This document shows, piece by piece, positions 1 to 64,000 of a DNA stretch of 64,000 nucleotides. The DNA lies in NCBI GenBank assembly GCA_020852595.1, contig JADZAK010000103.1, forward strand, positions 5,320-69,319, written 5' to 3'. Within the stretch, counting starts at the first letter, position 1. The number at the start of each line of letters is the position of its first letter. Position numbers and translations under genes: made by a program. Origin of the DNA: Rhodospirillaceae bacterium (GTDB taxonomy: Bacteria > Pseudomonadota > Alphaproteobacteria > Rhodospirillales > Rhodospirillaceae). The notes beneath the pieces were generated by a model. It saw only the letters and a program-made list of their open reading frames with translations, was not told the DNA's origin and ran no database searches.

Positions 1-1714
1 GAAGGTGGATTTATCCCAGGACCCGGAGCGGGCCACGCGGCGCGCGCAGTTCAGCGCCATCCATCCCGATACCGCTTCGTTCTTTATTGTCGACGAGGCC
101 GGCAACGTCCTACGGACCTACACCGGCGGACTCGACATGCCGGGCAGCAACACCTACCGCCAGTTCTCGGTTGCCGTCGGCGACCTCGGTGTCGACCACT
201 TCACGCTCTACGCCCGCATGACGACGCACTACATCTCGACACTCACCCAATTCCTGGTCCCGGCAGGCGAGGAAATCCGCGCCGAAATAGCCATTGAACG
301 TGTGCTTTGGCCGTTGTTCGGCGCCATGGCGCTGGCAAGCTTCTTCTGCCTGCTGCTGTGGGCCCACCTGCGCGAACCGGTCTACGGCTACGGCTTCGCG
401 GTCGTGTTCAGCATTTTCATAACCGCTCAGCCCTATGTGAATTTCGACCGCCTGCTATGGCCGGAGGCTTTGCAAAACGGCGACTTCACGCGCCTTGTGT
501 ATCTCGGCGGATCGGGGCTCATGCACGGTTTCGGCCTGATGTTCACCTCCTACTTCCTCAACATCCCCGCGCGGCAGCCGCGTCTGCATGCCGCGGCCCG
601 AATCGCCGCTCTGACGATGGTGTTCGCGATGGTGGCCGTGGTGCTCCTTGCGCCCTACGATTTCTTCGTCGTTACCGTGGCGAGCCTCGTGACGTTGACG
701 GCATTGATCGCTGTCATGGTTGCCGGCGCTCTGCGCGCGAAGATGCGCTCCGCGATCACCTATACCGTGGTTGCGGCGCCCTTCCTGATCTGTCTCCTGC
801 TCGCCAATATCGCGAGCTATCACGTTCTCACCGAACACCCGATCTCCATTTCGCTCGCGGTGATGGCGCTGACATTGCTCGTGGTCGGCATCACCCTCAG
901 CCTTGCCGACGGGTTCCGCGAGAATTTGGAAAGCAAGGTGCAAGAACGGACCGCGGAGCTGTCCGTGGCCAACCGTGCACTGCGCGAGGCGCACGAGGCG
1001 AAAAACCGCATGCTGGGCGTCGTGGCTCACGATCTCCGCAATCCCTTGTCCGGCATCCGCGCCGCCGCGCAGCTCCTGATCGAAATTCCCCTGGAACAGA
1101 GCAAGCGTGAAACCTTGCTGCGCACGATCCGCGACGGCGCCGACGTCACCTTGAGCATGACGGAAGATCTTCTCGACGTGGCCGCGATCCGCGAAGGCAA
1201 GGTTGAATTGATGCCCGATTCCATCGACCTCCTGCAGCTTGTCGAATCGCGCGCCGATCTCTTCCGCATGACCGCCCAGGCCAAGGACATCGAATTGCGC
1301 CTTGATCTTTCGCGCATCCCGCCGGTGTGGGCGGATGCGAAGCGCGCCGCGCAGGTCCTCGACAACCTGGTGAGCAACGCCGTTAAATACTCGCCGCACG
1401 AAGGCAATGTGACCATTGAGCTGCGGGCCATTGACGGCCGCGCGCGACTGTCCGTGATCGACCAGGGGCCGGGCATTCCGGCCGATGAACTCGGCGGCAT
1501 CTTCGAGCCCTTCGAACGCGCCTCTCCGCAACCCACCGGCGGCGAACGCAGCATTGGGCTCGGGCTCGCGATCGTGAAGCGCCTGGTCGAAGCGCAGGAC
1601 GGCGAGATCCGCGTGCAAAGCGCGCTCGGCAAGGGCTCGCGGTTCGAGATATTCCTGCCGTTCGCCACCACGGTCGTCCGCGACACACCGGCGAAAGCGC
1701 TGTCACCCGCATGA
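1..1714 (+). CDS. Sensor histidine kinase, 7TM (7TMR-DISM-like) input region; 5' end probably lies outside the window
   Basis: About 7 hydrophobic helices (aa ~100-300) followed by a coiled coil. H-box VAHDLRNPLSGI, N-box LVSNAVKYSP, G-boxes DQGPGI and GLGLAIVKRLVE. The frame is open to position 2. Confidence 0.85.
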   Translation, partial: KVDLSQDPERATRRAQFSAIHPDTASFFIVDEAGNVLRTYTGGLDMPGSNTYRQFSVAVGDLGVDHFTLYARMTTHYISTLTQFLVPAGEEIRAEIAIERVLWPLFGAMALASFFCLLLWAHLREPVYGYGFAVVFSIFITAQPYVNFDRLLWPEALQNGDFTRLVYLGGSGLMHGFGLMFTSYFLNIPARQPRLHAAARIAALTMVFAMVAVVLLAPYDFFVVTVASLVTLTALIAVMVAGALRAKMRSAITYTVVAAPFLICLLLANIASYHVLTEHPISISLAVMALTLLVVGITLSLADGFRENLESKVQERTAELSVANRALREAHEAKNRMLGVVAHDLRNPLSGIRAAAQLLIEIPLEQSKRETLLRTIRDGADVTLSMTEDLLDVAAIREGKVELMPDSIDLLQLVESRADLFRMTAQAKDIELRLDLSRIPPVWADAKRAAQVLDNLVSNAVKYSPHEGNVTIELRAIDGRARLSVIDQGPGIPADELGGIFEPFERASPQPTGGERSIGLGLAIVKRLVEAQDGEIRVQSALGKGSRFEIFLPFATTVVRDTPAKALSPA

Positions 1715-2142
1715 AACTCTTCACCATCGGCTTCACCCAAAAAACCGCGGAAACATTCTTCACCATCCTGAAGAAGGCGGGCGTGAAGCACTTGATCGAT
1801 ATCCGGCTGCACAACGTTTCGCAGCTCGCCGGCTTCACCAAACGCGACGACCTCGCCTACTTTGCCAAGTCCATCTGCCGTATCCCCTATACCCACGCGA
1901 CCGATCTCGCGCCGACCGAGGAGATTCTGAACGCGATCAAGAAGGCCAAGGGGCGTTGGGGAACCCACGAAAAGAAGTTCATGGACCTGATGGCGGCGCG
2001 CAAGGTCGAGAAAATGGACCGCGAGATGTTCGAGGGCGGTTGCCTGTTATGCAGCGAACCGGCGCCGCATCACTGCCACCGGCGCCTGGTGGCCGAGTAC
2101 CTCGGCAAACACTGGAAAGGCGTGTCGGTCACGCATCTTTAG
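1711..2142 (+). CDS. DUF488 family protein
   Basis: MKLFTIGFT...HLIDIRL...LLCSEPAPHHCHRRLVAEYL matches the DUF488 pattern as I recall it. Its ATG overlaps the kinase stop (ATGA at 1711-1714). Confidence 0.8.
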   Translation: MKLFTIGFTQKTAETFFTILKKAGVKHLIDIRLHNVSQLAGFTKRDDLAYFAKSICRIPYTHATDLAPTEEILNAIKKAKGRWGTHEKKFMDLMAARKVEKMDREMFEGGCLLCSEPAPHHCHRRLVAEYLGKHWKGVSVTHL

Positions 2143-2178
2143 CGGCGCGCCAAAAGTGCCAATGCGCGTCAGCCTCCT

Positions 2179-2213
2179 AAAAAGAAAAACGCGCGCCGAC
2201 ATGCGGCGCGCGC
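2179..2213 (-). terminator. Intrinsic terminator downstream of hsp20
   Basis: 8-bp GC stem gcgcgccg (2191-2198) / cggcgcgc (2204-2211). On the minus strand it is followed by gtttttcttttt (2179-2190). Confidence 0.6.
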
Positions 2214-2253
2214 TTGAGTGAACCAGATCTCTTTATCGCATCGGCGCCTGGGG

Positions 2254-2703
2254 TTAGGCGGCCTGGGCGATGGTCTTGGGGGCATTCACGTTGCCGGCAA
2301 TCGCGACTTTGCGCGGCTTCAGGGCTTCCGGGATCTCGCGTTTGAGATCGATGTGCAGAAGACCGTTTTCCATGGTTGCGCCGGTGACTTGAATGTGGTC
2401 GGCCAGCTCGAACTTGCGTTCGAAGGAACGTCCGGCGATGCCGCGGTGGAGGAAAGTCGTCGCCGCGTCATCCTGCGAGGTCTTGCCGCGGACCGTCAGA
2501 GTGTGGTTCTCGACTTGCACGTCGAGGTCCTTGTCGGCAAATCCGGCGACCGCGAACGTAATGCGGTAGGCGTCGTCGCCGGCCTTCGCGATGTTGTACG
2601 GCGGATATGAGGGGGCGTCGTTGAGGGTCGCGTCGAACAAACGGTTGAGGTTGTCGAAACCGACAGTGGCGCGATACAGCGGCGAAAGGTCGAAGGTACG
2701 CAT
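2254..2703 (-). CDS. Small heat-shock protein, Hsp20/alpha-crystallin family
   Basis: MRTFDLSPLYRATVGFDNL...AYRITFAVAGFADKDLDVQVENHTLTVRGK...GLLHIDLKREIPE. ATG at 2703-2701 is preceded by GGAGA. The track ORF 2254..2997 carries a spurious 98-aa extension. Confidence 0.92.
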   Translation of the reverse strand: MRTFDLSPLYRATVGFDNLNRLFDATLNDAPSYPPYNIAKAGDDAYRITFAVAGFADKDLDVQVENHTLTVRGKTSQDDAATTFLHRGIAGRSFERKFELADHIQVTGATMENGLLHIDLKREIPEALKPRKVAIAGNVNAPKTIAQAA

Positions 2704-2860
2704 AGGAATATTCTCCAATGAGCAATATCCGGGGAGCGCGTTTATCGAGCTGCCGGGCTTCGTGGAGCCGAAACGAGATGTCCTCGCCTGAACCCCTAAA
2801 GCCGCGACGCGCCTCGAAAGGCCGCGCCCGTTGGCCGTGCAGGCCCCGAAGGCGCCTACA
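2704..2860 (-). promoter_or_regulatory. ROSE-like RNA thermometer in the hsp20 5' UTR
   Basis: The minus strand reads ccGGAUAUUGCUCAUUGGAGAAUAUUCCuAUG. The UUGCUC segment lies opposite the GGAG Shine-Dalgarno in a bulged hairpin (2704-2732), resembling the conserved 3' hairpin of ROSE elements. Upstream hairpins include a UUCG tetraloop. Confidence 0.5.
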
Positions 2861-2867
2861 GGGTTGG

Positions 2868-2895
2868 ATTTAAGGTGGGATTTGCCGGTCGCAAG
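2868..2895 (-). promoter_or_regulatory. Candidate sigma32 (RpoH)-type promoter for hsp20
   Basis: Minus strand has CTTG (2895-2892), then 17 nt, then CTTAAAT (2874-2868). The alphaproteobacterial RpoH consensus is CTTG-N17-CYTATNT. Confidence 0.35.
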
Positions 2896-2956
2896 GGTGG
2901 ATCCGGACTTTTTTTCGCCCCTTTTGGGCGCACGAAAAACCGCTTGTTTTCGCGCC

Positions 2957-3523
2957 TTACTGCGGCAGCTCGGCTTCGTTGGGGACAGCGTCGTCACGGC
3001 GGTCGTTGTGACGGTGGGTCATCGCCAGCCGGCGGAGTTCCTTGATAACGGGATCGAGGGTTTTCAGCTTCTTCTCGAGTTCGCCGCGAAAGTCCGGCGG
3101 CAGATCGCCCTGCAGAAGACGCCCGACGATATCGCATTGGCGCGCCAGCGAATTCACCGCGTCGATCAGGCTGCGGGATTTCGGCGTATGCGAATCGTGC
3201 ACGGCGCGCAGGTTGTTCATCAGCATATGGATCATGGTGCGAATGAACGGATCGGCCCGTTTCATCTTGTCGACCATGGTGTCGATGGAGATGACGGTAA
3301 GCTTGGAATCCTCGAGCGCGAAAGCCGTCGCGATCCGCGGACTACCGTCGATGACGGCCATCTCGCCGAACAGCTCGCCCTTGCGCACGGTCGCTAAAGG
3401 GATTTTGCGGCCCTGCGCTTCGCGATAGAGCCCGACGGCGCCGCTGGCGACGATATAAGCGGCGTCGCTGCTTTCGCCCTGCTTAAACAGGACCTTGCCT
3501 TTAGGAAAGGAAACGATGTCCAC
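2957..3523 (-). CDS. Cyclic-nucleotide-binding domain protein (no recognisable HTH)
   Basis: FKQGESSDAAYIVASGAVGLYRE...RKGELFGEMAVIDGSPRIATAFALEDSKL is a classic cNMP-binding beta-barrel motif. Confidence 0.8.
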   Translation of the reverse strand: MDIVSFPKGKVLFKQGESSDAAYIVASGAVGLYREAQGRKIPLATVRKGELFGEMAVIDGSPRIATAFALEDSKLTVISIDTMVDKMKRADPFIRTMIHMLMNNLRAVHDSHTPKSRSLIDAVNSLARQCDIVGRLLQGDLPPDFRGELEKKLKTLDPVIKELRRLAMTHRHNDRRDDAVPNEAELPQ

Positions 3524-3669
3524 GACGCCACCCCGCGCGGGGTCCGTCTCAGCCCGCGATCCATCCCGTTATTTTTCAACGGTTTTCGCCGGAAAGTCAA
3601 AGTCTTCGCACCCGCCGCGCGCCGGGATCGGCGGCGTTCAACGCGGGTTTAACGGACGCGGGGGGTCTT

Positions 3670-4692
3670 TTAAGTAACCTGCCAGGTATTGCCGGCGCGC
3701 ATGAGCTTATCGAGATCGCCCGGTCCTTTCGCGCGCGCGGCGGCATCCTGCGCGGCCACGGCGGTCTCATAGGACGGCGCCGGGTCGCAGTAGATGACGC
3801 CCAGCACTTCCGGGAACCGCGGCGGGCGAAGTCCCGAGAGCAGACCCGCGATCACCTTGTTCTTTTCGTCGTGCACCAGGATATCGGCCTCGGTGACGCC
3901 GTTCTCGCCGATGGTGACGACGTCGAGCGCGAAGGTCTGCGTATTGAGCTTGAGGCCCTTATTGCGCTCCTTGCCGAAGATCATCTTCTCGCCGTGCTTC
4001 ACATGAAGCTGCATGTCGGCGGCAACCGCCTTCTCGGTGAACCCGGCGAAGGCCGCGTCGTTGTAAACGATACAGTTCTGGATGATCTCGACGAACGACG
4101 CCCCCTTGTGGGCGCGGGCGCGGGAGAACAGCTCGCCGAGTTCCTTGGCCTGCACGTCGATGCCGCGCGCGACGAAACGCGCGTTGCAGCCGAGCGCGAA
4201 GACGCACGCTTCGGCCGGGCTGTCGACGCTGCCCATCGGCGTCGAGGGCGAACGCTGGCCCACGCGCGAGGTCGGCGAATACTGACCCTTGGTCAGACCA
4301 TAGATCTCGTTGTTGAACAGCAGGATGTTGATATCGATGTTGCGGCGCAGGGCGTGGAACAGGTGATTGCCGCCGATCGACAGCGCATCGCCGTCACCGG
4401 TCACCATCCACACATCGAGCTCGGGGCGCGAGAGTTTCAGGCCCGTTGCGATCGCCGGCGCGCGGCCGTGGATCGTGTGGAAACCGTAGGTCGCCATGTA
4501 ATATGGAAAGCGCGACGAGCAGCCGATGCCCGAGATGAACACCGTGTTCTCGGGGCGCACGCCCATGTCGGCCAGCGACTTGTGCATGGCTTTCAGGATC
4601 GCGTAGTCGCCGCAACCCGGACACCAACGCACTTCCTGGTCGGAGGCGAAGTCCTTGGCGGTGAGTTTTTCGGCTGGGACTTGGACGTTCAT
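3670..4692 (-). CDS. korB: 2-oxoglutarate:ferredoxin oxidoreductase, beta (TPP-binding) subunit
   Basis: WCPGCGDYAILKA, GIGCSSRFPYY, GDGDALSIGGNH and NNEIYGLTKGQ motifs. Lies 8 nt downstream of the alpha subunit. Confidence 0.9.
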   Translation of the reverse strand: MNVQVPAEKLTAKDFASDQEVRWCPGCGDYAILKAMHKSLADMGVRPENTVFISGIGCSSRFPYYMATYGFHTIHGRAPAIATGLKLSRPELDVWMVTGDGDALSIGGNHLFHALRRNIDINILLFNNEIYGLTKGQYSPTSRVGQRSPSTPMGSVDSPAEACVFALGCNARFVARGIDVQAKELGELFSRARAHKGASFVEIIQNCIVYNDAAFAGFTEKAVAADMQLHVKHGEKMIFGKERNKGLKLNTQTFALDVVTIGENGVTEADILVHDEKNKVIAGLLSGLRPPRFPEVLGVIYCDPAPSYETAVAAQDAAARAKGPGDLDKLMRAGNTWQVT

Positions 4693-4700
4693 GATCTCAC

Positions 4701-6590
4701 CTAAACGCTGGCGAACTGCGCACGAATCGCGTCTTCAACCTCGGAAATCTTCAGAGGCTGGCCTGAGACCTTCAAGAGGCCCTTGGCGTCGACGAGGTAT
4801 TGGCCGCGCAGGAGCTGCAGCATCTGACCGTTGTTCATTTCGGCGATAAGAACTTTCTCGTAGCTCTTCAAGAGCGCGCCGAGGTTGCGCGGTAGCGGCC
4901 AAATGTGGCGGATGTGAATGTGCGAAACGTCATGGCCCTTGGCGCGCATGTTGGCGACCGCGCGGTTGATGGGCCCGAAGGTCGAACCCCAACCGACGAC
5001 GGCAAGCTTGCCCTTGGCTTCGCCGATCTCGACGCTTTGCTCCGGGATATCGTCGGCGATGTTGTTGATCTTCGCCGCGCGCGTATCCGTCATCTTCTGA
5101 TGGTTCGCCGCGTCGTAGGAGATGTTGCCGGAGTTGTAGTCGCGCTCGATCCCGCCGATACGGTGCATCAGCCCCGGCGTGCCGGGGATGGCCCAGGCGC
5201 GCGCAAGCGTCTTCTCGTCGCGCACAAAGGGATGGAAGCCTTCGGGATCTTTACGGAACGCGACCTTGAACGGCGTGTAGTCGGCCATGGACGGAATGAG
5301 CCACGGCTCGGCCGCATTGGCGATATAGCCGTCCGAGAGCAGCATGACCGGCGTCATGTATTTGGTGGCGAGGCGCACGGCCTCGATGGCGACGTCGAAA
5401 CAATCGCCCGGCGAGCGCGACGCGATCACCGGCATCGGCGCATCGGCGTTACGGCCGAACACCGCGATGAAGAGATCCGACTGCTCGGTCTTGGTCGGAA
5501 GACCTGTCGAAGGTCCCCCGCGCTGGGTGTTGACCACCACCAGCGGAAGCTCGGTCCCGATCGCGAGGCCGATCGCTTCGGTCTTGAGCGCGATGCCGGG
5601 ACCCGAGGAGGCGGTGACTCCCAGCTTGCCGCCATAAGACGCGCCGATGGCGGCGCAGCAGGCGGCGATTTCGTCTTCCGCCTGGAAGGTCGTGACGCCG
5701 TACTGCTTCATGCGCGCAAGGATATGCAGGATCGGCGACGACGGTGTGATCGGATAGGACGCAAGCACCAGTTCGAGACCCGCGAGCTGCGCGCCCGCGG
5801 CAAGCCCCCACGCCAGCGATTCGGCGCCGGACACGAGGCGATAGGTGCCGGGTTCAACCTTGACGCTCGGCACCGACACCGGTGCGACATCGCCCGACAG
5901 TTCGTGCGTTTCGCCGTAAGCATGACCGGCGTTGAGCGCGGCAAGATTGGCTTTACCGATGGGATCCTCGGCGCCGAACTTGCGCGCGATATATTCCATC
6001 GTCGACTTGAGCTCGCGGTCGTACATCCACGAGACGAGGCCAAGCACCCAAAGATTCTTGGTGCGCAGCGCTTCCTTCTGCGAAACGCCGAACGGCTTCG
6101 CGACTTCCAGCGCTTGCGCGGAGATGTCGATCTCCATCACGCGGAATTCCTTGAGCGTGCCGTCGGTGCGCGGATCGACGGTGAAGCCGGCGCGCTTGAT
6201 GTCCTTGTCCTTGAAGGCGCCGGAATCGAGGATCACCAGGCCGCCTTTGCGCAGGCCTTTGTAGTTGACCATCAGCGCGGCGGGATTGAGCGCCACCAGC
6301 ACGTCGGGCTGATCGCCCGCGGTTTTCACGGGGCGCGAACCGAAGTTGATCTGGAACGCCGACACGCCGTAGGTCGTGCCCGTCGGGGCGCGGATCTCGG
6401 CAGGGAAGTCGGGGAATGTCGCGAGCGAATTCCCGACCAGCGCGGTCTCCTGGGCGAACTGACTGCCGAGAAGCTGCACACCGTCACCGGAGTCACCGGC
6501 GAAGCGCACGACAATCGCATCAAGGTCAGATTTGGGGACCGGCGCGCCGTCGGGCGCGCCGCTGCGTATATCGTCGGCCTGCAAGTTCAT
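4701..6590 (-). CDS. korA: 2-oxoglutarate:ferredoxin oxidoreductase, alpha subunit
   Basis: FAGDSGDGVQLLG...YPITPSS...EDEIAACCAAIGASYGG...TQRGGPSTGLPTKTEQSDL, typical of the OFOR alpha subunit. Confidence 0.9.
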   Translation of the reverse strand: MNLQADDIRSGAPDGAPVPKSDLDAIVVRFAGDSGDGVQLLGSQFAQETALVGNSLATFPDFPAEIRAPTGTTYGVSAFQINFGSRPVKTAGDQPDVLVALNPAALMVNYKGLRKGGLVILDSGAFKDKDIKRAGFTVDPRTDGTLKEFRVMEIDISAQALEVAKPFGVSQKEALRTKNLWVLGLVSWMYDRELKSTMEYIARKFGAEDPIGKANLAALNAGHAYGETHELSGDVAPVSVPSVKVEPGTYRLVSGAESLAWGLAAGAQLAGLELVLASYPITPSSPILHILARMKQYGVTTFQAEDEIAACCAAIGASYGGKLGVTASSGPGIALKTEAIGLAIGTELPLVVVNTQRGGPSTGLPTKTEQSDLFIAVFGRNADAPMPVIASRSPGDCFDVAIEAVRLATKYMTPVMLLSDGYIANAAEPWLIPSMADYTPFKVAFRKDPEGFHPFVRDEKTLARAWAIPGTPGLMHRIGGIERDYNSGNISYDAANHQKMTDTRAAKINNIADDIPEQSVEIGEAKGKLAVVGWGSTFGPINRAVANMRAKGHDVSHIHIRHIWPLPRNLGALLKSYEKVLIAEMNNGQMLQLLRGQYLVDAKGLLKVSGQPLKISEVEDAIRAQFASV

Positions 6591-6835
6591 AAGGTCATCA
6601 CTCCCGCACGGGTTCGGCGCCCGTCAAAAGACCTATGCACTTCGGATAGTCTAACGGACATACGCGGCCGGCTTAACAAAAAACGCCGTAACCACAGGCA
6701 TTTTCGCACGCGGTTACAGTTTGTGGGTTTGACCTAGAGCACTGGCGGCGCGCGGTCAATCGCCACGCACAAAAAATCACATGGAGTCAGTGGAATGGGG
6801 CTTTTCTGGCCTCATGCGCCCCTCCAAAGCCGCGC

Positions 6836-8017
6836 TTAAGCCGGCAGCGCGGCTGCGAGCCGGGCAAACCCCCGTTCGAGGTCGGCAATAAGATCGTCCG
6901 GGTCCTCGAGCCCGACGTGTAACCGCAAGCCCGGCTCGCTTTCGGTCCAAGGGACCGCCGTCCGGATGGTCTTGGGCGCCGAGGGCGCAATGAGGCTTTC
7001 AAAGCCGCCCCAGGAAAACCCGAGGGCAAAGAGCTTCATCCCGTCGATCATGGCCGCGACCGCCGCCGGTGATGTGCGGTGCAATAAAACTCCCATCAGG
7101 CCCGAGGCGCCCTGGAAGTCGCGCTTCCAGATCGCATGGCCGGGATCGCCGGGCAGCGCGGGATAGAGCACGCGTTTGACCTCCGGCCGGGTCTGAAGCC
7201 ACAGGGCGAGCTTCATCGCGTTTTCCTGATGACGCGCGAGACGCACGGCCAAAGTGCGTAGACCGCGCGTGGTCAGGAAAACATCATCGGGGCCGACCGC
7301 ATAGCCAAGCGCAAGCACGGCGCGGCGCAGGCCGGGAAGCGCGTGGGCCGTCGCCGTGACTGCGCCGATGACCGCGTCCGAATGGCCGCACAGATATTTC
7401 GTGCCGGCTTCGATGCTGATGTCCGCGCCGAGATCGAGCGGCCGGCAGAACACGGGGCTCGCCCAGGTGTTGTCGACGGCGACCTTGGCGCCGTGCGCAT
7501 GGGCGGCCTTTGCGATCGCGGGAATATCTTGAACCTCGAACGTGTGCGAGCCCGGCGATTCGCAGAAGACGAGCGCCGTGTTGGGACGCAGGAGCGCGGC
7601 GATGCCCGCGCCGGCACAAGGATCGTAATAGCCCGTCTCGACGCCAAAATCCTTCAGCAGCCCATCGCAGAGTTTACGGGTCGGCTCATAGGCGGAATCG
7701 GACACAAGCACATGATCGCCCGCCTTCACGCTGCCGACGATGGCAAGCGCACAGGCCGCGACGCCCGACGGCGTAAGGATCGTGTCGGCGCCGCCCGCGA
7801 GTTCGGTGATGGCCTCCTCGAGGGTCCAATGCGTCGGCGTCCCGAAGCGGCCGTAGGCGAGCACTTTCTCGCCGTTCAATCCCCGCGGCACGGTCTCGCG
7901 CATCTCTGCGACGGTATCGAAGACAACCGTGGACGCATGATACACGGGCGTGTTGACCACGCCCCCATTGCGCTTCTTCGAATGTCCGGCGCGAATGACC
8001 TTGGTGTCTTTCTTCAT
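6836..8017 (-). CDS. metC: Cystathionine beta-lyase (Cys/Met PLP-dependent family)
   Basis: MKKDTKVIRAGH...VNTPVYHASTVVFDT... with the PLP-lysine context AGTKYLCGHSD. Confidence 0.8.
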   Translation of the reverse strand: MKKDTKVIRAGHSKKRNGGVVNTPVYHASTVVFDTVAEMRETVPRGLNGEKVLAYGRFGTPTHWTLEEAITELAGGADTILTPSGVAACALAIVGSVKAGDHVLVSDSAYEPTRKLCDGLLKDFGVETGYYDPCAGAGIAALLRPNTALVFCESPGSHTFEVQDIPAIAKAAHAHGAKVAVDNTWASPVFCRPLDLGADISIEAGTKYLCGHSDAVIGAVTATAHALPGLRRAVLALGYAVGPDDVFLTTRGLRTLAVRLARHQENAMKLALWLQTRPEVKRVLYPALPGDPGHAIWKRDFQGASGLMGVLLHRTSPAAVAAMIDGMKLFALGFSWGGFESLIAPSAPKTIRTAVPWTESEPGLRLHVGLEDPDDLIADLERGFARLAAALPA

Positions 8018-8047
8018 GGACCGTTAGACTAGAAGAAAGAGGTCATC

Positions 8048-8944
8048 ATGCGAAGACGCGAGTTCTTGACGACAGGCGCGGCCGGGCTGACCCTCGCCGC
8101 CACGGGGCATGCGGCGGCGGCCAAGCCGTTCATGAGCCTGTCCTACACGCCGTCGGGCGTGGACCTGGAAGCCGAACTCGCGCGCGGCGTCGCCGAAACG
8201 CGCATCCGCCTCGATATCGACCTCGTGCGCAAATACACCGGCCGTATCCGCACCTACACCGTGGACCGCGGACTCGACCGCGTCCTGCCCATGGCCCAGC
8301 AGGCCGGGCTCAAGGTCTCGCTCGGCCTCTACCTGGGGCGCGACAAGAACCACAACGATCTCGAGATCGCGCGCGGCACGAAGCTGTACGCGGCCTACGG
8401 CAAGATCATCGACCGCATCTATGTCGGCAATGAATGTCTGCAGCGCAAGGACATGAGCGTGGCCGAACTCATCAACTATGTACGGCGCGTGCGCACGTTC
8501 ATCGCCAACCCGGGACTTCAGGTGGGCACGGCGGAAGCCTGGTATGACTGGCAGAAGAACCGCGAGTTGGCGACGGTCTGCGACTTCGTCGGCGCGCATC
8601 TTTTTCCCTATTGGGACGGCGTTCCCATCGGCGAAGCCGTCGATCATGTCGACCGCCGTTACGACGAATTGAAGGCGATCTTTCCGGGAAAACTTCTCTT
8701 GATCTCCGAGACCGGCTGGCCGTCGGCGGGCCCGCGTCACATGGGCGCGGTGCCGTCGCTCGAGGCTCAGGAGCAATTCACGCGCGCCTTCGTCGCGCGC
8801 GCGGCGCAGAAGAAATACGACTACAACTTCTGCGAAGCCTACGATCAGCCGTGGAAGGAAAAGAGTCTCGAGGCGGGCGTCGGCGCGCACTGGGGCCTGT
8901 TCGGCCGGATGCGCGAACCGAAGATCCCGTTCGTTCGTATTTAA
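8048..8944 (+). CDS. Glycoside hydrolase family 17-like (beta-1,3-glucanase/transglycosylase) with a Tat-type signal
   Basis: MRRREFLTTGAAG signal. YVGNE and ISETGWPS catalytic-glutamate motifs typical of GH17. Confidence 0.8.
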   Translation: MRRREFLTTGAAGLTLAATGHAAAAKPFMSLSYTPSGVDLEAELARGVAETRIRLDIDLVRKYTGRIRTYTVDRGLDRVLPMAQQAGLKVSLGLYLGRDKNHNDLEIARGTKLYAAYGKIIDRIYVGNECLQRKDMSVAELINYVRRVRTFIANPGLQVGTAEAWYDWQKNRELATVCDFVGAHLFPYWDGVPIGEAVDHVDRRYDELKAIFPGKLLLISETGWPSAGPRHMGAVPSLEAQEQFTRAFVARAAQKKYDYNFCEAYDQPWKEKSLEAGVGAHWGLFGRMREPKIPFVRI

Positions 8945-8951
8945 GCCCGTA

Positions 8952-9563
8952 TTAAGGTGGCGACGGACGCCCGTCGTCCGTCAGGAGCCCTCGCGCCTTG
9001 AGCGCATGCAGGCAGCGCGCGAAATGCGCCGGCGTCGACGGCCGGTCATAGAACTCCAGCCAGTTCTGTTCGGCGAAGGCGAGGATCGCCGGTTCGTCGT
9101 ATTCGACTTCCCACAAAATGCCGAGCAGCGAGGACAGATTCTCCTCTTCCTCGCGCGCGGCGGCGTCGACGCACACGGCCGCATTGGCTTCCTCGACGCG
9201 CCCGCTTTCGGGCCCGGCGCCGACGCCGAAATCCGGCAGGGCCCGCCGCTCAGGCGACGCCATTTGCCAGTGCGCGACTTCATGAAACACGACGCTGGTC
9301 TCCGAACGCGTACGGATGGCGTGGCCATCCCAGGAGAAAGCGACCGCGGGATCTTCGTCGAGGGTTGGAATGCCGAAGCGTTTCGCGAGATCAACCGCCT
9401 TGAACTGGCCCGCGTAAAGATCCGCCTTCAATCCAGGCGCCAAGACAGCCGTCGCCGCGATGCGCCGGAACGCCGCGCGCGCGAAATCGTCGCCGCCGAG
9501 CCCTGAGTCGAAGACGTCCACGATGTGCGGCAGCGCCGCGGGATCGACAGGTGTGAGGATCAT
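8952..9563 (-). CDS. Hypothetical cytoplasmic protein with an HExxHW motif
   Basis: FHEVAHWQMASPERRALPDFG. Starts 4 nt downstream of the nuclease gene. I see no signal peptide. It loosely resembles the EpmC/YfcM layout from memory only. Confidence 0.6.
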   Translation of the reverse strand: MILTPVDPAALPHIVDVFDSGLGGDDFARAAFRRIAATAVLAPGLKADLYAGQFKAVDLAKRFGIPTLDEDPAVAFSWDGHAIRTRSETSVVFHEVAHWQMASPERRALPDFGVGAGPESGRVEEANAAVCVDAAAREEEENLSSLLGILWEVEYDEPAILAFAEQNWLEFYDRPSTPAHFARCLHALKARGLLTDDGRPSPP

Positions 9564-9567
9564 GGCG

Positions 9568-10380
9568 CTAGAGTTGCTCGATCTGCTCAGGATGCGTCAG
9601 GTCGACGGCGGGGCCGTTGAAGTCGCGGACATAACCGCGAATGCGCACAGCGCGCCCTTTCAATTTCAGAAGATCGAGTTTCGCCGCATTGAACAAGGGC
9701 ATGACCTCGGGCGCGATCGAAGCGGTGAAGTCGGTGCGGTAATCCTCGCCGAAATTGAGATAGACGCGTCCGCGCACCTTCGCGGTCTCGGACACAACGC
9801 CCTCGATGATCTGATAGGTGCCGATGTCGGCTTTGAGCGCCAAAGGATCGGGTTTGCGCAGCGCATAGTCCGGATGGGACCACAGACCGCGCCGGGCCGC
9901 GCGCGCCATGGCTTCGGCGGCGTAGAGATCCCGCGCGAAGAGACGGTTGTCGGGGAAGGTGTAAACCCGCGCCCAGCCTTCTTTCAGCATGTTCTCCTGG
10001 ATCCACAGACCGTCGTCGCGGATCAGATGGGCAAGGATGCGTCCGTTGCGGTCCTTGGCGGTCGTGGGCAGGCGCAACGTGATCTCATGGCCCTCCAGCA
10101 TCGCCCGCAGCGCCGCCCGGCTTTCGTCGGCCATGGGCCATGCGGCAAGATTGCGCCGGCCCTGCGGAAGCTTGGGCGCTTGGATCCCCACAAGGCGGAT
10201 ATCCACCACGCCGCCCTTGAAGCGGATGGTGTCGCCGTCATGGACCGCGCCGATGACCCCGCGTCCGCCCTCGGGCAGAGCCTCCGGACGCAGCACCGGC
10301 GCCGCGGCCAACGCAGGCAACGGCGCGGCGGCCAAGGCGGCGGCCGTCATGAACCGGCGGCGGGAGAGAAGAGACGTCAT
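9568..10380 (-). CDS. Thermonuclease (SNase) family protein, Tat/Sec-exported
   Basis: SRRRFMTAAALAAAPLPALAAAP signal. DGDTIRF...DIRLVGIQAPKL...ARAARRGLWS are SNase-fold motifs. Confidence 0.85.
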   Translation of the reverse strand: MTSLLSRRRFMTAAALAAAPLPALAAAPVLRPEALPEGGRGVIGAVHDGDTIRFKGGVVDIRLVGIQAPKLPQGRRNLAAWPMADESRAALRAMLEGHEITLRLPTTAKDRNGRILAHLIRDDGLWIQENMLKEGWARVYTFPDNRLFARDLYAAEAMARAARRGLWSHPDYALRKPDPLALKADIGTYQIIEGVVSETAKVRGRVYLNFGEDYRTDFTASIAPEVMPLFNAAKLDLLKLKGRAVRIRGYVRDFNGPAVDLTHPEQIEQL

Positions 10381-10407
10381 GGGCGGACTTTAAAACAAAA
10401 CGGCCCC

Positions 10408-10445
10408 GTAAAACAAAAACGGCCCCGCGGATGCGAGGCCGTTTT
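10408..10445 (-). terminator. Intrinsic terminator downstream of carD
   Basis: 10-bp stem aacggccccg (10418-10427) / cgaggccgtt (10434-10443) with one G.U pair. On the minus strand it is followed by tttttgtttt. Confidence 0.7.
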
Positions 10446-10463
10446 CTTCGAAATCTAAAAAGC

Positions 10464-10994
10464 CTAGGCGGCGTTCAGAAGCTTCTCGAGCTTCGCGGTG
10501 GCCGCTTCCGGCTTGATCTTCTCAACGGCGGCGACTTCGTGAGCCAGGCGCTCAAGGGCCTGTTCATAGATCTGCCGTTCGCTGTAGGACTGTTCAGGCT
10601 GTGAAGCGCCGCGATGCAGGTCGCGGACCACTTCAGCGATCGAAACGGGATCGCCGGAGTTGATCTTGGCTTCGTATTCCTGCGCGCGGCGGCTCCACAT
10701 AGCGCGCTTCACGCGGGCGCGGCCCTTGAGAGTCGTCAAAGCCGCTTCCATCACCTTGCGGGTGGAGAGCTTGCGCAGGCCGGAGTTTTCGACTTTACGG
10801 ACGGGGACGCGCAGCGTCATACGGTCGCGTTCGAAGCTGATGACGAACAGCTCAACCTTCTGGCCGGCAATCAGCTGGGACTCGATGCTGGTCACCTTGC
10901 CGACGCCATGGGCCGGATAAACGACAAAATCGCCCGCCGAGAACGGCGCCACGATCTTCGGTTCTTTCGCACTCTTGGTTGCTGTCTTGGGCAT
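10464..10994 (-). CDS. carD: CarD family transcriptional regulator
   Basis: FSAGDFVVYPAHGVGKVTSIE...ELFVISFERDRMTLRVPV. I chose the ATG at 10994 (MPKTATKS); the track ORF starts 20 codons upstream. Confidence 0.9.
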   Translation of the reverse strand: MPKTATKSAKEPKIVAPFSAGDFVVYPAHGVGKVTSIESQLIAGQKVELFVISFERDRMTLRVPVRKVENSGLRKLSTRKVMEAALTTLKGRARVKRAMWSRRAQEYEAKINSGDPVSIAEVVRDLHRGASQPEQSYSERQIYEQALERLAHEVAAVEKIKPEAATAKLEKLLNAA

Positions 10995-11204
10995 TTTTAG
11001 GTCTCTCCACACCAGGGGCCTGTTCTTTATTGGCGCTGACCCCGGATCCCCCATCGTCCGTCCTTGCCTGTGGACAGATTCTCATTGTCGGACCGGGCCA
11101 CCCCTCGCCGTTGAGGCGTAGGAGCAGAACGCGTTCTCCCGTGTCAGCGCAAGAAATTGCGGTTTATCAATAACTTACCGCTAGATCGTGAGATGGTACG
11201 CGAG

Positions 11205-11237
11205 AGAAAAAATAGTCCGCCGGTTCCCCGACGGACT
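11205..11237 (-). terminator. Intrinsic terminator downstream of fdxA
   Basis: Minus strand reads agtccgtcgg-ggaa-ccggcggact (11237-11214), followed by atttttt. Confidence 0.7.
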
Positions 11238-11328
11238 AGGCAATTATATAGCACAAAAAGGGGGTCAAAAACAGCGCTAAAGCTCCGCGCCCCCCGCAGG
11301 GCACGGATGCAAAGGCTGGGAAACAGCG

Positions 11329-11664
11329 TTAGGCGTTAGATCCCGGCTTGGAGCTAAGCAGCTGTTTCTTATCGGGTTTTCCCTTCCATTCGTCGGCGTC
11401 GGAAGGGGTTTCGCCCTTGGCCGTGATGTTCGGCCACTTGTCGGCATATTCTTTATTGATATCAGACCATTCGGTCGCCGCTTCGTCCGAATCGGGGACG
11501 ATGGCTTCGGCCGGGCATTCTGGCTCGCACACGCCGCAGTCAATGCATTCATCCGGATGAATGACGAGCATGTTCTCGCCTTCGTAGAAGCAGTCCACCG
11601 GACACACTTCGACGCAATCCATGTATTTGCACTTGATGCAGTTTTCCGTGACGACGTACGCCAT
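11329..11664 (-). CDS. fdxA: 7Fe ferredoxin (3Fe-4S plus 4Fe-4S)
   Basis: [28 protein letters not shown]...[12 protein letters not shown]. Confidence 0.92.
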
Positions 11665-11767
11665 TAAATCCCCTCGTGGCCTGATATGTTACTGGGGCGA
11701 TGTCACAGGCTTCAGGTACTTCGTTTCGCGCGGAGGCGCAAGTCATGGCAACCGCAAAGAGTGTTTC

Positions 11768-12382
11768 ATGAACGATATCAAACAGATTCCCCCCGCAAGT
11801 GTCCGCAATACCCCGCCCCTTCTCGAGGTCCTGCGCCGCGCCTTCGCGCCCGGACGGCTTCCGCGCGGCCTGGTTCTCGAGATCGCGTCGGGCTCGGGCT
11901 ATCACGCGGCGGCGTTCGCGAAGGAACTGCCGCACCTCGACTGGCAGCCGAGCGATCCCGATGAAGGCGCCCGCGCAAGCATAGCCGCCTATGTCGCCGA
12001 CGCGGGACTCGCGAACCTGCGCGCGCCTGTCGTCCTTGATGTGACCCGCGCGCCGTGGCCCGTCGACCGCGCTGACGCCATGCTGTGCATCAATATGATC
12101 CACATCTCTCCGTGGGAGGCGACCGTCGCCCTGTTCGACGGCGCGCGGCGCACCCTGGCCGCGGGCGCGACATTGCTCACCTACGGGCCCTACGTGATCG
12201 ATGGCGACTACCAGGCCGACAGCAACGTCGCTTTCGACCGGTCTTTGCGCGCGCGCAACCCCGCCTGGGGCATCCGCGATCTCAAGGACATCGAACCGCT
12301 TGCGCGCGCGCGCGGGTTCTCCCTCGCCGAGCGGATCGCGATGCCCGCCAACAACCATACGCTCGTGTTCAGAAAAACCTGA
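11768..12382 (+). CDS. DUF938-type class I SAM-dependent methyltransferase
   Basis: RNTPPLLEVLRRAF...VLEIASGSGYHAAAFA...LCINMIHISPW. Start trimmed to ATG 11768 (MNDIKQ). Confidence 0.75.
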   Translation: MNDIKQIPPASVRNTPPLLEVLRRAFAPGRLPRGLVLEIASGSGYHAAAFAKELPHLDWQPSDPDEGARASIAAYVADAGLANLRAPVVLDVTRAPWPVDRADAMLCINMIHISPWEATVALFDGARRTLAAGATLLTYGPYVIDGDYQADSNVAFDRSLRARNPAWGIRDLKDIEPLARARGFSLAERIAMPANNHTLVFRKT

Positions 12383-13872
12383 TGTCCGGCGCGCCAACGT
12401 ACAAAGCCGCGGTCGCGGCCGGCGACTGGGAGAGCGTGGAAGCGGCCCTCACCGCCGCGGCGCCGTCCGCCGCCGACGACGTCCTGAACCAGCTTTCGCT
12501 GATCCAGTACCAACACCAGGACTTCCGCGCCTGCGAACAGACTCTCGAACGCCTCGTGGCGCTCACGCCGGGCGCGCCGCTCGCGGTGTATCAACGGCTG
12601 GCAAAGGTCAAAGGCGCCGCCGGCCGTCCCGACGAAGCCCGCGCGACGATGGCACGCGGGGTTGGCGCACATCCGGACTCGACCGACTTTATTGCGGCCT
12701 ACGCGGACATGCTGCCCACGGACGACGCCGTGCGCGAACTGGAAAAACATCTGGAGAGCATACGGCTGGATCCGGTCCGCGCCGCTTATACGCTGGTCCG
12801 GCTTTCGACGTATCGCGCGCCCGGCCGCCGCGCCGCACGCGGCCTGCCGGCGCATGGCGCCTCCTGGCCGGACACCTACCAGTGGCCCGACGGCGACGCC
12901 CTCGCGGAGATCAAAGACGCGCTGAACAATGAGATCGTCGCGGGGAGCCGCCGTGCAAGCGCCTGGGCCGACCTCGCGTGCGTGGCGATCGCCGAGGGCA
13001 ATTGGAACCGCGCCGAGGAATGCTTCGCGCGGCTGCGGCATGGACCAAAACGTACACCGGCGGACTTCCACGCCTTCGGTGAACGCTTCCATGCCCAATT
13101 GGACGCGATGAGCGATGCCGATATCACAAGCGGCCTCGCGCCCGTCGAACACCTCGTCACGCCCGCGTTCCAATCGGATGTAAGTATTTTTATCGGCAGC
13201 GATCCCGTCTATTTCGCCCGCTTCACCCTGCCGTTCATCCGGCACGTTGAAAGCGCCGCCTTCCCGCTGGATGTGCATGCTCATATCCTCGACGGAACAC
13301 AGGAGTCCTGGGTCGAGATCATCCGCGCGCTCGGTGGGCTCAAGTCCGTGCGCGTCACGTTGACGGCCGAAGCGTCGGGCGCCGCGCGGCAAGCCGGGAA
13401 CTACGCCCGGCTCTACTATCACGCCGTCAGATATGTCCGTGCGTACGGCGAATTGAAACGCGCGAACCGCCCCCTCTGGGTGCTGGATGCCGACGTAAGG
13501 TTGCAGCGTGATCCGCGCGCGCTCCTCGGCTCGATTGCGCGTTACGATCTGGCCGTCAACACGCGGCCCGCGGATTTCTCGCCGAACCTAAAAATGACCG
13601 CCGCCTGCGTCGGCCTTGCGCCGACCCCGCGGGGTTTGGAGTTCGCGCGCCGCGTCGCGGCTTACATCACACATTGGAAAAACAAGGACGCCTGGGGATG
13701 GGGCATCGATCAGGTGGCGCTGTTCTCAAGCTATGCGCATATGAGCGCGGTGAACCGTCAGCCGTCGACACTGTTCCTGGATGATACCGCGGTGAATTGG
13801 CGAACCGGCGACAACGGCGTCATCAAACTCATCCCCGGGATGGACAAGTACAGCGCCGGATCAGCGGCCTGA
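12382..13872 (+). CDS. Hypothetical protein: helical/TPR-like N-terminal half and a GT-A-like C-terminal half with LDAD
   Basis: ATG at 12382 overlaps the DUF938 stop (TGATG). The C-terminal half has VLDADVRL and WGWGIDQ. No family is recognised with confidence. Confidence 0.65.
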   Translation: MSGAPTYKAAVAAGDWESVEAALTAAAPSAADDVLNQLSLIQYQHQDFRACEQTLERLVALTPGAPLAVYQRLAKVKGAAGRPDEARATMARGVGAHPDSTDFIAAYADMLPTDDAVRELEKHLESIRLDPVRAAYTLVRLSTYRAPGRRAARGLPAHGASWPDTYQWPDGDALAEIKDALNNEIVAGSRRASAWADLACVAIAEGNWNRAEECFARLRHGPKRTPADFHAFGERFHAQLDAMSDADITSGLAPVEHLVTPAFQSDVSIFIGSDPVYFARFTLPFIRHVESAAFPLDVHAHILDGTQESWVEIIRALGGLKSVRVTLTAEASGAARQAGNYARLYYHAVRYVRAYGELKRANRPLWVLDADVRLQRDPRALLGSIARYDLAVNTRPADFSPNLKMTAACVGLAPTPRGLEFARRVAAYITHWKNKDAWGWGIDQVALFSSYAHMSAVNRQPSTLFLDDTAVNWRTGDNGVIKLIPGMDKYSAGSAA

Positions 13873-14181
13873 CGTGTGAAGCGGCAAGCCGGCGTCCTCC
13901 CACGAAAGACGTTCGGGCGGCGCCGGCTCCTCATACAACATCCGCGCTTCCGTCGGGGACCCGCGCCGTTCGCCGGTGTCGCGCACGATAACAGTGCGCC
14001 TTACGGGTCCCAGCACCACGGCAACGATGTCACCCGCGTCCACCTGCGCGCTGGTTTTCAACACTTGGGCGCCGTTGACGGTGACCTGACCGCGTTCGAT
14101 GAGTTTCTGCGTCATCGCGCGCGTCTTGGCGAAGCGCGCATACCACAGCCATTTATCCAGGCGCAGGGATTCGCCGCTCAC
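13861..14181 (-). CDS. hslR: RNA-binding S4 domain protein (Hsp15/HslR-like)
   Basis: LRLDKWLWYARFAKTRAMTQKLIERGQVTVNG. Its GTG start overlaps the helicase stop (GTGA). Confidence 0.85.
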   Translation of the reverse strand: MSGESLRLDKWLWYARFAKTRAMTQKLIERGQVTVNGAQVLKTSAQVDAGDIVAVVLGPVRRTVIVRDTGERRGSPTEARMLYEEPAPPERLSWEDAGLPLHTSGR

Positions 14182-16706
14182 GACGACATCAACTGCTTGA
14201 GTTTGGCGAAGGGAGAATCCTCGTTCACCGTGGGGGCCTGCGGTTTGCGCCGATGCTTGCCGGGCGGGTGATGCGCCCGGCGGCGCTTCAACCGGAACAC
14301 GAGGCCGGCGTCCTCGATCTTCGCCTTGAAGCCAATCGCCCGCAGCACGTCCGCGCCGGTCGCGGCGTTGATCCCAAGCAGCGAAAGGGTTTCGGGCGGC
14401 AAAACACCGGTCTTCTCGCGCGCGAGTTTCCGCGCGGCCGCGGCAAAGCGCTCGAGCATGTCGATGCGATAGCCGGCGCCGCTCACCGGCTGATAGCCGC
14501 AGGCGTGGTAGAAGTCGTGGGGCACACCGGATGCGAGCGGGATCGAGACGCGGCCCGGGGCGGGCAGACGCGGGGCTGGAGTGTCGCGGTGACCGGCGAT
14601 CCAGAGCTGACCGCGCAAACGCGCCGGCGCGGCTTTCAGAAGCGCCGGCATGAAAACATGCTCCACGCCGAAACGCACCCCGGCGCGCGCGAGCGCCTTG
14701 CGGTCCGCCGCGCTCAAGGCTTTCAGCTGCTGCTCGACGACGGCGCGCGGCACGACGCCGAGGGTCTCGGTGAGATGGAACAGAATGCCGCGCACCGCCG
14801 GCGGGGCGGCGTCTTGCCGCGCTTTTGCCAGCGGTTCGAGCAGATGGCCGATATGCGCGCTGAGCCAGGCGCGTAAACGCGCTTCGAGTTTCAGACGATC
14901 GGCCGGTTCAATGCGCTCATCCGGCGGCAACTCGATTTGCGGCCTTAAGGGTTCGCTGCCGCCGGCGAGCACGGCAACCGCCTCGCCCTGCCAGACGATC
15001 CGCGCCTCATCGTCGAGGGAGATGTCTTTGTCGTCCGCTGCGAGGATCGTTTCGATGCGCGCGGCGATCAGGGGCCTGAGCGCGGCATTGGCGGCATTGA
15101 GCACGGCTTTGTCGGCGGCCTTGAGCCCGGTGCGGTCCGCGCGGAATCGCAATCCTTCCAGATGACCGAGCCGGTGACCGTCCACACTCACCACGCCGTC
15201 GGCGGCGATATCGGCGGCCATCAGATCGTCGCCGCGCAGACGCTTCACCAGATGGGCCGTACGGCTGTCGACAAATTGCTTGGTGAGCTTGTCGTGCAAG
15301 GCGTCCGACAGCCGGTCTTCGACCTCGCGCGTCTTCTCCTGCCATTCGCGCCCATCCGGCATCCAGTCGCCGCGGTGTGAAAGATAAGTCCAGGTACGGA
15401 TCGCCGCGATACGGTCCATGAGCACATGGATATCGCCGTCGGTGCGGTTGAGGCGGTCCACATGCCCGGCGATCCAGTCGTTTGGCATGACTTCGTCGCC
15501 GTGGGTGAGGTGGTCGTAGACCTGCGCCATCAGGCGGCTGTGGAGCTCCGGGCGAACTTTGCGGAAGTCCGGCACCTGGGCGACGTCCCACAACAGGCGC
15601 AGGCGCGCCGGTGAAACGGCGCGCTCACGCACAACCGCGTCCTTCGTCATGGCCTCGAGCACTAACTGGTCGTCGGCCGGCGGCGGGCGCACCAGGGAGG
15701 GCGACGGCGGCGGATACTTGAGCGAAGAGAGAAGCGCTTCGAGCGAGGTGAACCGCAGTTCGCTGTTGCGCCAATACAAACTCTGGAGCGGGGGAAACTC
15801 GTGCGATTCCACGCGCGCGACGATCTCGGGCTCGATCTCGGGCAATTCCGCCGTCACGCCGAAAGTACCGTCATTCATGTGACGGCCCGCGCGCCCGGCG
15901 ATCTGGGCGACTTCCGAGGCGTTGAGGGGGCGCGGCGCGCGGCCGTCGAACTTGCTCATGGAGGCGAAAGCCACATGGTCGACATCCATGTTGAGGCCCA
16001 TGCCGATCGCGTCCGTCGCGACCATGTAGTCCACGTCGCCGCTTTGGTAGAGCGCGACCTGGGCGTTGCGGGTCCGCGGCGAAAGCGCGCCCATCACGAC
16101 GGCCGCGCCGCCGCGATGACGGCGGATAAGCTCCGCGATGCCGTAAACCTCGGACACGGAAAACGCCACGACCGCCGAGCGGCGCGGCAAGCGTGTCAGT
16201 TTCTTCGCGCCGGTATAGGTGAGCTTTGAGAACCGCGGACGCGTGACGAACTCCACACCCGGCACAAGGCGCCGGATCAGCGGTTTGACGGTCTCGGCGC
16301 CGAGGAACATGGTCTCGACGGCGCCGCGCGCATGCAAAAGCCGGTGCGTGAAGACGTGGCCCCGGTCGGAATCGGCGGCGAGTTGGATTTCGTCGACACA
16401 AAGAAACGCGACTTCGCGGTCGAGCGGCATGCTCTCGACGGTACAGATGTAATAACGCGGATTCGGCGGGACGATTTTCTCCTCGCCGGTGATGAGCGCG
16501 ACCACGCCCGCGCCGCGCGCACGGACGACGCGGTCGTAGTTCTCACGCGCGAGCAGCCGCAACGGAAAGCCGATCATGCCGCTGGCATGACCGAGCATGC
16601 GGTCCATGGCGAGGTAGGTTTTACCGGTGTTGGTAGGTCCAAGCACGGCCGTGACGGCGCCGATGCGAGGCACCGGCGCCGGCTCGGAACGGGAATCGGC
16701 GGTCAC
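14178..16706 (-). CDS. Superfamily-2 ATP-dependent helicase (Suv3-like), conserved alphaproteobacterial type
   Basis: Walker A GPTNTGKT, DEIQ box, ATDAIGMGLN and QIAGRAGR motifs, with a long C-terminal extension. Confidence 0.85.
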   Translation of the reverse strand: MTADSRSEPAPVPRIGAVTAVLGPTNTGKTYLAMDRMLGHASGMIGFPLRLLARENYDRVVRARGAGVVALITGEEKIVPPNPRYYICTVESMPLDREVAFLCVDEIQLAADSDRGHVFTHRLLHARGAVETMFLGAETVKPLIRRLVPGVEFVTRPRFSKLTYTGAKKLTRLPRRSAVVAFSVSEVYGIAELIRRHRGGAAVVMGALSPRTRNAQVALYQSGDVDYMVATDAIGMGLNMDVDHVAFASMSKFDGRAPRPLNASEVAQIAGRAGRHMNDGTFGVTAELPEIEPEIVARVESHEFPPLQSLYWRNSELRFTSLEALLSSLKYPPPSPSLVRPPPADDQLVLEAMTKDAVVRERAVSPARLRLLWDVAQVPDFRKVRPELHSRLMAQVYDHLTHGDEVMPNDWIAGHVDRLNRTDGDIHVLMDRIAAIRTWTYLSHRGDWMPDGREWQEKTREVEDRLSDALHDKLTKQFVDSRTAHLVKRLRGDDLMAADIAADGVVSVDGHRLGHLEGLRFRADRTGLKAADKAVLNAANAALRPLIAARIETILAADDKDISLDDEARIVWQGEAVAVLAGGSEPLRPQIELPPDERIEPADRLKLEARLRAWLSAHIGHLLEPLAKARQDAAPPAVRGILFHLTETLGVVPRAVVEQQLKALSAADRKALARAGVRFGVEHVFMPALLKAAPARLRGQLWIAGHRDTPAPRLPAPGRVSIPLASGVPHDFYHACGYQPVSGAGYRIDMLERFAAAARKLAREKTGVLPPETLSLLGINAATGADVLRAIGFKAKIEDAGLVFRLKRRRAHHPPGKHRRKPQAPTVNEDSPFAKLKQLMSS

Positions 16707-16737
16707 GGCCCGCGTCTATCCTCCGGGAAGGAGGGGT

Positions 16738-17127
16738 TTAGAACCCCTCGTTGATTTCGCGCGCGACTTCTTTCCCGCCGCGACCCTCGCGCCGGCGGCG
16801 CGTGTAGTCCTTGAGCTGGCGTTCCATGGCCGCGAAGGCGTCGCGCAACGCAATTTGAATGTCCTCATGATCTTTCAGGCTTTCGTCGCGCTTGGGATCG
16901 CGCTTCACGACCAACTCGTCACCCGGCACTTCCAGCACGATTGAAATGTGGTACGGCTGGCCGTTGGCGCTGGCGTGGGTATTTCTGTGATGCCGCTCTA
17001 CAACCACCCGGCATCCGGTTATCCGATCGAAGTACGTCTCCAGTTTCGCAACCTTCTCCCGGATCCGCGTTTCGACCGCTTCAGACGAGTCGAGACCGTG
17101 GAAGGAAATCTGGACTGGGACTTGCAT
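16738..17127 (-). CDS. HPF/RaiA family ribosome-associated protein
   Basis: MQVPVQISFHGLDSSEAVETRIREKVAKLETYFDRITGCRVVVE fits the HPF/YfiA N-terminal pattern. Confidence 0.7.
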   Translation of the reverse strand: MQVPVQISFHGLDSSEAVETRIREKVAKLETYFDRITGCRVVVERHHRNTHASANGQPYHISIVLEVPGDELVVKRDPKRDESLKDHEDIQIALRDAFAAMERQLKDYTRRRREGRGGKEVAREINEGF

Positions 17128-17410
17128 TTCAGGCTCCGTACTGTTGATTCAAACTCGACTGACTTAGACTCGACCCCTTTGTCCCTGATCGCCGCCGTCG
17201 GACGGATCAGGAGCACCCCCATCCATGATGATGGGACTTCAGAGGTCCGAGAGCAACTGCTTCAGATCCTTATCGGCGCGAAAAAGACAATGCGAACAAG
17301 CGCTGGAGCCTCTTGCCAGATCGGGTAGACCGACACATATCTGCGCCGCCCGAGTCTCCCTTTGGTCCGGGCCCAACCACGAATTTCAAATCCTCGCACG
17401 GGATCAGCCT

Positions 17411-19282
17411 ATGAGCACCACAACCTCCGCGCCGGAAACGCGCGCGTTCCAGGCCGAAGTCGCCAAACTTCTCGATATCGTCGTCCACTCGCTTTATTCG
17501 AACCGCGAGATCTTCCTGCGCGAGCTGATTTCAAACGCGTCGGACGCCTGCGACAAGCTGCGCTACGCCGCCCTCACGGAATCCAAATTGCTGGAAGACG
17601 GCGGCGCGGACTTTGCCATCCACATCTCGTTCGACAAAGCCGCGAAGACACTGACCGTCGCCGACAACGGCATCGGCATGTCGCGCGACGAACTGATCGC
17701 CAACCTCGGCACCATCGCCAAGTCCGGCACGTCGGAATTCGTCAAAGCGCTGGCGAAAGACAAAGATGCCAAGTCCAAGGACGTGAACCTGATCGGCCAG
17801 TTCGGCGTGGGCTTCTATTCGGCCTTCATGGTCGCCGACAAAGTCGAAGTGATCTCGCGCAAGGCCGGTGAATCTCACGGCTGGATATGGACCAGCGACG
17901 GCAAGGGCGAATTCAGCGTCGGCGAGCGCTCCGACGCCGCCCGCGGCACGCGCATCACGCTGCATCTCAAAGCCGACGCCGAAGACTTCCTCGACGCCCA
18001 TCGCTTGCGCCACGTTGTGAAGACCTACTCCGATCACATCGCGTTGCCGGTGATCCTGGACGCTCAAGCCGGCGAGGCCGAGGCGAAGGACGAAACCCTC
18101 AACAGCGCGTCGGCCCTGTGGATGCGCTCCAAGAGCGAGATCACGCCGGAGCAGTACACCGAGTTCTATCACAGCATCGGACACGGCTTTGACGAGCCCT
18201 GGCATACGCTGCACTACCGCGCCGAGGGCGCGATCGAATACACCGCGCTCCTGTTCATCCCGTCGCAAAAGCCTTTCGACCTGTTCCACCCGGAACGCAA
18301 AGGTCAGGTGCGGCTGTATGTGAACCGCGTGTTCATCTCGGATTCACTGGACGGCATGCTGCCGCGCTATCTCCGTTTCGTACGCGGCGTGGTGGATTCC
18401 TCGGATCTGCCGCTGAACATCAGCCGCGAGATGCTTCAGGACAACCCGATGCTGCGCAAGATCCAGGGCGGCCTCGTGAAACGCCTCCTCAAGGACCTCA
18501 AGGACCGCGCCGCCGATCAGGAGGCTTACGGCACGTTCTGGAAGACCTTCGGTCCGGTCTTCAAGGAAGGTCTCTACGAGGACTTCGAACGCCGTGAGGA
18601 CCTGCTCGATCTCGCGCGCCTCACCACCACCGCCGGCGACATGGTGAGCCTGAAGGACTATGTGGCCCGCATGAAGGACGGCCAGGAGGCGATCTATTAC
18701 ATCACGGGCGAAAAGCTCGATGCGCTGAAGGCCAGCCCGCAGCTCGAAGGCTTTGCGGCGAAGGGCATCGAAGTGCTTCTGCTCACCGACCCCATCGACG
18801 AGTTCTGGGTGCCGTCGGTGAACGCCTACGACAAGAAGCCGTTCAAGTCGGTGGCGGAAGCCGGCACCGATCTTTCCAAAGTGAAGGGCGCCGAAGAGAA
18901 GCCCGAAGAACCCGCCGCCGATGTGGCGGACGCCATCGCCAAGCTGAAGACGGCGCTCGGCGACGCCGTCGCCGACGTTCGCGTGTCGGTGCGCTTGACC
19001 GAAAGCCCGGTCTGCCTCGTGGCCGATACCGGGGGCATGAGCCTGCATCTTGCGCGCATGCTGAGACAGCATGGCGAAGGGGCCGATCTCGGCATCCGCA
19101 AGGTCCTCGAGGTCAATCCGAAGCACGCGTTGATCAAGCGCATCGAATCCCTCGACGGCGAATCCCTGAACGACGCGGCGCTTCTGCTGCTCGACCAGGC
19201 GCGCATTGTCGAAGGCGAGGCGGTGCCCGACCCGGCGGCGTTTGCCCGCAGGCTCGCGCGCGTTATGGAAAAAGGCCTGTAA
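17411..19282 (+). CDS. htpG: Molecular chaperone HtpG (Hsp90)
   Basis: FQAEVAKLLDIVVHSLYSNREIFLRELISNASDACDKLRY, DNGIGM, GQFGVGFYSAFMVA. Start trimmed to ATG 17411. Confidence 0.95.
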   Translation: MSTTTSAPETRAFQAEVAKLLDIVVHSLYSNREIFLRELISNASDACDKLRYAALTESKLLEDGGADFAIHISFDKAAKTLTVADNGIGMSRDELIANLGTIAKSGTSEFVKALAKDKDAKSKDVNLIGQFGVGFYSAFMVADKVEVISRKAGESHGWIWTSDGKGEFSVGERSDAARGTRITLHLKADAEDFLDAHRLRHVVKTYSDHIALPVILDAQAGEAEAKDETLNSASALWMRSKSEITPEQYTEFYHSIGHGFDEPWHTLHYRAEGAIEYTALLFIPSQKPFDLFHPERKGQVRLYVNRVFISDSLDGMLPRYLRFVRGVVDSSDLPLNISREMLQDNPMLRKIQGGLVKRLLKDLKDRAADQEAYGTFWKTFGPVFKEGLYEDFERREDLLDLARLTTTAGDMVSLKDYVARMKDGQEAIYYITGEKLDALKASPQLEGFAAKGIEVLLLTDPIDEFWVPSVNAYDKKPFKSVAEAGTDLSKVKGAEEKPEEPAADVADAIAKLKTALGDAVADVRVSVRLTESPVCLVADTGGMSLHLARMLRQHGEGADLGIRKVLEVNPKHALIKRIESLDGESLNDAALLLLDQARIVEGEAVPDPAAFARRLARVMEKGL

Positions 19283-19289
19283 CTCATTT

Positions 19290-19313
19290 GAACGCCTCCG
19301 CCCGGAGGCGTTC
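19290..19313. terminator. Stem-loop between the convergent htpG and TPR-GT9 genes (no U-tract)
   Basis: gaacgcctcc (19290-19299), loop gccc, ggaggcgttc (19304-19313). Perfect 10-bp stem. Confidence 0.4.
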
Positions 19314-19380
19314 AACGGCGACGCCGAGACCGATCACATCCTAGCCGCCGTCGGGGCGGTGCAATGCGACCGTGCCTCAA

Positions 19381-20736
19381 TCAGAGCGCGGCCAAGACGC
19401 GGGTGACCGCGTCGTCCCAAACGCCGTCGCGCTCTTGAACGAAGGTTTTCACCGCCGGATACCAGGGGTTCGCATCGCGCTCGGGGAACCAATACCAATG
19501 GCGTCCGAGAACCTTGGGAAGGATGAGCAGCGCCTCTTTGCCAATGGCGCCGGCCACATGGGCCGTGGCGGTGCTTGCGCTGACAACGATATCGAGCGCG
19601 GCGATCTGCGCGGTGAGCGGATCGAAGTCGCCGGAAGGATCGATCGCGGGATCGGTCCACAAGGGCGGGCCGATTTCGCCGCGCGCGGGGCCGTGCTGAA
19701 GATTGATCCAGAAAATATCCTCGCGCGCGAGCAGCGGCGCGAGAGCGGCGGGCGGAATGCTTTTCTGCGGACCGAAGGGAATGGCGGCGCTGTGCCAGGC
19801 AAGGCCCGCGATCCGCTTGCCGTTCGCCATCGCCGCGGTGTGAGCGCGAATATCGGCGACGCGTGTGGCATCGGGAACAAGATAGCCGTCGTGCGCGGAG
19901 AATTTCTCAAAACTATCGCGCAGCCATAGGCCCGGGTCACCAAGCGCTGCGTGAAAATCGATATCGGCGCCGCGCACCCGCGGATGCCAGTCGGCGCTCC
20001 AGGGCACGACCTCCACGCCGGGGAACGAGCGCTGGAACAAAGCCACAAGGCGTGTTTCGCACTCGACGACGACATGTTTCGCCGCGCGCGCGATCTCGGG
20101 GACCATGGAGGCGAACATGATCTGTTCGCCGAGGCCCTGCTCGAAGGACAGGAGCACGGTCTTGCCCGCGATGTCCTCGCCGCGCCAGGGGCGGCCCGGA
20201 AGCGCGCGGCCCTCGCCCCAGAAAATCGCGTGACGCCGGTGGTAAGAGCTCCACGCGTCTTTCCACCGCCCCAGCATGAACAAGGCATTCGCCCGCGCCA
20301 TGTTGGCGGTGATGTCGCCGGGGGCGAGCGCGACGAGGCGATCGAGCGCCTTCGCGGCGCTTTCGACTTTGCCCGTGCGTTCGTACACGCCCGCGAGATT
20401 GAGAAGCACGTCTTTCCGGTTGGGCTCGAGCTTCAGGACCTGTTGGAAGCAGCCGAGCGCGGCCTCTTCCTCGCGGCGCTGCACATGCACGACGCCGAGA
20501 TTGAGATGCGCAACGGCCAGCTTCGGCGCGACCTTAATGGCCCCGCGATACAGTTTTTCCGCGGCCTCAAGCCGGCCGGAGTTCTGATGCATGAGGCCGA
20601 GATTGACGTAGGCCTCGGGCCGGCCTGGGGCGAGCGCGATCACCTGCTGATAGAGCGCCGCCGCGCGCGCGAAATCATTCGCGTTCTGCGCGGCGATCGC
20701 CTGAGCCAGAAGTGAGTCGGCGTTGAGCAGCGACAC
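19381..20736 (-). CDS. TPR-repeat protein with a C-terminal GT9 (heptosyltransferase-like) domain
   Basis: TPR repeats (EAYVNLGLMHQNSGRLEAAEKLY...). C-terminal region has FEQGLGEQIMFASM and STATAHVAGAIGKEALLIL. I chose GTG 20736; the track start at 20847 would overlap acnA by 85 nt. Confidence 0.7.
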   Translation of the reverse strand: MSLLNADSLLAQAIAAQNANDFARAAALYQQVIALAPGRPEAYVNLGLMHQNSGRLEAAEKLYRGAIKVAPKLAVAHLNLGVVHVQRREEEAALGCFQQVLKLEPNRKDVLLNLAGVYERTGKVESAAKALDRLVALAPGDITANMARANALFMLGRWKDAWSSYHRRHAIFWGEGRALPGRPWRGEDIAGKTVLLSFEQGLGEQIMFASMVPEIARAAKHVVVECETRLVALFQRSFPGVEVVPWSADWHPRVRGADIDFHAALGDPGLWLRDSFEKFSAHDGYLVPDATRVADIRAHTAAMANGKRIAGLAWHSAAIPFGPQKSIPPAALAPLLAREDIFWINLQHGPARGEIGPPLWTDPAIDPSGDFDPLTAQIAALDIVVSASTATAHVAGAIGKEALLILPKVLGRHWYWFPERDANPWYPAVKTFVQERDGVWDDAVTRVLAAL

Positions 20737-20762
20737 GGCGCGGAAGCCCGCGCCGTCCGCGC

Positions 20763-23453
<2,691 letters not shown>

Positions 23454-23935
23454 TTGGGGCTCCTTGACCGCGCATACAAAAGGGACGGTGTGAGCCGAAA
23501 GGAAGGGTCGCGCCTGGCTGTATCGGTTTGGCCGATACCCGCGCTGCGTGCTGTCCCCACCCCGGCTTGACGTCCCGGTTTTCTCCAAGTCGGCATCATC
23601 CACATATCGGCCATAAAGTCCAGGGGTTGCGCAGTGCAAAAATCATTGCCAACACTTTGGGACTATTAGGGTTTTTTGAATCCGTAGCGGACCCCGCGCG
23701 AACTTACCCACACCTTCGGTGGTACCCCAAAAGGGCCATATTCCCAGCGTTAGATAAGGGCCATGGGAAAAGACGCCCTTCGCTCCTTCGGGCGGACTTT
23801 TCACCGGTGAAATGACCCCCCTGTCGTTTCACCAAAAGACCAACTGGCGGCCGGCGCACCCCCTCTCCCCCAACCCACGCCGGCCGCCAATTTTTTCTTC
23901 CCGCATAAGCCCTGGCGCCCCGGAAATCCTCTGCT

Positions 23936-24619
23936 ATGGTCCGGGCCGTGAGCACCAGCGACACCTTTGAAACAGCTACCTTTTCGGGCGAAAACCTCAT
24001 CTGCCGGCGCGGCGGGCGGCTGGTTTTCACCGGGCTCGGCTTTTCCGTCGCGTCCGGCGGGGCCGTCGTCCTGCGCGGCCCCAACGGCAGCGGCAAAACC
24101 ACCCTCCTGCGCCTGATGGCCGGCCTGGCCCGCCCCATCGCCGGCCGGCTCAACTGGTCGGGCGCCGCGCTCGCGGATCCCGAAGCCCATGGCAGGCATC
24201 TGCGCTTCATCGGTCACCTCGACGCGATCAAACCCGCCTTCACCGTGCGCGAGAATCTCGCCTTCTGGGCGGACTTCTGGGGGACGCGCGAGACCGCCCT
24301 CGTGGTCAAAGCCATGGAGGCCTTTGGTCTCGCCGCGCTCGCCGATTTTCCGGCGCGGCTGCTTTCGGCCGGTCAGCGTCATCGCCTCGCGCTCGCGCGC
24401 CTGATCGCAAGCCCCGCCCCGCTGTGGCTTTTGGATGAACCCGCCAACACGCTCGATGACCGCTCGCTGAACGCGCTCACCCAAACCATCGCCGATCACC
24501 GCGCCCGCGGCGGCATGGTCGTGTTGGCCAGCCACGGCGCCGATCTGGTGACCGGCGGCACGACCCTCGCGCTCGATAAATTCACGCCCACAAACGTCAT
24601 GCCGTGGGACGAAACATGA
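23936..24619 (+). CDS. ccmA: Heme exporter ATP-binding protein CcmA
   Basis: Walker A GPNGSGKTTLLR, signature LSAGQRHR, Walker B LWLLDEP. Followed directly by ccmB. Confidence 0.9.
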   Translation: MVRAVSTSDTFETATFSGENLICRRGGRLVFTGLGFSVASGGAVVLRGPNGSGKTTLLRLMAGLARPIAGRLNWSGAALADPEAHGRHLRFIGHLDAIKPAFTVRENLAFWADFWGTRETALVVKAMEAFGLAALADFPARLLSAGQRHRLALARLIASPAPLWLLDEPANTLDDRSLNALTQTIADHRARGGMVVLASHGADLVTGGTTLALDKFTPTNVMPWDET

Positions 24620-25281
24620 GCGTATTCACGGCGCTTTTATCGCGCGATCTCAAGCTGGCCCTGCGCCAAAGCGCGGACAGCCTCACCGTCATCGCGTTTT
24701 TCGCCATCGCCACCGTGCTTTTTCCCTTCGGCGTCGGACCCGAAGCGGAGATCCTGTCGCGCATCGCCGCGGGTGTGGTGTGGGTCGCGGCGTTGCTCGC
24801 GGCCCTGCTCTCACTCGATCGTGTGTTCACGGTCGACTTCGAAGACGGCACCCTCGACCAGCTTCTTCTCAACGGCCAGTCCATGACTTTCGTGGTGCTG
24901 GCGAAAGTCATCGCGCATTGGCTGACCACCGGCGTTCCCTTGATCATCATGTCGCCCATTTTGGCGATCACCTTGCAGCTTCCCGCCGAGGGGTACGGCA
25001 CCCTCGTGCTCGCGCTGCTGCTCGGCACGCCGACCGTCAGCCTCGTCGGCGCCCTGGGCGCGGCCCTGGTGCTGGGCGCGCGGCGCGGCGGCGTATTGCT
25101 CTCGCTGCTCGTGTTGCCGCTCTACATTCCGGTGTTGATCTTCGGCACCGCCGCCGTGGAAGCGGCGCTGACCGGCATGCCAAGCGCGCCGATGCTGTCG
25201 ATTTTGGGCGGTTTTGCCTTGATCGCCATCACGCTCTGTCCCTTCGGCACCGCTGCTGCGCTGCGGCAAGCCGCCGAATAG
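24616..25281 (+). CDS. ccmB: Heme exporter permease CcmB
   Basis: ATGA overlap with ccmA. Six hydrophobic segments; FPFGVGPE and LLVLPLYIPVLIFG motifs. Confidence 0.9.
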   Translation: MSVFTALLSRDLKLALRQSADSLTVIAFFAIATVLFPFGVGPEAEILSRIAAGVVWVAALLAALLSLDRVFTVDFEDGTLDQLLLNGQSMTFVVLAKVIAHWLTTGVPLIIMSPILAITLQLPAEGYGTLVLALLLGTPTVSLVGALGAALVLGARRGGVLLSLLVLPLYIPVLIFGTAAVEAALTGMPSAPMLSILGGFALIAITLCPFGTAAALRQAAE

Positions 25282-25421
25282 GTATCAGAGCGGTAACAAC
25301 GTGTGTCCACCCGGGGATTTCACGCGAGAGATGTCGGATTTCCAGGGCTTTAGCCCTATATTATTAGCGCTGGCGGTGCGCCCTTTCCGCGCGCTAAACC
25401 AGCCCAGCTTGAGGACAGTTC

Positions 25422-26174
25422 GTGCATAAGTACGCCAACCCGACGCAGTTCATGCGCATCGCCAACGCCATCTATCCATGGGTGGCCGGCCTGTGCCTTC
25501 TTCTGTTCGCCGCCGCCATCCCGGTCGCGCTGATGTTCTCGCCGCCGGACTACCAGCAGGGCGAGACCGTGCGCATCATGTACATCCACGTTTCCTCGGC
25601 GTGGCTGATGATGATGATCTACGGGATCATCGCCGCGAACAGCGCCATGTTCCTCATCTGGCGCCATCCCATGGCCAGCATCGCGGCGCGCGCGTCCGCG
25701 CCCATGGGCGCGGTGTTCTGCGCGCTCGCGCTGATCACCGGCATGCTGTGGGGGCAGCCGATGTGGGGCACGTTCTGGGTGTGGGATGCGCGCCTCACGT
25801 CCACGCTCATCCTCTTCTTCCTCTATATCGGCTACATCGCCCTCGCCGACGCCTTCGAGGATTCCGAGCGCGGCGACAAGGCCGCCGCCGTGCTCGCGCT
25901 GGTCGGCTCGGTCAATGTGCCGATCATCCATTTCTCGGTGGAATGGTGGAACACGCTTCACCAGCCCTCGATCCTCAAGGCCGGCAAGGAAGGCGTGGGC
26001 AGTTCCGTGCACGGCTCCATCCTCTTGCCGCTCTTCCTGATGATGGGCGCGTTCACGATGTTCTACTTCGCGCTCCTGGTGCTGCGCCTGCGCAGTGAAT
26101 TGCTCGCGGCGAAAATCCGCAACGCGCGCCTGTCGCAGATCGCCGGCCACTCGGCCGCGCAGCCGGCGGAGTGA
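25422..26174 (+). CDS. ccmC: Heme exporter protein CcmC
   Basis: WWD-type tryptophan-rich motif WGTFWVWDARLTS. GTG start. Confidence 0.9.
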   Translation: MHKYANPTQFMRIANAIYPWVAGLCLLLFAAAIPVALMFSPPDYQQGETVRIMYIHVSSAWLMMMIYGIIAANSAMFLIWRHPMASIAARASAPMGAVFCALALITGMLWGQPMWGTFWVWDARLTSTLILFFLYIGYIALADAFEDSERGDKAAAVLALVGSVNVPIIHFSVEWWNTLHQPSILKAGKEGVGSSVHGSILLPLFLMMGAFTMFYFALLVLRLRSELLAAKIRNARLSQIAGHSAAQPAE

Positions 26175-26178
26175 CGGC

Positions 26179-26350
26179 CATGGCTTTTGAAAATTTCGCG
26201 GCTTTTATCGATATGGGCGGTTATGCCGCGTGGGTATGGACCGCCTATGGCCTCGCGGCGGCCGCGCTTGTCGGGATGCTGGTGATCTCGCGCCGCACCT
26301 TGAAAGCGCGCGAGCGTGAATTTGAAGACCTGAAAGCGAACCGGCGATGA
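26179..26350 (+). pseudogene. ccmD: ccmD (heme exporter protein D) interrupted by an apparent 1-nt insertion
   Basis: ATG 26179 (GGAG 8 nt upstream) reads MAFENFAAFIDMGG. After ggcggtTTatgcc (26215-26227), the CcmD-like continuation YAAWVWTAYGLAAAALVGMLVISRRTLKARER... is in the +1 frame, ending at TGA 26348-26350, which overlaps the ccmE ATG. The initiating frame instead stops at 26317-26319. Confidence 0.7.
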
Positions 26351-26817
26351 CCCGCAAACGGCGTAGACTCTATTTCGTCCTTCTCGGCCTGCTCGGCCTC
26401 GGCGCCGGCGCCGCGCTCGTGCTCACGGCGTTCCAGGACAACGTCGTGTTCTTCTACAGCCCGAAAGATATCGCCGCGAAGCCGGTATGCGAGCAGCGCT
26501 GCCGGATCGGCGGCATCGTCGTGGGCGGAAGCCTGGTGAAAGAAGGGCAAAACATCGCCTTCGATCTCGCCGATGCCGCCGAAAGCGTGAAGGTGAAATA
26601 TGTCGGCATCCTCCCGGATCTGTTCCGGGAAGGCCAGGGCGTGGTGGCCGAGGGACGCATGAACAACGGCGTGTTCGTGGCCAGCAACGTGCTCGCCAAG
26701 CACGACGAGAACTACATGCCGCCTGAAGTGGCCAAAGCCCTCAAGGACAGCGGCCACTGGAAAGAGGGCGAAGCGCCGCCCACTGGAATAAAAGACACCG
26801 GTATGAACAACAACTGA
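26347..26817 (+). CDS. ccmE: Cytochrome c maturation heme chaperone CcmE
   Basis: N-terminal membrane anchor and OB-fold. Heme-binding histidine context VLAKHDENYMPPEV. Confidence 0.95.
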   Translation: MTRKRRRLYFVLLGLLGLGAGAALVLTAFQDNVVFFYSPKDIAAKPVCEQRCRIGGIVVGGSLVKEGQNIAFDLADAAESVKVKYVGILPDLFREGQGVVAEGRMNNGVFVASNVLAKHDENYMPPEVAKALKDSGHWKEGEAPPTGIKDTGMNNN

Positions 26818-26846
26818 CGCGCTGAACTCGTAAACGAGGCGACTAT

Positions 26847-28835
26847 ATGATTATCGAGCTAGGACACTTCGCGCTCGCTCTTGCTCTCGCCGTGGCCCTG
26901 ATCCAGGCGATCGTGCCGCTGATCGGCGCCGCGCGCGGCAACGTCGCTTGGATGAACGTCGCGCGCCAGTCGGCCGTGCTGCAATTCGTCCTCGTCGCTT
27001 TCGCTTTCGCCACGCTGATCCATGCTTACGTCACGTCGGATTTTTCCGTCGTCGGCGTTTACGAGAACTCCCACTCCGCCAAGCCGCTCATCTACAAGAT
27101 CAGCGGCGTGTGGGGGAACCACGAGGGCTCGCTTGTCCTTTGGGTCACGATCCTGTCGGTCTTCGGCGCGCTTGTCGCCGTGCTCGGCCGCAATCTGCCG
27201 CCCGCCTTGCGCGCCCGCGCGCTGGCCGTGCAGGGCATGATCAGCATCGGTTTCATCGCCTTCATCCTGTTCACCTCGAACCCGTTCCTGCGCCTGTTCC
27301 CGGCACCGGCGGAAGGAAACGGCCTCAACCCGATCTTGCAGGATCCCGGCCTCGCCGTGCATCCGCCGATGCTCTACTTCGGTTACGTCGGCTTCTCGAT
27401 GGCCTTCTCCTTTGCGGTGGCCGCCCTGATCGAAGGCCGCGTGGACGCCGCCTGGGCGCGCTGGGTGCGCCCATGGACGTTGGCGGCCTGGACCTCGCTC
27501 ACCCTCGGCATCGGTCTCGGCAGCTGGTGGGCCTATTACACCCTCGGCTGGGGCGGCTGGTGGATGTGGGATCCGGTAGAGAACGCCTCCTTCATTCCCT
27601 GGCTCACGGGCACCGCGCTGCTTCACTCCGCGATCGTGGTCGAGAAACGCGAAGCCCTGAAGAGCTGGACCATCCTCCTGGCCATCATCACCTTCTCCAT
27701 GTCCCTCTTGGGCACGTTCCTGGTGCGCTCGGGCGTCTTGACCTCCGTGCACGCCTTCGCCTCGGACCCGACGCGCGGCGTGTTCATCCTGATCCTGCTC
27801 GCCGTTGCGATTGGTGGCTCGCTGACTCTTTACGCCATTCGTGCGCCGCAGATGGAAGGCGGCGGTGTCTTCGCGCCGATCTCGCGTGAGGGCGGCCTGC
27901 TCATCAACAACCTCCTGCTCACCACGGCCTGCGCAACCGTGCTGCTCGGCACCTTGTATCCGCTCATCACCGAAACCCTCGCGGGCGGACGCATCTCGGT
28001 GGGCTCGCCGTACTTCAACGGCGTGTTCATCCCGCTGATGATCCCGCTGATCCTTCTGATGGGCATCGGGCCACTCCTCGCGTGGAAGCGCGGCGATCTC
28101 GCGGGCGCGCTGTCGCGCCTCAAGGTCGCGGCGGGTCTGTCCGTCGCCGCCATCGCCGTGACCATGGTCGTCGCGGGTTTCAGCATCACGGACATCGGCG
28201 GCGCCTTCGGCATCGGCCTGGCCGTGTGGCTGGCCGCCTCCAGCCTCATCGAATGGACCGAGCGCGTGAAATTCGGCCGCAGCGGCTCCTGGGCGCGCAT
28301 TACGAACCTGCCGCGCGCCGCGCACGGCATGACCATCGCCCACTTCGGCATGGCGGTCCTGATCGCCGGTGTGTCGGGCGCATCGGCCTGGAAGAGCGAA
28401 ACCATTCAGGTTCAGGCGCCGGGCGAAACCGTGCAGCTCGCCGGTTATGCCCTGACGTTCCAGGGCGTAACGGAAGTGCCGGGATCCAACTACACCGCCG
28501 AACGCGCGACCATCGAGGTCAAACGCGGCGACAAGCTGGTGGCGACCTTGCATCCGGAACGCCGCGCCTTCGTGCAACCGCCGGAACAGACCACCTTCTC
28601 CTCGATCCACACCACCTACGCCTCGGATCTTTTGACGACTCTCGGCGAAGCGCAGGGCGACAACGGCGCCTACGTGACGCGTTTCTATCATGAGCCGCTG
28701 GTGCCCTTCCTGTGGTACGGCATCCTGCTCATGGGCTTCGGCGGCCTTGTCTCGTTGACGGATCGCCGTCACCGTGTCGGCGCCCCGCGCCGCGCGGCCG
28801 TCGCCGCGACCGCTGTTCCGGTGGCTGCGGAATGA
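26847..28835 (+). CDS. ccmF: Cytochrome c heme lyase subunit CcmF
   Basis: WGGWWMWDPVENASF tryptophan-rich motif. Polytopic, 662 aa. Confidence 0.95.
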   Translation: MIIELGHFALALALAVALIQAIVPLIGAARGNVAWMNVARQSAVLQFVLVAFAFATLIHAYVTSDFSVVGVYENSHSAKPLIYKISGVWGNHEGSLVLWVTILSVFGALVAVLGRNLPPALRARALAVQGMISIGFIAFILFTSNPFLRLFPAPAEGNGLNPILQDPGLAVHPPMLYFGYVGFSMAFSFAVAALIEGRVDAAWARWVRPWTLAAWTSLTLGIGLGSWWAYYTLGWGGWWMWDPVENASFIPWLTGTALLHSAIVVEKREALKSWTILLAIITFSMSLLGTFLVRSGVLTSVHAFASDPTRGVFILILLAVAIGGSLTLYAIRAPQMEGGGVFAPISREGGLLINNLLLTTACATVLLGTLYPLITETLAGGRISVGSPYFNGVFIPLMIPLILLMGIGPLLAWKRGDLAGALSRLKVAAGLSVAAIAVTMVVAGFSITDIGGAFGIGLAVWLAASSLIEWTERVKFGRSGSWARITNLPRAAHGMTIAHFGMAVLIAGVSGASAWKSETIQVQAPGETVQLAGYALTFQGVTEVPGSNYTAERATIEVKRGDKLVATLHPERRAFVQPPEQTTFSSIHTTYASDLLTTLGEAQGDNGAYVTRFYHEPLVPFLWYGILLMGFGGLVSLTDRRHRVGAPRRAAVAATAVPVAAE

Positions 28836-29413
28836 CCGATACACCCGCTCCCGGCACGAAACCGCGCGCCAAGCGCTGGCCGTACCTCGTTCCGCTCGTG
28901 GCCGTACTGGCCCTCGGCGGCGTGTTCGCCAAGCGCCTGTCGGACATTTCGGGCGGCTATGATCCAAAGGTCATTCCGACCGTGCTGTTGAACACGCCTG
29001 CGCCGGAGTTCAACCTTCCGCCCCTGCCGGGTCTCGGCGAGGGGCTGACCAGCGCCGACATCAAAGGCAAGGTAAGCCTCATCAACGTCTGGGGCTCCTG
29101 GTGCGTGGCCTGTACGGTCGAACATCCGTTCCTGATGGAGATCGCCAAGACCGGTGAAATTCCGATCTATGGGATCGCCTGGCGTGACACGCCGGAACGC
29201 AGCCTCGCGTGGCTGGAGAAATACGGGAACCCGTTCACCAAGATCGGCCAGGACCCGCATAGCCAGACCATCATCAACCTCGGCGTGACCGCCGCGCCGG
29301 AATCCTTCCTCATCGATAAGGAAGGCATCATTCGCTACAAGGTCAGCGGGATCATCACCCGCGAAATGTGGCGCGACACCATCCAGCCCCTCATCGCACA
29401 GCTCAATAAATGA
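28832..29413 (+). CDS. ccmG: Periplasmic thiol:disulfide oxidoreductase CcmG/DsbE
   Basis: ATGA overlap with ccmF. WGSWCVAC thioredoxin motif and GVTAAPESFLIDKEG. Confidence 0.9.
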   Translation: MTDTPAPGTKPRAKRWPYLVPLVAVLALGGVFAKRLSDISGGYDPKVIPTVLLNTPAPEFNLPPLPGLGEGLTSADIKGKVSLINVWGSWCVACTVEHPFLMEIAKTGEIPIYGIAWRDTPERSLAWLEKYGNPFTKIGQDPHSQTIINLGVTAAPESFLIDKEGIIRYKVSGIITREMWRDTIQPLIAQLNK

Positions 29414-29868
29414 GAATCTTCGTCCTTCTGTTCGCCCTTTTCTTCGCCGGCGCGGTTCATGCCGTCGAGCCGAGCGAGATGCTGAAAGATCCGGTCCTTG
29501 AAGCGCGCGCCCGCGAGGTCAGCAAGCACCTGCGCTGCGTGGTCTGCCAGAACGAGACCATCGATGAGTCCAACGCCGACATCGCCAAGGACATGCGCCT
29601 CTTGCTGCGCACGCGCATCCTGGCCGGCGACAGCAACGATCAGGTCATTCAGTTCCTCGTCAGCCGTTACGGCGACTACGTCCTTCTCAAACCCCGTTTC
29701 ATGGCGAGCACCTATCTCCTGTGGTTCGGCCCGTTCATCGTACTTCTCCTCGGCGCGTTCGTGGTGTACCGGCGTCTTAAAGGCACGCCCGTCGCCGGCC
29801 CGGCTCCGCTGAGCCCCGAGGAAAAAGCCGCGCTTGAAGAACTCGCGCCCGGAGAGCGCACGCCATGA
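29410..29868 (+). CDS. ccmH: Cytochrome c biogenesis protein CcmH (CycL)
   Basis: LRCVVCQNETIDESNADIAKDMR. Overlaps the ccmG stop. Confidence 0.9.
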   Translation: MRIFVLLFALFFAGAVHAVEPSEMLKDPVLEARAREVSKHLRCVVCQNETIDESNADIAKDMRLLLRTRILAGDSNDQVIQFLVSRYGDYVLLKPRFMASTYLLWFGPFIVLLLGAFVVYRRLKGTPVAGPAPLSPEEKAALEELAPGERTP

Positions 29869-31292
29869 TTTGGATCGCGCTTGGGATCAGTCTTGCTGTT
29901 GTCGCCGTGCTCGCCTGGCCGGTGCTGCGCCGCGGCCAGTCCACCGCCACGCGTGCGGATTACGACATCACCGTGTTTCAGGATCAGTTGAAGGAAGTCG
30001 ATCGCGACCTCGCGCGCGGCGTTCTGACGGCGCCGGAAGCCGACGCGGCGCGCCTTGAGATTCAGCGCCGCATCCTCGCGGTCGGCCGTGCCCCCGCCGA
30101 AACGGTGACCACCGGCACCCGTCGCTCGCGCATCATCGGCGTCGGCCTCACGGCCGTGGCCGTTCCGCTGATCGCCATCGGCGTCTATCTGAAGGTCGGC
30201 ACACCCGATCCCGAGCAGGCGCAACTCGCGGCGCTGGAAGCGCGCGGCGCCGACGCAGAGATGTCGACGTCCGACATCGATGCGCTGGTGGACCGTCTCG
30301 CGGCCCGCGTCGCCAGCGAGCCCGACAATCCGGAAGGCTATGCCATTCTGGGGCGCACCTACCGAGAGCTCGGCCGCTTCGAAGAGGCCGCGCAGGCCTT
30401 CAAACGTCTCACCGAACTGCAACCGAACGCAGAAGCCTATTCGAGCCTCGGCGAGGCGCTGTCGGCGATGCAGAACGGACGGGTCACCGAGGATGCCCAT
30501 GCCGCGCTGATGAGCGCGCTCACCCTCGACCGCAACGACTCGCGCGCGCGCTTCTATCTGGGCCTCGAGCAGGCCGGCAACGGTAACGCCAAGAACGCCA
30601 TCGCCATTTGGCGCGATCTGACGGGCACCGCGCCCGCCGATGCGCCGTGGCTGGACATGGTGCGCCAGCAGATGGCGGCCGTGGCCCAGGACGCCGGCAT
30701 CGCACCCATGTCGGTCGAACCGAAACATCCGCTGGACCTTCTGCCCCAGGACGCGAAAGCCACCGCGCAAGCCATGGCGGCCGCCAAGCCCGCGGCGCCC
30801 GCCTCCGCCGCGCCGGCCGCGCCGGGCTCCGATCCGGCCGACAATCCCGAACAGACCAAAATGATCGAGGGCATGGTGGCGGGCCTCGCCGCGCGCCTTG
30901 AACAGAACCCCGCCGACTACGACGGCTGGATGATGCTGGGCCGCTCCTACACCGTGCTGCGCCAGCCGGATAAGGCCGGGGAGGCCTATAAGAAGGCCAT
31001 CGCCCTCAAGCCCGCCGACGTCGCGCCGCGTCTCCAGTACGCGGGCCTCCTGATGATGGACGTGGATCCGAACGCGCAAGCGCCGCTGCCGGCGGAACTG
31101 AACACCACCGTCGCCGAGATCCTGAAATTGCAGCCCGAACATCCCGAAGCGCTCTACCTCGCCGGCCTTGGCCGCGCGAAGACGGGCGATACGGCGGGCG
31201 CGCGCGGCTTCTGGCAGAAGGCGCAGAAAGCGACGCAGGAAGGCTCGGCCCTGCGCAACGAAATCGACCGCCGCCTGCAGTTATTGAAGTGA
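29865..31292 (+). CDS. ccmI: Cytochrome c biogenesis protein CcmI (CycH), TPR-containing
   Basis: N-terminal TM hairpin (MIWIALGISLAVVAVLAWPVLRR), a second TM segment and a periplasmic TPR region. Overlaps the ccmH stop. Confidence 0.85.
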   Translation: MIWIALGISLAVVAVLAWPVLRRGQSTATRADYDITVFQDQLKEVDRDLARGVLTAPEADAARLEIQRRILAVGRAPAETVTTGTRRSRIIGVGLTAVAVPLIAIGVYLKVGTPDPEQAQLAALEARGADAEMSTSDIDALVDRLAARVASEPDNPEGYAILGRTYRELGRFEEAAQAFKRLTELQPNAEAYSSLGEALSAMQNGRVTEDAHAALMSALTLDRNDSRARFYLGLEQAGNGNAKNAIAIWRDLTGTAPADAPWLDMVRQQMAAVAQDAGIAPMSVEPKHPLDLLPQDAKATAQAMAAAKPAAPASAAPAAPGSDPADNPEQTKMIEGMVAGLAARLEQNPADYDGWMMLGRSYTVLRQPDKAGEAYKKAIALKPADVAPRLQYAGLLMMDVDPNAQAPLPAELNTTVAEILKLQPEHPEALYLAGLGRAKTGDTAGARGFWQKAQKATQEGSALRNEIDRRLQLLK

Positions 31293-31299
31293 TGCGCCC

Positions 31300-31920
31300 A
31301 TGATCATCCGCCGGCTTCTGATCGCCTCGATCATCCTTCTGGGCACCTTTGCGATGCTCGCGCTCTACTATCCCGGCATGCGCCCGCAGACCACGCCGTC
31401 CGGCGACACCGGCGGCATGGTGGCCATCGGCGGGCCGTTCACGCTGATCGACGGGAAGGGCAACACTTTCACCGAAGCCAACCTTCTGGGCGGCTATCAC
31501 CTGCTCTTTTTCGGCTTCACCCATTGCCCGGACATCTGCCCGCTGACTCTGCAAGTCATGACCGAGGGTATCGAGCAGGCCGGCCCCGCCGGCGAGCGCG
31601 TGACGCCGGTGTTCATCAGCGTCGACCCCGAGCGCGACACGGTCGAGGCGGTGGGCGCTTATGTGGGCGCGTTCCATCCGCGTTTCGTTGGACTGACCGG
31701 GACCCTCGATCAAGTGACGGCCGCCGCCAAGGCGTTCCGCGTGTTTTATCGAAAGGCGCCGATGAAAGACGCCGAAGGCAAGGAGACGGGCGAGTACACC
31801 GTCGAGCACAGCGGGCTCATCTTCCTCATGGATCCCGAAGGCAAATATCTGACCCACTTCTCCACGGGTGCGACGGGCAAGGACATCGCGGACTATATCC
31901 GTCGTGAGGTCGCGAAGTGA
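31300..31920 (+). CDS. SCO family copper chaperone (SenC/PrrC)
   Basis: FGFTHCPDICP CxxxC motif and the conserved H in VEHSGLIFLMDPEG. Confidence 0.9.
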   Translation: MIIRRLLIASIILLGTFAMLALYYPGMRPQTTPSGDTGGMVAIGGPFTLIDGKGNTFTEANLLGGYHLLFFGFTHCPDICPLTLQVMTEGIEQAGPAGERVTPVFISVDPERDTVEAVGAYVGAFHPRFVGLTGTLDQVTAAAKAFRVFYRKAPMKDAEGKETGEYTVEHSGLIFLMDPEGKYLTHFSTGATGKDIADYIRREVAK

Positions 31921-32345
31921 CCAGGCGGGCCGCCTTCTGGCGCACCAAAACGCCGGCGGAGATGACAGCGGAAGAATGGGAGAGTTTGTGCGACGGATGC
32001 GGCCAGTGCTGCCTGCATAAGATCGCGCAAAAAAAAGGTCCCGCGCTCAAGACCAACGTGGCCTGCCGGCTGCTCGACAGCCAGACCTGCCGCTGCAAGA
32101 ACTATCCGCGCCGCAAAAAGCTGGTGCGCGATTGCGTCGTCCTGACCCCGGATAATGTCGCCGGTCTCGCCTGGCTGCCGGACACCTGCGCCTACCGGCT
32201 GGTCGCCGCCGGCGAAGACCTGCCCGCGTGGCACCCGCTCATCACCCAAGATCCCGAAAGCGTGCACGCGGCGGGCATCTCCGTGCGCGGACGCGTCGTC
32301 TCGGAACGCGATGCCGGCCCCCTGGAGGACCACGTCGTTCCATGA
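31917..32345 (+). CDS. ycgN: YcgN family cysteine-cluster protein (UPF0260)
   Basis: FWRTKTPAEMTAEEWESLCDGCGQCCLHK...CAYRLVAAGEDLPAWHPL closely follows E. coli YcgN. Confidence 0.9.
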   Translation: MTRRAAFWRTKTPAEMTAEEWESLCDGCGQCCLHKIAQKKGPALKTNVACRLLDSQTCRCKNYPRRKKLVRDCVVLTPDNVAGLAWLPDTCAYRLVAAGEDLPAWHPLITQDPESVHAAGISVRGRVVSERDAGPLEDHVVP

Positions 32346-33094
32346 GACCGGGCGCCGGCTTCGATGTCGAGCTTGATCTGACCCTGGCCCTGCCCGCCGA
32401 TCTCGCCGCGCGCGTCGTCTGCGTCCACAACCCGCGCGCCCGGCGGCTGTGCGTGCGCCTCGATCCGGGCGCGGGCCAAATTGTCCTCGTGCGGCCCAAG
32501 CGCGCGAGCGCCGCCGTCACATTGAAATTTCTGGCGGGCCGCGTGGACTGGATCAGGCGGCATCTGTCCGCGCTGCCGGCGCCGATCCCCTTCGCCGACG
32601 GCGCCAGCATTCCCATCGCCGGCAAGGATCATACCTTGCGCCTCGCGCCCGAGAGCCGCGGCGGCGTGTGGCGCGACGGCGAGACGGTGATGATTTCAGG
32701 CAAGCCCGAATTCGCGGCGCGCCGCATGACGGACTGGCTGAAGGAAGAAACGCGCCGCGTGCTGACCCCCATGGTCCACACGATGGCCGGCGCGATCGCC
32801 TGCAAGGTCAGCCGCGTGACCGTGCGCGATACCCGTTCACGCTGGGGAAGCTGCGCCCCTGACGGACGCCTGTCCTTTTCCTGGCGCCTGATCCTCGCGC
32901 CGCTGCCCGTGCTCACCTATGTGGCCGCGCATGAGGTCGCGCACCTGAAGCACCTCAATCACGGGCGCGCCTTCTGGCGCACCGTCGACGAGGTGCTGGA
33001 CTCTTACGTCAGTGATCCTGAAACGCGCCGGGACGCCGGTTTAGCGCGCGATTGGCTGAACCGGAGCGGGGCCGCGCTGCATCGGTACGGGTGA
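32342..33094 (+). CDS. YgjP-like metal-dependent hydrolase (DUF45 / M48-like)
   Basis: RWGSCAPDGRLSFSWRLILAP...YVAAHEVAHLKHLNHGRAFW. ATGA overlap with ycgN. Confidence 0.85.
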   Translation: MRPGAGFDVELDLTLALPADLAARVVCVHNPRARRLCVRLDPGAGQIVLVRPKRASAAVTLKFLAGRVDWIRRHLSALPAPIPFADGASIPIAGKDHTLRLAPESRGGVWRDGETVMISGKPEFAARRMTDWLKEETRRVLTPMVHTMAGAIACKVSRVTVRDTRSRWGSCAPDGRLSFSWRLILAPLPVLTYVAAHEVAHLKHLNHGRAFWRTVDEVLDSYVSDPETRRDAGLARDWLNRSGAALHRYG

Positions 33095-33763
33095 GGTCGT
33101 GGCGGCGGACGCCACAGCCGTCGTGCGGCGGCCCTGGTGTTTGCTCACATATTCCGCGAAGGCGTTCAGGCGGTAGATGAACGGCTTGCGCGCCTGCTGG
33201 CGATTCGGGCGGTCGGCATCGCGATAGAAGACGTGACCGCCGATCATGGTGGTGGTTTCATAGTTGCCGGTCCACGACGGGCGCACATGATCGGCGTGAT
33301 ACCAAAGCGCGCCGCCCGTGGGATCGGGAATCGAGGAGTCTTTCTGCAGCATCGCCGCGGCGATTTTCAGCGAGGTGCGCCAGGCGTCGGCTTCATACGG
33401 CGTGTCGGCGCGGTCGTCGCAGAACCACGAGAACTGACACTTGTTGAGCGCGCCCTGGAAGAAGTTCTGCTTCACCACTTCGCAGATGTTCGAGGGGAAG
33501 CGCGAATCCATCGCGCGGTTCATGACCACCTGGGCGACGGCGATACGCCCCGCCATGGTCTCGCTGCGCGCTTCCCAATAGTCGTTGAGCGCCAGGCAGA
33601 CGAGCTCGTCCTTGGAGACGACGATGGAGGACAGGTCGATATAGAGGTCAGAGGGGATATCGGCGGCCCGGGCCGCCGTCGCGCCGGCGGCCGCAAACGC
33701 GAGCGCAGCCACACACGCGCGCAAAGCAGCGCCAGCCTGAGAGAGGAAGCTTGATCGGATCAC
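33041..33763 (-). CDS. Cell wall hydrolase, SleB family, with signal peptide
   Basis: LALNDYWEARSETMAGRIAVAQVVMNRA...ICEVVKQ...QFSWFCD. I chose GTG 33763, preceded by AAGGAAG at 7 nt. The track start at 33796 has no RBS. Confidence 0.8.
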   Translation of the reverse strand: MIRSSFLSQAGAALRACVAALAFAAAGATAARAADIPSDLYIDLSSIVVSKDELVCLALNDYWEARSETMAGRIAVAQVVMNRAMDSRFPSNICEVVKQNFFQGALNKCQFSWFCDDRADTPYEADAWRTSLKIAAAMLQKDSSIPDPTGGALWYHADHVRPSWTGNYETTTMIGGHVFYRDADRPNRQQARKPFIYRLNAFAEYVSKHQGRRTTAVASAATTSPVPMQRGPAPVQPIAR

Positions 33764-34286
33764 AGCACGTCTTCCTTGTCTAAATCGACAGAGCACCGCC
33801 GCCGGGATGTGAACGCCCGTTGTATCGTCGTGTTCCCTGTGATCTCGGCCAGCTCCGGTTGTGTGCTGGCTCTCGTTGGTACCTAAAACTCCCGGTCCGC
33901 AGTTAGAGCGTCTCTCCCCACTCTCCGCGGTCGGCCCCCCTTATGGGGGTGCGCCTTTGTGTTGGGCGGATAATTGGGAGCGGCCGAATATCCTGACAAC
34001 CCAAATATTCTTGCGTGAATATGGTTAAACGGAGGTGGATCGTTGCTTTGTTGAGCGCGATCTCGCCACGATCTGTCTAAATTGAAATTAAATTACGCGT
34101 TTACATCCCTTAAGAGCACCAACGTGGTGGAAATTTTGAACTGTATTTCAGTAGCTTGGGGGATGCGGGGCGGCGTTAACGATTATGGCAACCCAAACCG
34201 CCGGACCTCGGAAAATTTGAAAGAAAATTTCAAAGAAATATCGATTTTTCGGGCCTTTTTGTGATTATCCACACAGAGAAAGCGTG

Positions 34287-34334
34287 ATTTCATTGGGAGT
34301 CGCGCTACTTTTCCGCGCAAAAGCCCAATGAAAT
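34287..34334 (-). terminator. Long hairpin downstream of the PBP gene
   Basis: Perfect 11-bp arms atttcattggg (34287-34297) / cccaatgaaat (34324-34334). On the minus strand it is followed by cacgctttctctgtg, only a weak U-tract. Confidence 0.45.
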
Positions 34335-34361
34335 AAGGCTCCGCCCAACCGCGCCGCGGTC

Positions 34362-36299
34362 TTAGCTTTTGAAAACCGAGAGGAAGCGGCCGATGAAATC
34401 CTCGTTCTCCGGCTCCATGCCGGGAAGGAGGCGCGGCTCATGGCCCACATGGGCCTCGGTCATGACGTCACGCCAGATCAGCGCCGGCAGACCGCCACCG
34501 GTGACGCCCTTCATGCTCGCGCCTTCGTCGTTGCCGACCCAAACGCCGGCCACGAAGTCGGCGGTGAATCCCATCATCCAGGCATCGCGGAAGTCCGAGC
34601 TGGTGCCGGTCTTGCCGGCCGCGGGGACTCCAAAGGCCGCGGCGGTGCCGGTGCCCTGGGTGATCACCTGGGTCATCATATGATTCATGGTGGCCACGAC
34701 CGGCGGCTCCATGACCCGGCCGAAACCGCCGCCGCCGCGCTTATAAAGGATCTTTCCCTCGCGGTCGGCGATCATGGTGATCGCGTAGGGGGTCGCCCCG
34801 AAGCCACCATTGGCGAAGGGCGCATAGGCGCCCGCGAGTTCGAGCAAGGTGACTTCACCCGACCCCAGCGCCAGCGACAGCTCGGGCTTCAGGTCTTCGG
34901 AAATCCCCAAACGATGCGCCGTATCGACAATCGCGCGCGGGCCGACGAACTGCGCGAGGCGGACCGCGGCGGTGTTCAGCGACTTGAACAGCGCGCGCTC
35001 GACCGTGACCGGACCTTCATAGGTCTTGGTGAAGTTCTGCGGCTTCCATTTGCCGATCTTTATCGGCGCGTCGGTGACCAGGTCGTCGGGGCGGTAGCCG
35101 GCTTCGACGGCCGCGACATAGACGAAGGGTTTGAACGCCGAGCCCGGCTGACGCAGGGCCTGGGTCGCGCGGTTGAACTGACTTTCACCGTAGTCCTTGC
35201 CGCCGACCATGGCGCGCACGGCGCCGTCGGTATTGAGAACCACAATGGCGCCCTGCTCGACCTTCAGCTTCTCGCCCGATTTATCCAGGTGTTTGACGAG
35301 GATCTTTTCCGACGCGTTTTGCAGACGGCCGTCGAGGGTGGTGTAGATGACGAGGTCGCGGTCGACGGAACCGACATAATCGTCGGCCTGCGAGACGATC
35401 CAATCTGCGAAATAGCGGCCATAAACCGTGGGATTGATCACGCTTTTCAGCGCGCGGCTGGCGTTCTTCAGCGCCGTCTGGCCCTGCTCCGGCGTCAGCA
35501 CGCCCGTGTCGACCATGGTCGAGAGCACGACTTCGGTGCGGGTCTTGGCAAGGTCCGGATCGCGCACCGGGTTGTAGCGCGACGGCGCCTTCAGAAGCCC
35601 GGCGAGCATGGCCGCCTGATAGACCGTGAGGTCCTTCGCTTTTTTGCCGAAGTAGCGGTCGGCGGCGGCTTCGATACCGTACGTGCCGGAGCCGAAATAA
35701 ACCCGGTTCAGATAGAGCGCGAGAATTTCGTCTTTGGTGAAGCGCTGTTCCAGCTTCACCGCCAAAAGCGCTTCCTTGATTTTGCGCGAGAGCGTCCGAT
35801 CCGGGGTCAGGAACAGGTTCTTGGCCACCTGCTGGGTGATGGTAGAGCCGCCCTGGGCGACTTCGCCGGCTTGCAGGTTCACCCACATCGCGCGCGCCAG
35901 TCCGCGCGGATCGACGCCGTGATGTTCGTAAAAGCGCCGGTCCTCGACCGCGATCACCGCGCCGGCCACATGGGGCGGCAGTTTTCGCAAGTCGATGGCC
36001 GGGCCATAGATATCGCCGAAGTTCGCGATTTCCCACGAATTGGCGTCGACCACTTTGATATTGGGGCGCCGGGTGAGGACCGCTTCGTCCACCGCCGGAA
36101 GGTCGAGGGCAAAAAAACCTAGAACCCCGGCGCCGACCGCGCCGAGCAGGATCAGGGCCGCGAGCGCATTGGTGAAAAGCAGACCCGCGAGCGCGAGGCC
36201 CCGCCGGGACGTCGCGCCCTTGCCGGACGTCTTGCGCACGGGTGCGCCGCGCGCATCGCCGGTCTCGCCCTCGTCCTCGGACTTGCGCCGCTTAGCCAT
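34362..36299 (-). CDS. Bifunctional penicillin-binding protein, PBP1A family (transglycosylase/transpeptidase)
   Basis: EDRRFYEHHGVD, GGSTITQQVAKN, RKIKEA. Transpeptidase motifs SAFKPF, SLN and KTGT. Confidence 0.9.
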   Translation of the reverse strand: MAKRRKSEDEGETGDARGAPVRKTSGKGATSRRGLALAGLLFTNALAALILLGAVGAGVLGFFALDLPAVDEAVLTRRPNIKVVDANSWEIANFGDIYGPAIDLRKLPPHVAGAVIAVEDRRFYEHHGVDPRGLARAMWVNLQAGEVAQGGSTITQQVAKNLFLTPDRTLSRKIKEALLAVKLEQRFTKDEILALYLNRVYFGSGTYGIEAAADRYFGKKAKDLTVYQAAMLAGLLKAPSRYNPVRDPDLAKTRTEVVLSTMVDTGVLTPEQGQTALKNASRALKSVINPTVYGRYFADWIVSQADDYVGSVDRDLVIYTTLDGRLQNASEKILVKHLDKSGEKLKVEQGAIVVLNTDGAVRAMVGGKDYGESQFNRATQALRQPGSAFKPFVYVAAVEAGYRPDDLVTDAPIKIGKWKPQNFTKTYEGPVTVERALFKSLNTAAVRLAQFVGPRAIVDTAHRLGISEDLKPELSLALGSGEVTLLELAGAYAPFANGGFGATPYAITMIADREGKILYKRGGGGFGRVMEPPVVATMNHMMTQVITQGTGTAAAFGVPAAGKTGTSSDFRDAWMMGFTADFVAGVWVGNDEGASMKGVTGGGLPALIWRDVMTEAHVGHEPRLLPGMEPENEDFIGRFLSVFKS

Positions 36300-36403
36300 G
36301 GTCGAGCATGTGAAAAAGAACCCCTGACAGGCGCGGTTTTGACGGCTAAATACGGCGGATTAAGGGCTATCATATCACAAAACCCCCGTCCGAGGTGCTC
36401 CCC

Positions 36404-36760
36404 ATGGCGACGGCCAAAAAGAAAGCTGCGCAGAAACCCGCCGGCAAAGCCGCCAAGAAGAAGACAAGCCCAAAGCGAGCGCCCGCCACGAAGAAAAGCG
36501 CCGCGAAGAAGCGCGTTTCCAAAAAACGCGCCGTTAAGAAATCGGCCGCCGGCGGTGTGCGTCTTGGTGTGCCCCTCGACCTCGACGCCCGCTTGCGCAA
36601 TCTCGCCGTTCAGATGGACCTCAGCCTCGAGGAGGTCTTGATCCAGGCGATGAGCGAGTTCGCCGACAATTGGGAAGATCATTTGCTTACGGTCCGCAAT
36701 CTGAACGCGGGCGACGACCGCATGCAGTTGTCCGTTCCGGACGACGACAACACGCCCTAA
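36404..36760 (+). CDS. Hypothetical protein: Lys/Ala-rich histone-H1-like tail fused to a putative ribbon-helix-helix domain
   Basis: MATAKKKAAQKPAGKAAKKKTSPKRAPATKKSAAKKRVSKKRAVKK, then VRLGVPLDLDARLRNLAVQMDLSLEEVLIQAMSEF (strand-helix-helix pattern). Confidence 0.6.
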   Translation: MATAKKKAAQKPAGKAAKKKTSPKRAPATKKSAAKKRVSKKRAVKKSAAGGVRLGVPLDLDARLRNLAVQMDLSLEEVLIQAMSEFADNWEDHLLTVRNLNAGDDRMQLSVPDDDNTP

Positions 36761-36781
36761 AGCTCCCGAGGCGGGGAAAGC

Positions 36782-37936
36782 TCACATCACAAGCGTAAAG
36801 CTTTTCCCGCCGCGCACGTTGCCGTTCACCATCACCTCGACCTTATGGGCGCCCGGGTAATAGACCCGGGTGGTGATGCGTTTGATCGCATGTTTACGCG
36901 CCAGCGCGATCGTCCCGCCGGCTTCGAGGGTAAAAGACTTCCATTTGAAGACCTTCGCCGACGTTCCGCTCTTCTTGCGGTGATGCAGCACATAATCGAG
37001 CACGATCTTCTGCGGGACCTTCGCCGTGCTCTTGAGCTGAACTTTTAGAGTCAGCTCATTCCCGAACGTCAGCTGCGCGGGATTCAAAGTGAACTGCATA
37101 AGCTCGACCTTGGCCGATGGTGCATAACCTAACGCCGTGAGGGTGGCGCGGTGGCCCGCCTTGATCAGCGTCCGGCAGGCATGACGGATCAAACGCGCCC
37201 GTTCGGCGCCGGCGTCCTTCAGCCACTTTCCCGCGAGCGCGGCGACGAGATCCGGATGATCCTTGGCGATATCGTTCAGACTATTGGCGACGGACCGGCG
37301 CACATATGCGGACGGATCGTCGCGCAGCGCCTCGAGCAGCGGCAGGATCGGCGCCGGGTCTTTCACGAAGGCCTTCAACTGCATGCCCCAGGGAAGACGC
37401 GGGCGCGTGCCTTCCGACACCAGCCGGCGCACATGTTCGTTCTTATCTTTTGACCAAAGCTTCAGAACCTCGAGGGTCTCTTTGGGATGCGCGAGCACAA
37501 AAGGCCGGATGGCGAATTCGGAGGTGCTACGGATGGTGAGTTCGCGCAAGGCGGCCAGCGATTCTTTCACATGCGCGAGGCCGTTTGCCGCCACATATTC
37601 CCCGAACGGCAGGATCGCCCACCCCGCGACGCCCTTCTTCGCATCGTCATCGAGGTCCCCGTTCGCACGGAGCGGGCGCAAGGACGCGGTCAGCATATGG
37701 AGCGCTCTGGGTACATCTTTAGGAAGGTGGGCGCCGAGCGCCCTGGCGATCTGATGGGACCGCTGCTTGAGTTCCAACGCGGAGAAATTGGCGAGCGCGG
37801 CGGCGGCGAAGCCCTTCTTGTCGAAACCCGGCCATACGCGGTGCAGATGGTGGGCCATATCCTCCACCAGCGCCGTGTTGAAGAAATCCTTGAACGCCGA
37901 GGGCGCGGGTTCGGTGCGCGCTTTTGAATCTGGCAA
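36782..37936 (-). CDS. DNA alkylation repair protein family (HEAT-like repeats)
   Basis: FKDFFNTALVEDMA...HVRRLVSEGTRPRLPWG...DPSAYVRRSVANSLNDIAKDHPD. The track start (TTG 37969) lies inside a terminator hairpin, so I chose TTG 37936 with AAGGA 7 nt upstream. The start remains uncertain. Confidence 0.7.
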   Translation of the reverse strand: MPDSKARTEPAPSAFKDFFNTALVEDMAHHLHRVWPGFDKKGFAAAALANFSALELKQRSHQIARALGAHLPKDVPRALHMLTASLRPLRANGDLDDDAKKGVAGWAILPFGEYVAANGLAHVKESLAALRELTIRSTSEFAIRPFVLAHPKETLEVLKLWSKDKNEHVRRLVSEGTRPRLPWGMQLKAFVKDPAPILPLLEALRDDPSAYVRRSVANSLNDIAKDHPDLVAALAGKWLKDAGAERARLIRHACRTLIKAGHRATLTALGYAPSAKVELMQFTLNPAQLTFGNELTLKVQLKSTAKVPQKIVLDYVLHHRKKSGTSAKVFKWKSFTLEAGGTIALARKHAIKRITTRVYYPGAHKVEVMVNGNVRGGKSFTLVM

Positions 37937-37948
37937 AGTCGTATCCTT

Positions 37949-37979
37949 GAAAGAAAAAGGGAGGAGCAAGGCTCCTCCC
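37949..37979 (-). terminator. Intrinsic terminator downstream of the NHL-repeat gene
   Basis: gggaggagc (37959-37967) / gctcctccc (37971-37979), a 9-bp stem. On the minus strand it is followed by tttttctttc. Confidence 0.75.
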
Positions 37980-38005
37980 TTCTCATTCTATCTAGGTTCG
38001 GCGGC

Positions 38006-39151
38006 TTATTTAATCGGCGTGTTGGGCGCGAACTTCTGGACGCGGTGTCCGCCCGCTTCGCCCGTGAACACATTGCCCTTCGAGTCCGTGGTGATCACAT
38101 GCAGGCGCGAGAACTCGCCGGCATAGGCGCCCTGGCGGCCGAAGGTCCGTACTTCCTGACCGTTCTCGCGGCTTACCATGCGCACCGTTTCAAAGTTGCC
38201 GTCCGCGATGACGAGATAGCTCTGCGCCTTGTCCTGCCAGATCGCCATATCGGCGACGCGGCCCGGAATGCGCTGGTCGAGATTCGGCATGTTGTAGAGG
38301 AACTCCTTCACGAACTTGCCGCTGCTTTCGAACACCTGGATGCGCTGGTTCTGGCGGTCACAGGCGTAGACCAGCCCGTCGTTGGCGCGCACCACGCAGT
38401 GCACGGTTTCCATCTGATCGGGAAGATTTGTCTTCGGATTGACGCCCGGCTTATCCTTATCCGTCGGCGCGTTGCCGTAAGCGCCCCACATGCGTTTGAA
38501 GGCGCCGGTCTTGGCGTCATAAACGATGACGCGGTGATTCACATAACCGTCCGCGATATAGGCTTCCTCGCCCTTCGCGTCGAACACGATCTTGGGCGCC
38601 TTGGAGAGCTGGTTCTTATCAAGGCTGCCCTTGGTGGCGCCGGGCTTGCCGAGTTGGAACAGGAACTTGCCGTCGCGCGTGAACTTGATCGCATGGCCGT
38701 CCGCCTTCGAACGGTCCGGCTTGCCGTCGGCCGCGATCGGACCATCGCCGTTGCCGAGGATCCAGACATTGCCTTGCGGATCGACCGTCACGCCGTGTTC
38801 GCTCGACGGCCAGTCGTAACCTTGTCCCGGACCGCCCCAGGCCGCGACCACTTTGCCTTCCGGGCTGAACGCGATCACCGGCGGCGCGGCGATGCAGCAG
38901 GGCGCGGCCGGCGGGGTGCGCGAGGCTTTGGTCTCGCGCGCGGTCAGGGTGCGCGGGCGATGGATCACCCACACATTGTCCTCAGCATCCACGGCAAGGC
39001 CGGAGATCTCGCCCAGCACCCAGGTGTTCGGCAGCGTCTGCGGCCAGAACGGATCGACTTTGAATTCAGGCGCCGCGGCGGCGGCGAATACGGGCGCCGC
39101 GGCGCCGAGTGTCAGAGCAAGCGCGACGAACGATGAGCGAAGAATACGCAT
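38006..39151 (-). CDS. Exported NHL-repeat beta-propeller protein (peptidyl-alpha-hydroxyglycine lyase-like family)
   Basis: Signal MRILRSSFVALALTLGAAAPVFA. Repeated G.AVD..GNVWV / DG.L.V.D..N.RI.VF type blades. Confidence 0.75.
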   Translation of the reverse strand: MRILRSSFVALALTLGAAAPVFAAAAAPEFKVDPFWPQTLPNTWVLGEISGLAVDAEDNVWVIHRPRTLTARETKASRTPPAAPCCIAAPPVIAFSPEGKVVAAWGGPGQGYDWPSSEHGVTVDPQGNVWILGNGDGPIAADGKPDRSKADGHAIKFTRDGKFLFQLGKPGATKGSLDKNQLSKAPKIVFDAKGEEAYIADGYVNHRVIVYDAKTGAFKRMWGAYGNAPTDKDKPGVNPKTNLPDQMETVHCVVRANDGLVYACDRQNQRIQVFESSGKFVKEFLYNMPNLDQRIPGRVADMAIWQDKAQSYLVIADGNFETVRMVSRENGQEVRTFGRQGAYAGEFSRLHVITTDSKGNVFTGEAGGHRVQKFAPNTPIK

Positions 39152-39284
39152 GGCCGGTGTCCCTCCCAGGAGTCTTATCGGCAGAACTGAAGCAACTGCG
39201 TGCTTGGATTTTTTTATCTTGGGCATGTTCTCATCGGAAACCCGCACACACTTTTCCGGAACATGCCCCGATCTCAAACAGTAT

Positions 39285-39318
39285 AGAAAAAAAAGGAGGG
39301 GCTTTTGGCCCCTCCTTT
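39285..39318 (-). terminator. Strong intrinsic terminator downstream of the TonB-dependent receptor
   Basis: aggaggggc (39294-39302) / gcccctcct (39308-39316). On the minus strand it is followed by a T8 run (39287-39294). Confidence 0.85.
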
Positions 39319-39336
39319 TGTGAGTTCTCGAAATTT

Positions 39337-42204
39337 TTACATCCGGAAGCGGATGCCCGCGCGGAACACGCGACCGAGAGCGTCGTAGACGCCTTGGTTG
39401 GTGGAAATGGTGCCGTAAGCGCTGCCCGCCGGGCCGCCCGGAACGATCACGGGGTCCTTATTCGTCAAATTCTTGACGTTAAGGAACGTTTCGACATCCA
39501 GACCGTCATCGGCGTAACTGCTGAGTTTGTAGGCGATATTGGTGTCCCAATAGAACGCCCCCGCCAGATGATTGTTGTTGATGGTGCGATTGCTGGCCGT
39601 AGAGGTGGGGCAGCCGGTGGTGCACTCGATATTGGAGTTCAAGATGGTGCCGCTGCTGACACCGCGGCCCGTCAAAGTGAACGTGAACGGATCGTTCGAG
39701 TAGGACGCTGAGATTCGATAAGTCCAGCTCGGCGTTTCATCGCCATCGTTTTGGCCGGCGGTATCCGTCGGCGCGACGATGCCGTCGTTCTCATAGTTCT
39801 TGATGTAATGAGACGCGAGCAGGCGGAGCGAGAGGTTGCCGTTCATGCTGTCGCTAAGATCCGACAGGGCCATGCGATAGCTGACGTCGAAGTCGAGGCC
39901 GCGCGCTTCCTTGACCGCCAGATTGAACGGCGAGATCGAGATGCGCGAGATGATCGGCGCGCCGCCGGGGCTGGTGCCGCGCGTGATCGCCGCGCAGTAC
40001 TGCTGGATGCCTTCGAAGCAGAAGTCGACGATCTGCTGCGCGCCCACGGTTCCGATGGCGCCCTTGATCTTGATATTGAAGTAGTCGACCGACGCCTGGA
40101 AGCCCGGAATGAAAGTCGGCTGCAACACCACGCCGAGACCGAGGGTTTTGGCCTTTTCCGGATCCAGAGCCAGGTTGCCGGTATTGAAGCCGGTGTACTG
40201 GATCGACTGGCGCCCGTTGAACGGATCGATGACGGTGTTGGTGTTGGAGGTGCCGGCGGCAAACAGTTCCTGCAGGTTCGGCGCGCGGATGTCGCGCGAA
40301 TAGGTGCCGCGGAAACGAATGTCCGGCAGCGGCGACCAGGTCGAGCCGACCTTGTAGGTCGTCACGAAACCCGACGTCGAATAGTCGGTGAAACGCACGG
40401 CGGCGTTCAGGTCGAGCTGCTGCTCGATCAGCGGCACCACCGTTTCGACGAAGCCTTCGGTCACGTTGTACTTGCCGAAGCTGGGCAGGAAGTTGCCCAC
40501 GAACCAGCCGGAGCGGTAGGCCGGGTCCACGTCGCCGGAGACTTTCTCGATGCGGTGTTCGGCGCCGAACGCCAGCGACACGGGGCCGGCCCACAGGTCG
40601 AAGGGCTCGCCGGAGACGGAGAAGGCGCCCACATCCTGCGCGAAGCGCTGGTTGCGGTACGGATCGTCGATCAGATAGTTGAGCGCCGCCTCGCTGTTGA
40701 CGCCGGTGCCCATGCGGTTGAAGGGCACGCAGGCCGGGTCGTCGTTGGTCGTGCTGGCGTCCGCGTTGATGCGGCAGACGATGACGCCCGCGGCGTTGCG
40801 GATCGCGTCGGTGGCGTTCGCAAGACGGGTGTTGTTGGTGATGTCGACCACGGATTCATGCGTGCGCGTGATGCCCTTCTGATAGTAGGCGTCCCACGTC
40901 CAGGTGGTATCCATCGCTTCCGTATCGCCGTTGATGCCCACGACATAGCGGGTCGTGTAGCGGCGGTTGTCGGTGCGGCGCAGCGGCAGATCGCCGTTCA
41001 TGCTGCCCATGCTGAACTGCGACAGGCCCAGCGCATCCACACGCGACTTGACGGCGGCCGGGATGAAGGCGTTGTCCGCACGGATGATGATGTTGGCCTG
41101 GTTGAACTGATAACCGGTGACACCATCGGAATCGGTGTAGTTCCACGACGCCTGGCCGAACACTTCGATGTTGTCGGCGATGTCGTAACTGACGCGCGTG
41201 AACAGGCCTTCACGGTGTTCGGCGGGGTCGAGCGCCTGCACGTTGTTGAACTGGTTCGACTTCCAATCGCCGCCGACCATCCACGGATCGAGGCGGGTCG
41301 AGCCGTAGTTGAACTGATAGGGCGTGCCGCCCGGACCGAAGGCGGTGCCGGCCAGCGCGGTGTTGGTGATGATGCCGCCCAGCGTGGCCTGGCTGAGGGC
41401 GGCACCGCACACATTGAGACGCTCGGGCGCGCCGTTCGTGGCGGTATAGGCCGGGTTGTTGATCTGGTAGCAGCCCTGATTGTTCCAATCGCGGTTGGAC
41501 GGCACATTGTTGATGCCGTGACGGTCGGCGATTTCACCGCTGAAGATGATGTGGCCGCGATCGTTGGCGAAGGGCGTGCCGCCGGCGAGCGAGACTTTCC
41601 AGTTCGCGCCGTCGCCATACGTCGTAAGGCCGCCTTCAACGGCGCCTTTGAAGCCCGTGAAGTCCTTGTCGAGGATGAAGTTGACGACGCCGGACACGGC
41701 GTCGGAACCATAGGCCGCCGAAGCGCCGCCGGTCACGACGTCGACGCGTTCCACCAGCATCTGCGGGAAGTTGTTCACGTCGACGATGCTGTTGAGGGTC
41801 GAGGGCACCGAACGCTGGCCATCCATGAGGACCAGCGTGCGGTTCGCACCCAGCGCGCGCAGGTTGATCGAGTTCACGCCGGCGGTGCCCGACGAGGCCG
41901 AAGTGCTGGAACCCTGCGGGGTCGTCGAGTTGGCGACCGACGGCAGATCGTTGACGAAGTCGGCGAGGTTTTCGGCCGGCGACTGCAGGAGTTCTTCGAT
42001 CCCCACGACCGTCAGCGGCGTCGGCGCCTGGTACCCGTCGCGCACGACGCGGGTCCCGGTGACGACGATTTCATCGACCGGGCCGGCTTGAGCCTGTTGC
42101 GCCTGCGCGAAGGCCGGCGTGGCTACGGACATGACCAGCGCGGTCGCGCTCACCGTCGATACGAGCGCGCGGCGGCGGTGAGTCGTCTTGAAGACTGTAA
42201 GCAT
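39337..42204 (-). CDS. TonB-dependent outer-membrane receptor
   Basis: Signal peptide, TonB-box-like DEIVVTGTRV, plug motif NRTLVLMDGQR. A 955-aa beta-barrel-type sequence ending GIRFRM. Confidence 0.9.
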   Translation of the reverse strand: MLTVFKTTHRRRALVSTVSATALVMSVATPAFAQAQQAQAGPVDEIVVTGTRVVRDGYQAPTPLTVVGIEELLQSPAENLADFVNDLPSVANSTTPQGSSTSASSGTAGVNSINLRALGANRTLVLMDGQRSVPSTLNSIVDVNNFPQMLVERVDVVTGGASAAYGSDAVSGVVNFILDKDFTGFKGAVEGGLTTYGDGANWKVSLAGGTPFANDRGHIIFSGEIADRHGINNVPSNRDWNNQGCYQINNPAYTATNGAPERLNVCGAALSQATLGGIITNTALAGTAFGPGGTPYQFNYGSTRLDPWMVGGDWKSNQFNNVQALDPAEHREGLFTRVSYDIADNIEVFGQASWNYTDSDGVTGYQFNQANIIIRADNAFIPAAVKSRVDALGLSQFSMGSMNGDLPLRRTDNRRYTTRYVVGINGDTEAMDTTWTWDAYYQKGITRTHESVVDITNNTRLANATDAIRNAAGVIVCRINADASTTNDDPACVPFNRMGTGVNSEAALNYLIDDPYRNQRFAQDVGAFSVSGEPFDLWAGPVSLAFGAEHRIEKVSGDVDPAYRSGWFVGNFLPSFGKYNVTEGFVETVVPLIEQQLDLNAAVRFTDYSTSGFVTTYKVGSTWSPLPDIRFRGTYSRDIRAPNLQELFAAGTSNTNTVIDPFNGRQSIQYTGFNTGNLALDPEKAKTLGLGVVLQPTFIPGFQASVDYFNIKIKGAIGTVGAQQIVDFCFEGIQQYCAAITRGTSPGGAPIISRISISPFNLAVKEARGLDFDVSYRMALSDLSDSMNGNLSLRLLASHYIKNYENDGIVAPTDTAGQNDGDETPSWTYRISASYSNDPFTFTLTGRGVSSGTILNSNIECTTGCPTSTASNRTINNNHLAGAFYWDTNIAYKLSSYADDGLDVETFLNVKNLTNKDPVIVPGGPAGSAYGTISTNQGVYDALGRVFRAGIRFRM

Positions 42205-42224
42205 TTTCCCCCCAAAGGTGACGA

Positions 42225-42256
42225 TGAAACGAACTTGAACCGGGTGAGAACCCGGT
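42225..42256 (-). terminator. Possible terminator or attenuator between the COG4315 gene and the TonB receptor gene
   Basis: accgggt (42239-42245) / acccggt (42250-42256). On the minus strand it is followed by tcaagttcgtttc, a weak U-tract. Confidence 0.35.
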
Positions 42257-42328
42257 CCCTTCCCTCACCGGCCGCAGACATCCCGCACCCCTAATACGCG
42301 GGATCGCTCCGGCCGGTTCCTAGAACTC

Positions 42329-43708
42329 TTACGGATACGCGATCGCCCACACCAGCGTGGCGACGCCGTCCATCGGTGTGCCCACGTCGACGATCTTCTT
42401 GGCGTCGAACGAAAGCTCCATGTTGTAGGTGTCGTGGCCGAGCATATCGCCGGGCTTCTTGTCGCCGGCGAAGGTGTAGAGCGCGTAGCCCATGTAGGCC
42501 CACTGCTTCTGCCCGTCGTCGCGCGTGTAGACCGTCCAATAGCCTTGCGGCTGTGCGTTGGCCGGCGCGAGGAACGGCTTCCACTGATCGCAGGCATCGC
42601 CGCAGCGCGACTTGGTGCCGATATCGCGGCCGACGGCCGGGCGATGCGGCTGGCCGCGGTGCAGGCTGTGACCGCCGCCGGACTGATAGATATGACCGTC
42701 GCGCTTATAAAGCGTCATGCCCGCTTCCGTGGCCCAGGTATAGCCCTGGTTCAAGGTCGGCTGCAGCTTCACGCCGTCCGGCAGGAAGTGCTTTTGCACG
42801 GCCGCGACTTTCCAGCGTGTGTCGGCGCCGACGCCGTAAGAGTCGCCGAACTTCTGGTCTTCGTCGTAGCTGTAAAGACCCTGGCCTTTGTAGGCCCATT
42901 GCGAGGTGCCGTCATCGCGCGCGATGATGGTGAAGTCGCCGATGGGGAACCCGATCGCCGGCGCGGCGAGCGGCGTCCAGCCGGCGCTGGTCAGCTTCTT
43001 CTCGTCCTTCGCGGCGCCGTCGAACACATAGAGCGTGTGACGGCGGTGATCGACGAGGCCGAGCGCGGACGATTCAAGGATCTCTTCGATCTGCACGCCG
43101 TTCGGCACCGCGCCGAATTTCTCGCCGGCGGGATACATCAGAGCCGGCTGCCAATTCTCCGGCATCGGCTTGTCCTTGCCGCCGGCGCGGCCGCCCGAAC
43201 CGCGGATGCCGCCGCCGACCATCTTGCCCGAACCGTCCATGCGTTTCGCGCCGAAGCGCGCGGCGCTGTTGCCCGCCAGCGAACCCGGATCGACGTCTTC
43301 GGTGTAGGTGTAGAGCGGACGGCCCTGAACCGCCCACTGCTTCGCGCCGTCGGCGCGCGTGATGATCGACCAATCCCCAAACGCCACCGATCCTGCGATG
43401 GGCGCCACCGGCTTGAACTTCTCGGTGCAGTCCGCCGTGCAGTTGGACTTGCCGGGCGCATCGAGCTTGTAGGTGTACATCGTCATGCCGCGCGCGTCGG
43501 TGTAGGCGACTTCATCGCGGAAAACGACAGAGGCCGTTTCCTTGCCGAGGTCCCAGCCCTGACCGCGCCCCAGCGCCTGCAGGGTGATGCCCGGCGGCGT
43601 GGTGTAGACCGGACGCTTCGCGCCTTTGTCGGCGGCCTGGGTGCCGGCGGCGAAGACAATCGCCGCGGCCGCCACGCCGACCTTCAACATGATCTTCAAC
43701 TGACTCAT
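42329..43708 (-). CDS. Exported protein with six COG4315-type repeats ('lipoprotein with Yx(FWY)xxD motif' / secreted repeat of unknown function)
   Basis: Sec signal. Six units: MYTYKLD, LYTYTED, LYVFDGA, LYSYDED, LYKRDGH, LYTFAGD. Two C-x3-C-x3-(F/W)KP motifs (CTADCTEKFKP, CGDACDQWKP). Confidence 0.8.
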   Translation of the reverse strand: MSQLKIMLKVGVAAAAIVFAAGTQAADKGAKRPVYTTPPGITLQALGRGQGWDLGKETASVVFRDEVAYTDARGMTMYTYKLDAPGKSNCTADCTEKFKPVAPIAGSVAFGDWSIITRADGAKQWAVQGRPLYTYTEDVDPGSLAGNSAARFGAKRMDGSGKMVGGGIRGSGGRAGGKDKPMPENWQPALMYPAGEKFGAVPNGVQIEEILESSALGLVDHRRHTLYVFDGAAKDEKKLTSAGWTPLAAPAIGFPIGDFTIIARDDGTSQWAYKGQGLYSYDEDQKFGDSYGVGADTRWKVAAVQKHFLPDGVKLQPTLNQGYTWATEAGMTLYKRDGHIYQSGGGHSLHRGQPHRPAVGRDIGTKSRCGDACDQWKPFLAPANAQPQGYWTVYTRDDGQKQWAYMGYALYTFAGDKKPGDMLGHDTYNMELSFDAKKIVDVGTPMDGVATLVWAIAYP

Positions 43709-43732
43709 AACCGCTCTCCCTCGCTTAACCGG

Positions 43733-45058
43733 TCAGGCCAAAATTTCAGTCACGGGCTTCTGCGTCTGGTTCGAGAGCGATCCCCATGCGCTCATCGAGA
43801 CGCCGAAGCCCTGCATCACCGTCAGACCCATGCGCGTGGCCGGGTCGCCCGCAAAGGGGATATGCATGCCCGTCTTGAAGCGGCCGCCCGCGTTGCCGAT
43901 CGTCATGACGGGAAGATTGTCCATGGTGTGCGTGCGCGCGTAGCCATGGTCGGTCTGCCACAGGATCAGCGTACGGTCGAGAACGCTGCCCGCGCCCTCC
44001 TTCTGAGTCTGAAGCGTGGTCAGGAAGTCCGCGCACACCTGATTGGCCCACAGGATGAACCAGGTCACTTCCTTCTGGTAGCCGAGCTTCTCGTCGATCG
44101 GCTCTTCATGCGTATAGCCGTGCCAGCCGTTGGTCGAACCGGGCTTGCGGGCGCCTTGCGCATCCATGAACACGTTGAACACGCGCGTTTGGCCGCAAGC
44201 GACCGCGTTGGCCAGAAGGTCGGCGAACAGCTTGGTATTGGTGGAGACCTGCGCGACCTCCTCGCCGGGCTGAACTTCCTGCTTGGCGCCCGGCACATGG
44301 CAGGCCGGCAGCGGCGCGGGCTTTTCCAGCTTCATCGCCAGCTGGTTCTCGATCTGGCGCACGGAGGAGAAATATTCATCGAGGCGCGCGCGGTCGGAGG
44401 CGCCGAGCTGAGCCATGATCGCGTGGCGCTGGTCGGAGACCGCCGACAACACGCTTCGCTTCGCGACGACTTTCGCATCCGGAGTGAACTCACCGGCGTT
44501 CGGATCCTGGAACTCGGGTCCGAAGATGCGCTTGTACAAGGCGTCGGGTGACGGCTCCGACGGATTGACGGCGGCGCCCGCGCGCTTGCTGTAGCTGCGG
44601 CGATCGCCCATCAACGAAACTTCAAGAGAGCGGAAGCGCGTCCGCGTGCCGATGGAATCGGCGATGATGCTGTCGACGGACGGGCCGCTATCGCGTCCCG
44701 TCGGAATGCCGCCAAGGCTGGCGATCTGCGCGCCGGTGCGGTGCGTTTCCACCGGACGCCCGTCGAGGAAGTAATTCGCGCCGCTGACGACGTTCATCCG
44801 TTCCTTGAACGGGTCGAACACCTTCAATTCGATATTGTGGTTGTAGCCCTTGCCGACACGGTCCGGAATCCAGCGGCCGGGGTTGAATCCGAGATACTGA
44901 AGCCAGGTTCCGAAAACGGTGGGCAGCGCCGCGCCGCTTTGCGCAAGCGCGGTGCCGTTCGTATTCAGGAAGGCGTCGAGAAACGGCAGGCCGACCGTGA
45001 CGGCGGTGCCGCCCATGATGCCTTTCAGGACGTTTCTGCGATTCTGCAATTTGCTCAT
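43733..45058 (-). CDS. DUF1552 family protein with a Tat signal
   Basis: MSKLQNRRNVLKGIMGGTAVTVGLPFLDAF, LDEYFSSVRQIENQL and a C-terminal LPVMTIGNAGGRFKTG. The family's HxxSHH position reads HGYTHE. Start trimmed to ATG 45058. Confidence 0.8.
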   Translation of the reverse strand: MSKLQNRRNVLKGIMGGTAVTVGLPFLDAFLNTNGTALAQSGAALPTVFGTWLQYLGFNPGRWIPDRVGKGYNHNIELKVFDPFKERMNVVSGANYFLDGRPVETHRTGAQIASLGGIPTGRDSGPSVDSIIADSIGTRTRFRSLEVSLMGDRRSYSKRAGAAVNPSEPSPDALYKRIFGPEFQDPNAGEFTPDAKVVAKRSVLSAVSDQRHAIMAQLGASDRARLDEYFSSVRQIENQLAMKLEKPAPLPACHVPGAKQEVQPGEEVAQVSTNTKLFADLLANAVACGQTRVFNVFMDAQGARKPGSTNGWHGYTHEEPIDEKLGYQKEVTWFILWANQVCADFLTTLQTQKEGAGSVLDRTLILWQTDHGYARTHTMDNLPVMTIGNAGGRFKTGMHIPFAGDPATRMGLTVMQGFGVSMSAWGSLSNQTQKPVTEILA

Positions 45059-45087
45059 TCTCGTCTCTCCTCGCCTTATTCGGCGCC

Positions 45088-46794
45088 CTACTCGGCGGAT
45101 GCGGTCTGCGTCGCCGCCGGCGGCACGGTGCGATAGAATTCGGGGCTGGTGGCGATACGCTTCATCAGGTCCGGCACCACGTATCCTCCAGCGGTGAAAT
45201 CGTCTTTCAGCTTCGCGACCCAGGGCGTCTCGCCTTTCGCCGGCTTGCGGCCGAGCGCATAGGAACTGAGACGATCCACCAGACACGCGGCGGCGGCGGC
45301 GTTGTCGTGCAGCGCGAGGCCGAGTTCGTAGGAGTTGTTGAACTTCTTGCCGTCGAGCGTGCCGCTGGTGTCGATGGGCTCGCCGTTCTCCGTGGTGCGA
45401 TAAGCGCCCGAGCCGTCGAAGCTCTCGAGCGCGAGGCCCATCGGATCGGTGATCTTATGACAGCCGGCGCACATCGGTTCCTTCGAGTGAGCCGTCAAAC
45501 GCTCGCGGGCGGTCTTGTAGGAGGTCGTATCGTTGACCAGCGTGAAGTCCACATTGCCCGGCGGCGCGGGAACCTTCTGGCACAAAAGGATTTCGCGGAT
45601 CGCCTTGCCGCGAACGGTGGCGGAGCTGCGGTTGGCGGGCGAGTGCAGCGCGCTGAAGCTCGCGTGGCTCAAGATCCCGCCGCGCGGATCGTCGGCGGAG
45701 AATTCAAAGGCCTGCCACGGATCGACCGCACCGTTCGGGCGGTCGTTGACCACCGGCACGCGGTAGATGGCCCCGAGCGAGGAGGTGAGGAACGTTTTTT
45801 TAGTCGTGAAGACATCGCGGTAGTCGGCGCGGTTGGCGATGAGCAGATCCACCAGCGTCCGCAATGTCTGTTCCTGTGCGTCCATCGCCTCGCGGCGGCT
45901 GAACATCGGATAGATCAGATTGTCTTTGCGTAAGGATTCGAAGTCCTCGAAATGGAACATATCGGCGAAGAAGGCGCGCACGCCGGCTTCGACACGGTGA
46001 GACGCCATCATGCGCTCGACCTGACGCTCCAAACCTTTTGACGTATCGAGTTCGCCCTTTTGCGCGGCGTTCAGGAGCTGCGCATCCGGCGCGGCGTTCC
46101 ACAGGAAGAAACTCAGTTGACTGGCCTTGGAGTAGCCGTCGAGCACGCTCTGGCCGCCGGCGGCTTTCGTGACTTGCGGCGCGCGGAACAGGAACTGCGG
46201 CGAAGACAGCATCGCCGAAAGGCTCATGGCGAGGCCGTCATGGAAGCTGTTCAGCTTCGTGCCGGCGGTATTCGCGGCGGCGACATAGGCGGTGACTTCG
46301 GGCGCCGTCATCGGGCGGCGGAAAAGCAGGCGTCCGACGTTGGACAGGAAAGCCTTCGCGCATGCGTCGTCCGGCGCCTTGTCGCTGGCCGGCTTGCAGG
46401 GGATCAGCATCGCGCGGTTCTTCTTGTCGAGCACGACCTGCGCGGCGATCGCATCGGCCATGGCGTCATACTGCTCCATGCCGGCGCTGGTCACACCGAC
46501 GCCCGAAGACCCAATCGCAAGCAAGCCGTCGATGCGCAAATCCGGTTCGAAGCGTCCGCCGAGATCGATGGTCGGGCCGAAGATATCGGCGACGGTGGCG
46601 CGGTATTGCGCGGGCGTCAGGCGCGGCACCGCGGCGGGCGCGGGTTCGAAACCGGCGGCGGCCTGGGCGGCCGGCTTCGCGGCGGGCGGCGCGTCCGCCG
46701 CCGGCGCGCAGGCCGCGAGGACAGCGGCGATACAGCCCGCCGAGGCGGCTTTCAGGAAGGCGGAACGCTTCGCGTGCATTGAAAACTTTTCCAT
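45088..46794 (-). CDS. DUF1587/1595/1592/1588/1585 ('PSD') family lipoprotein with a CxxCH motif
   Basis: Lipobox VLAAC. LTPAQYRATVADIFG (DUF1587-like), GILSHASFSALHS...RGKAIREILLCQKVPAPP (DUF1588-like), CAGCHKITDPMGLALESFDGSG (DUF1585-like). Confidence 0.8.
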   Translation of the reverse strand: MEKFSMHAKRSAFLKAASAGCIAAVLAACAPAADAPPAAKPAAQAAAGFEPAPAAVPRLTPAQYRATVADIFGPTIDLGGRFEPDLRIDGLLAIGSSGVGVTSAGMEQYDAMADAIAAQVVLDKKNRAMLIPCKPASDKAPDDACAKAFLSNVGRLLFRRPMTAPEVTAYVAAANTAGTKLNSFHDGLAMSLSAMLSSPQFLFRAPQVTKAAGGQSVLDGYSKASQLSFFLWNAAPDAQLLNAAQKGELDTSKGLERQVERMMASHRVEAGVRAFFADMFHFEDFESLRKDNLIYPMFSRREAMDAQEQTLRTLVDLLIANRADYRDVFTTKKTFLTSSLGAIYRVPVVNDRPNGAVDPWQAFEFSADDPRGGILSHASFSALHSPANRSSATVRGKAIREILLCQKVPAPPGNVDFTLVNDTTSYKTARERLTAHSKEPMCAGCHKITDPMGLALESFDGSGAYRTTENGEPIDTSGTLDGKKFNNSYELGLALHDNAAAAACLVDRLSSYALGRKPAKGETPWVAKLKDDFTAGGYVVPDLMKRIATSPEFYRTVPPAATQTASAE

Positions 46795-46805
46795 GGGGCG
46801 CTGGC

Positions 46806-47906
46806 TTATTTCACTTCGGCGCTTTGGTAGCGCAGGTGCGGCGTTTCCTGGACGAAGGCCGGAACCGCGGTGATGCGATAGGCCGTCGAGATCGACATAT
46901 TCATGCCGGTCTTCGGATCCGGGTCGGCGTCCGCGGCCTTTTTCATCGCGTAGTAGAGGCCGGGGCGATCGCCAACGATGCCATTATGCGAGAAGGCAAA
47001 ATAAATCTCGGTCCACGGCTGATACCCGCCGACCAATCCATCGAGCGTATCGCCCTTCAACATCTTGAGACGCAGATGCGTGTTCTTGAGATTGAGCACC
47101 GGCGAGCTCAGCGCGTTCCACAGGAGACTGAGCGGCTTGTGTTCGGTGACTTTGAGTTCGCCGTCCTTGATCTCGGCCTTGAACTCATTGTGCGAGCGCG
47201 GATCCGGATCGACGCGGTAGGTCATGAAGTGGCGCGGCGAGCCGTCGAGATTGGACTTCAGATATTCCAGCGCGCGCGTGAGGCGGACGGTGACGGGACC
47301 GTCCTTGTCGATGTCCTCGCCGGTGATGGTGATCAGCCAGGCCGGCTGCGAATCTTTCAGCTGCACCCAGATCCATTCGCCGTACGCCGACGGCGCGTCC
47401 CAGCTGCCGCGGAAGTTCTGATTACATCCGATGGCGCGCGAGAGCATGTTGTCCACGCCCTTCTCGCCGGTCTGCGGATCGGTGAAGGACACTTCGCCGT
47501 CCTTGCCGTCGAGATTGAAACCGTAACCGACTTTCGAGGTCACGAACTTGAGGCCGGGATCCTTCGTGGCTTCGGGGTGGGTGTAGGCGTTGACGTTCTG
47601 GCCGTTGATGACCGCGCGGGCGTTGACGATGGCGTTGATGCGCTCCTCGCCGTCACCGCCCTTGGCCCATTCGGACATCATCGACTTCACTTCGTCGGGC
47701 TTGTAGCCGAGGCCCTGGAGGATGACCGCGTACTGACCGGCCTGGTCATCGGGATTCACGCCGCCGGGGCAATCCCCGTCCCGCGAATTGAATTGCTGGG
47801 AGAAATAGCTGACGACATAGCTGCGCGATTCCAGCGCATGGGCGGCCGCCGCCTGACCCAGCAGCGACGCACCGGCGACGCCGGCGCCAAGAGCCCAACG
47901 AAACAT
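46806..47906 (-). CDS. Hypothetical exported protein, no family recognised
   Basis: Signal MFRWALGAGVAGASLLGQAAAAHA. Ends 11 nt upstream of the DUF1592-family gene. Start trimmed to ATG 47906. Confidence 0.6.
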   Translation of the reverse strand: MFRWALGAGVAGASLLGQAAAAHALESRSYVVSYFSQQFNSRDGDCPGGVNPDDQAGQYAVILQGLGYKPDEVKSMMSEWAKGGDGEERINAIVNARAVINGQNVNAYTHPEATKDPGLKFVTSKVGYGFNLDGKDGEVSFTDPQTGEKGVDNMLSRAIGCNQNFRGSWDAPSAYGEWIWVQLKDSQPAWLITITGEDIDKDGPVTVRLTRALEYLKSNLDGSPRHFMTYRVDPDPRSHNEFKAEIKDGELKVTEHKPLSLLWNALSSPVLNLKNTHLRLKMLKGDTLDGLVGGYQPWTEIYFAFSHNGIVGDRPGLYYAMKKAADADPDPKTGMNMSISTAYRITAVPAFVQETPHLRYQSAEVK

Positions 47907-48085
47907 TCTGGCCTCCACGACCATATCCTCCACACCACGAGCCACGCCTCCGCCCTCTCAGTCGCGGGGGGCGGGCGCTGCAAAGCCGTACTACATAGAC
48001 GAGTGTAACATTCTAATCCCCCCATCCTAGTTCAGATTTGAAACAGGCTTATCGCGGGAATAAGCGGCTTTCCGCTTGTTGCGCC

Positions 48086-48117
48086 GCAAAAAAGGGAGAA
48101 CCTCGCGGCCCTCCCTT
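48086..48117 (-). terminator. Terminator downstream of the methyltransferase gene
   Basis: aagggag (48092-48098) / ctccctt (48111-48117) with a 12-nt loop. On the minus strand it is followed by ttttgcgg. Confidence 0.5.
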
Positions 48118-48141
48118 CGAGAATTCGGCGGGATCAGGCAG

Positions 48142-48978
48142 TTAAGATGATTTCTTCGCCGTGACTTTGGTGGACTTGCCGGCGACGTCCATCGCGGCGT
48201 CGATGGTATTTCCATTCACCTTCCCGCTGAAGCGCAGCGGCGCGGCGGCGCCCGGAACCGTGGCGGCAAAAGTGATGTTCGGACCGGCGAGAACCGGCGA
48301 TTCAATCGGCACCTGTTTGCCATTGGGCAAAGTCAGGGTCCCGGAGGCCATCTGGTACTGCTGCTTGAGATCGGCCTTGTAGGTTTCGTTGCCCACCTGC
48401 CAGGTCCAGGCGCCCGCGACCTTCGCCGGGTCGATGAAAAGATAGATGTTCCGCGAGTCCACCACCTCGTGTTTGTCCGGCTGCCAGTCGCCCATGGTGA
48501 AGGCGTGGGTGACGATGCGCGAGCCCGGCTTCATTTCGTCGAGGATCTTCGGGCGCAGCTTCAGGTTCACTTCCGGAAGCAGGTACATCGTCATGACCGA
48601 CGCTTCGCTGAAGTTCATCTGGAAGAGATCGGCTTGCTTGAAGGTCACGCGGTCGGTGACGCCGGCCTTTTTCGCGTTTTCATTGGCTTCCGCGATGCGC
48701 ACCGGATCGAGATCGACGCCGACGCCCTTTTTCACTTTCATATCGCGCGCGGCCGTCACGACAATGCGTCCATCGCCCGAGCCCAGGTCGTAGTGGATAT
48801 CGTCGGGGCCGACATTGGCGAGTTTCAGCATGCGGTCGACGAGTTCCTGCGGCGTCGGCACATACGGCACGTCGAGTTCGACGCCGCCTTCGCCGGTGTA
48901 CTTTGTGGCCGCGACCGCGCTGAAGGTCATGAACACCGCGGCAAGGCCGGCGAGGCCGATACTTTTGTGCATCTTCAT
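48142..48978 (-). CDS. Class I SAM-dependent methyltransferase domain protein with an N-terminal signal peptide or anchor
   Basis: MKMHKSIGLAGLAAVFMTFSAVAA, then YDLGSGDGRIVVTAA (motif I), GVDLD and a C-terminal ~100-aa beta-rich domain. AGGA RBS lies in the 15-nt gap after the permease. Confidence 0.8.
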   Translation of the reverse strand: MKMHKSIGLAGLAAVFMTFSAVAATKYTGEGGVELDVPYVPTPQELVDRMLKLANVGPDDIHYDLGSGDGRIVVTAARDMKVKKGVGVDLDPVRIAEANENAKKAGVTDRVTFKQADLFQMNFSEASVMTMYLLPEVNLKLRPKILDEMKPGSRIVTHAFTMGDWQPDKHEVVDSRNIYLFIDPAKVAGAWTWQVGNETYKADLKQQYQMASGTLTLPNGKQVPIESPVLAGPNITFAATVPGAAAPLRFSGKVNGNTIDAAMDVAGKSTKVTAKKSS

Positions 48979-48993
48979 GGAACGATTCCTTTT

Positions 48994-50313
48994 TCAGGCC
49001 GTGCGTGACGAACGGCGGGCAAGCAACAGAACCGGAAGGCCGACGACAAGCACGACGACGCCGGCGAGGGCGCCGCGGCCTGTAAACGCCAGACTATTAT
49101 AGAGCATGTAGGCGCCCGTAAGGCAGAACAACGCCGGCGTGACGGGATAAAGCGGCACGCGGAAAGGCCGCGGGGCGCCGGGATCGCGAAAGCGCAGGAC
49201 GAACAGCGAAACGCCTGTCAGGAAAAAGAAAAGCCAGAAAACCGGCTGCAGGAAATCGACCACGGTTTGCACGCCCGAGCGCGCGAAAGCGCCCGCGGCC
49301 ACGATCACAAGCGCGACCGCGCCCTGGAACATGACCCCGCGCGTCGGCACGCCGCGCACCGTGTCCCACTGGGCCAGGAAGCGGAACATCGCGAAGTCGT
49401 GACCCAGCGCGAAAGCGGTGCGCGCGCCCGTGAACAGCGTGATGTTGGTGTTGTCGATGATGAGAAACAACACGACGAAGGTGATGACGACCGCGCCCGC
49501 GTCACCGAAGGCCGCGCGCATCACATCGGCGGCAATGGTTTTGGACGCGGCCATGCCGGCCGGACCGAGCACCGAGAGATAGGCGAAATTGACCGCCACA
49601 TAGAGCGCGGTGATGACCGCGATTCCGATCAGCAGCGCCCGCACCATGTTGCGATTGGGATCTTTGACTTCCGCCGAAATGTAAGCCGCCTCGTTCCAGC
49701 CGCCGAAGGTCAACAGAACGAGCAGCATCGCGCCGCCGATGCTGGCCATGGTGACGGGCGGCGGCGGTTCGGCGGCCGGCGGCGGCGCGGCGCCGCTGGT
49801 CAGACCGGCGAGAATGAGCACGCCGAGGCCGATGAGCGTGGCCACGAACAAAATATTCTGGAATGTCTTGGTTTGCCGCACACCGGCGAGATTGAGGCCG
49901 GTGAGCACGATGATGATCAGCGCGGCGTACACCGCGGAGCTGAAAGGCCCCAAGGGCAAAAGCTGGGTGGCGTAGTCCCCGAAGATATAGGCGAACAGCG
50001 CGATGGAGCCGCTTTGGATCACCGTCAGGCGCGCCCAGGCGAACATGAAGCTCACATTGGGACCATAGGCGCGGTGCAGGAAGTGATATTCGCCGCCCGC
50101 CGAAGGGTAGGCGGTGGCGAGCTCGGCGTAACAGAGCGCGCCGATGACCGACACCACACCCCCCGCCAGCCAGACCATGAGGATGGCGTTGGCGTCCCCC
50201 AGAGTCCCGGCGACGAAGGCCGGAAAACTGAAGATCCCTGTGCCGATGACAAGGCCGACGATGATCGCGACGCAATCCGTCAGCGAGAGAACTCTATTTG
50301 GTGCGTTGCTCAT
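48994..50313 (-). CDS. APC-family amino acid permease
   Basis: About 12 TM segments. VAIIVGLVIGTGIFSFP and AELATAYPSAGGEYHFL. Start trimmed to ATG 50313; the track ORF has a 167-aa spurious extension. Confidence 0.85.
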   Translation of the reverse strand: MSNAPNRVLSLTDCVAIIVGLVIGTGIFSFPAFVAGTLGDANAILMVWLAGGVVSVIGALCYAELATAYPSAGGEYHFLHRAYGPNVSFMFAWARLTVIQSGSIALFAYIFGDYATQLLPLGPFSSAVYAALIIIVLTGLNLAGVRQTKTFQNILFVATLIGLGVLILAGLTSGAAPPPAAEPPPPVTMASIGGAMLLVLLTFGGWNEAAYISAEVKDPNRNMVRALLIGIAVITALYVAVNFAYLSVLGPAGMAASKTIAADVMRAAFGDAGAVVITFVVLFLIIDNTNITLFTGARTAFALGHDFAMFRFLAQWDTVRGVPTRGVMFQGAVALVIVAAGAFARSGVQTVVDFLQPVFWLFFFLTGVSLFVLRFRDPGAPRPFRVPLYPVTPALFCLTGAYMLYNSLAFTGRGALAGVVVLVVGLPVLLLARRSSRTA

Positions 50314-50463
50314 GGGATGACGCGATTGGAGAAAATCGCGGTGGCCTCCCTGTTTTAAAGTCCTGGCGGACAAACCCCTTTTTCCGCAATACAACAGCAT
50401 GTTAGCGCACTCAAGGGAAACACCGTTCTGTAACACCCTCAGCGGCGGGAAATCGGAGGACCT

Positions 50464-50928
50464 TTGAGCGAAAAAACGATCCGCATCCTGGTGGACGCCG
50501 ACGCCTGTCCGGTGAAGGACGAGGTCGTTCGTGTGGCCGAACGCCACAAACTGCCGGTGATCCTGGTCAGCAACGCCTGGATGCGCGGGCCCGATCATCC
50601 GCTGGTGCAGCGGATCCTGGTGGCCACGGGACCGGACGCCGCCGACGACAGAATCGCGAACGATGCGACCCCGGCCGACATCGTGATCACCAACGATATC
50701 CCGCTGGCCGCGCGTTGCATCGACGCCGGCGCGCATGTCTTGCGTCCGAACGGCAAACCCATCGACAAAAGCTCGGTCGGGATGGCCGTGGCCATGCGCG
50801 ATCTGTCCGCGCACCTGCGCGAAACCGGGGAGATCACAGGCGGTCCAGCGGCCTTCACCCCCCGCGACAGATCCCGATTTCTCGATGCTTTAGAAGTGCT
50901 TGTGCAGGCGTTGAAACGGGGGAAGTGA
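50464..50928 (+). CDS. YaiI/YqxD family protein (UPF0178/DUF188)
   Basis: IRILVDADACPVKDEVVRVAERHKLPVILVSN...VITNDIPLAARC. TTG start. Confidence 0.85.
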   Translation: MSEKTIRILVDADACPVKDEVVRVAERHKLPVILVSNAWMRGPDHPLVQRILVATGPDAADDRIANDATPADIVITNDIPLAARCIDAGAHVLRPNGKPIDKSSVGMAVAMRDLSAHLRETGEITGGPAAFTPRDRSRFLDALEVLVQALKRGK

Positions 50929-50972
50929 AGTAAAGCCCCTGACATTGCCTCCCTTATATTGACCCCCTTACA

Positions 50973-51001
50973 TTGACAATGTGCGCCGCAGCACGTATAT
51001 G
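50973..51001 (+). promoter_or_regulatory. Near-consensus sigma70-type promoter upstream of rhlE
   Basis: TTGACA (50973-50978), 17 nt, TATATG (50996-51001). The -35 sits in the palindrome ACATTG-A-CAATGT. Confidence 0.45.
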
Positions 51002-51240
51002 GGCGTCCGTCTGCCCTATGCAGGCAACATCTCGCGATTCGCGCGCAGGTGCACCGGCCCCCAAGAATAACGTGAAATATGGGCCGCGAGGGCTCCCACC
51101 TTAAGGTTGGCGATCCCGCACCGTCTCCTGAGACGTTTTTGAATTCCCTCCCGTCGGTTGCGTGCCCACCGGGTTAACGCAAAACCGTTTTGCGCCGCCT
51201 TTCGCGGCTGCACGACTTTTGCCTATTTGAAAGTGATTCT

Positions 51241-52575
51241 ATGACTCTGTTTACCGATCTCGGCCTGATCGAGCCGCTCACCCGTGCGCTCACGGCCGAA
51301 GGTTATTCGTCCCCCACCCCGATCCAGGCCAAAGCCATCCCGCGCCTTCTCGAAGGCCGCGACGTGCTCGGCATCGCCCAGACCGGCACCGGCAAGACGG
51401 CGGCCTTCGCGCTGCCGATGATCCAGCATCTTACCAAGAACAACCGCCGCGCCGCGTCCCGCCAGACGCGCGCCCTGATCCTGACGCCGACACGCGAGCT
51501 CGCGCTGCAGATCAATGAGGGCTTCGCGACCTATGGAAAGTTCGTCGGCCTGAAGCGCACCGTGATCCACGGCGGCGTCAGCGAAAAGCCGCAGATCGCG
51601 GCGATGGCGAGCGGTACCGATGTCCTCATCGCGACGCCGGGCCGCCTGCTCGACCTCATGAACCAGCGCAAGATCGAGCTCGCCGGTCTCGAGTTCTTCG
51701 TGCTCGACGAAGCCGACCGCATGCTTGATATGGGTTTCATCCGCGACGTGCAGAAAATCGTGCGCCAGCTGCCGAAGGAGCGTCAGACTCTCCTGTTCTC
51801 GGCGACCATGCCCGACGCCGTCACCGATCTCGCCAAGAGCCTGCTCAAGGCCCAGCACGAGCGCATCGAAGTCACGCCGCCGTCAACGACCGTGGAACGC
51901 ATCGCTCAGAAGGTGATGTTCGTGGCCCGCGAGAACAAGCGCCTCCTGCTCGCCGAGCTGCTGAAAGACAGCACCATCAGCCGCGCCATCGTCTTCACCC
52001 GTACCAAGCACTGCGCGAATCGTGTTGCCGAGCAGCTGCAGAAGGGCGGCGTGAAAGCCGAAGCCATCCACGGCAACAAATCGCAGAACGCGCGTCAGCG
52101 CAGCCTCGCGTCGTTCAAGTCGGGCGACCTGCGCATCCTCGTGGCCACCGACATCGCCGCGCGCGGCATCGACGTGGACGGCGTTTCGCACGTCATCAAT
52201 TTCGAGTTGCCCGCCGAGCCGGAAAGCTATGTGCACCGCATCGGCCGCACCGCGCGCGCCGGTCTGGACGGCATCGCGATCTCCTTCTGCGACCGTGAAG
52301 AGATGGGCGCCCTGCGCGCCATCGAACGTTCCATCCGCCAGCCGGTGCCGGTGGATGAAACACACGCCTTCCACAACGCCCCGCCGGCCCGCGGCCAACG
52401 TCAAGACGGCCAGCGCGACGATGGTCCGCGTGAAGGCCGTTCGGAGCGCGGCCGCGGCAATAGAAATGGCGGCCCGAAGCATGCCGGCCCGAAGAAGCCG
52501 GGCGGCGGCGGCAATCGCCGCCGTCGTGGCGGCGGCGGTGGCCGTCCCTGGGAAAACCGCCCGCAAGCGGCCTAA
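51241..52575 (+). CDS. rhlE: DEAD-box ATP-dependent RNA helicase with an RGG-rich tail
   Basis: Q-motif TPIQ, AQTGTGKT, DEAD, SAT, HRIGRTARAG. C-terminal GGGGNRRRRGGGGGRP. Confidence 0.9.
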   Translation: MTLFTDLGLIEPLTRALTAEGYSSPTPIQAKAIPRLLEGRDVLGIAQTGTGKTAAFALPMIQHLTKNNRRAASRQTRALILTPTRELALQINEGFATYGKFVGLKRTVIHGGVSEKPQIAAMASGTDVLIATPGRLLDLMNQRKIELAGLEFFVLDEADRMLDMGFIRDVQKIVRQLPKERQTLLFSATMPDAVTDLAKSLLKAQHERIEVTPPSTTVERIAQKVMFVARENKRLLLAELLKDSTISRAIVFTRTKHCANRVAEQLQKGGVKAEAIHGNKSQNARQRSLASFKSGDLRILVATDIAARGIDVDGVSHVINFELPAEPESYVHRIGRTARAGLDGIAISFCDREEMGALRAIERSIRQPVPVDETHAFHNAPPARGQRQDGQRDDGPREGRSERGRGNRNGGPKHAGPKKPGGGGNRRRRGGGGGRPWENRPQAA

Positions 52576-52588
52576 CACTTACGACTGC

Positions 52589-52627
52589 AAAGCCCAGCCC
52601 GACGGAAAGTCAGGCTGGGCTTTTTTC
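52589..52627 (+). terminator. Intrinsic terminator downstream of rhlE
   Basis: agcccagcc (52591-52599) / ggctgggct (52613-52621), followed by tttttt. It abuts the stop of the convergent thiolase gene. Confidence 0.8.
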
Positions 52628-53900
52628 ATGACGACAGCAGCGCGACGCCGCCGAGGCCACCGTCTGTACAGATACTGACGATAGCGAGACTTCCCGCCGG
52701 ATAGGTCGAAAGCTCCTTCACCGCCTGACTGAGAATACGCGCCCCCGTGGCCCCGAACGGATGGCCGAGCGCCACGCTGCCGCCGTTGGGATTCATGCGG
52801 TCCCAGGGGAAAGACCCCATATCCGCCGTCACGCCCGCGCGTTCGCGGAGCCAGGCCTTATCTTCCATCGCCGCGATATGGCACAGCACCTGCGCCGAGA
52901 ACGCCTCGTGGATTTCCCACAAGGCCACGCCCTCGTAGGCCAGCCCGTGACGGGCCAGCAGACGCGGGATCGCGACGGCGGGCGCCATCAGCAAGCCGTC
53001 ACGCAGCATATCCACCGCGGCGAGTTCCCAATCCACGAGCCGTACACGCGGCGTCTTTGCCGGCAGGCGGGCCAGCCCGGCGTCGCTCGCGACCCACACA
53101 CCGGCGGCGCCGTCGGTGAGCGGGGATGAATTGCCGGCGGTGAGTGTGCCTTTCCCGCTTTCGGTGTCGAAGGACGGTTTGAGCTTGGCGAGTTTCGCGA
53201 GCGACGTATCCGCGCGCGGAAGAACATCTTTCGCCAGTCCATCGATGGGGATCACCAGATCGTCGAAGAACCCTTTGTTCCACCCGGCGACGGCGCGTTG
53301 ATGGCTTTCAAGCGCGAGTTCGTCCTGGCGGGCGCGCGGGATGTTCCACGCCTTCGCCATCAGTTCGCAGCCCTCGCCCATGGAAAGCCCCGTGGTGCGG
53401 TTGGTCACGCTGGGGATGTGCAGGCGCACATCTTTCAGCGGCAGAGCGCTCAGCATTGCCGCGTGTTGACCGACGGATTTGGCCTGGAAGAAACGGCGCA
53501 GCCAGGTGGAGAAGCCTTGATTGATGCCGATCTGCACGCCGCTCATGCTTTCCGAACCGCCGACAAGGGCGAGCGAGGATGCGCCCATGCGCAAACGGTC
53601 CGCGGCGGCGAACACGCCGACCATGCTGGTTGCGCAGGCCATGACGGTGGTGAAGGCGGGGATATGCACGCCGATTCCCGCATCGAGCGTGATTTCCCGC
53701 GCGATATTGCTCCACCGGAGGCTCGGCGCGACCGTGCCCCACACCACGAGATCGGGCCGGTCGGCGTCTCGGAGCTGGCCGCACATCACTTGCACGACCG
53801 GCGCCGACAGCGAGATCGCATCGCGTTTCGAAAGAGGCCCGTCCACTTTTGCGAAGGGCGTGCGCAAACCGGCCGCGAGCCAAAGCTGTGACGACGTCAT
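52626..53900 (-). CDS. Thiolase family acetyl-CoA C-acyltransferase
   Basis: Active-site Cys context VMACATSM. C-terminal NPNGGSVALGHPFGATGARIL and CTDGGLG. Confidence 0.85.
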   Translation of the reverse strand: MTSSQLWLAAGLRTPFAKVDGPLSKRDAISLSAPVVQVMCGQLRDADRPDLVVWGTVAPSLRWSNIAREITLDAGIGVHIPAFTTVMACATSMVGVFAAADRLRMGASSLALVGGSESMSGVQIGINQGFSTWLRRFFQAKSVGQHAAMLSALPLKDVRLHIPSVTNRTTGLSMGEGCELMAKAWNIPRARQDELALESHQRAVAGWNKGFFDDLVIPIDGLAKDVLPRADTSLAKLAKLKPSFDTESGKGTLTAGNSSPLTDGAAGVWVASDAGLARLPAKTPRVRLVDWELAAVDMLRDGLLMAPAVAIPRLLARHGLAYEGVALWEIHEAFSAQVLCHIAAMEDKAWLRERAGVTADMGSFPWDRMNPNGGSVALGHPFGATGARILSQAVKELSTYPAGSLAIVSICTDGGLGGVALLSS

Positions 53901-54029
53901 GGCTTTTCCCCAGTTAAGGAACGATCGTCGAGTTTATCGCGAAACTCTCGCTTCTTTGTTGCAAAGAATGTCGTTCGCCCCATTAAGGCCGATTGACCCC
54001 GCTCCCACAGGGTTTAATACTCCCGTCCA

Positions 54030-56061
<2,032 letters not shown>

Positions 56062-56073
56062 GCCGGAGCGGGC

Positions 56074-56805
56074 GTGACGGAAGAGACACTGCGGACGGAC
56101 GCAAGGGAGATGCCACAACGCTCACGCGGCTTTCGCATCGGCCGCGCCGTCTTCCTTGCGCTTCTGATCGCGCGTCTCGCGCCCGCCGCGCTTATCTTGC
56201 TCTATCGTTTCGTGCCCGTGCCCGGCACGCCGCTGATGGTACTGCGGGCCATCGAGGGCGCGGGATGGAGCTATACGTGGCGGCCCATGGAGCGCATTTC
56301 GCCGTCCCTGGCCCGCGCGGCCCTCACCGCCGAAGACGAATCCTTCTGCACGCATCATGGCTTCGACACCAAGGCTTTGCAGAAAGCCTGGGAAGACTAT
56401 CTCGAGGACGACGGCGGCACCTTGCGCGGCGGATCGACCATCAGCCAGCAGACCGCGAAAAACCTATTGCTGTGGCCGGGCCGGGACTGGGTGCGCAAAG
56501 GCCTCGAGGCGTGGCTGACGATCTACCTCGAAGCCTTGTGGCCCAAGCAACGCATCATGGAAGTTTACTTGAACGTGGTGGAGTGGGGACGCGGCGTGTA
56601 CGGCGCCGAGGCGGCCGCGAAACATCACTTCGGAAAAACCGCGGCCACCTTAAGCCCCGCCGAAGCGGCGCGGCTCGCGGCCGTATTGCCGAGCCCGCTG
56701 CGCTGGTCGGCGTCGAACCCCGGTCCCTATGTGCAGCGGCGCGCGGAGACATTGCAGGGCCGCGCGGCCCGTCTGGGCGAACTGGCCGGCTGCCTCAAGA
56801 AATAG
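56074..56805 (+). CDS. mtgA: Monofunctional biosynthetic peptidoglycan transglycosylase
   Basis: [52 protein letters not shown] 56074 or ATG 56110 are both possible starts. Confidence 0.88.
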
Positions 56806-57271
56806 ATTTTTCTTCGGCCTCGGGCGCGAGATGCGGCACGGCAATGCGCCGGCCCGTAAGCGCTTCTTCCAGCGCGATCTTGAGGGTATTCGGCCCGGCG
56901 GGCTTCACGAGGAACGCCGAGATGCCGAGGCGGGCGGCGTCCCGGTAGAGCCCCATATCTTTGTGGCCGGTCAGCATGACGACCGGCATTTTCTGGAGCC
57001 GGCTGTGCGCGGAGGCGCGAAGCTTCTCGATGAACTTCACCCCGTTCATGCCGGGCAGCTCGAAATCCACGATCAGCACGTCGGCGAGATCGGGTTCACG
57101 TTCGAGGGTCGCGAGCGCATCCTCGGCCGAGCGTGCGCTCGAAACCTTCGGAATAGACAGGCTTGTCAATAAGCGGCCCAAGAGGTCCCGCACGAAATTC
57201 TGATCCTCGACGATCAAAACCGACGCCGAGTCCAACATCTGAGCCGAAGAATTATGTTCGTCCGCCGCCAT
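56795..57271 (-). CDS. Single-domain response regulator (CheY-like receiver)
   Basis: VLIVEDQ...[14 protein letters not shown]...PVVMLTGH...FLVKP. No output domain. Confidence 0.85.
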
Positions 57272-57324
57272 ATCTAAAAACTAACTCAGCACGCCCACGA
57301 AATCAGCGCTTTTTGACGGAGCCT

Positions 57325-58110
57325 TTAAATTACGATCGCGGCGGCTTCGTTTTCAAGCACACGCATAATGGAAAGCGCCGCCATATGCGAGGTTTTCGGA
57401 TTGTCGGGCGAAGGGTTCGCGTGAATTTCGAGCGCCATGCGCCCGAATTTGCCCGCCGCTTCCAGGCGATGAACATTCTGTGTCACCGCCGGATCGGCGA
57501 CCAGCATGATCCGTGTGTTCTCGAATCCAATCCCCGCCAGAGCCGCGGTGGCGGCGACGTTGGCGTTCTTCGGGAATGTAAGCGCGGCGTCCCGGGCGTT
57601 GCCGGAATAGATGACCGCGCGCGCCGTGATCTTCGCGAGGTCATGAGACTGTTCGGCGGGCGTGCCTTTCCAGGCGAGCGGCGGCTTGCTCGAGGTCAGG
57701 GTCACGCTGTCGAGGCCGGCAATCTTCGCCGAGGCCAGGGCGTCGACGCCGGGCAGAGCGCCCGCGACCAGCTTTACCTGCGCGGTCGAACGCGCGGCGG
57801 CGGCGGTGAGCTCTTCCAAAAGCGCGGGATCGGCGAGGCTGCCGGTGGAGACAATGACGAGATCGATGCCCGCGCCGAGGACCGGGCCGCAGACCGCGCG
57901 CACGGCGCTGTGCCCCGCGCACTCGACAACGAGGTCGGGCTTCAGGGCGACGAGTTCATCCACGGAATAGACGATCTTATGAGCCCCGACGGAGACGGTA
58001 TCGGCGGGAAGGCCAAGAGCGCCGACGATGGAAAAGGTTTGGGACCGCTCCGCGCAGAACGAACTGACAAGGCGGGCGATCGCGCCGTTGCCGACAAGTG
58101 CGATTTTCAA
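57325..58110 (-). CDS. nadX: Aspartate dehydrogenase family protein
   Basis: MKIALVGNGAIA Rossmann N-terminus. VVECAGHSAV, SKPPLAWKGTPAE, FPKNANVAAT. Confidence 0.78.
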   Translation of the reverse strand: MKIALVGNGAIARLVSSFCAERSQTFSIVGALGLPADTVSVGAHKIVYSVDELVALKPDLVVECAGHSAVRAVCGPVLGAGIDLVIVSTGSLADPALLEELTAAAARSTAQVKLVAGALPGVDALASAKIAGLDSVTLTSSKPPLAWKGTPAEQSHDLAKITARAVIYSGNARDAALTFPKNANVAATAALAGIGFENTRIMLVADPAVTQNVHRLEAAGKFGRMALEIHANPSPDNPKTSHMAALSIMRVLENEAAAIVI

Positions 58111-58125
58111 CTCAAGCTCCAGATC

Positions 58126-58725
58126 TCAATTTTTCTCTTTGAGGCGGCGTTCAAGCTGATCGAGCCGGTCCGCGCCCCAAAACGGTTCTCCGTCCAGGAC
58201 CATGAACGGGGCGCCGATCATACCGTCGGCGCGCGCGCTGTCCATCGCTTCGACGACCGCGCGTTTCGCGGCGGGATTTGCCGCCGCGGCCTCGATATCG
58301 CCGAGAGAAAGGCCAAGATGTCCGCAGGCGCCGGCGACGTCCGCCGCCGTGGCGGCCGCGCGTCCTTCACCGAAAGCCCGGGTCATGACGGCGACGGCGA
58401 AATCGCGGGCAAGCTTCGGATCGCGCGCCTTCAGGCTCCAGAAGGCGTAGCGGGAAATCTTGGCGTCGAACGGAAAGACGTCCGGGAGCTTGAAAGGCAC
58501 GCCGGCGAATTCGGCGCTGCGCAGGAGATCGACGGTGTTGTACTTGAGCCGCGCCGGAATGAACGGCGGCGGTTTGACCTCGAGCGACTGGAAAACGTGC
58601 CCGAGCGAGACGGCGATCCAATCGACCTCGCGTCCGTAGCGGGCGGCGATGCCGTCGATGCGCCCAAGGACGAGATAGGAATAGGTCGAGACCAGATCGA
58701 AGTAGAAACGGATCGGTGCGGACAT
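58126..58725 (-). CDS. 2-hydroxychromene-2-carboxylate isomerase family protein (DsbA-like fold)
   Basis: IRFYFDLVSTYSYL...GAPFMVLDGEPFWGADRLDQLE. Confidence 0.8.
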   Translation of the reverse strand: MSAPIRFYFDLVSTYSYLVLGRIDGIAARYGREVDWIAVSLGHVFQSLEVKPPPFIPARLKYNTVDLLRSAEFAGVPFKLPDVFPFDAKISRYAFWSLKARDPKLARDFAVAVMTRAFGEGRAAATAADVAGACGHLGLSLGDIEAAAANPAAKRAVVEAMDSARADGMIGAPFMVLDGEPFWGADRLDQLERRLKEKN

Positions 58726-58763
58726 CGTCCCCTCGCCGGTTGTGTCTTTAAATCAGGACCTCT

Positions 58764-59558
58764 TTAAATCAGCGCCTCCACGGCACGGCGGGCCATGACG
58801 CCGACGAGATGCGCCCGGTAAGCCGCGGTGGCGTGGAGATCGCTGTTCAAATCTTCCTCGGAGACGGCGATCCCGGCAAGCGCCCCGGGCGTGAAAGATT
58901 TGGATAGGACCGTTTCCATTTCTGTCTGACGGAACGCATAAGGGCCCGCACCCGTGACCGCGACGCGGACACCGGAGACGGTGTCCGCCACGCAGACCCC
59001 GGCGACGGCATAACGCGAGGCGGGATTGCGGAACTTCATGTAAGCCGCGCGCTTCGGGACCGGGAAGGACACTTTGACGATCATCTCGCCGGGTTCGAGC
59101 GCGGTTTCAAACAGGCCGGTGAAAAAATCATCGGCGGCGATGGTGCGCGTAGGCGTATGGATCGTAGCGCCAAGCGCCAGCACCGCGGCGGGATAATCCG
59201 CCGCCGGATCGCTGTTCGCCAGGGAGCCGCCGAGCGTGCCGAGATTACGCACCTGCGGATCACCGATCTCACCAGCAAGATGCGCGAGTGCGGGGATCAG
59301 ACGGCGAACGTCGGCGGATGCGGCGACTTCGCCATGGCGGGTCATGGCGCCGATGACGACGGCGTCTTTCTCAACGGCAATGCCCCGCAGTTCCGCAAGG
59401 TGAGATAGGTCAATCACGTCGGACGGCTGACGCAGACGCTGCTTCAAGGTGGGGATGAGAGTCTGCCCGCCGGCGAGATACACGGCGTCCTCCGCGCCGG
59501 AGAAAATCTCGGAGGCTTCGGACAGCGTCTTGGGACGGTGGTAATTGAAGTTGTGCAT
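58764..59558 (-). CDS. FAD-binding medium subunit of a xanthine dehydrogenase/CO dehydrogenase family enzyme (CoxM-like)
   Basis: [15 protein letters not shown]...YLAGGQTLIPTLKQRL...LGGSLANSDPAADYPA. Start trimmed to ATG 59558 (TAATG overlap with the small subunit). Confidence 0.85.
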   Translation of the reverse strand: MHNFNYHRPKTLSEASEIFSGAEDAVYLAGGQTLIPTLKQRLRQPSDVIDLSHLAELRGIAVEKDAVVIGAMTRHGEVAASADVRRLIPALAHLAGEIGDPQVRNLGTLGGSLANSDPAADYPAAVLALGATIHTPTRTIAADDFFTGLFETALEPGEMIVKVSFPVPKRAAYMKFRNPASRYAVAGVCVADTVSGVRVAVTGAGPYAFRQTEMETVLSKSFTPGALAGIAVSEEDLNSDLHATAAYRAHLVGVMARRAVEALI

Positions 59559-60040
59559 TACACCGTGGCCTTTGCGCCCGCGAGGATCGCCGCGACGATG
59601 GGTTGATAGCCGGTGCAGCGGCAGAAATTGCCTTCGAGCTCCTTGCGCACCATTTCGTCCGTCAGCGGCTCGTCCGTCAACGGTTCGCCCTTGTGACGTT
59701 CGACGATGGAAAGCGCCGTCATGATCATGCCCGGCGTGCAGAACCCGCACTGAAGGGCATGATGCTCGCGGAAGGCCGCCTGCATCGGATGCAGGACGCC
59801 GTCCTTCGCCACACCTTCAATTGTCGTGACGTCTTGCCCGTCCGCTTGCACGGCGAGCATGGAGCAAGCCTTCACCGGCTTGCCGGCGACATGCACGGTG
59901 CAGGTCCCGCACTGGCTGGTATCGCAGCCCACATGGGTGCCCGTGAGACGAAGCTGTTCGCGCAGCACATCGACCAGCAGGGTGCGCGGTTCGACCTCAA
60001 TGCTGTGCGCGGTTCCATTGACGGTAAGCGAAATCTTCAT
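59558..60040 (-). CDS. (2Fe-2S)-binding small subunit (CoxS-like)
   Basis: [14 protein letters not shown] and [11 protein letters not shown]...CRCTGY cluster motifs. Start trimmed to ATG 60040. Confidence 0.9.
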
Positions 60041-60495
60041 GCGGTCCCCGCTGCGCGCGCGGCGGCGACGGCGCCGAGGCGTGCGAAAAATTCGTCGGCG
60101 AGCTTCTTGGCCGCCGCGGTGATGAGCCGTCCGCCCACTTGGGCGATCTTCCCTCCGACGGACGCATCGACCGTATAGATGAGACGTGTGCCTTCGGCTT
60201 CTTCTTCGAGCCGCACCTTGGCCCCGCCCTTGGCAAAACCGGCCGCGCCGCCCTTGCCTTCGCCGCGAATGGTGTAGGCTTTCGGCGGATCGAGATCGGA
60301 CAGCGTGATCGCGCCTTTGAACGAGGCTTTCACCGGGCCGATCTTGGCGGTACCGACGGCATCGATCTCGGTGGGCGAGGTCCATTCAATGGACTCGCAG
60401 CCGGGAATGGCTTCTTTCAGCACCGCGAGATCGTTGAGGGCATCCCACACCGCCTGACGAGGCGCGGGAATGAGGCAATCGCCGGTCATATCCAT
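60037..60495 (-). CDS. coxG: CoxG family SRPBCC protein
   Basis: [22 protein letters not shown]...[19 protein letters not shown]...[17 protein letters not shown]. Overlaps the small-subunit start by 4 nt. Confidence 0.85.
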
Positions 60496-60528
60496 CGTAC
60501 GTAAACCTCTTACAGATCCGCGCGCACG

Positions 60529-61821
60529 CTATGCATCGGCTCTGCCTTTGCGGATCGCGGCCCGCCCGAACTTGGCGCGCACCGTATCCATGGCTTTCTC
60601 GACCTCGGCGCTACGCGTGCCGGATTTGCCGGCCGGTTGATCCGCGCGCGAGAACAAATCCTGCGGGTCGGCGCCGGTCGGCTCGGACAACTGATCGACA
60701 CCAACGCCGATAAGGCGGAACAGCGGACCGGTGGCTTCCTTCAATAGCATAGCTTCGGCCTCGCGGAAGATCGTCTCGGCCAATTGCGTGGGCGCGGACA
60801 GCTTGTGATTGCGCGTGACCGTCTTGAAGCGCGAGGTCTTCAGTTTCAGCACCACCGTACGCCCGGCGATGTTCTTGGCTTTCAAGCGCTCCGACACGCG
60901 TTCGGTGAGGGTCCATAAAATACGGCGCAGCTTGGCCGGATCGCGGATGTCCTCGTTGAAGGTGGTTTCCGCCGACACGCTCTTGGCTTCGCGATCCGTA
61001 TTCACATGACGTTCATCGAGGCCTTGCGCGAGCCGCGCGATATAGGCGCCGGTTTCGCCGTAGAGCAGCGCCATCTCCTCGTGCGAGCGGCGCTGGATAT
61101 CGCCGACCGTGAACAGGCCGCCGACCTTGAGGCGGTCACCCAGCGCCGGCCCCACACCGGGCAAACGCGTGATCGGCAGATCGTGCAGCACCGAGACCGC
61201 ATCGCCACGCCCGATGACGGCGAACCCGCGCGGCTTGTCGAGATCGGAGGCGAGCTTGGCGAGGAACTTGTTGTAGCTGAGACCGATGGAGACGGTGATG
61301 CGGATCTCGCGTTCGATCTCGCGGGCGATATGCGCGAGCGAGGCAGCCGCCGAGCGGTTGAACAGCTTCACCGTGCCGGTGAGATCGAGAAAGGCTTCAT
61401 CGAGCGAGAGTGCTTCGATCATCGGCGTGGCGGTCTCGAAAACCTTGTGCACCTGGCGGCTGACGTCCTTGTACTTGGCCATGTTCGGTGTGATGACCAC
61501 GGCGTGCGGGCAAAGTTGCAGCGCCTTGAACATGGGCATGGCCGAACGCGGGCCGAACTTGCGGGCGATATAACAGGCGGTTGAGACCACGCCCCTCTTC
61601 TCGCCTCCCACCAGGACCGGCTTGTCGGCGAGGCTCGGGTCATCGCGTTTTTCGATGGTGGCGTAGAAGGCGTCGCAGTCGATGTGCGCGATGGAAAGAC
61701 GCCCCAATTCCGGGTGGCGGATCACGCGCTCCGAGCCGCAGCGCAGGCATGTGGGCGCGTCCGATTCGTATTCGGCGAGGCAGTCGCGGCAGAGGGCGGT
61801 GACACGGTCCAAGGCGGGCAT
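60529..61821 (-). CDS. dinB: DNA polymerase IV with an N-terminal four-Cys extension
   Basis: HIDCDAFYATIEKRDDPSL...PVLVGG...SLDEAFLD...SIGLSYNKFLAKLASD. N-terminal CRDC...CLRC. Confidence 0.9.
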   Translation of the reverse strand: MPALDRVTALCRDCLAEYESDAPTCLRCGSERVIRHPELGRLSIAHIDCDAFYATIEKRDDPSLADKPVLVGGEKRGVVSTACYIARKFGPRSAMPMFKALQLCPHAVVITPNMAKYKDVSRQVHKVFETATPMIEALSLDEAFLDLTGTVKLFNRSAAASLAHIAREIEREIRITVSIGLSYNKFLAKLASDLDKPRGFAVIGRGDAVSVLHDLPITRLPGVGPALGDRLKVGGLFTVGDIQRRSHEEMALLYGETGAYIARLAQGLDERHVNTDREAKSVSAETTFNEDIRDPAKLRRILWTLTERVSERLKAKNIAGRTVVLKLKTSRFKTVTRNHKLSAPTQLAETIFREAEAMLLKEATGPLFRLIGVGVDQLSEPTGADPQDLFSRADQPAGKSGTRSAEVEKAMDTVRAKFGRAAIRKGRADA

Positions 61822-61894
61822 AGGCTCACAATGCTGCGCGTTGACTTAGGAGAAAGAAAGCCCCAAGTGAAGGGCCCTCAGCATAGGATTTCCC

Positions 61895-63703
61895 ATGAGC
61901 GAACGGTCTTCCGGCCCCTCCCGCTGGAACATGCCCGACCGGCCCCGGAGCAAGAATTACGCCCACCTGCGGCGGACCTATGAATTCATGCGTCCGTACA
62001 AGAGCCAGCTGGTCATTTTCTGCATCGCTCTGGCCATCACCTCGGCCGCCACTTTAAGCATCGGCCTGGGCCTGAAGTTCGTCATCGACCGCGGACTTTC
62101 CGCCGGGAGCCGCGAGATGCTCGACCAGGGCCTGTTGGCGCTAATCGGGATCATCGTGGTGATCGCCGCCGGCACCTTCACGCGTTTCTATTACATCTCG
62201 TGGATCGGCGAGCGCGTGGTGGCGGATATCCGCGCCGCCGTATTCAACCATATCCTCCGGCTGTCACCGGGTTTCTTCGAAACCACCAAGACCGGCGAAA
62301 TCCTTTCGCGCCTGACGACCGACACCGCCCTTCTGCAACAAGTGGTGGGTTCGTCCCTATCCATCGCCCTGCGCAACGCGGTGGCGCTGATCGGCGGCGT
62401 GACCATGCTGATCGTCACCAACGCGAAACTCACCGGGCTTGTGGCCCTGGTGCTGCCGGCGGTGATCGTGCCGATCATCTGGTACGGCCGCAAGGTGCGC
62501 AAACTCTCGCGCGAGAGCCAGGACCGCGTGGCCGATGTGGGCTCCTACGCCGAGGAGAATCTCAACGCCATCCGCACCGTGCAGGCCTTTGTGCACGAGG
62601 AGCGCGACCGCGCCTTCTTCGCGCGCAACGTGGAAAGCGCGTTCCGCACGGCCATGGGCCGCATCAAGGCGCGCGCCATGCTGGGCGCCATCGTCATTCT
62701 GCTCGTGTTCGCCGCCATCGCCATCGTGGTGTGGGCGGGCGGGCACGGCGTCATCGCCGGCACCGTGACGCCCGGCGACCTGACCGCCTTTATCTTCTAC
62801 TCGGTGACCGTGGCCGCCTCGACCGGCGCCATGACCGAGGTGATCGGCGACTTGCAGCGCGCCGCCGGAGCGACGGAACGCCTGATCGAATTGCTGGAAA
62901 CGGAACCGGAAATCACCGCGCCAGCGCAACCCAAAGCGCTGCCCCTGCCCGCACGCGGCGCCGTCGATTTCGAGAACGTGACCTTCCACTATCCGTCGCG
63001 TCCGCAGACGGCGGCTCTTAAAGGTCTCACGCTGAATGTGGCCCCGGGCGAACATGTCGCCCTCGTCGGCCCGTCGGGCGCGGGCAAGACCACGGTGTTC
63101 CAGCTGCTGCTGCGTTTCTATGACCCGCAGGCGGGCACCGTGCGCATCGACGGAATCGACTTGAAGGAAGCCGACCCGCAGGTTGTGCGTTCGCGCATCG
63201 GCATGGTCGCCCAGGACCCGGTGATCTTCGCCGCCGATGCCATGGAGAACATTCGCTACGGCCGTCCCGGCGCCACCGACGAAGAAGTGCATGCGGCGGC
63301 CGAAGCCGCGGCGGCGATGGAGTTCATCAGGAAGCTGCCCGACGGCATGAAGAGTTTCCTGGGCGAGCGCGGCGTGCGCCTGTCCGGGGGACAGAAACAG
63401 CGCATCGCCATCGCCCGCGCTATTCTGCGTGACCCCGCGCTGCTTCTGCTGGATGAAGCCACCAGCGCCCTGGATGCGGAGAATGAGCGCCTGGTGCAGA
63501 CGGCGCTGGAACGCCTGATGGTGGGACGCACCACCATGGTGATCGCGCATCGACTGGCCACCGTCGTGAACGCGGATCGCATCGCCGTCATCGACGACGG
63601 CCGCCTGGTGGCCACGGGCCGTCACGAACAACTGATCGCGAGCAATGAACTCTATGCCCGGGTGGCGGCCTTGCAGTTCACCGCCGACGTCAACACGCCC
63701 TGA
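61895..63703 (+). CDS. ABCB-type half-transporter (fused permease plus ATPase exporter, MsbA/Atm1-like)
   Basis: Six TM segments, then GPSGAGKTT, LSGGQKQRIAIARA, LLLDEATSALD. Confidence 0.9.
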   Translation: MSERSSGPSRWNMPDRPRSKNYAHLRRTYEFMRPYKSQLVIFCIALAITSAATLSIGLGLKFVIDRGLSAGSREMLDQGLLALIGIIVVIAAGTFTRFYYISWIGERVVADIRAAVFNHILRLSPGFFETTKTGEILSRLTTDTALLQQVVGSSLSIALRNAVALIGGVTMLIVTNAKLTGLVALVLPAVIVPIIWYGRKVRKLSRESQDRVADVGSYAEENLNAIRTVQAFVHEERDRAFFARNVESAFRTAMGRIKARAMLGAIVILLVFAAIAIVVWAGGHGVIAGTVTPGDLTAFIFYSVTVAASTGAMTEVIGDLQRAAGATERLIELLETEPEITAPAQPKALPLPARGAVDFENVTFHYPSRPQTAALKGLTLNVAPGEHVALVGPSGAGKTTVFQLLLRFYDPQAGTVRIDGIDLKEADPQVVRSRIGMVAQDPVIFAADAMENIRYGRPGATDEEVHAAAEAAAAMEFIRKLPDGMKSFLGERGVRLSGGQKQRIAIARAILRDPALLLLDEATSALDAENERLVQTALERLMVGRTTMVIAHRLATVVNADRIAVIDDGRLVATGRHEQLIASNELYARVAALQFTADVNTP

Positions 63704-63748
63704 TCTCCGAAACGTCGATATGACATTGTGAATCTCTCGCCGCGGCGG

Positions 63749-64000
63749 TCAGTCCCACTCACCGGCGCCGACGCGCCGGGAGCTTTTCACGCCGCTGCGC
63801 TTGCGTTTGCCTTCGAGGCGCTGCTTCTTCTGGCCCTTGCTGACCTTGGTCGCCACCCGGCGCTTGGGGACGTGGGTCGCCTTGACGATCATTTCCACCA
63901 GCCGGTCGATGGCGTCCTTGCGGTTCATCTCCTGGGTGCGGTGGCGGTTGGCGGTGATGACGATGACGCCGTCCGTGGTCGCGCGTTTTCCCGCCAGCGC
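63749..64000 (-). CDS. arfB: Alternative ribosome-rescue factor ArfB (peptidyl-tRNA hydrolase), C-terminal part; 5' end outside the window
   Basis: My translation of the minus strand reads ...ITANRHRTQEMNRKDAIDRLVEMIVKATHVPKRRVATKVSKGQKKQRLEGKRKRSGVKSSRRVGAGEWD*. This is the basic C-tail typical of YaeJ/ArfB. It is not in the ORF track because it has no start in the window. Confidence 0.8.
   Translation of the reverse strand, partial: ALAGKRATTDGVIVITANRHRTQEMNRKDAIDRLVEMIVKATHVPKRRVATKVSKGQKKQRLEGKRKRSGVKSSRRVGAGEWD

What the first reader, a model, noticed from the sequence alone, without database searches (positions are those of the whole stretch)
42329..47906. Tight four-gene operon of exported proteins of unknown function (orphan / DUF1592-family CxxCH lipoprotein / Tat-DUF1552 / 6x COG4315 repeats) next to a TonB-dependent receptor
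Seen in the sequence:
- Four minus-strand genes are separated by only 11, 29 and 24 nt. Terminator-like hairpins bracket them (48086-48117 upstream, 42239-42256 downstream).
- Every product carries an export signal. These are Sec (MFRWALGAG...AAAHA), a lipobox (VLAAC), twin-arginine (NRRNVLKG) and Sec (MSQLKIML...TQA).
- The DUF1592-family protein carries a heme-c type CAGCH motif. In the DUF1552 protein, the family's HxxSHH position reads HGYTHE.
- A TonB-dependent receptor and an NHL propeller follow on the same strand as separate transcription units.

Established knowledge: DUF1552 proteins and DUF1585/1587/1588/1592/1595 ('PSD' domain) proteins occur as conserved gene pairs. They were first noted in planctomycetes and, to my knowledge, have no experimentally assigned function.

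Inference: the pair is here extended by a six-repeat COG4315 protein and an orphan 366-aa protein. It could be a periplasmic, possibly heme-dependent, processing or uptake module working with the adjacent outer-membrane receptor. This is the best candidate in the window for an undescribed system, but the function is entirely open.
Basis: partly seen in the sequence, partly recalled or inferred. Interest (0 to 1): 0.7.

Follow-up and report, generated by a model that had tools for sequence, protein, structure and literature searches.

The report
Conserved four-gene exported module beside TonB receptor
Four tightly packed genes for exported proteins (a new-fold protein, a haem-motif protein, a phosphatase/sulfatase-like enzyme and a six-repeat protein) form a cassette that recurs, often several times per genome and usually beside an outer-membrane TonB-dependent importer, in uncultured alpha- and gammaproteobacteria; its function is unknown.

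Summary
There are four minus-strand genes with gaps of 11, 29 and 24 nt, and all four products carry export signals. Pfam finds PSD3-PSD5-PSD4-PSCyt3-PSD2 with one CAGCH motif, DUF1552 with HGYTHE, and Lipoprotein_15 with six repeats.

One correction: the "orphan" (here X) is not an orphan. It has at least 550 close homologues and 927 clusters in a 1.84-billion-protein library. None has a Pfam or NCBIfam model, and a confident model (pLDDT 88) has no PDB neighbour.

The set is strongly conserved:
- 59 of 65 X genes with enough flank are followed by PSD-DUF1552-Lipoprotein_15 in the same order.
- A diverged subfamily keeps all four families in a different order.
- X occurs fused to PSD and to Lipoprotein_15.
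- Single genomes carry several cassettes.
- An outer-membrane receptor lies within 10 kb in 49 of 65 cases.

The DUF1552 model has an alkaline-phosphatase-superfamily fold (sulfatase, LtaS, EptC), with an invariant His/Asp/Glu cluster and a Thr/Cys position that resembles a nucleophile.

Best reading: a receptor-coupled periplasmic processing complex with an ester-cleaving metalloenzyme core and a haem partner. The substrate is unknown. I found no description of this cassette in the searchable literature.

The parts
46806..47918 (-). Gene X: exported protein (Sec signal ...AAAHA|LE) of an unnamed family; probable start GTG 47918 (ATG 47906 as read by the first stage).
   Evidence: ORF. No Pfam or NCBIfam hit. 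At least 550 homologues and 927 representative clusters. AF2 model pLDDT 88 / pTM 0.85, with no PDB or BFVD neighbour at E<0.1. Invariant C46 and C161; motifs GFNLDG, YRxDPDPRSHNEF and ADADPDPxTGxN. Start-codon argument.
45088..46794 (-). PSD3-PSD5-PSD4-PSCyt3-PSD2 protein (DUF1587/1595/1592/1588/1585), 568 aa, with lipobox-like VLAAC and a single haem-c motif CAGCH (residues 442-446, nt 45457-45471).
   Evidence: Pfam hits. CxxCH is at least 95% conserved in 73 homologues. The lipobox is present in only 29 of 74.
43733..45058 (-). DUF1552 (HXXSHH family) protein, 441 aa, with a twin-arginine signal (RR at nt 45035-45040) and a predicted alkaline-phosphatase-superfamily fold. Candidate active-site residues: T105-H106 (nt 44741-44746), H313..H317-E318-E319 (nt 44102-44122), D370-H371 (nt 43946-43951), H377 and H399.
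   Evidence: Pfam E 2.5e-42. RR present in 76 of 76. AF2 pLDDT 80. Foldseek against PDB matches S1 sulfatases, LtaS, EptC and YejM at E down to 3e-6, probability 1.0.
42329..43708 (-). Lipoprotein_15 (COG4315) protein, 459 aa, with a Sec signal and no lipobox. It has six repeats arranged as three pairs and two CxxxC motifs (residues 90 and 369).
   Evidence: Pfam E 4e-37. Repeat positions. It follows DUF1552 in 59 of 65 loci.
39337..42204 (-). TonB-dependent receptor, 955 aa (Plug + barrel, no STN signalling extension). It lies 124 nt downstream of the cassette.
   Evidence: Pfam. Only the plug resembles BtuB, CirA or FepA. This receptor type is adjacent to the cassette in 38 of 65 loci; counting either receptor type gives 49 of 65. 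It co-diverges with the cassette.
38006..39154 (-). Exported NHL beta-propeller. It resembles the lyase (PAL) domain of peptidylglycine alpha-amidating monooxygenase and retains His, DGY and DR motifs.
   Evidence: Pfam NHL. PDB 3fvz at E 1e-7, with alignment. A homologue at 40% identity or more lies near the cassette in 21 of 65 loci. In the loci mapped it is next to the TBDR or next to X.
47995..48046 (-). Conserved non-coding block upstream of X, with the inverted repeat TTTCA-N4-TGAA(A/C). Candidate promoter or operator.
   Evidence: It is nearly invariant in 8 orthologous loci while the flanking intergenic DNA diverges. The motif occurs once in the window. Among the 85 loci then fetched it appears upstream of X only in the close orthologues L006-L010, plus one site inside L065.
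48086..48117 (-). Intrinsic terminator of the upstream methyltransferase gene. It marks the 5' boundary of the unit.
   Evidence: Sequence. Stem pairing is kept through compensatory changes in relatives.
42237..42258 (-). Hairpin between Lipoprotein_15 and the TBDR: 9-bp stem with a weak T tail. Possible partial terminator.
39291..39319 (-). Strong intrinsic terminator after the TBDR: 12-bp stem followed by a T run.

Best explanation
The four genes encode a periplasmic multi-protein module that works with a TonB-dependent outer-membrane importer.

Proposed roles:
- Catalytic core: the Tat-exported DUF1552 protein. I read it as an alkaline-phosphatase-superfamily metalloenzyme with a His-rich metal site and a Thr (Cys in a sister subfamily) at the nucleophile position. 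Its most likely action is to cleave an ester-type bond (phosphate, sulfate or similar) on a substrate brought in by the receptor.
- Obligate partner: the PSD/PSCyt3 protein. It contributes one c-type haem, for electron transfer or for keeping the metal site in the right redox state. In this organism it probably also provides membrane anchoring.
- Accessory subunits: X (new fold) and the six-repeat Lipoprotein_15 protein. They bind or hand over the substrate.

The cassette has been duplicated many times, generally together with a receptor. The copies therefore probably serve different substrates, much as polysaccharide-utilisation loci do.

Shown: gene order, conservation, co-divergence, fusions, export signals, conserved motifs and predicted folds.

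Inferred: that a complex forms, the hydrolytic chemistry, haem binding and the redox role, and coupling to import.
For: Conservation of the set:
- X-PSD-DUF1552-Lipoprotein_15 occurs in the same order in 59 of 65 loci from Rhodospirillaceae-like MAGs, Hyphococcus, Steroidobacteraceae, Woeseiaceae and Lysobacterales.
- A diverged subfamily (26-43% identity) keeps all four families in the order PSD-DUF1552-Lipo15-X (L028, L036).
- Pairwise identities of the four proteins co-vary across non-orthologous pairs (r 0.69-0.85).

Fusions and coupling:
- An X::Lipo15 fusion is found with identical sequence on 4 independent contigs.
- An X::PSD fusion lies on an 80-kb contig with intact downstream genes.
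- X and Lipo15 overlap by 4 nt in the two-gene variant in L026 and L032.

Export: the Tat RR is present in 76 of 76 DUF1552 proteins, and all products carry signal peptides.

DUF1552 as an enzyme:
- The fold matches sulfatases, LtaS, EptC and YejM.
- H106, H313, H317, E318, E319, D322, D370, H371, H377 and H399 are invariant even in the diverged subfamily, while residue 105 switches between T and C.

Haem: CxxCH is at least 95% conserved.

Link to import:
- An outer-membrane receptor lies within 10 kb in 49 of 65 loci.
- The TBDR-NHL pair is found on either side of the cassette.
- The TBDR co-diverges with the cassette (r 0.66-0.84).
- ECF sigma/FecR is present in 10 loci.
- Tri-haem cytochrome c or HiPIP is adjacent in a few loci.

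Copy number: single MAGs contribute several loci each, for example 6 from SZ_szas3bin.26, and L036 holds three complete and one partial cassette in tandem.
Against: - There is no experimental datum for any of the four families.
- The alkaline-phosphatase link is structural only. TM is about 0.4 and identity 9-12%, on a predicted model. No sequence-level link exists to Pfam AP-clan families or to PDB.
- The position that carries a metal-binding Asp/Glu at the end of strand 1 in AP enzymes is Gln54 here and Trp in the sister subfamily. The site is therefore not canonical.
- My mapping of residues onto AP/NPP motifs comes from secondary-structure order, not from a superposition.
- No known alkaline-phosphatase-fold enzyme needs a cytochrome partner.
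- The recurrent neighbours I annotated with Pfam give no consistent substrate theme. They include an MBL-fold protein, a class A beta-lactamase-like protein, a nitroreductase, a cyclophilin, DctA, MFS and a TPR-sulfotransferase. None of them is a glycoside hydrolase.
- About a quarter of cassettes have no receptor within 10 kb.
- Co-divergence partly reflects shared species history.
Confidence: 0.4

Rival explanations
1. Metal or iron-chelate acquisition. The receptor imports a metal complex such as a xenosiderophore, haem-like compound or Ni/Co chelate. DUF1552 then cleaves the carrier, the haem protein reduces the metal, and X and Lipoprotein_15 act as periplasmic metal or ligand binders.
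For: - TBDR linkage is present in 49 of 65 loci and ECF sigma/FecR in 10.
- The CxxCH haem motif is conserved.
- DUF1552 has a His-rich conserved cluster.
- X has conserved acidic DPDP motifs and a Cys pair.
- Lipo15 carries CxxxC motifs.
- A genuine X::Lipo15 fusion sits beside a HupE/UreJ_2 (Ni/Co-transporter-like) membrane protein and an NHL protein.
- Several copies per genome could match several chelators.
Against: - No Fur, Irr, Zur or PhoB-type boxes were found upstream of 146 X or receptor genes, or anywhere relevant in the loci. The window has none at all.
- The window TBDR has no STN signalling domain. It resembles siderophore and B12 receptors only in the plug.
- I noticed no ABC importer or siderophore-biosynthesis genes among the recurrent neighbours.
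Confidence: 0.2
2. Periplasmic oxidoreductase module. The substrate is oxidised or reduced at the DUF1552 metal centre, or by the NHL partner. Electrons pass through the PSD haem to soluble cytochromes or HiPIP and on to the respiratory chain. The chemistry is redox rather than hydrolytic.
For: - CxxCH is conserved.
- Tri-haem cytochrome c lies near the cassette in 5 loci, and HiPIP plus a cytochrome lie next to it in L004.
- Tat export is typical of redox enzymes.
- One PSD domain (DUF1587) is annotated in Cbp2D, a Cellvibrio protein that also contains a c-type cytochrome domain and was studied as a possible LPMO electron donor (PMC8981238).
Against: - The DUF1552 fold matches hydrolases and transferases only.
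- No flavin, molybdopterin, Fe-S or copper-oxidase signature was found.
- Extra cytochromes are present in under 10% of loci.
Confidence: 0.15
3. Envelope remodelling. DUF1552 acts like LtaS, EptA or YejM on a lipid or LPS head group, and the cassette modifies the cell's own outer membrane rather than processing an imported substrate.
For: LtaS, LtaP, EptC and YejM/PbgA are among the top structural matches. The window's PSD partner has a lipobox.
Against: - DUF1552 has no transmembrane domain.
- The lipobox is absent from most family members.
- Several diverged copies per genome, paired with receptors and sometimes with ECF/FecR, are not expected of a housekeeping envelope enzyme.
Confidence: 0.07
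4. No joint function. The genes are merely syntenic neighbours inherited together in one lineage.
For: Many of the fetched loci come from related uncultured Rhodospirillaceae MAGs, so counts of loci overstate the number of independent events.
Against: - The same order is found in alpha- and gammaproteobacteria with different flanks.
- All four families persist after rearrangement in a subfamily at 26-43% identity.
- Two kinds of fusion exist.
- The start and stop codons overlap by 4 nt in L026 and L032.
Confidence: 0.03

Closest known systems
PSCyt3/PSD (DUF1585/1587/1588/1592/1595) + DUF1552 gene pairs of Planctomycetes and Verrucomicrobia (noted in Rhodopirellula baltica; PSCyt3 genes next to a family of unknown genes in PMC5615132)
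   Same: The two Pfam architectures are the same. The genes are adjacent in the same order, the PSCyt3 domain has one CxxCH, and DUF1552 has a Tat signal. Function is unknown in both cases.
   Different: - Here the pair is embedded in a fixed four-gene cassette with family X and Lipoprotein_15.
- It is in Proteobacteria and is usually next to a TonB-dependent receptor.
- The family motif reads HxxTHE instead of HxxSHH.
- In the literature I could search, I found no description of the extended cassette.
Alkaline-phosphatase superfamily enzymes (S1 sulfatases, NPP/AP, LtaS, EptA/EptC, YejM)
   Same: The predicted core fold matches. A D-H dipeptide follows a core strand, an HxxxH sits where AP/NPP have DxxxH, and a Thr/Cys sits at the N-terminus of a helix, like the Ser/Thr/Cys(FGly) nucleophile (the mapping is inferred).
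   Different: - No sequence similarity is detectable.
- A long helical insertion spans about residues 170-290.
- Gln or Trp replaces the strand-1 Asp/Glu metal ligand.
- No CxPxR sulfatase signature is present.
- The enzyme has an obligate haem-motif partner.
TonB-dependent-receptor-centred utilisation loci (Bacteroidota PULs; CUT loci of Xanthomonas and Caulobacter)
   Same: An outer-membrane TonB-dependent importer is paired with exported processing and binding proteins. There are several paralogous loci per genome, and some have ECF sigma/anti-sigma regulation.
   Different: There is no SusD-like protein. The neighbours I annotated include no glycoside hydrolase, lyase or CBM. The constant part is four proteins of unknown function.
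DUF1501 (Tat, sulfatase-like) paired with PSCyt1/PSCyt2/PSD1 or DUF1800 proteins
   Same: From my own knowledge, not tested here: these pairs have an analogous logic. A Tat-exported alkaline-phosphatase-like protein is encoded next to a large helical, often CxxCH-bearing partner, and the pairs are massively paralogous in Planctomycetes.
   Different: The Pfam families are different. I know of no X or Lipoprotein_15 companions for these pairs. They are likewise uncharacterised.

Membership tests
DUF1552 / HXXSHH (PF07586) | Match to the Pfam model above the gathering score | tested here: met
   146 bits against a cut-off of 30, E 2.5e-42. All 42 aligned homologues match.
DUF1552 / HXXSHH (PF07586) | HxxSHH motif | tested here: not met
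   The motif reads H313-G-Y-T-H-E. T316, H317 and E318 are invariant in this subfamily and its diverged sister. This is a variant of the motif: Ser becomes Thr and the last His becomes Glu.
PSCyt3/PSD multidomain proteins | PSD3-PSD5-PSD4-PSCyt3-PSD2 architecture with CxxCH in or after PSCyt3 | tested here: met
   All five domains score above their cut-offs. CAGCH lies at residues 442-446 and is at least 95% conserved. Covalent haem attachment cannot be tested with these tools.
Lipoprotein_15 / COG4315 (PF03640) | Tandem Yx(FWY)xxD repeats; lipoprotein signal | tested here: inconclusive
   The repeats are present (125.9 bits; six copies). The protein has a Sec signal without a lipobox, and only 5 of 76 family members have a lipobox-like match. 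It scores far below the SCO0930 equivalog cut-off, 97 against 275 bits.
Alkaline-phosphatase superfamily | Core alpha/beta fold | tested here: met
   Foldseek of the AF2 model (pLDDT 80) gives 56 PDB hits at E<=1e-3. The 50 best listed are alkaline-phosphatase-superfamily members (sulfatases, LtaS, EptC, YejM, alkaline phosphatase), most at probability 1.0 and TMq 0.29-0.41.
Alkaline-phosphatase superfamily | Metal-ligand set plus Ser/Thr/Cys nucleophile in the canonical positions | tested here: inconclusive
   Invariant H106, H313, H317, D370-H371, H377 and H399, with T/C at 105, fit the pattern. Gln54 or Trp sits at the strand-1 ligand position. No 3-D superposition was available and no sequence-level match exists.
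Type I sulfatases (S1) | C/S-x-P-x-R formylglycine signature | tested here: not met
   No such motif is present. The candidate nucleophile context is E-T-H-R-T, or x-C-H-x-T in the sister subfamily.
TonB-dependent receptor | Plug + 22-strand barrel domains | tested here: met
   PF07715 at 61 bits and PF00593 at 114 bits. No match reaches any NCBIfam substrate-specific cut-off.
Polysaccharide/carbohydrate utilisation locus (PUL/CUT) | Receptor plus carbohydrate-active enzymes (GH/PL/CE) or a SusD-like protein | tested here: not met
   The window genes I scanned on either side of the six (33041-37969, and 48142-50310 on the other side), and the recurrent neighbours across 80 loci that I annotated, include no GH, PL, CBM or SusD.
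Fur/Irr-regulated iron-uptake locus | Iron-regulator operator upstream of the receptor or operon | tested here: not met
   No Fur, Irr or Mur box within tolerance was found in 146 upstream regions. The window has none with 6 or fewer mismatches. The consensus motifs were taken from other taxa, so this is a weak negative.
Anti-phage defence systems (PADLOC) | Match to any defence-protein model | tested here: not met
   No hits for the four proteins. All four are exported.
PAL-like NHL propeller (neighbour gene) | Similarity to the PAL catalytic core, with Zn-ligand His, the DGY tyrosine and the DR arginine | tested here: inconclusive
   3fvz matches at E 1e-7 over 243 residues. The alignment keeps H in the xHG motif, and keeps DGY and DR. 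The identities of the PAL catalytic residues are recalled from memory. The third His could not be aligned with confidence.

The most novel reading that the evidence does not exclude
X, PSD/PSCyt3, DUF1552 and Lipoprotein_15 assemble into a previously unrecognised type of periplasmic haem-metalloenzyme complex. This complex would be the constant 'engine' of a family of TonB-receptor-coupled acquisition loci in Proteobacteria, a non-carbohydrate counterpart of PULs. Its chemistry would also explain the very large PSCyt/PSD-DUF1552 (and perhaps DUF1501) expansions in Planctomycetes and Verrucomicrobia.
Probability: 0.25. Interest if true: 0.8.

Novelty: new variant of a known kind. Interest (0 to 1): 0.62.

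Why it matters
The PSCyt/PSD-DUF1552 pairs have been an unexplained feature of planctomycete and verrucomicrobial genomes. [quoted passage not shown]

This finding adds four things:
1. A fixed four-protein context, with fusion evidence for physical association.
2. A structural placement of DUF1552 in the alkaline-phosphatase superfamily, with a concrete list of candidate catalytic residues.
3. A recurrent link to TonB-dependent import.
4. An unnamed protein family (X) whose confident model has no neighbour among solved structures.

The cassette is also present in a sequenced strain, Peristeroidobacter soli JW-3 (L058). That makes genetics and biochemistry feasible. If a substrate is found, it would annotate the 927 representative clusters of X. 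It would probably annotate many more DUF1552 and PSD genes in environmental genomes.

Tried and rejected
- Sequence searches of all four proteins against PDB, including profiles of X and DUF1552, found nothing significant.
- Weak-hit Pfam scans of all members of the X and DUF1552 alignments showed no consistent remote family.
- Foldseek of X against PDB and BFVD gave nothing at E<0.1. The best hits were weak and resembled lipocalin, avidin or TbpB barrels at TM<0.2, which I do not regard as meaningful.
- Rfam on 37000-49500 found no riboswitch or sRNA, so a cobalamin-type control of the TBDR is not supported.
- The sigma-70 promoter scan found no sites.
- Known operator consensus sequences (Fur, Irr, Mur, Zur, PhoB, FNR, RirA) were not enriched over shuffles.
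- PADLOC gave no hits.
- No paralogue of the cassette lies elsewhere in the window.
- The upstream methyltransferase is not part of the system. It is syntenic only in the closest relatives, L006-L012.
- One apparent X::PSD fusion (P0242, L086) was discounted, because DUF1552 is split into two ORFs on the same contig. This suggests indel errors or a pseudogene.
- I considered a carbohydrate PUL reading and rejected it for lack of any CAZyme neighbour.
- Literature searches for every DUF/Pfam/COG name involved returned no functional study.
I had no model coordinates to superpose active sites.

Full report
**1. Observation**

ORF listing confirms four consecutive minus-strand genes:
- X, at 46806-47906 as read by the first stage.
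- A 568-aa protein at 45088-46794.
- A 441-aa protein at 43733-45058.
- A 459-aa protein at 42329-43708.

The gaps are 11, 29 and 24 nt.

Pfam assigns:
- PSD3, PSD5, PSD4, PSCyt3 and PSD2 to the second protein.
- DUF1552/HXXSHH to the third (E 2.5e-42).
- Lipoprotein_15 to the fourth (E 4e-37).
- Plug + TonB barrel to 39337-42204.
- NHL to 38006-39154.

X has no Pfam or NCBIfam hit.

CAGCH lies at PSD residues 442-446 and HGYTHE at DUF1552 residues 313-318. Lipoprotein_15 has six Yx(Y/F)xxD-type repeats arranged as three pairs. The four N-termini read as Sec, lipobox-like VLAAC, twin-arginine and Sec.

The hairpin at 48086-48117 ends the upstream methyltransferase gene. It keeps its pairing through compensatory substitutions in relatives. 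A weaker hairpin separates Lipoprotein_15 from the TBDR, and a strong terminator follows the TBDR.

Small corrections:
- The ATG at 47906 is ACG, ACA or ACT in relatives.
- A GTG at 47918, preceded by GGAGGA, is conserved. X probably starts 12 nt further upstream.

**2. The "orphan" is a family**

- A word-indexed search found at least 550 homologues of X, all unnamed and without Pfam domains.
- A profile search of 1.84 billion representatives found 927 clusters at E<=1e-3 and 222 at E<=1e-30.
- Named members are only 'hypothetical protein', for example in Pseudohongiellaceae/OM182, Rhodospirillaceae, Steroidobacteraceae and Hyphococcus.
- The family has two invariant cysteines and acidic motifs: GFNLDG, YRxDPDPRSHNEF and ADADPDPxTGxN.
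- An AlphaFold2 model is confident (pLDDT 88, pTM 0.85). It has no neighbour in PDB or BFVD at E<0.1.
- Sequence profiles find nothing either.

**3. Conservation of the set**

Neighbourhoods of three distant homologues show the same four genes in the same order. These are Hyphococcus, a Steroidobacteraceae MAG and a JGI MAG. In them a TBDR-NHL pair lies either upstream or downstream.

A scan of one genome per species returned 79 loci. I mapped them with tblastn. Of 65 X genes with at least 5.6 kb of downstream sequence:
- 59 are followed by PSD-DUF1552-Lipo15.
- 3 are followed directly by Lipo15 (X-Lipo15 only). In L026 and L032 the two genes overlap by 4 nt.
- 3 are rearranged.

A diverged subfamily (26-43% identity to the window proteins) keeps all four families in the order PSD-DUF1552-Lipo15-X (L028, L036).

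Identities of the four proteins co-vary across non-orthologous pairs (r 0.69-0.85).

X occurs fused to Lipoprotein_15. The same 797-aa protein is found on four independent contigs. X also occurs fused to PSD, on an 80-kb contig with intact DUF1552 and Lipo15 genes downstream. A second X::PSD case is doubtful, because DUF1552 is split on that contig.

It is not met.

**4. Copy number and organism**

The closest locus (98% identity for X) is from the uncultured Rhodospirillaceae MAG NJ_NJASGE1bin.36. The window presumably comes from this lineage.

Several MAGs contribute four to six or more loci each. L036 carries three complete and one partial cassette in tandem. The window itself has one copy. 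Peristeroidobacter soli JW-3 (L058) is the one locus whose record is not labelled as a MAG or uncultured.

**5. Links to import and other neighbours**

Counts are out of the 65 loci:
- Any outer-membrane receptor within 10 kb: 49 (75%).
- The 955-aa TBDR type: 38. A second predicted outer-membrane barrel of about 650 aa, which has no Pfam hit, supplies the receptor in the other 11.
- NHL: 21.
- ECF sigma/FecR: 10.
- An exported MBL-fold protein: 13.
- A tri-haem cytochrome c: 5.

TBDR identity co-varies with cassette identity (r 0.66-0.84). Part of this reflects shared descent.

The other recurrent neighbours I annotated are heterogeneous. They are a nitroreductase, a cyclophilin-like protein, an MFS transporter, DctA, DUF3095 and a TPR-sulfotransferase. 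None is a carbohydrate-active enzyme.

The upstream methyltransferase is syntenic only in the closest relatives.

The NHL protein resembles the PAL lyase domain of peptidylglycine alpha-amidating monooxygenase and keeps its H, DGY and DR motifs.

**6. What DUF1552 is**

The AF2 model (pLDDT 80) matches alkaline-phosphatase-superfamily structures. These are S1 sulfatases, choline sulfatase, LtaS/LtaP, EptC, YejM/PbgA and intestinal alkaline phosphatase. There are 56 hits at E<=1e-3, most at probability 1.0, with TMq about 0.3-0.4. There is no sequence-level link.

These residues are invariant in both subfamilies: R7-R8 (Tat), H106, D129, H313, T316, H317, E318, E319, D322, D370, H371, H377 and H399. 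Residue 105 is Thr in the main subfamily and Cys in the diverged one.

Reading the model's secondary structure against what is established for AP and NPP enzymes:
- T/C105 sits at the N-terminus of a helix about 50 residues after strand 1, like the Ser/Thr/Cys nucleophile.
- H313-x3-H317 sits where AP/NPP have DxxxH.
- D370-H371 follows a core strand, like the universal D-H pair.

This mapping is an inference, not a superposition. The strand-1 ligand position is Gln or Trp, so the site would not be canonical. The 'HXXSHH' motif that names the family would then be part of metal site 1.

**7. The haem partner**

CxxCH is at least 95% conserved among 73 homologues, followed by a conserved DPxGxALExFD stretch. 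The lipobox is present in only 29 of 74, so membrane anchoring is lineage-specific.

One PSD domain (DUF1587) is annotated in Cellvibrio Cbp2D. That protein also contains a c-type cytochrome domain and was studied as a possible electron donor for LPMOs (PMC8981238). This is only a distant hint of a redox role.

**8. Regulation**

- No Rfam element lies in 37000-49500.
- No sigma-70 consensus was found.
- Fur, Irr, Mur, Zur, PhoB and FNR consensus sites are not enriched upstream of 146 X or receptor genes, and the window has none.
- A 52-nt block upstream of X (47995-48046), with the inverted repeat TTTCA-N4-TGAA(A/C), is almost invariant among eight orthologous loci while its surroundings diverge. 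It is a candidate lineage-specific operator or promoter.

**9. Interpretation**

The most economical reading is a periplasmic four-protein module that works with a TonB-dependent importer:
- DUF1552 is the metalloenzyme, probably cleaving esters.
- PSD is its haem partner.
- X and Lipoprotein_15 are binding or hand-over subunits.
- The cassette has been duplicated with receptors for different substrates.

I give this 0.4.

Rivals:
- Metal or chelate acquisition, 0.2. It is helped by the ECF/FecR neighbours and by the HupE/UreJ_2 gene next to an X::Lipo15 fusion. It is hurt by the absence of metal-regulator boxes.
- A redox module feeding cytochromes, 0.15.
- Envelope remodelling, 0.07.
- Mere synteny, 0.03.

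**10. Novelty**

The DUF1552/PSD adjacency is known, and its function was stated to be unknown in 2017 (PMC5615132). I found no description of any of the following:
- the four-gene cassette;
- family X;
- the structural placement of DUF1552;
- the receptor linkage in Proteobacteria.

I class it as a new variant of a known, uncharacterised kind. Interest is moderate to high because it turns an old annotation puzzle into a set of concrete experiments.

Noticed in passing
window 48142-48978 (-): This class I SAM methyltransferase resembles protein-lysine N-methyltransferases (NCBIfam E 1.7e-44, below the cut-off). It has a signal-peptide-like N-terminus (MKMHKSIGLAGLAAVFMTFSAVAA) and about 100 extra C-terminal residues. 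An exported or membrane-anchored SAM enzyme would be unusual. It is syntenic with the cassette only in the closest relatives.
   Followed up: partly
window 47995-48046 (-): This 52-nt non-coding block is nearly invariant in eight orthologous loci and contains the inverted repeat TTTCA-N4-TGAA(A/C). It is a candidate operator or promoter of the cassette. I recognised no known regulator consensus in it.
   Followed up: partly
A conserved GTG 12 nt upstream, with a GGAGGA Shine-Dalgarno sequence, is the probable start of X.
   Followed up: yes
L087 287-5370 (also L088, L089): A genuine X::Lipoprotein_15 fusion protein (797 aa, identical on four contigs) lies directly after an NHL protein and a 457-aa membrane protein. 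The membrane protein has a HupE/UreJ_2 (Ni/Co-transporter-like) domain. This hints at a metal connection for the X/Lipo15/NHL trio.
   Followed up: partly
L036 900-21002: Three complete cassettes and one partial cassette lie in tandem on 21 kb. Two are of the diverged PSD-DUF1552-Lipo15-X type and two of the X-PSD-DUF1552-Lipo15 type.
   Followed up: partly
L040 7876-9828 (and 16 other loci): A protein of about 650 aa has a plug-like N-terminus and a C-terminal aromatic residue, so it is probably an outer-membrane barrel or receptor. It has no Pfam hit and lies directly upstream of X in one paralogous group of cassettes.
   Followed up: partly
L004 8112-9818, L014, L015, L016, L079: A TPR + sulfotransferase (Sulfotransfer_3) protein is encoded close to the cassette in five loci. 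In L004, L014, L015 and L016 it lies just upstream of X on the opposite strand.
   Followed up: no
L011, L019, L021-L023, L026, L031, L033, L034, L037, L043, L046, L078: These contigs are labelled 'Candidatus Marinimicrobia' but carry cassettes up to 87% identical to the window's Rhodospirillaceae-type genes. The taxonomic label of these MAGs looks wrong, or the bins are mixed.
   Followed up: no
L086 5225-6561: DUF1552 is split into two ORFs (216 + 247 aa) on a contig that also carries an apparent X::PSD fusion. This is probably an assembly indel or a pseudogene, so this fusion was not counted as evidence.
   Followed up: yes
window 38006-39154 (-): The exported NHL propeller aligns to the PAL lyase domain of peptidylglycine alpha-amidating monooxygenase (3fvz, E 1e-7). 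It keeps the xHG, DGY and DR motifs, so it may be an enzyme rather than a scaffold.
   Followed up: partly
L052 6737-7711 and 13 other loci: An exported metallo-beta-lactamase-fold protein (HxHxDH-type motif) recurs next to one paralogous group of cassettes.
   Followed up: partly
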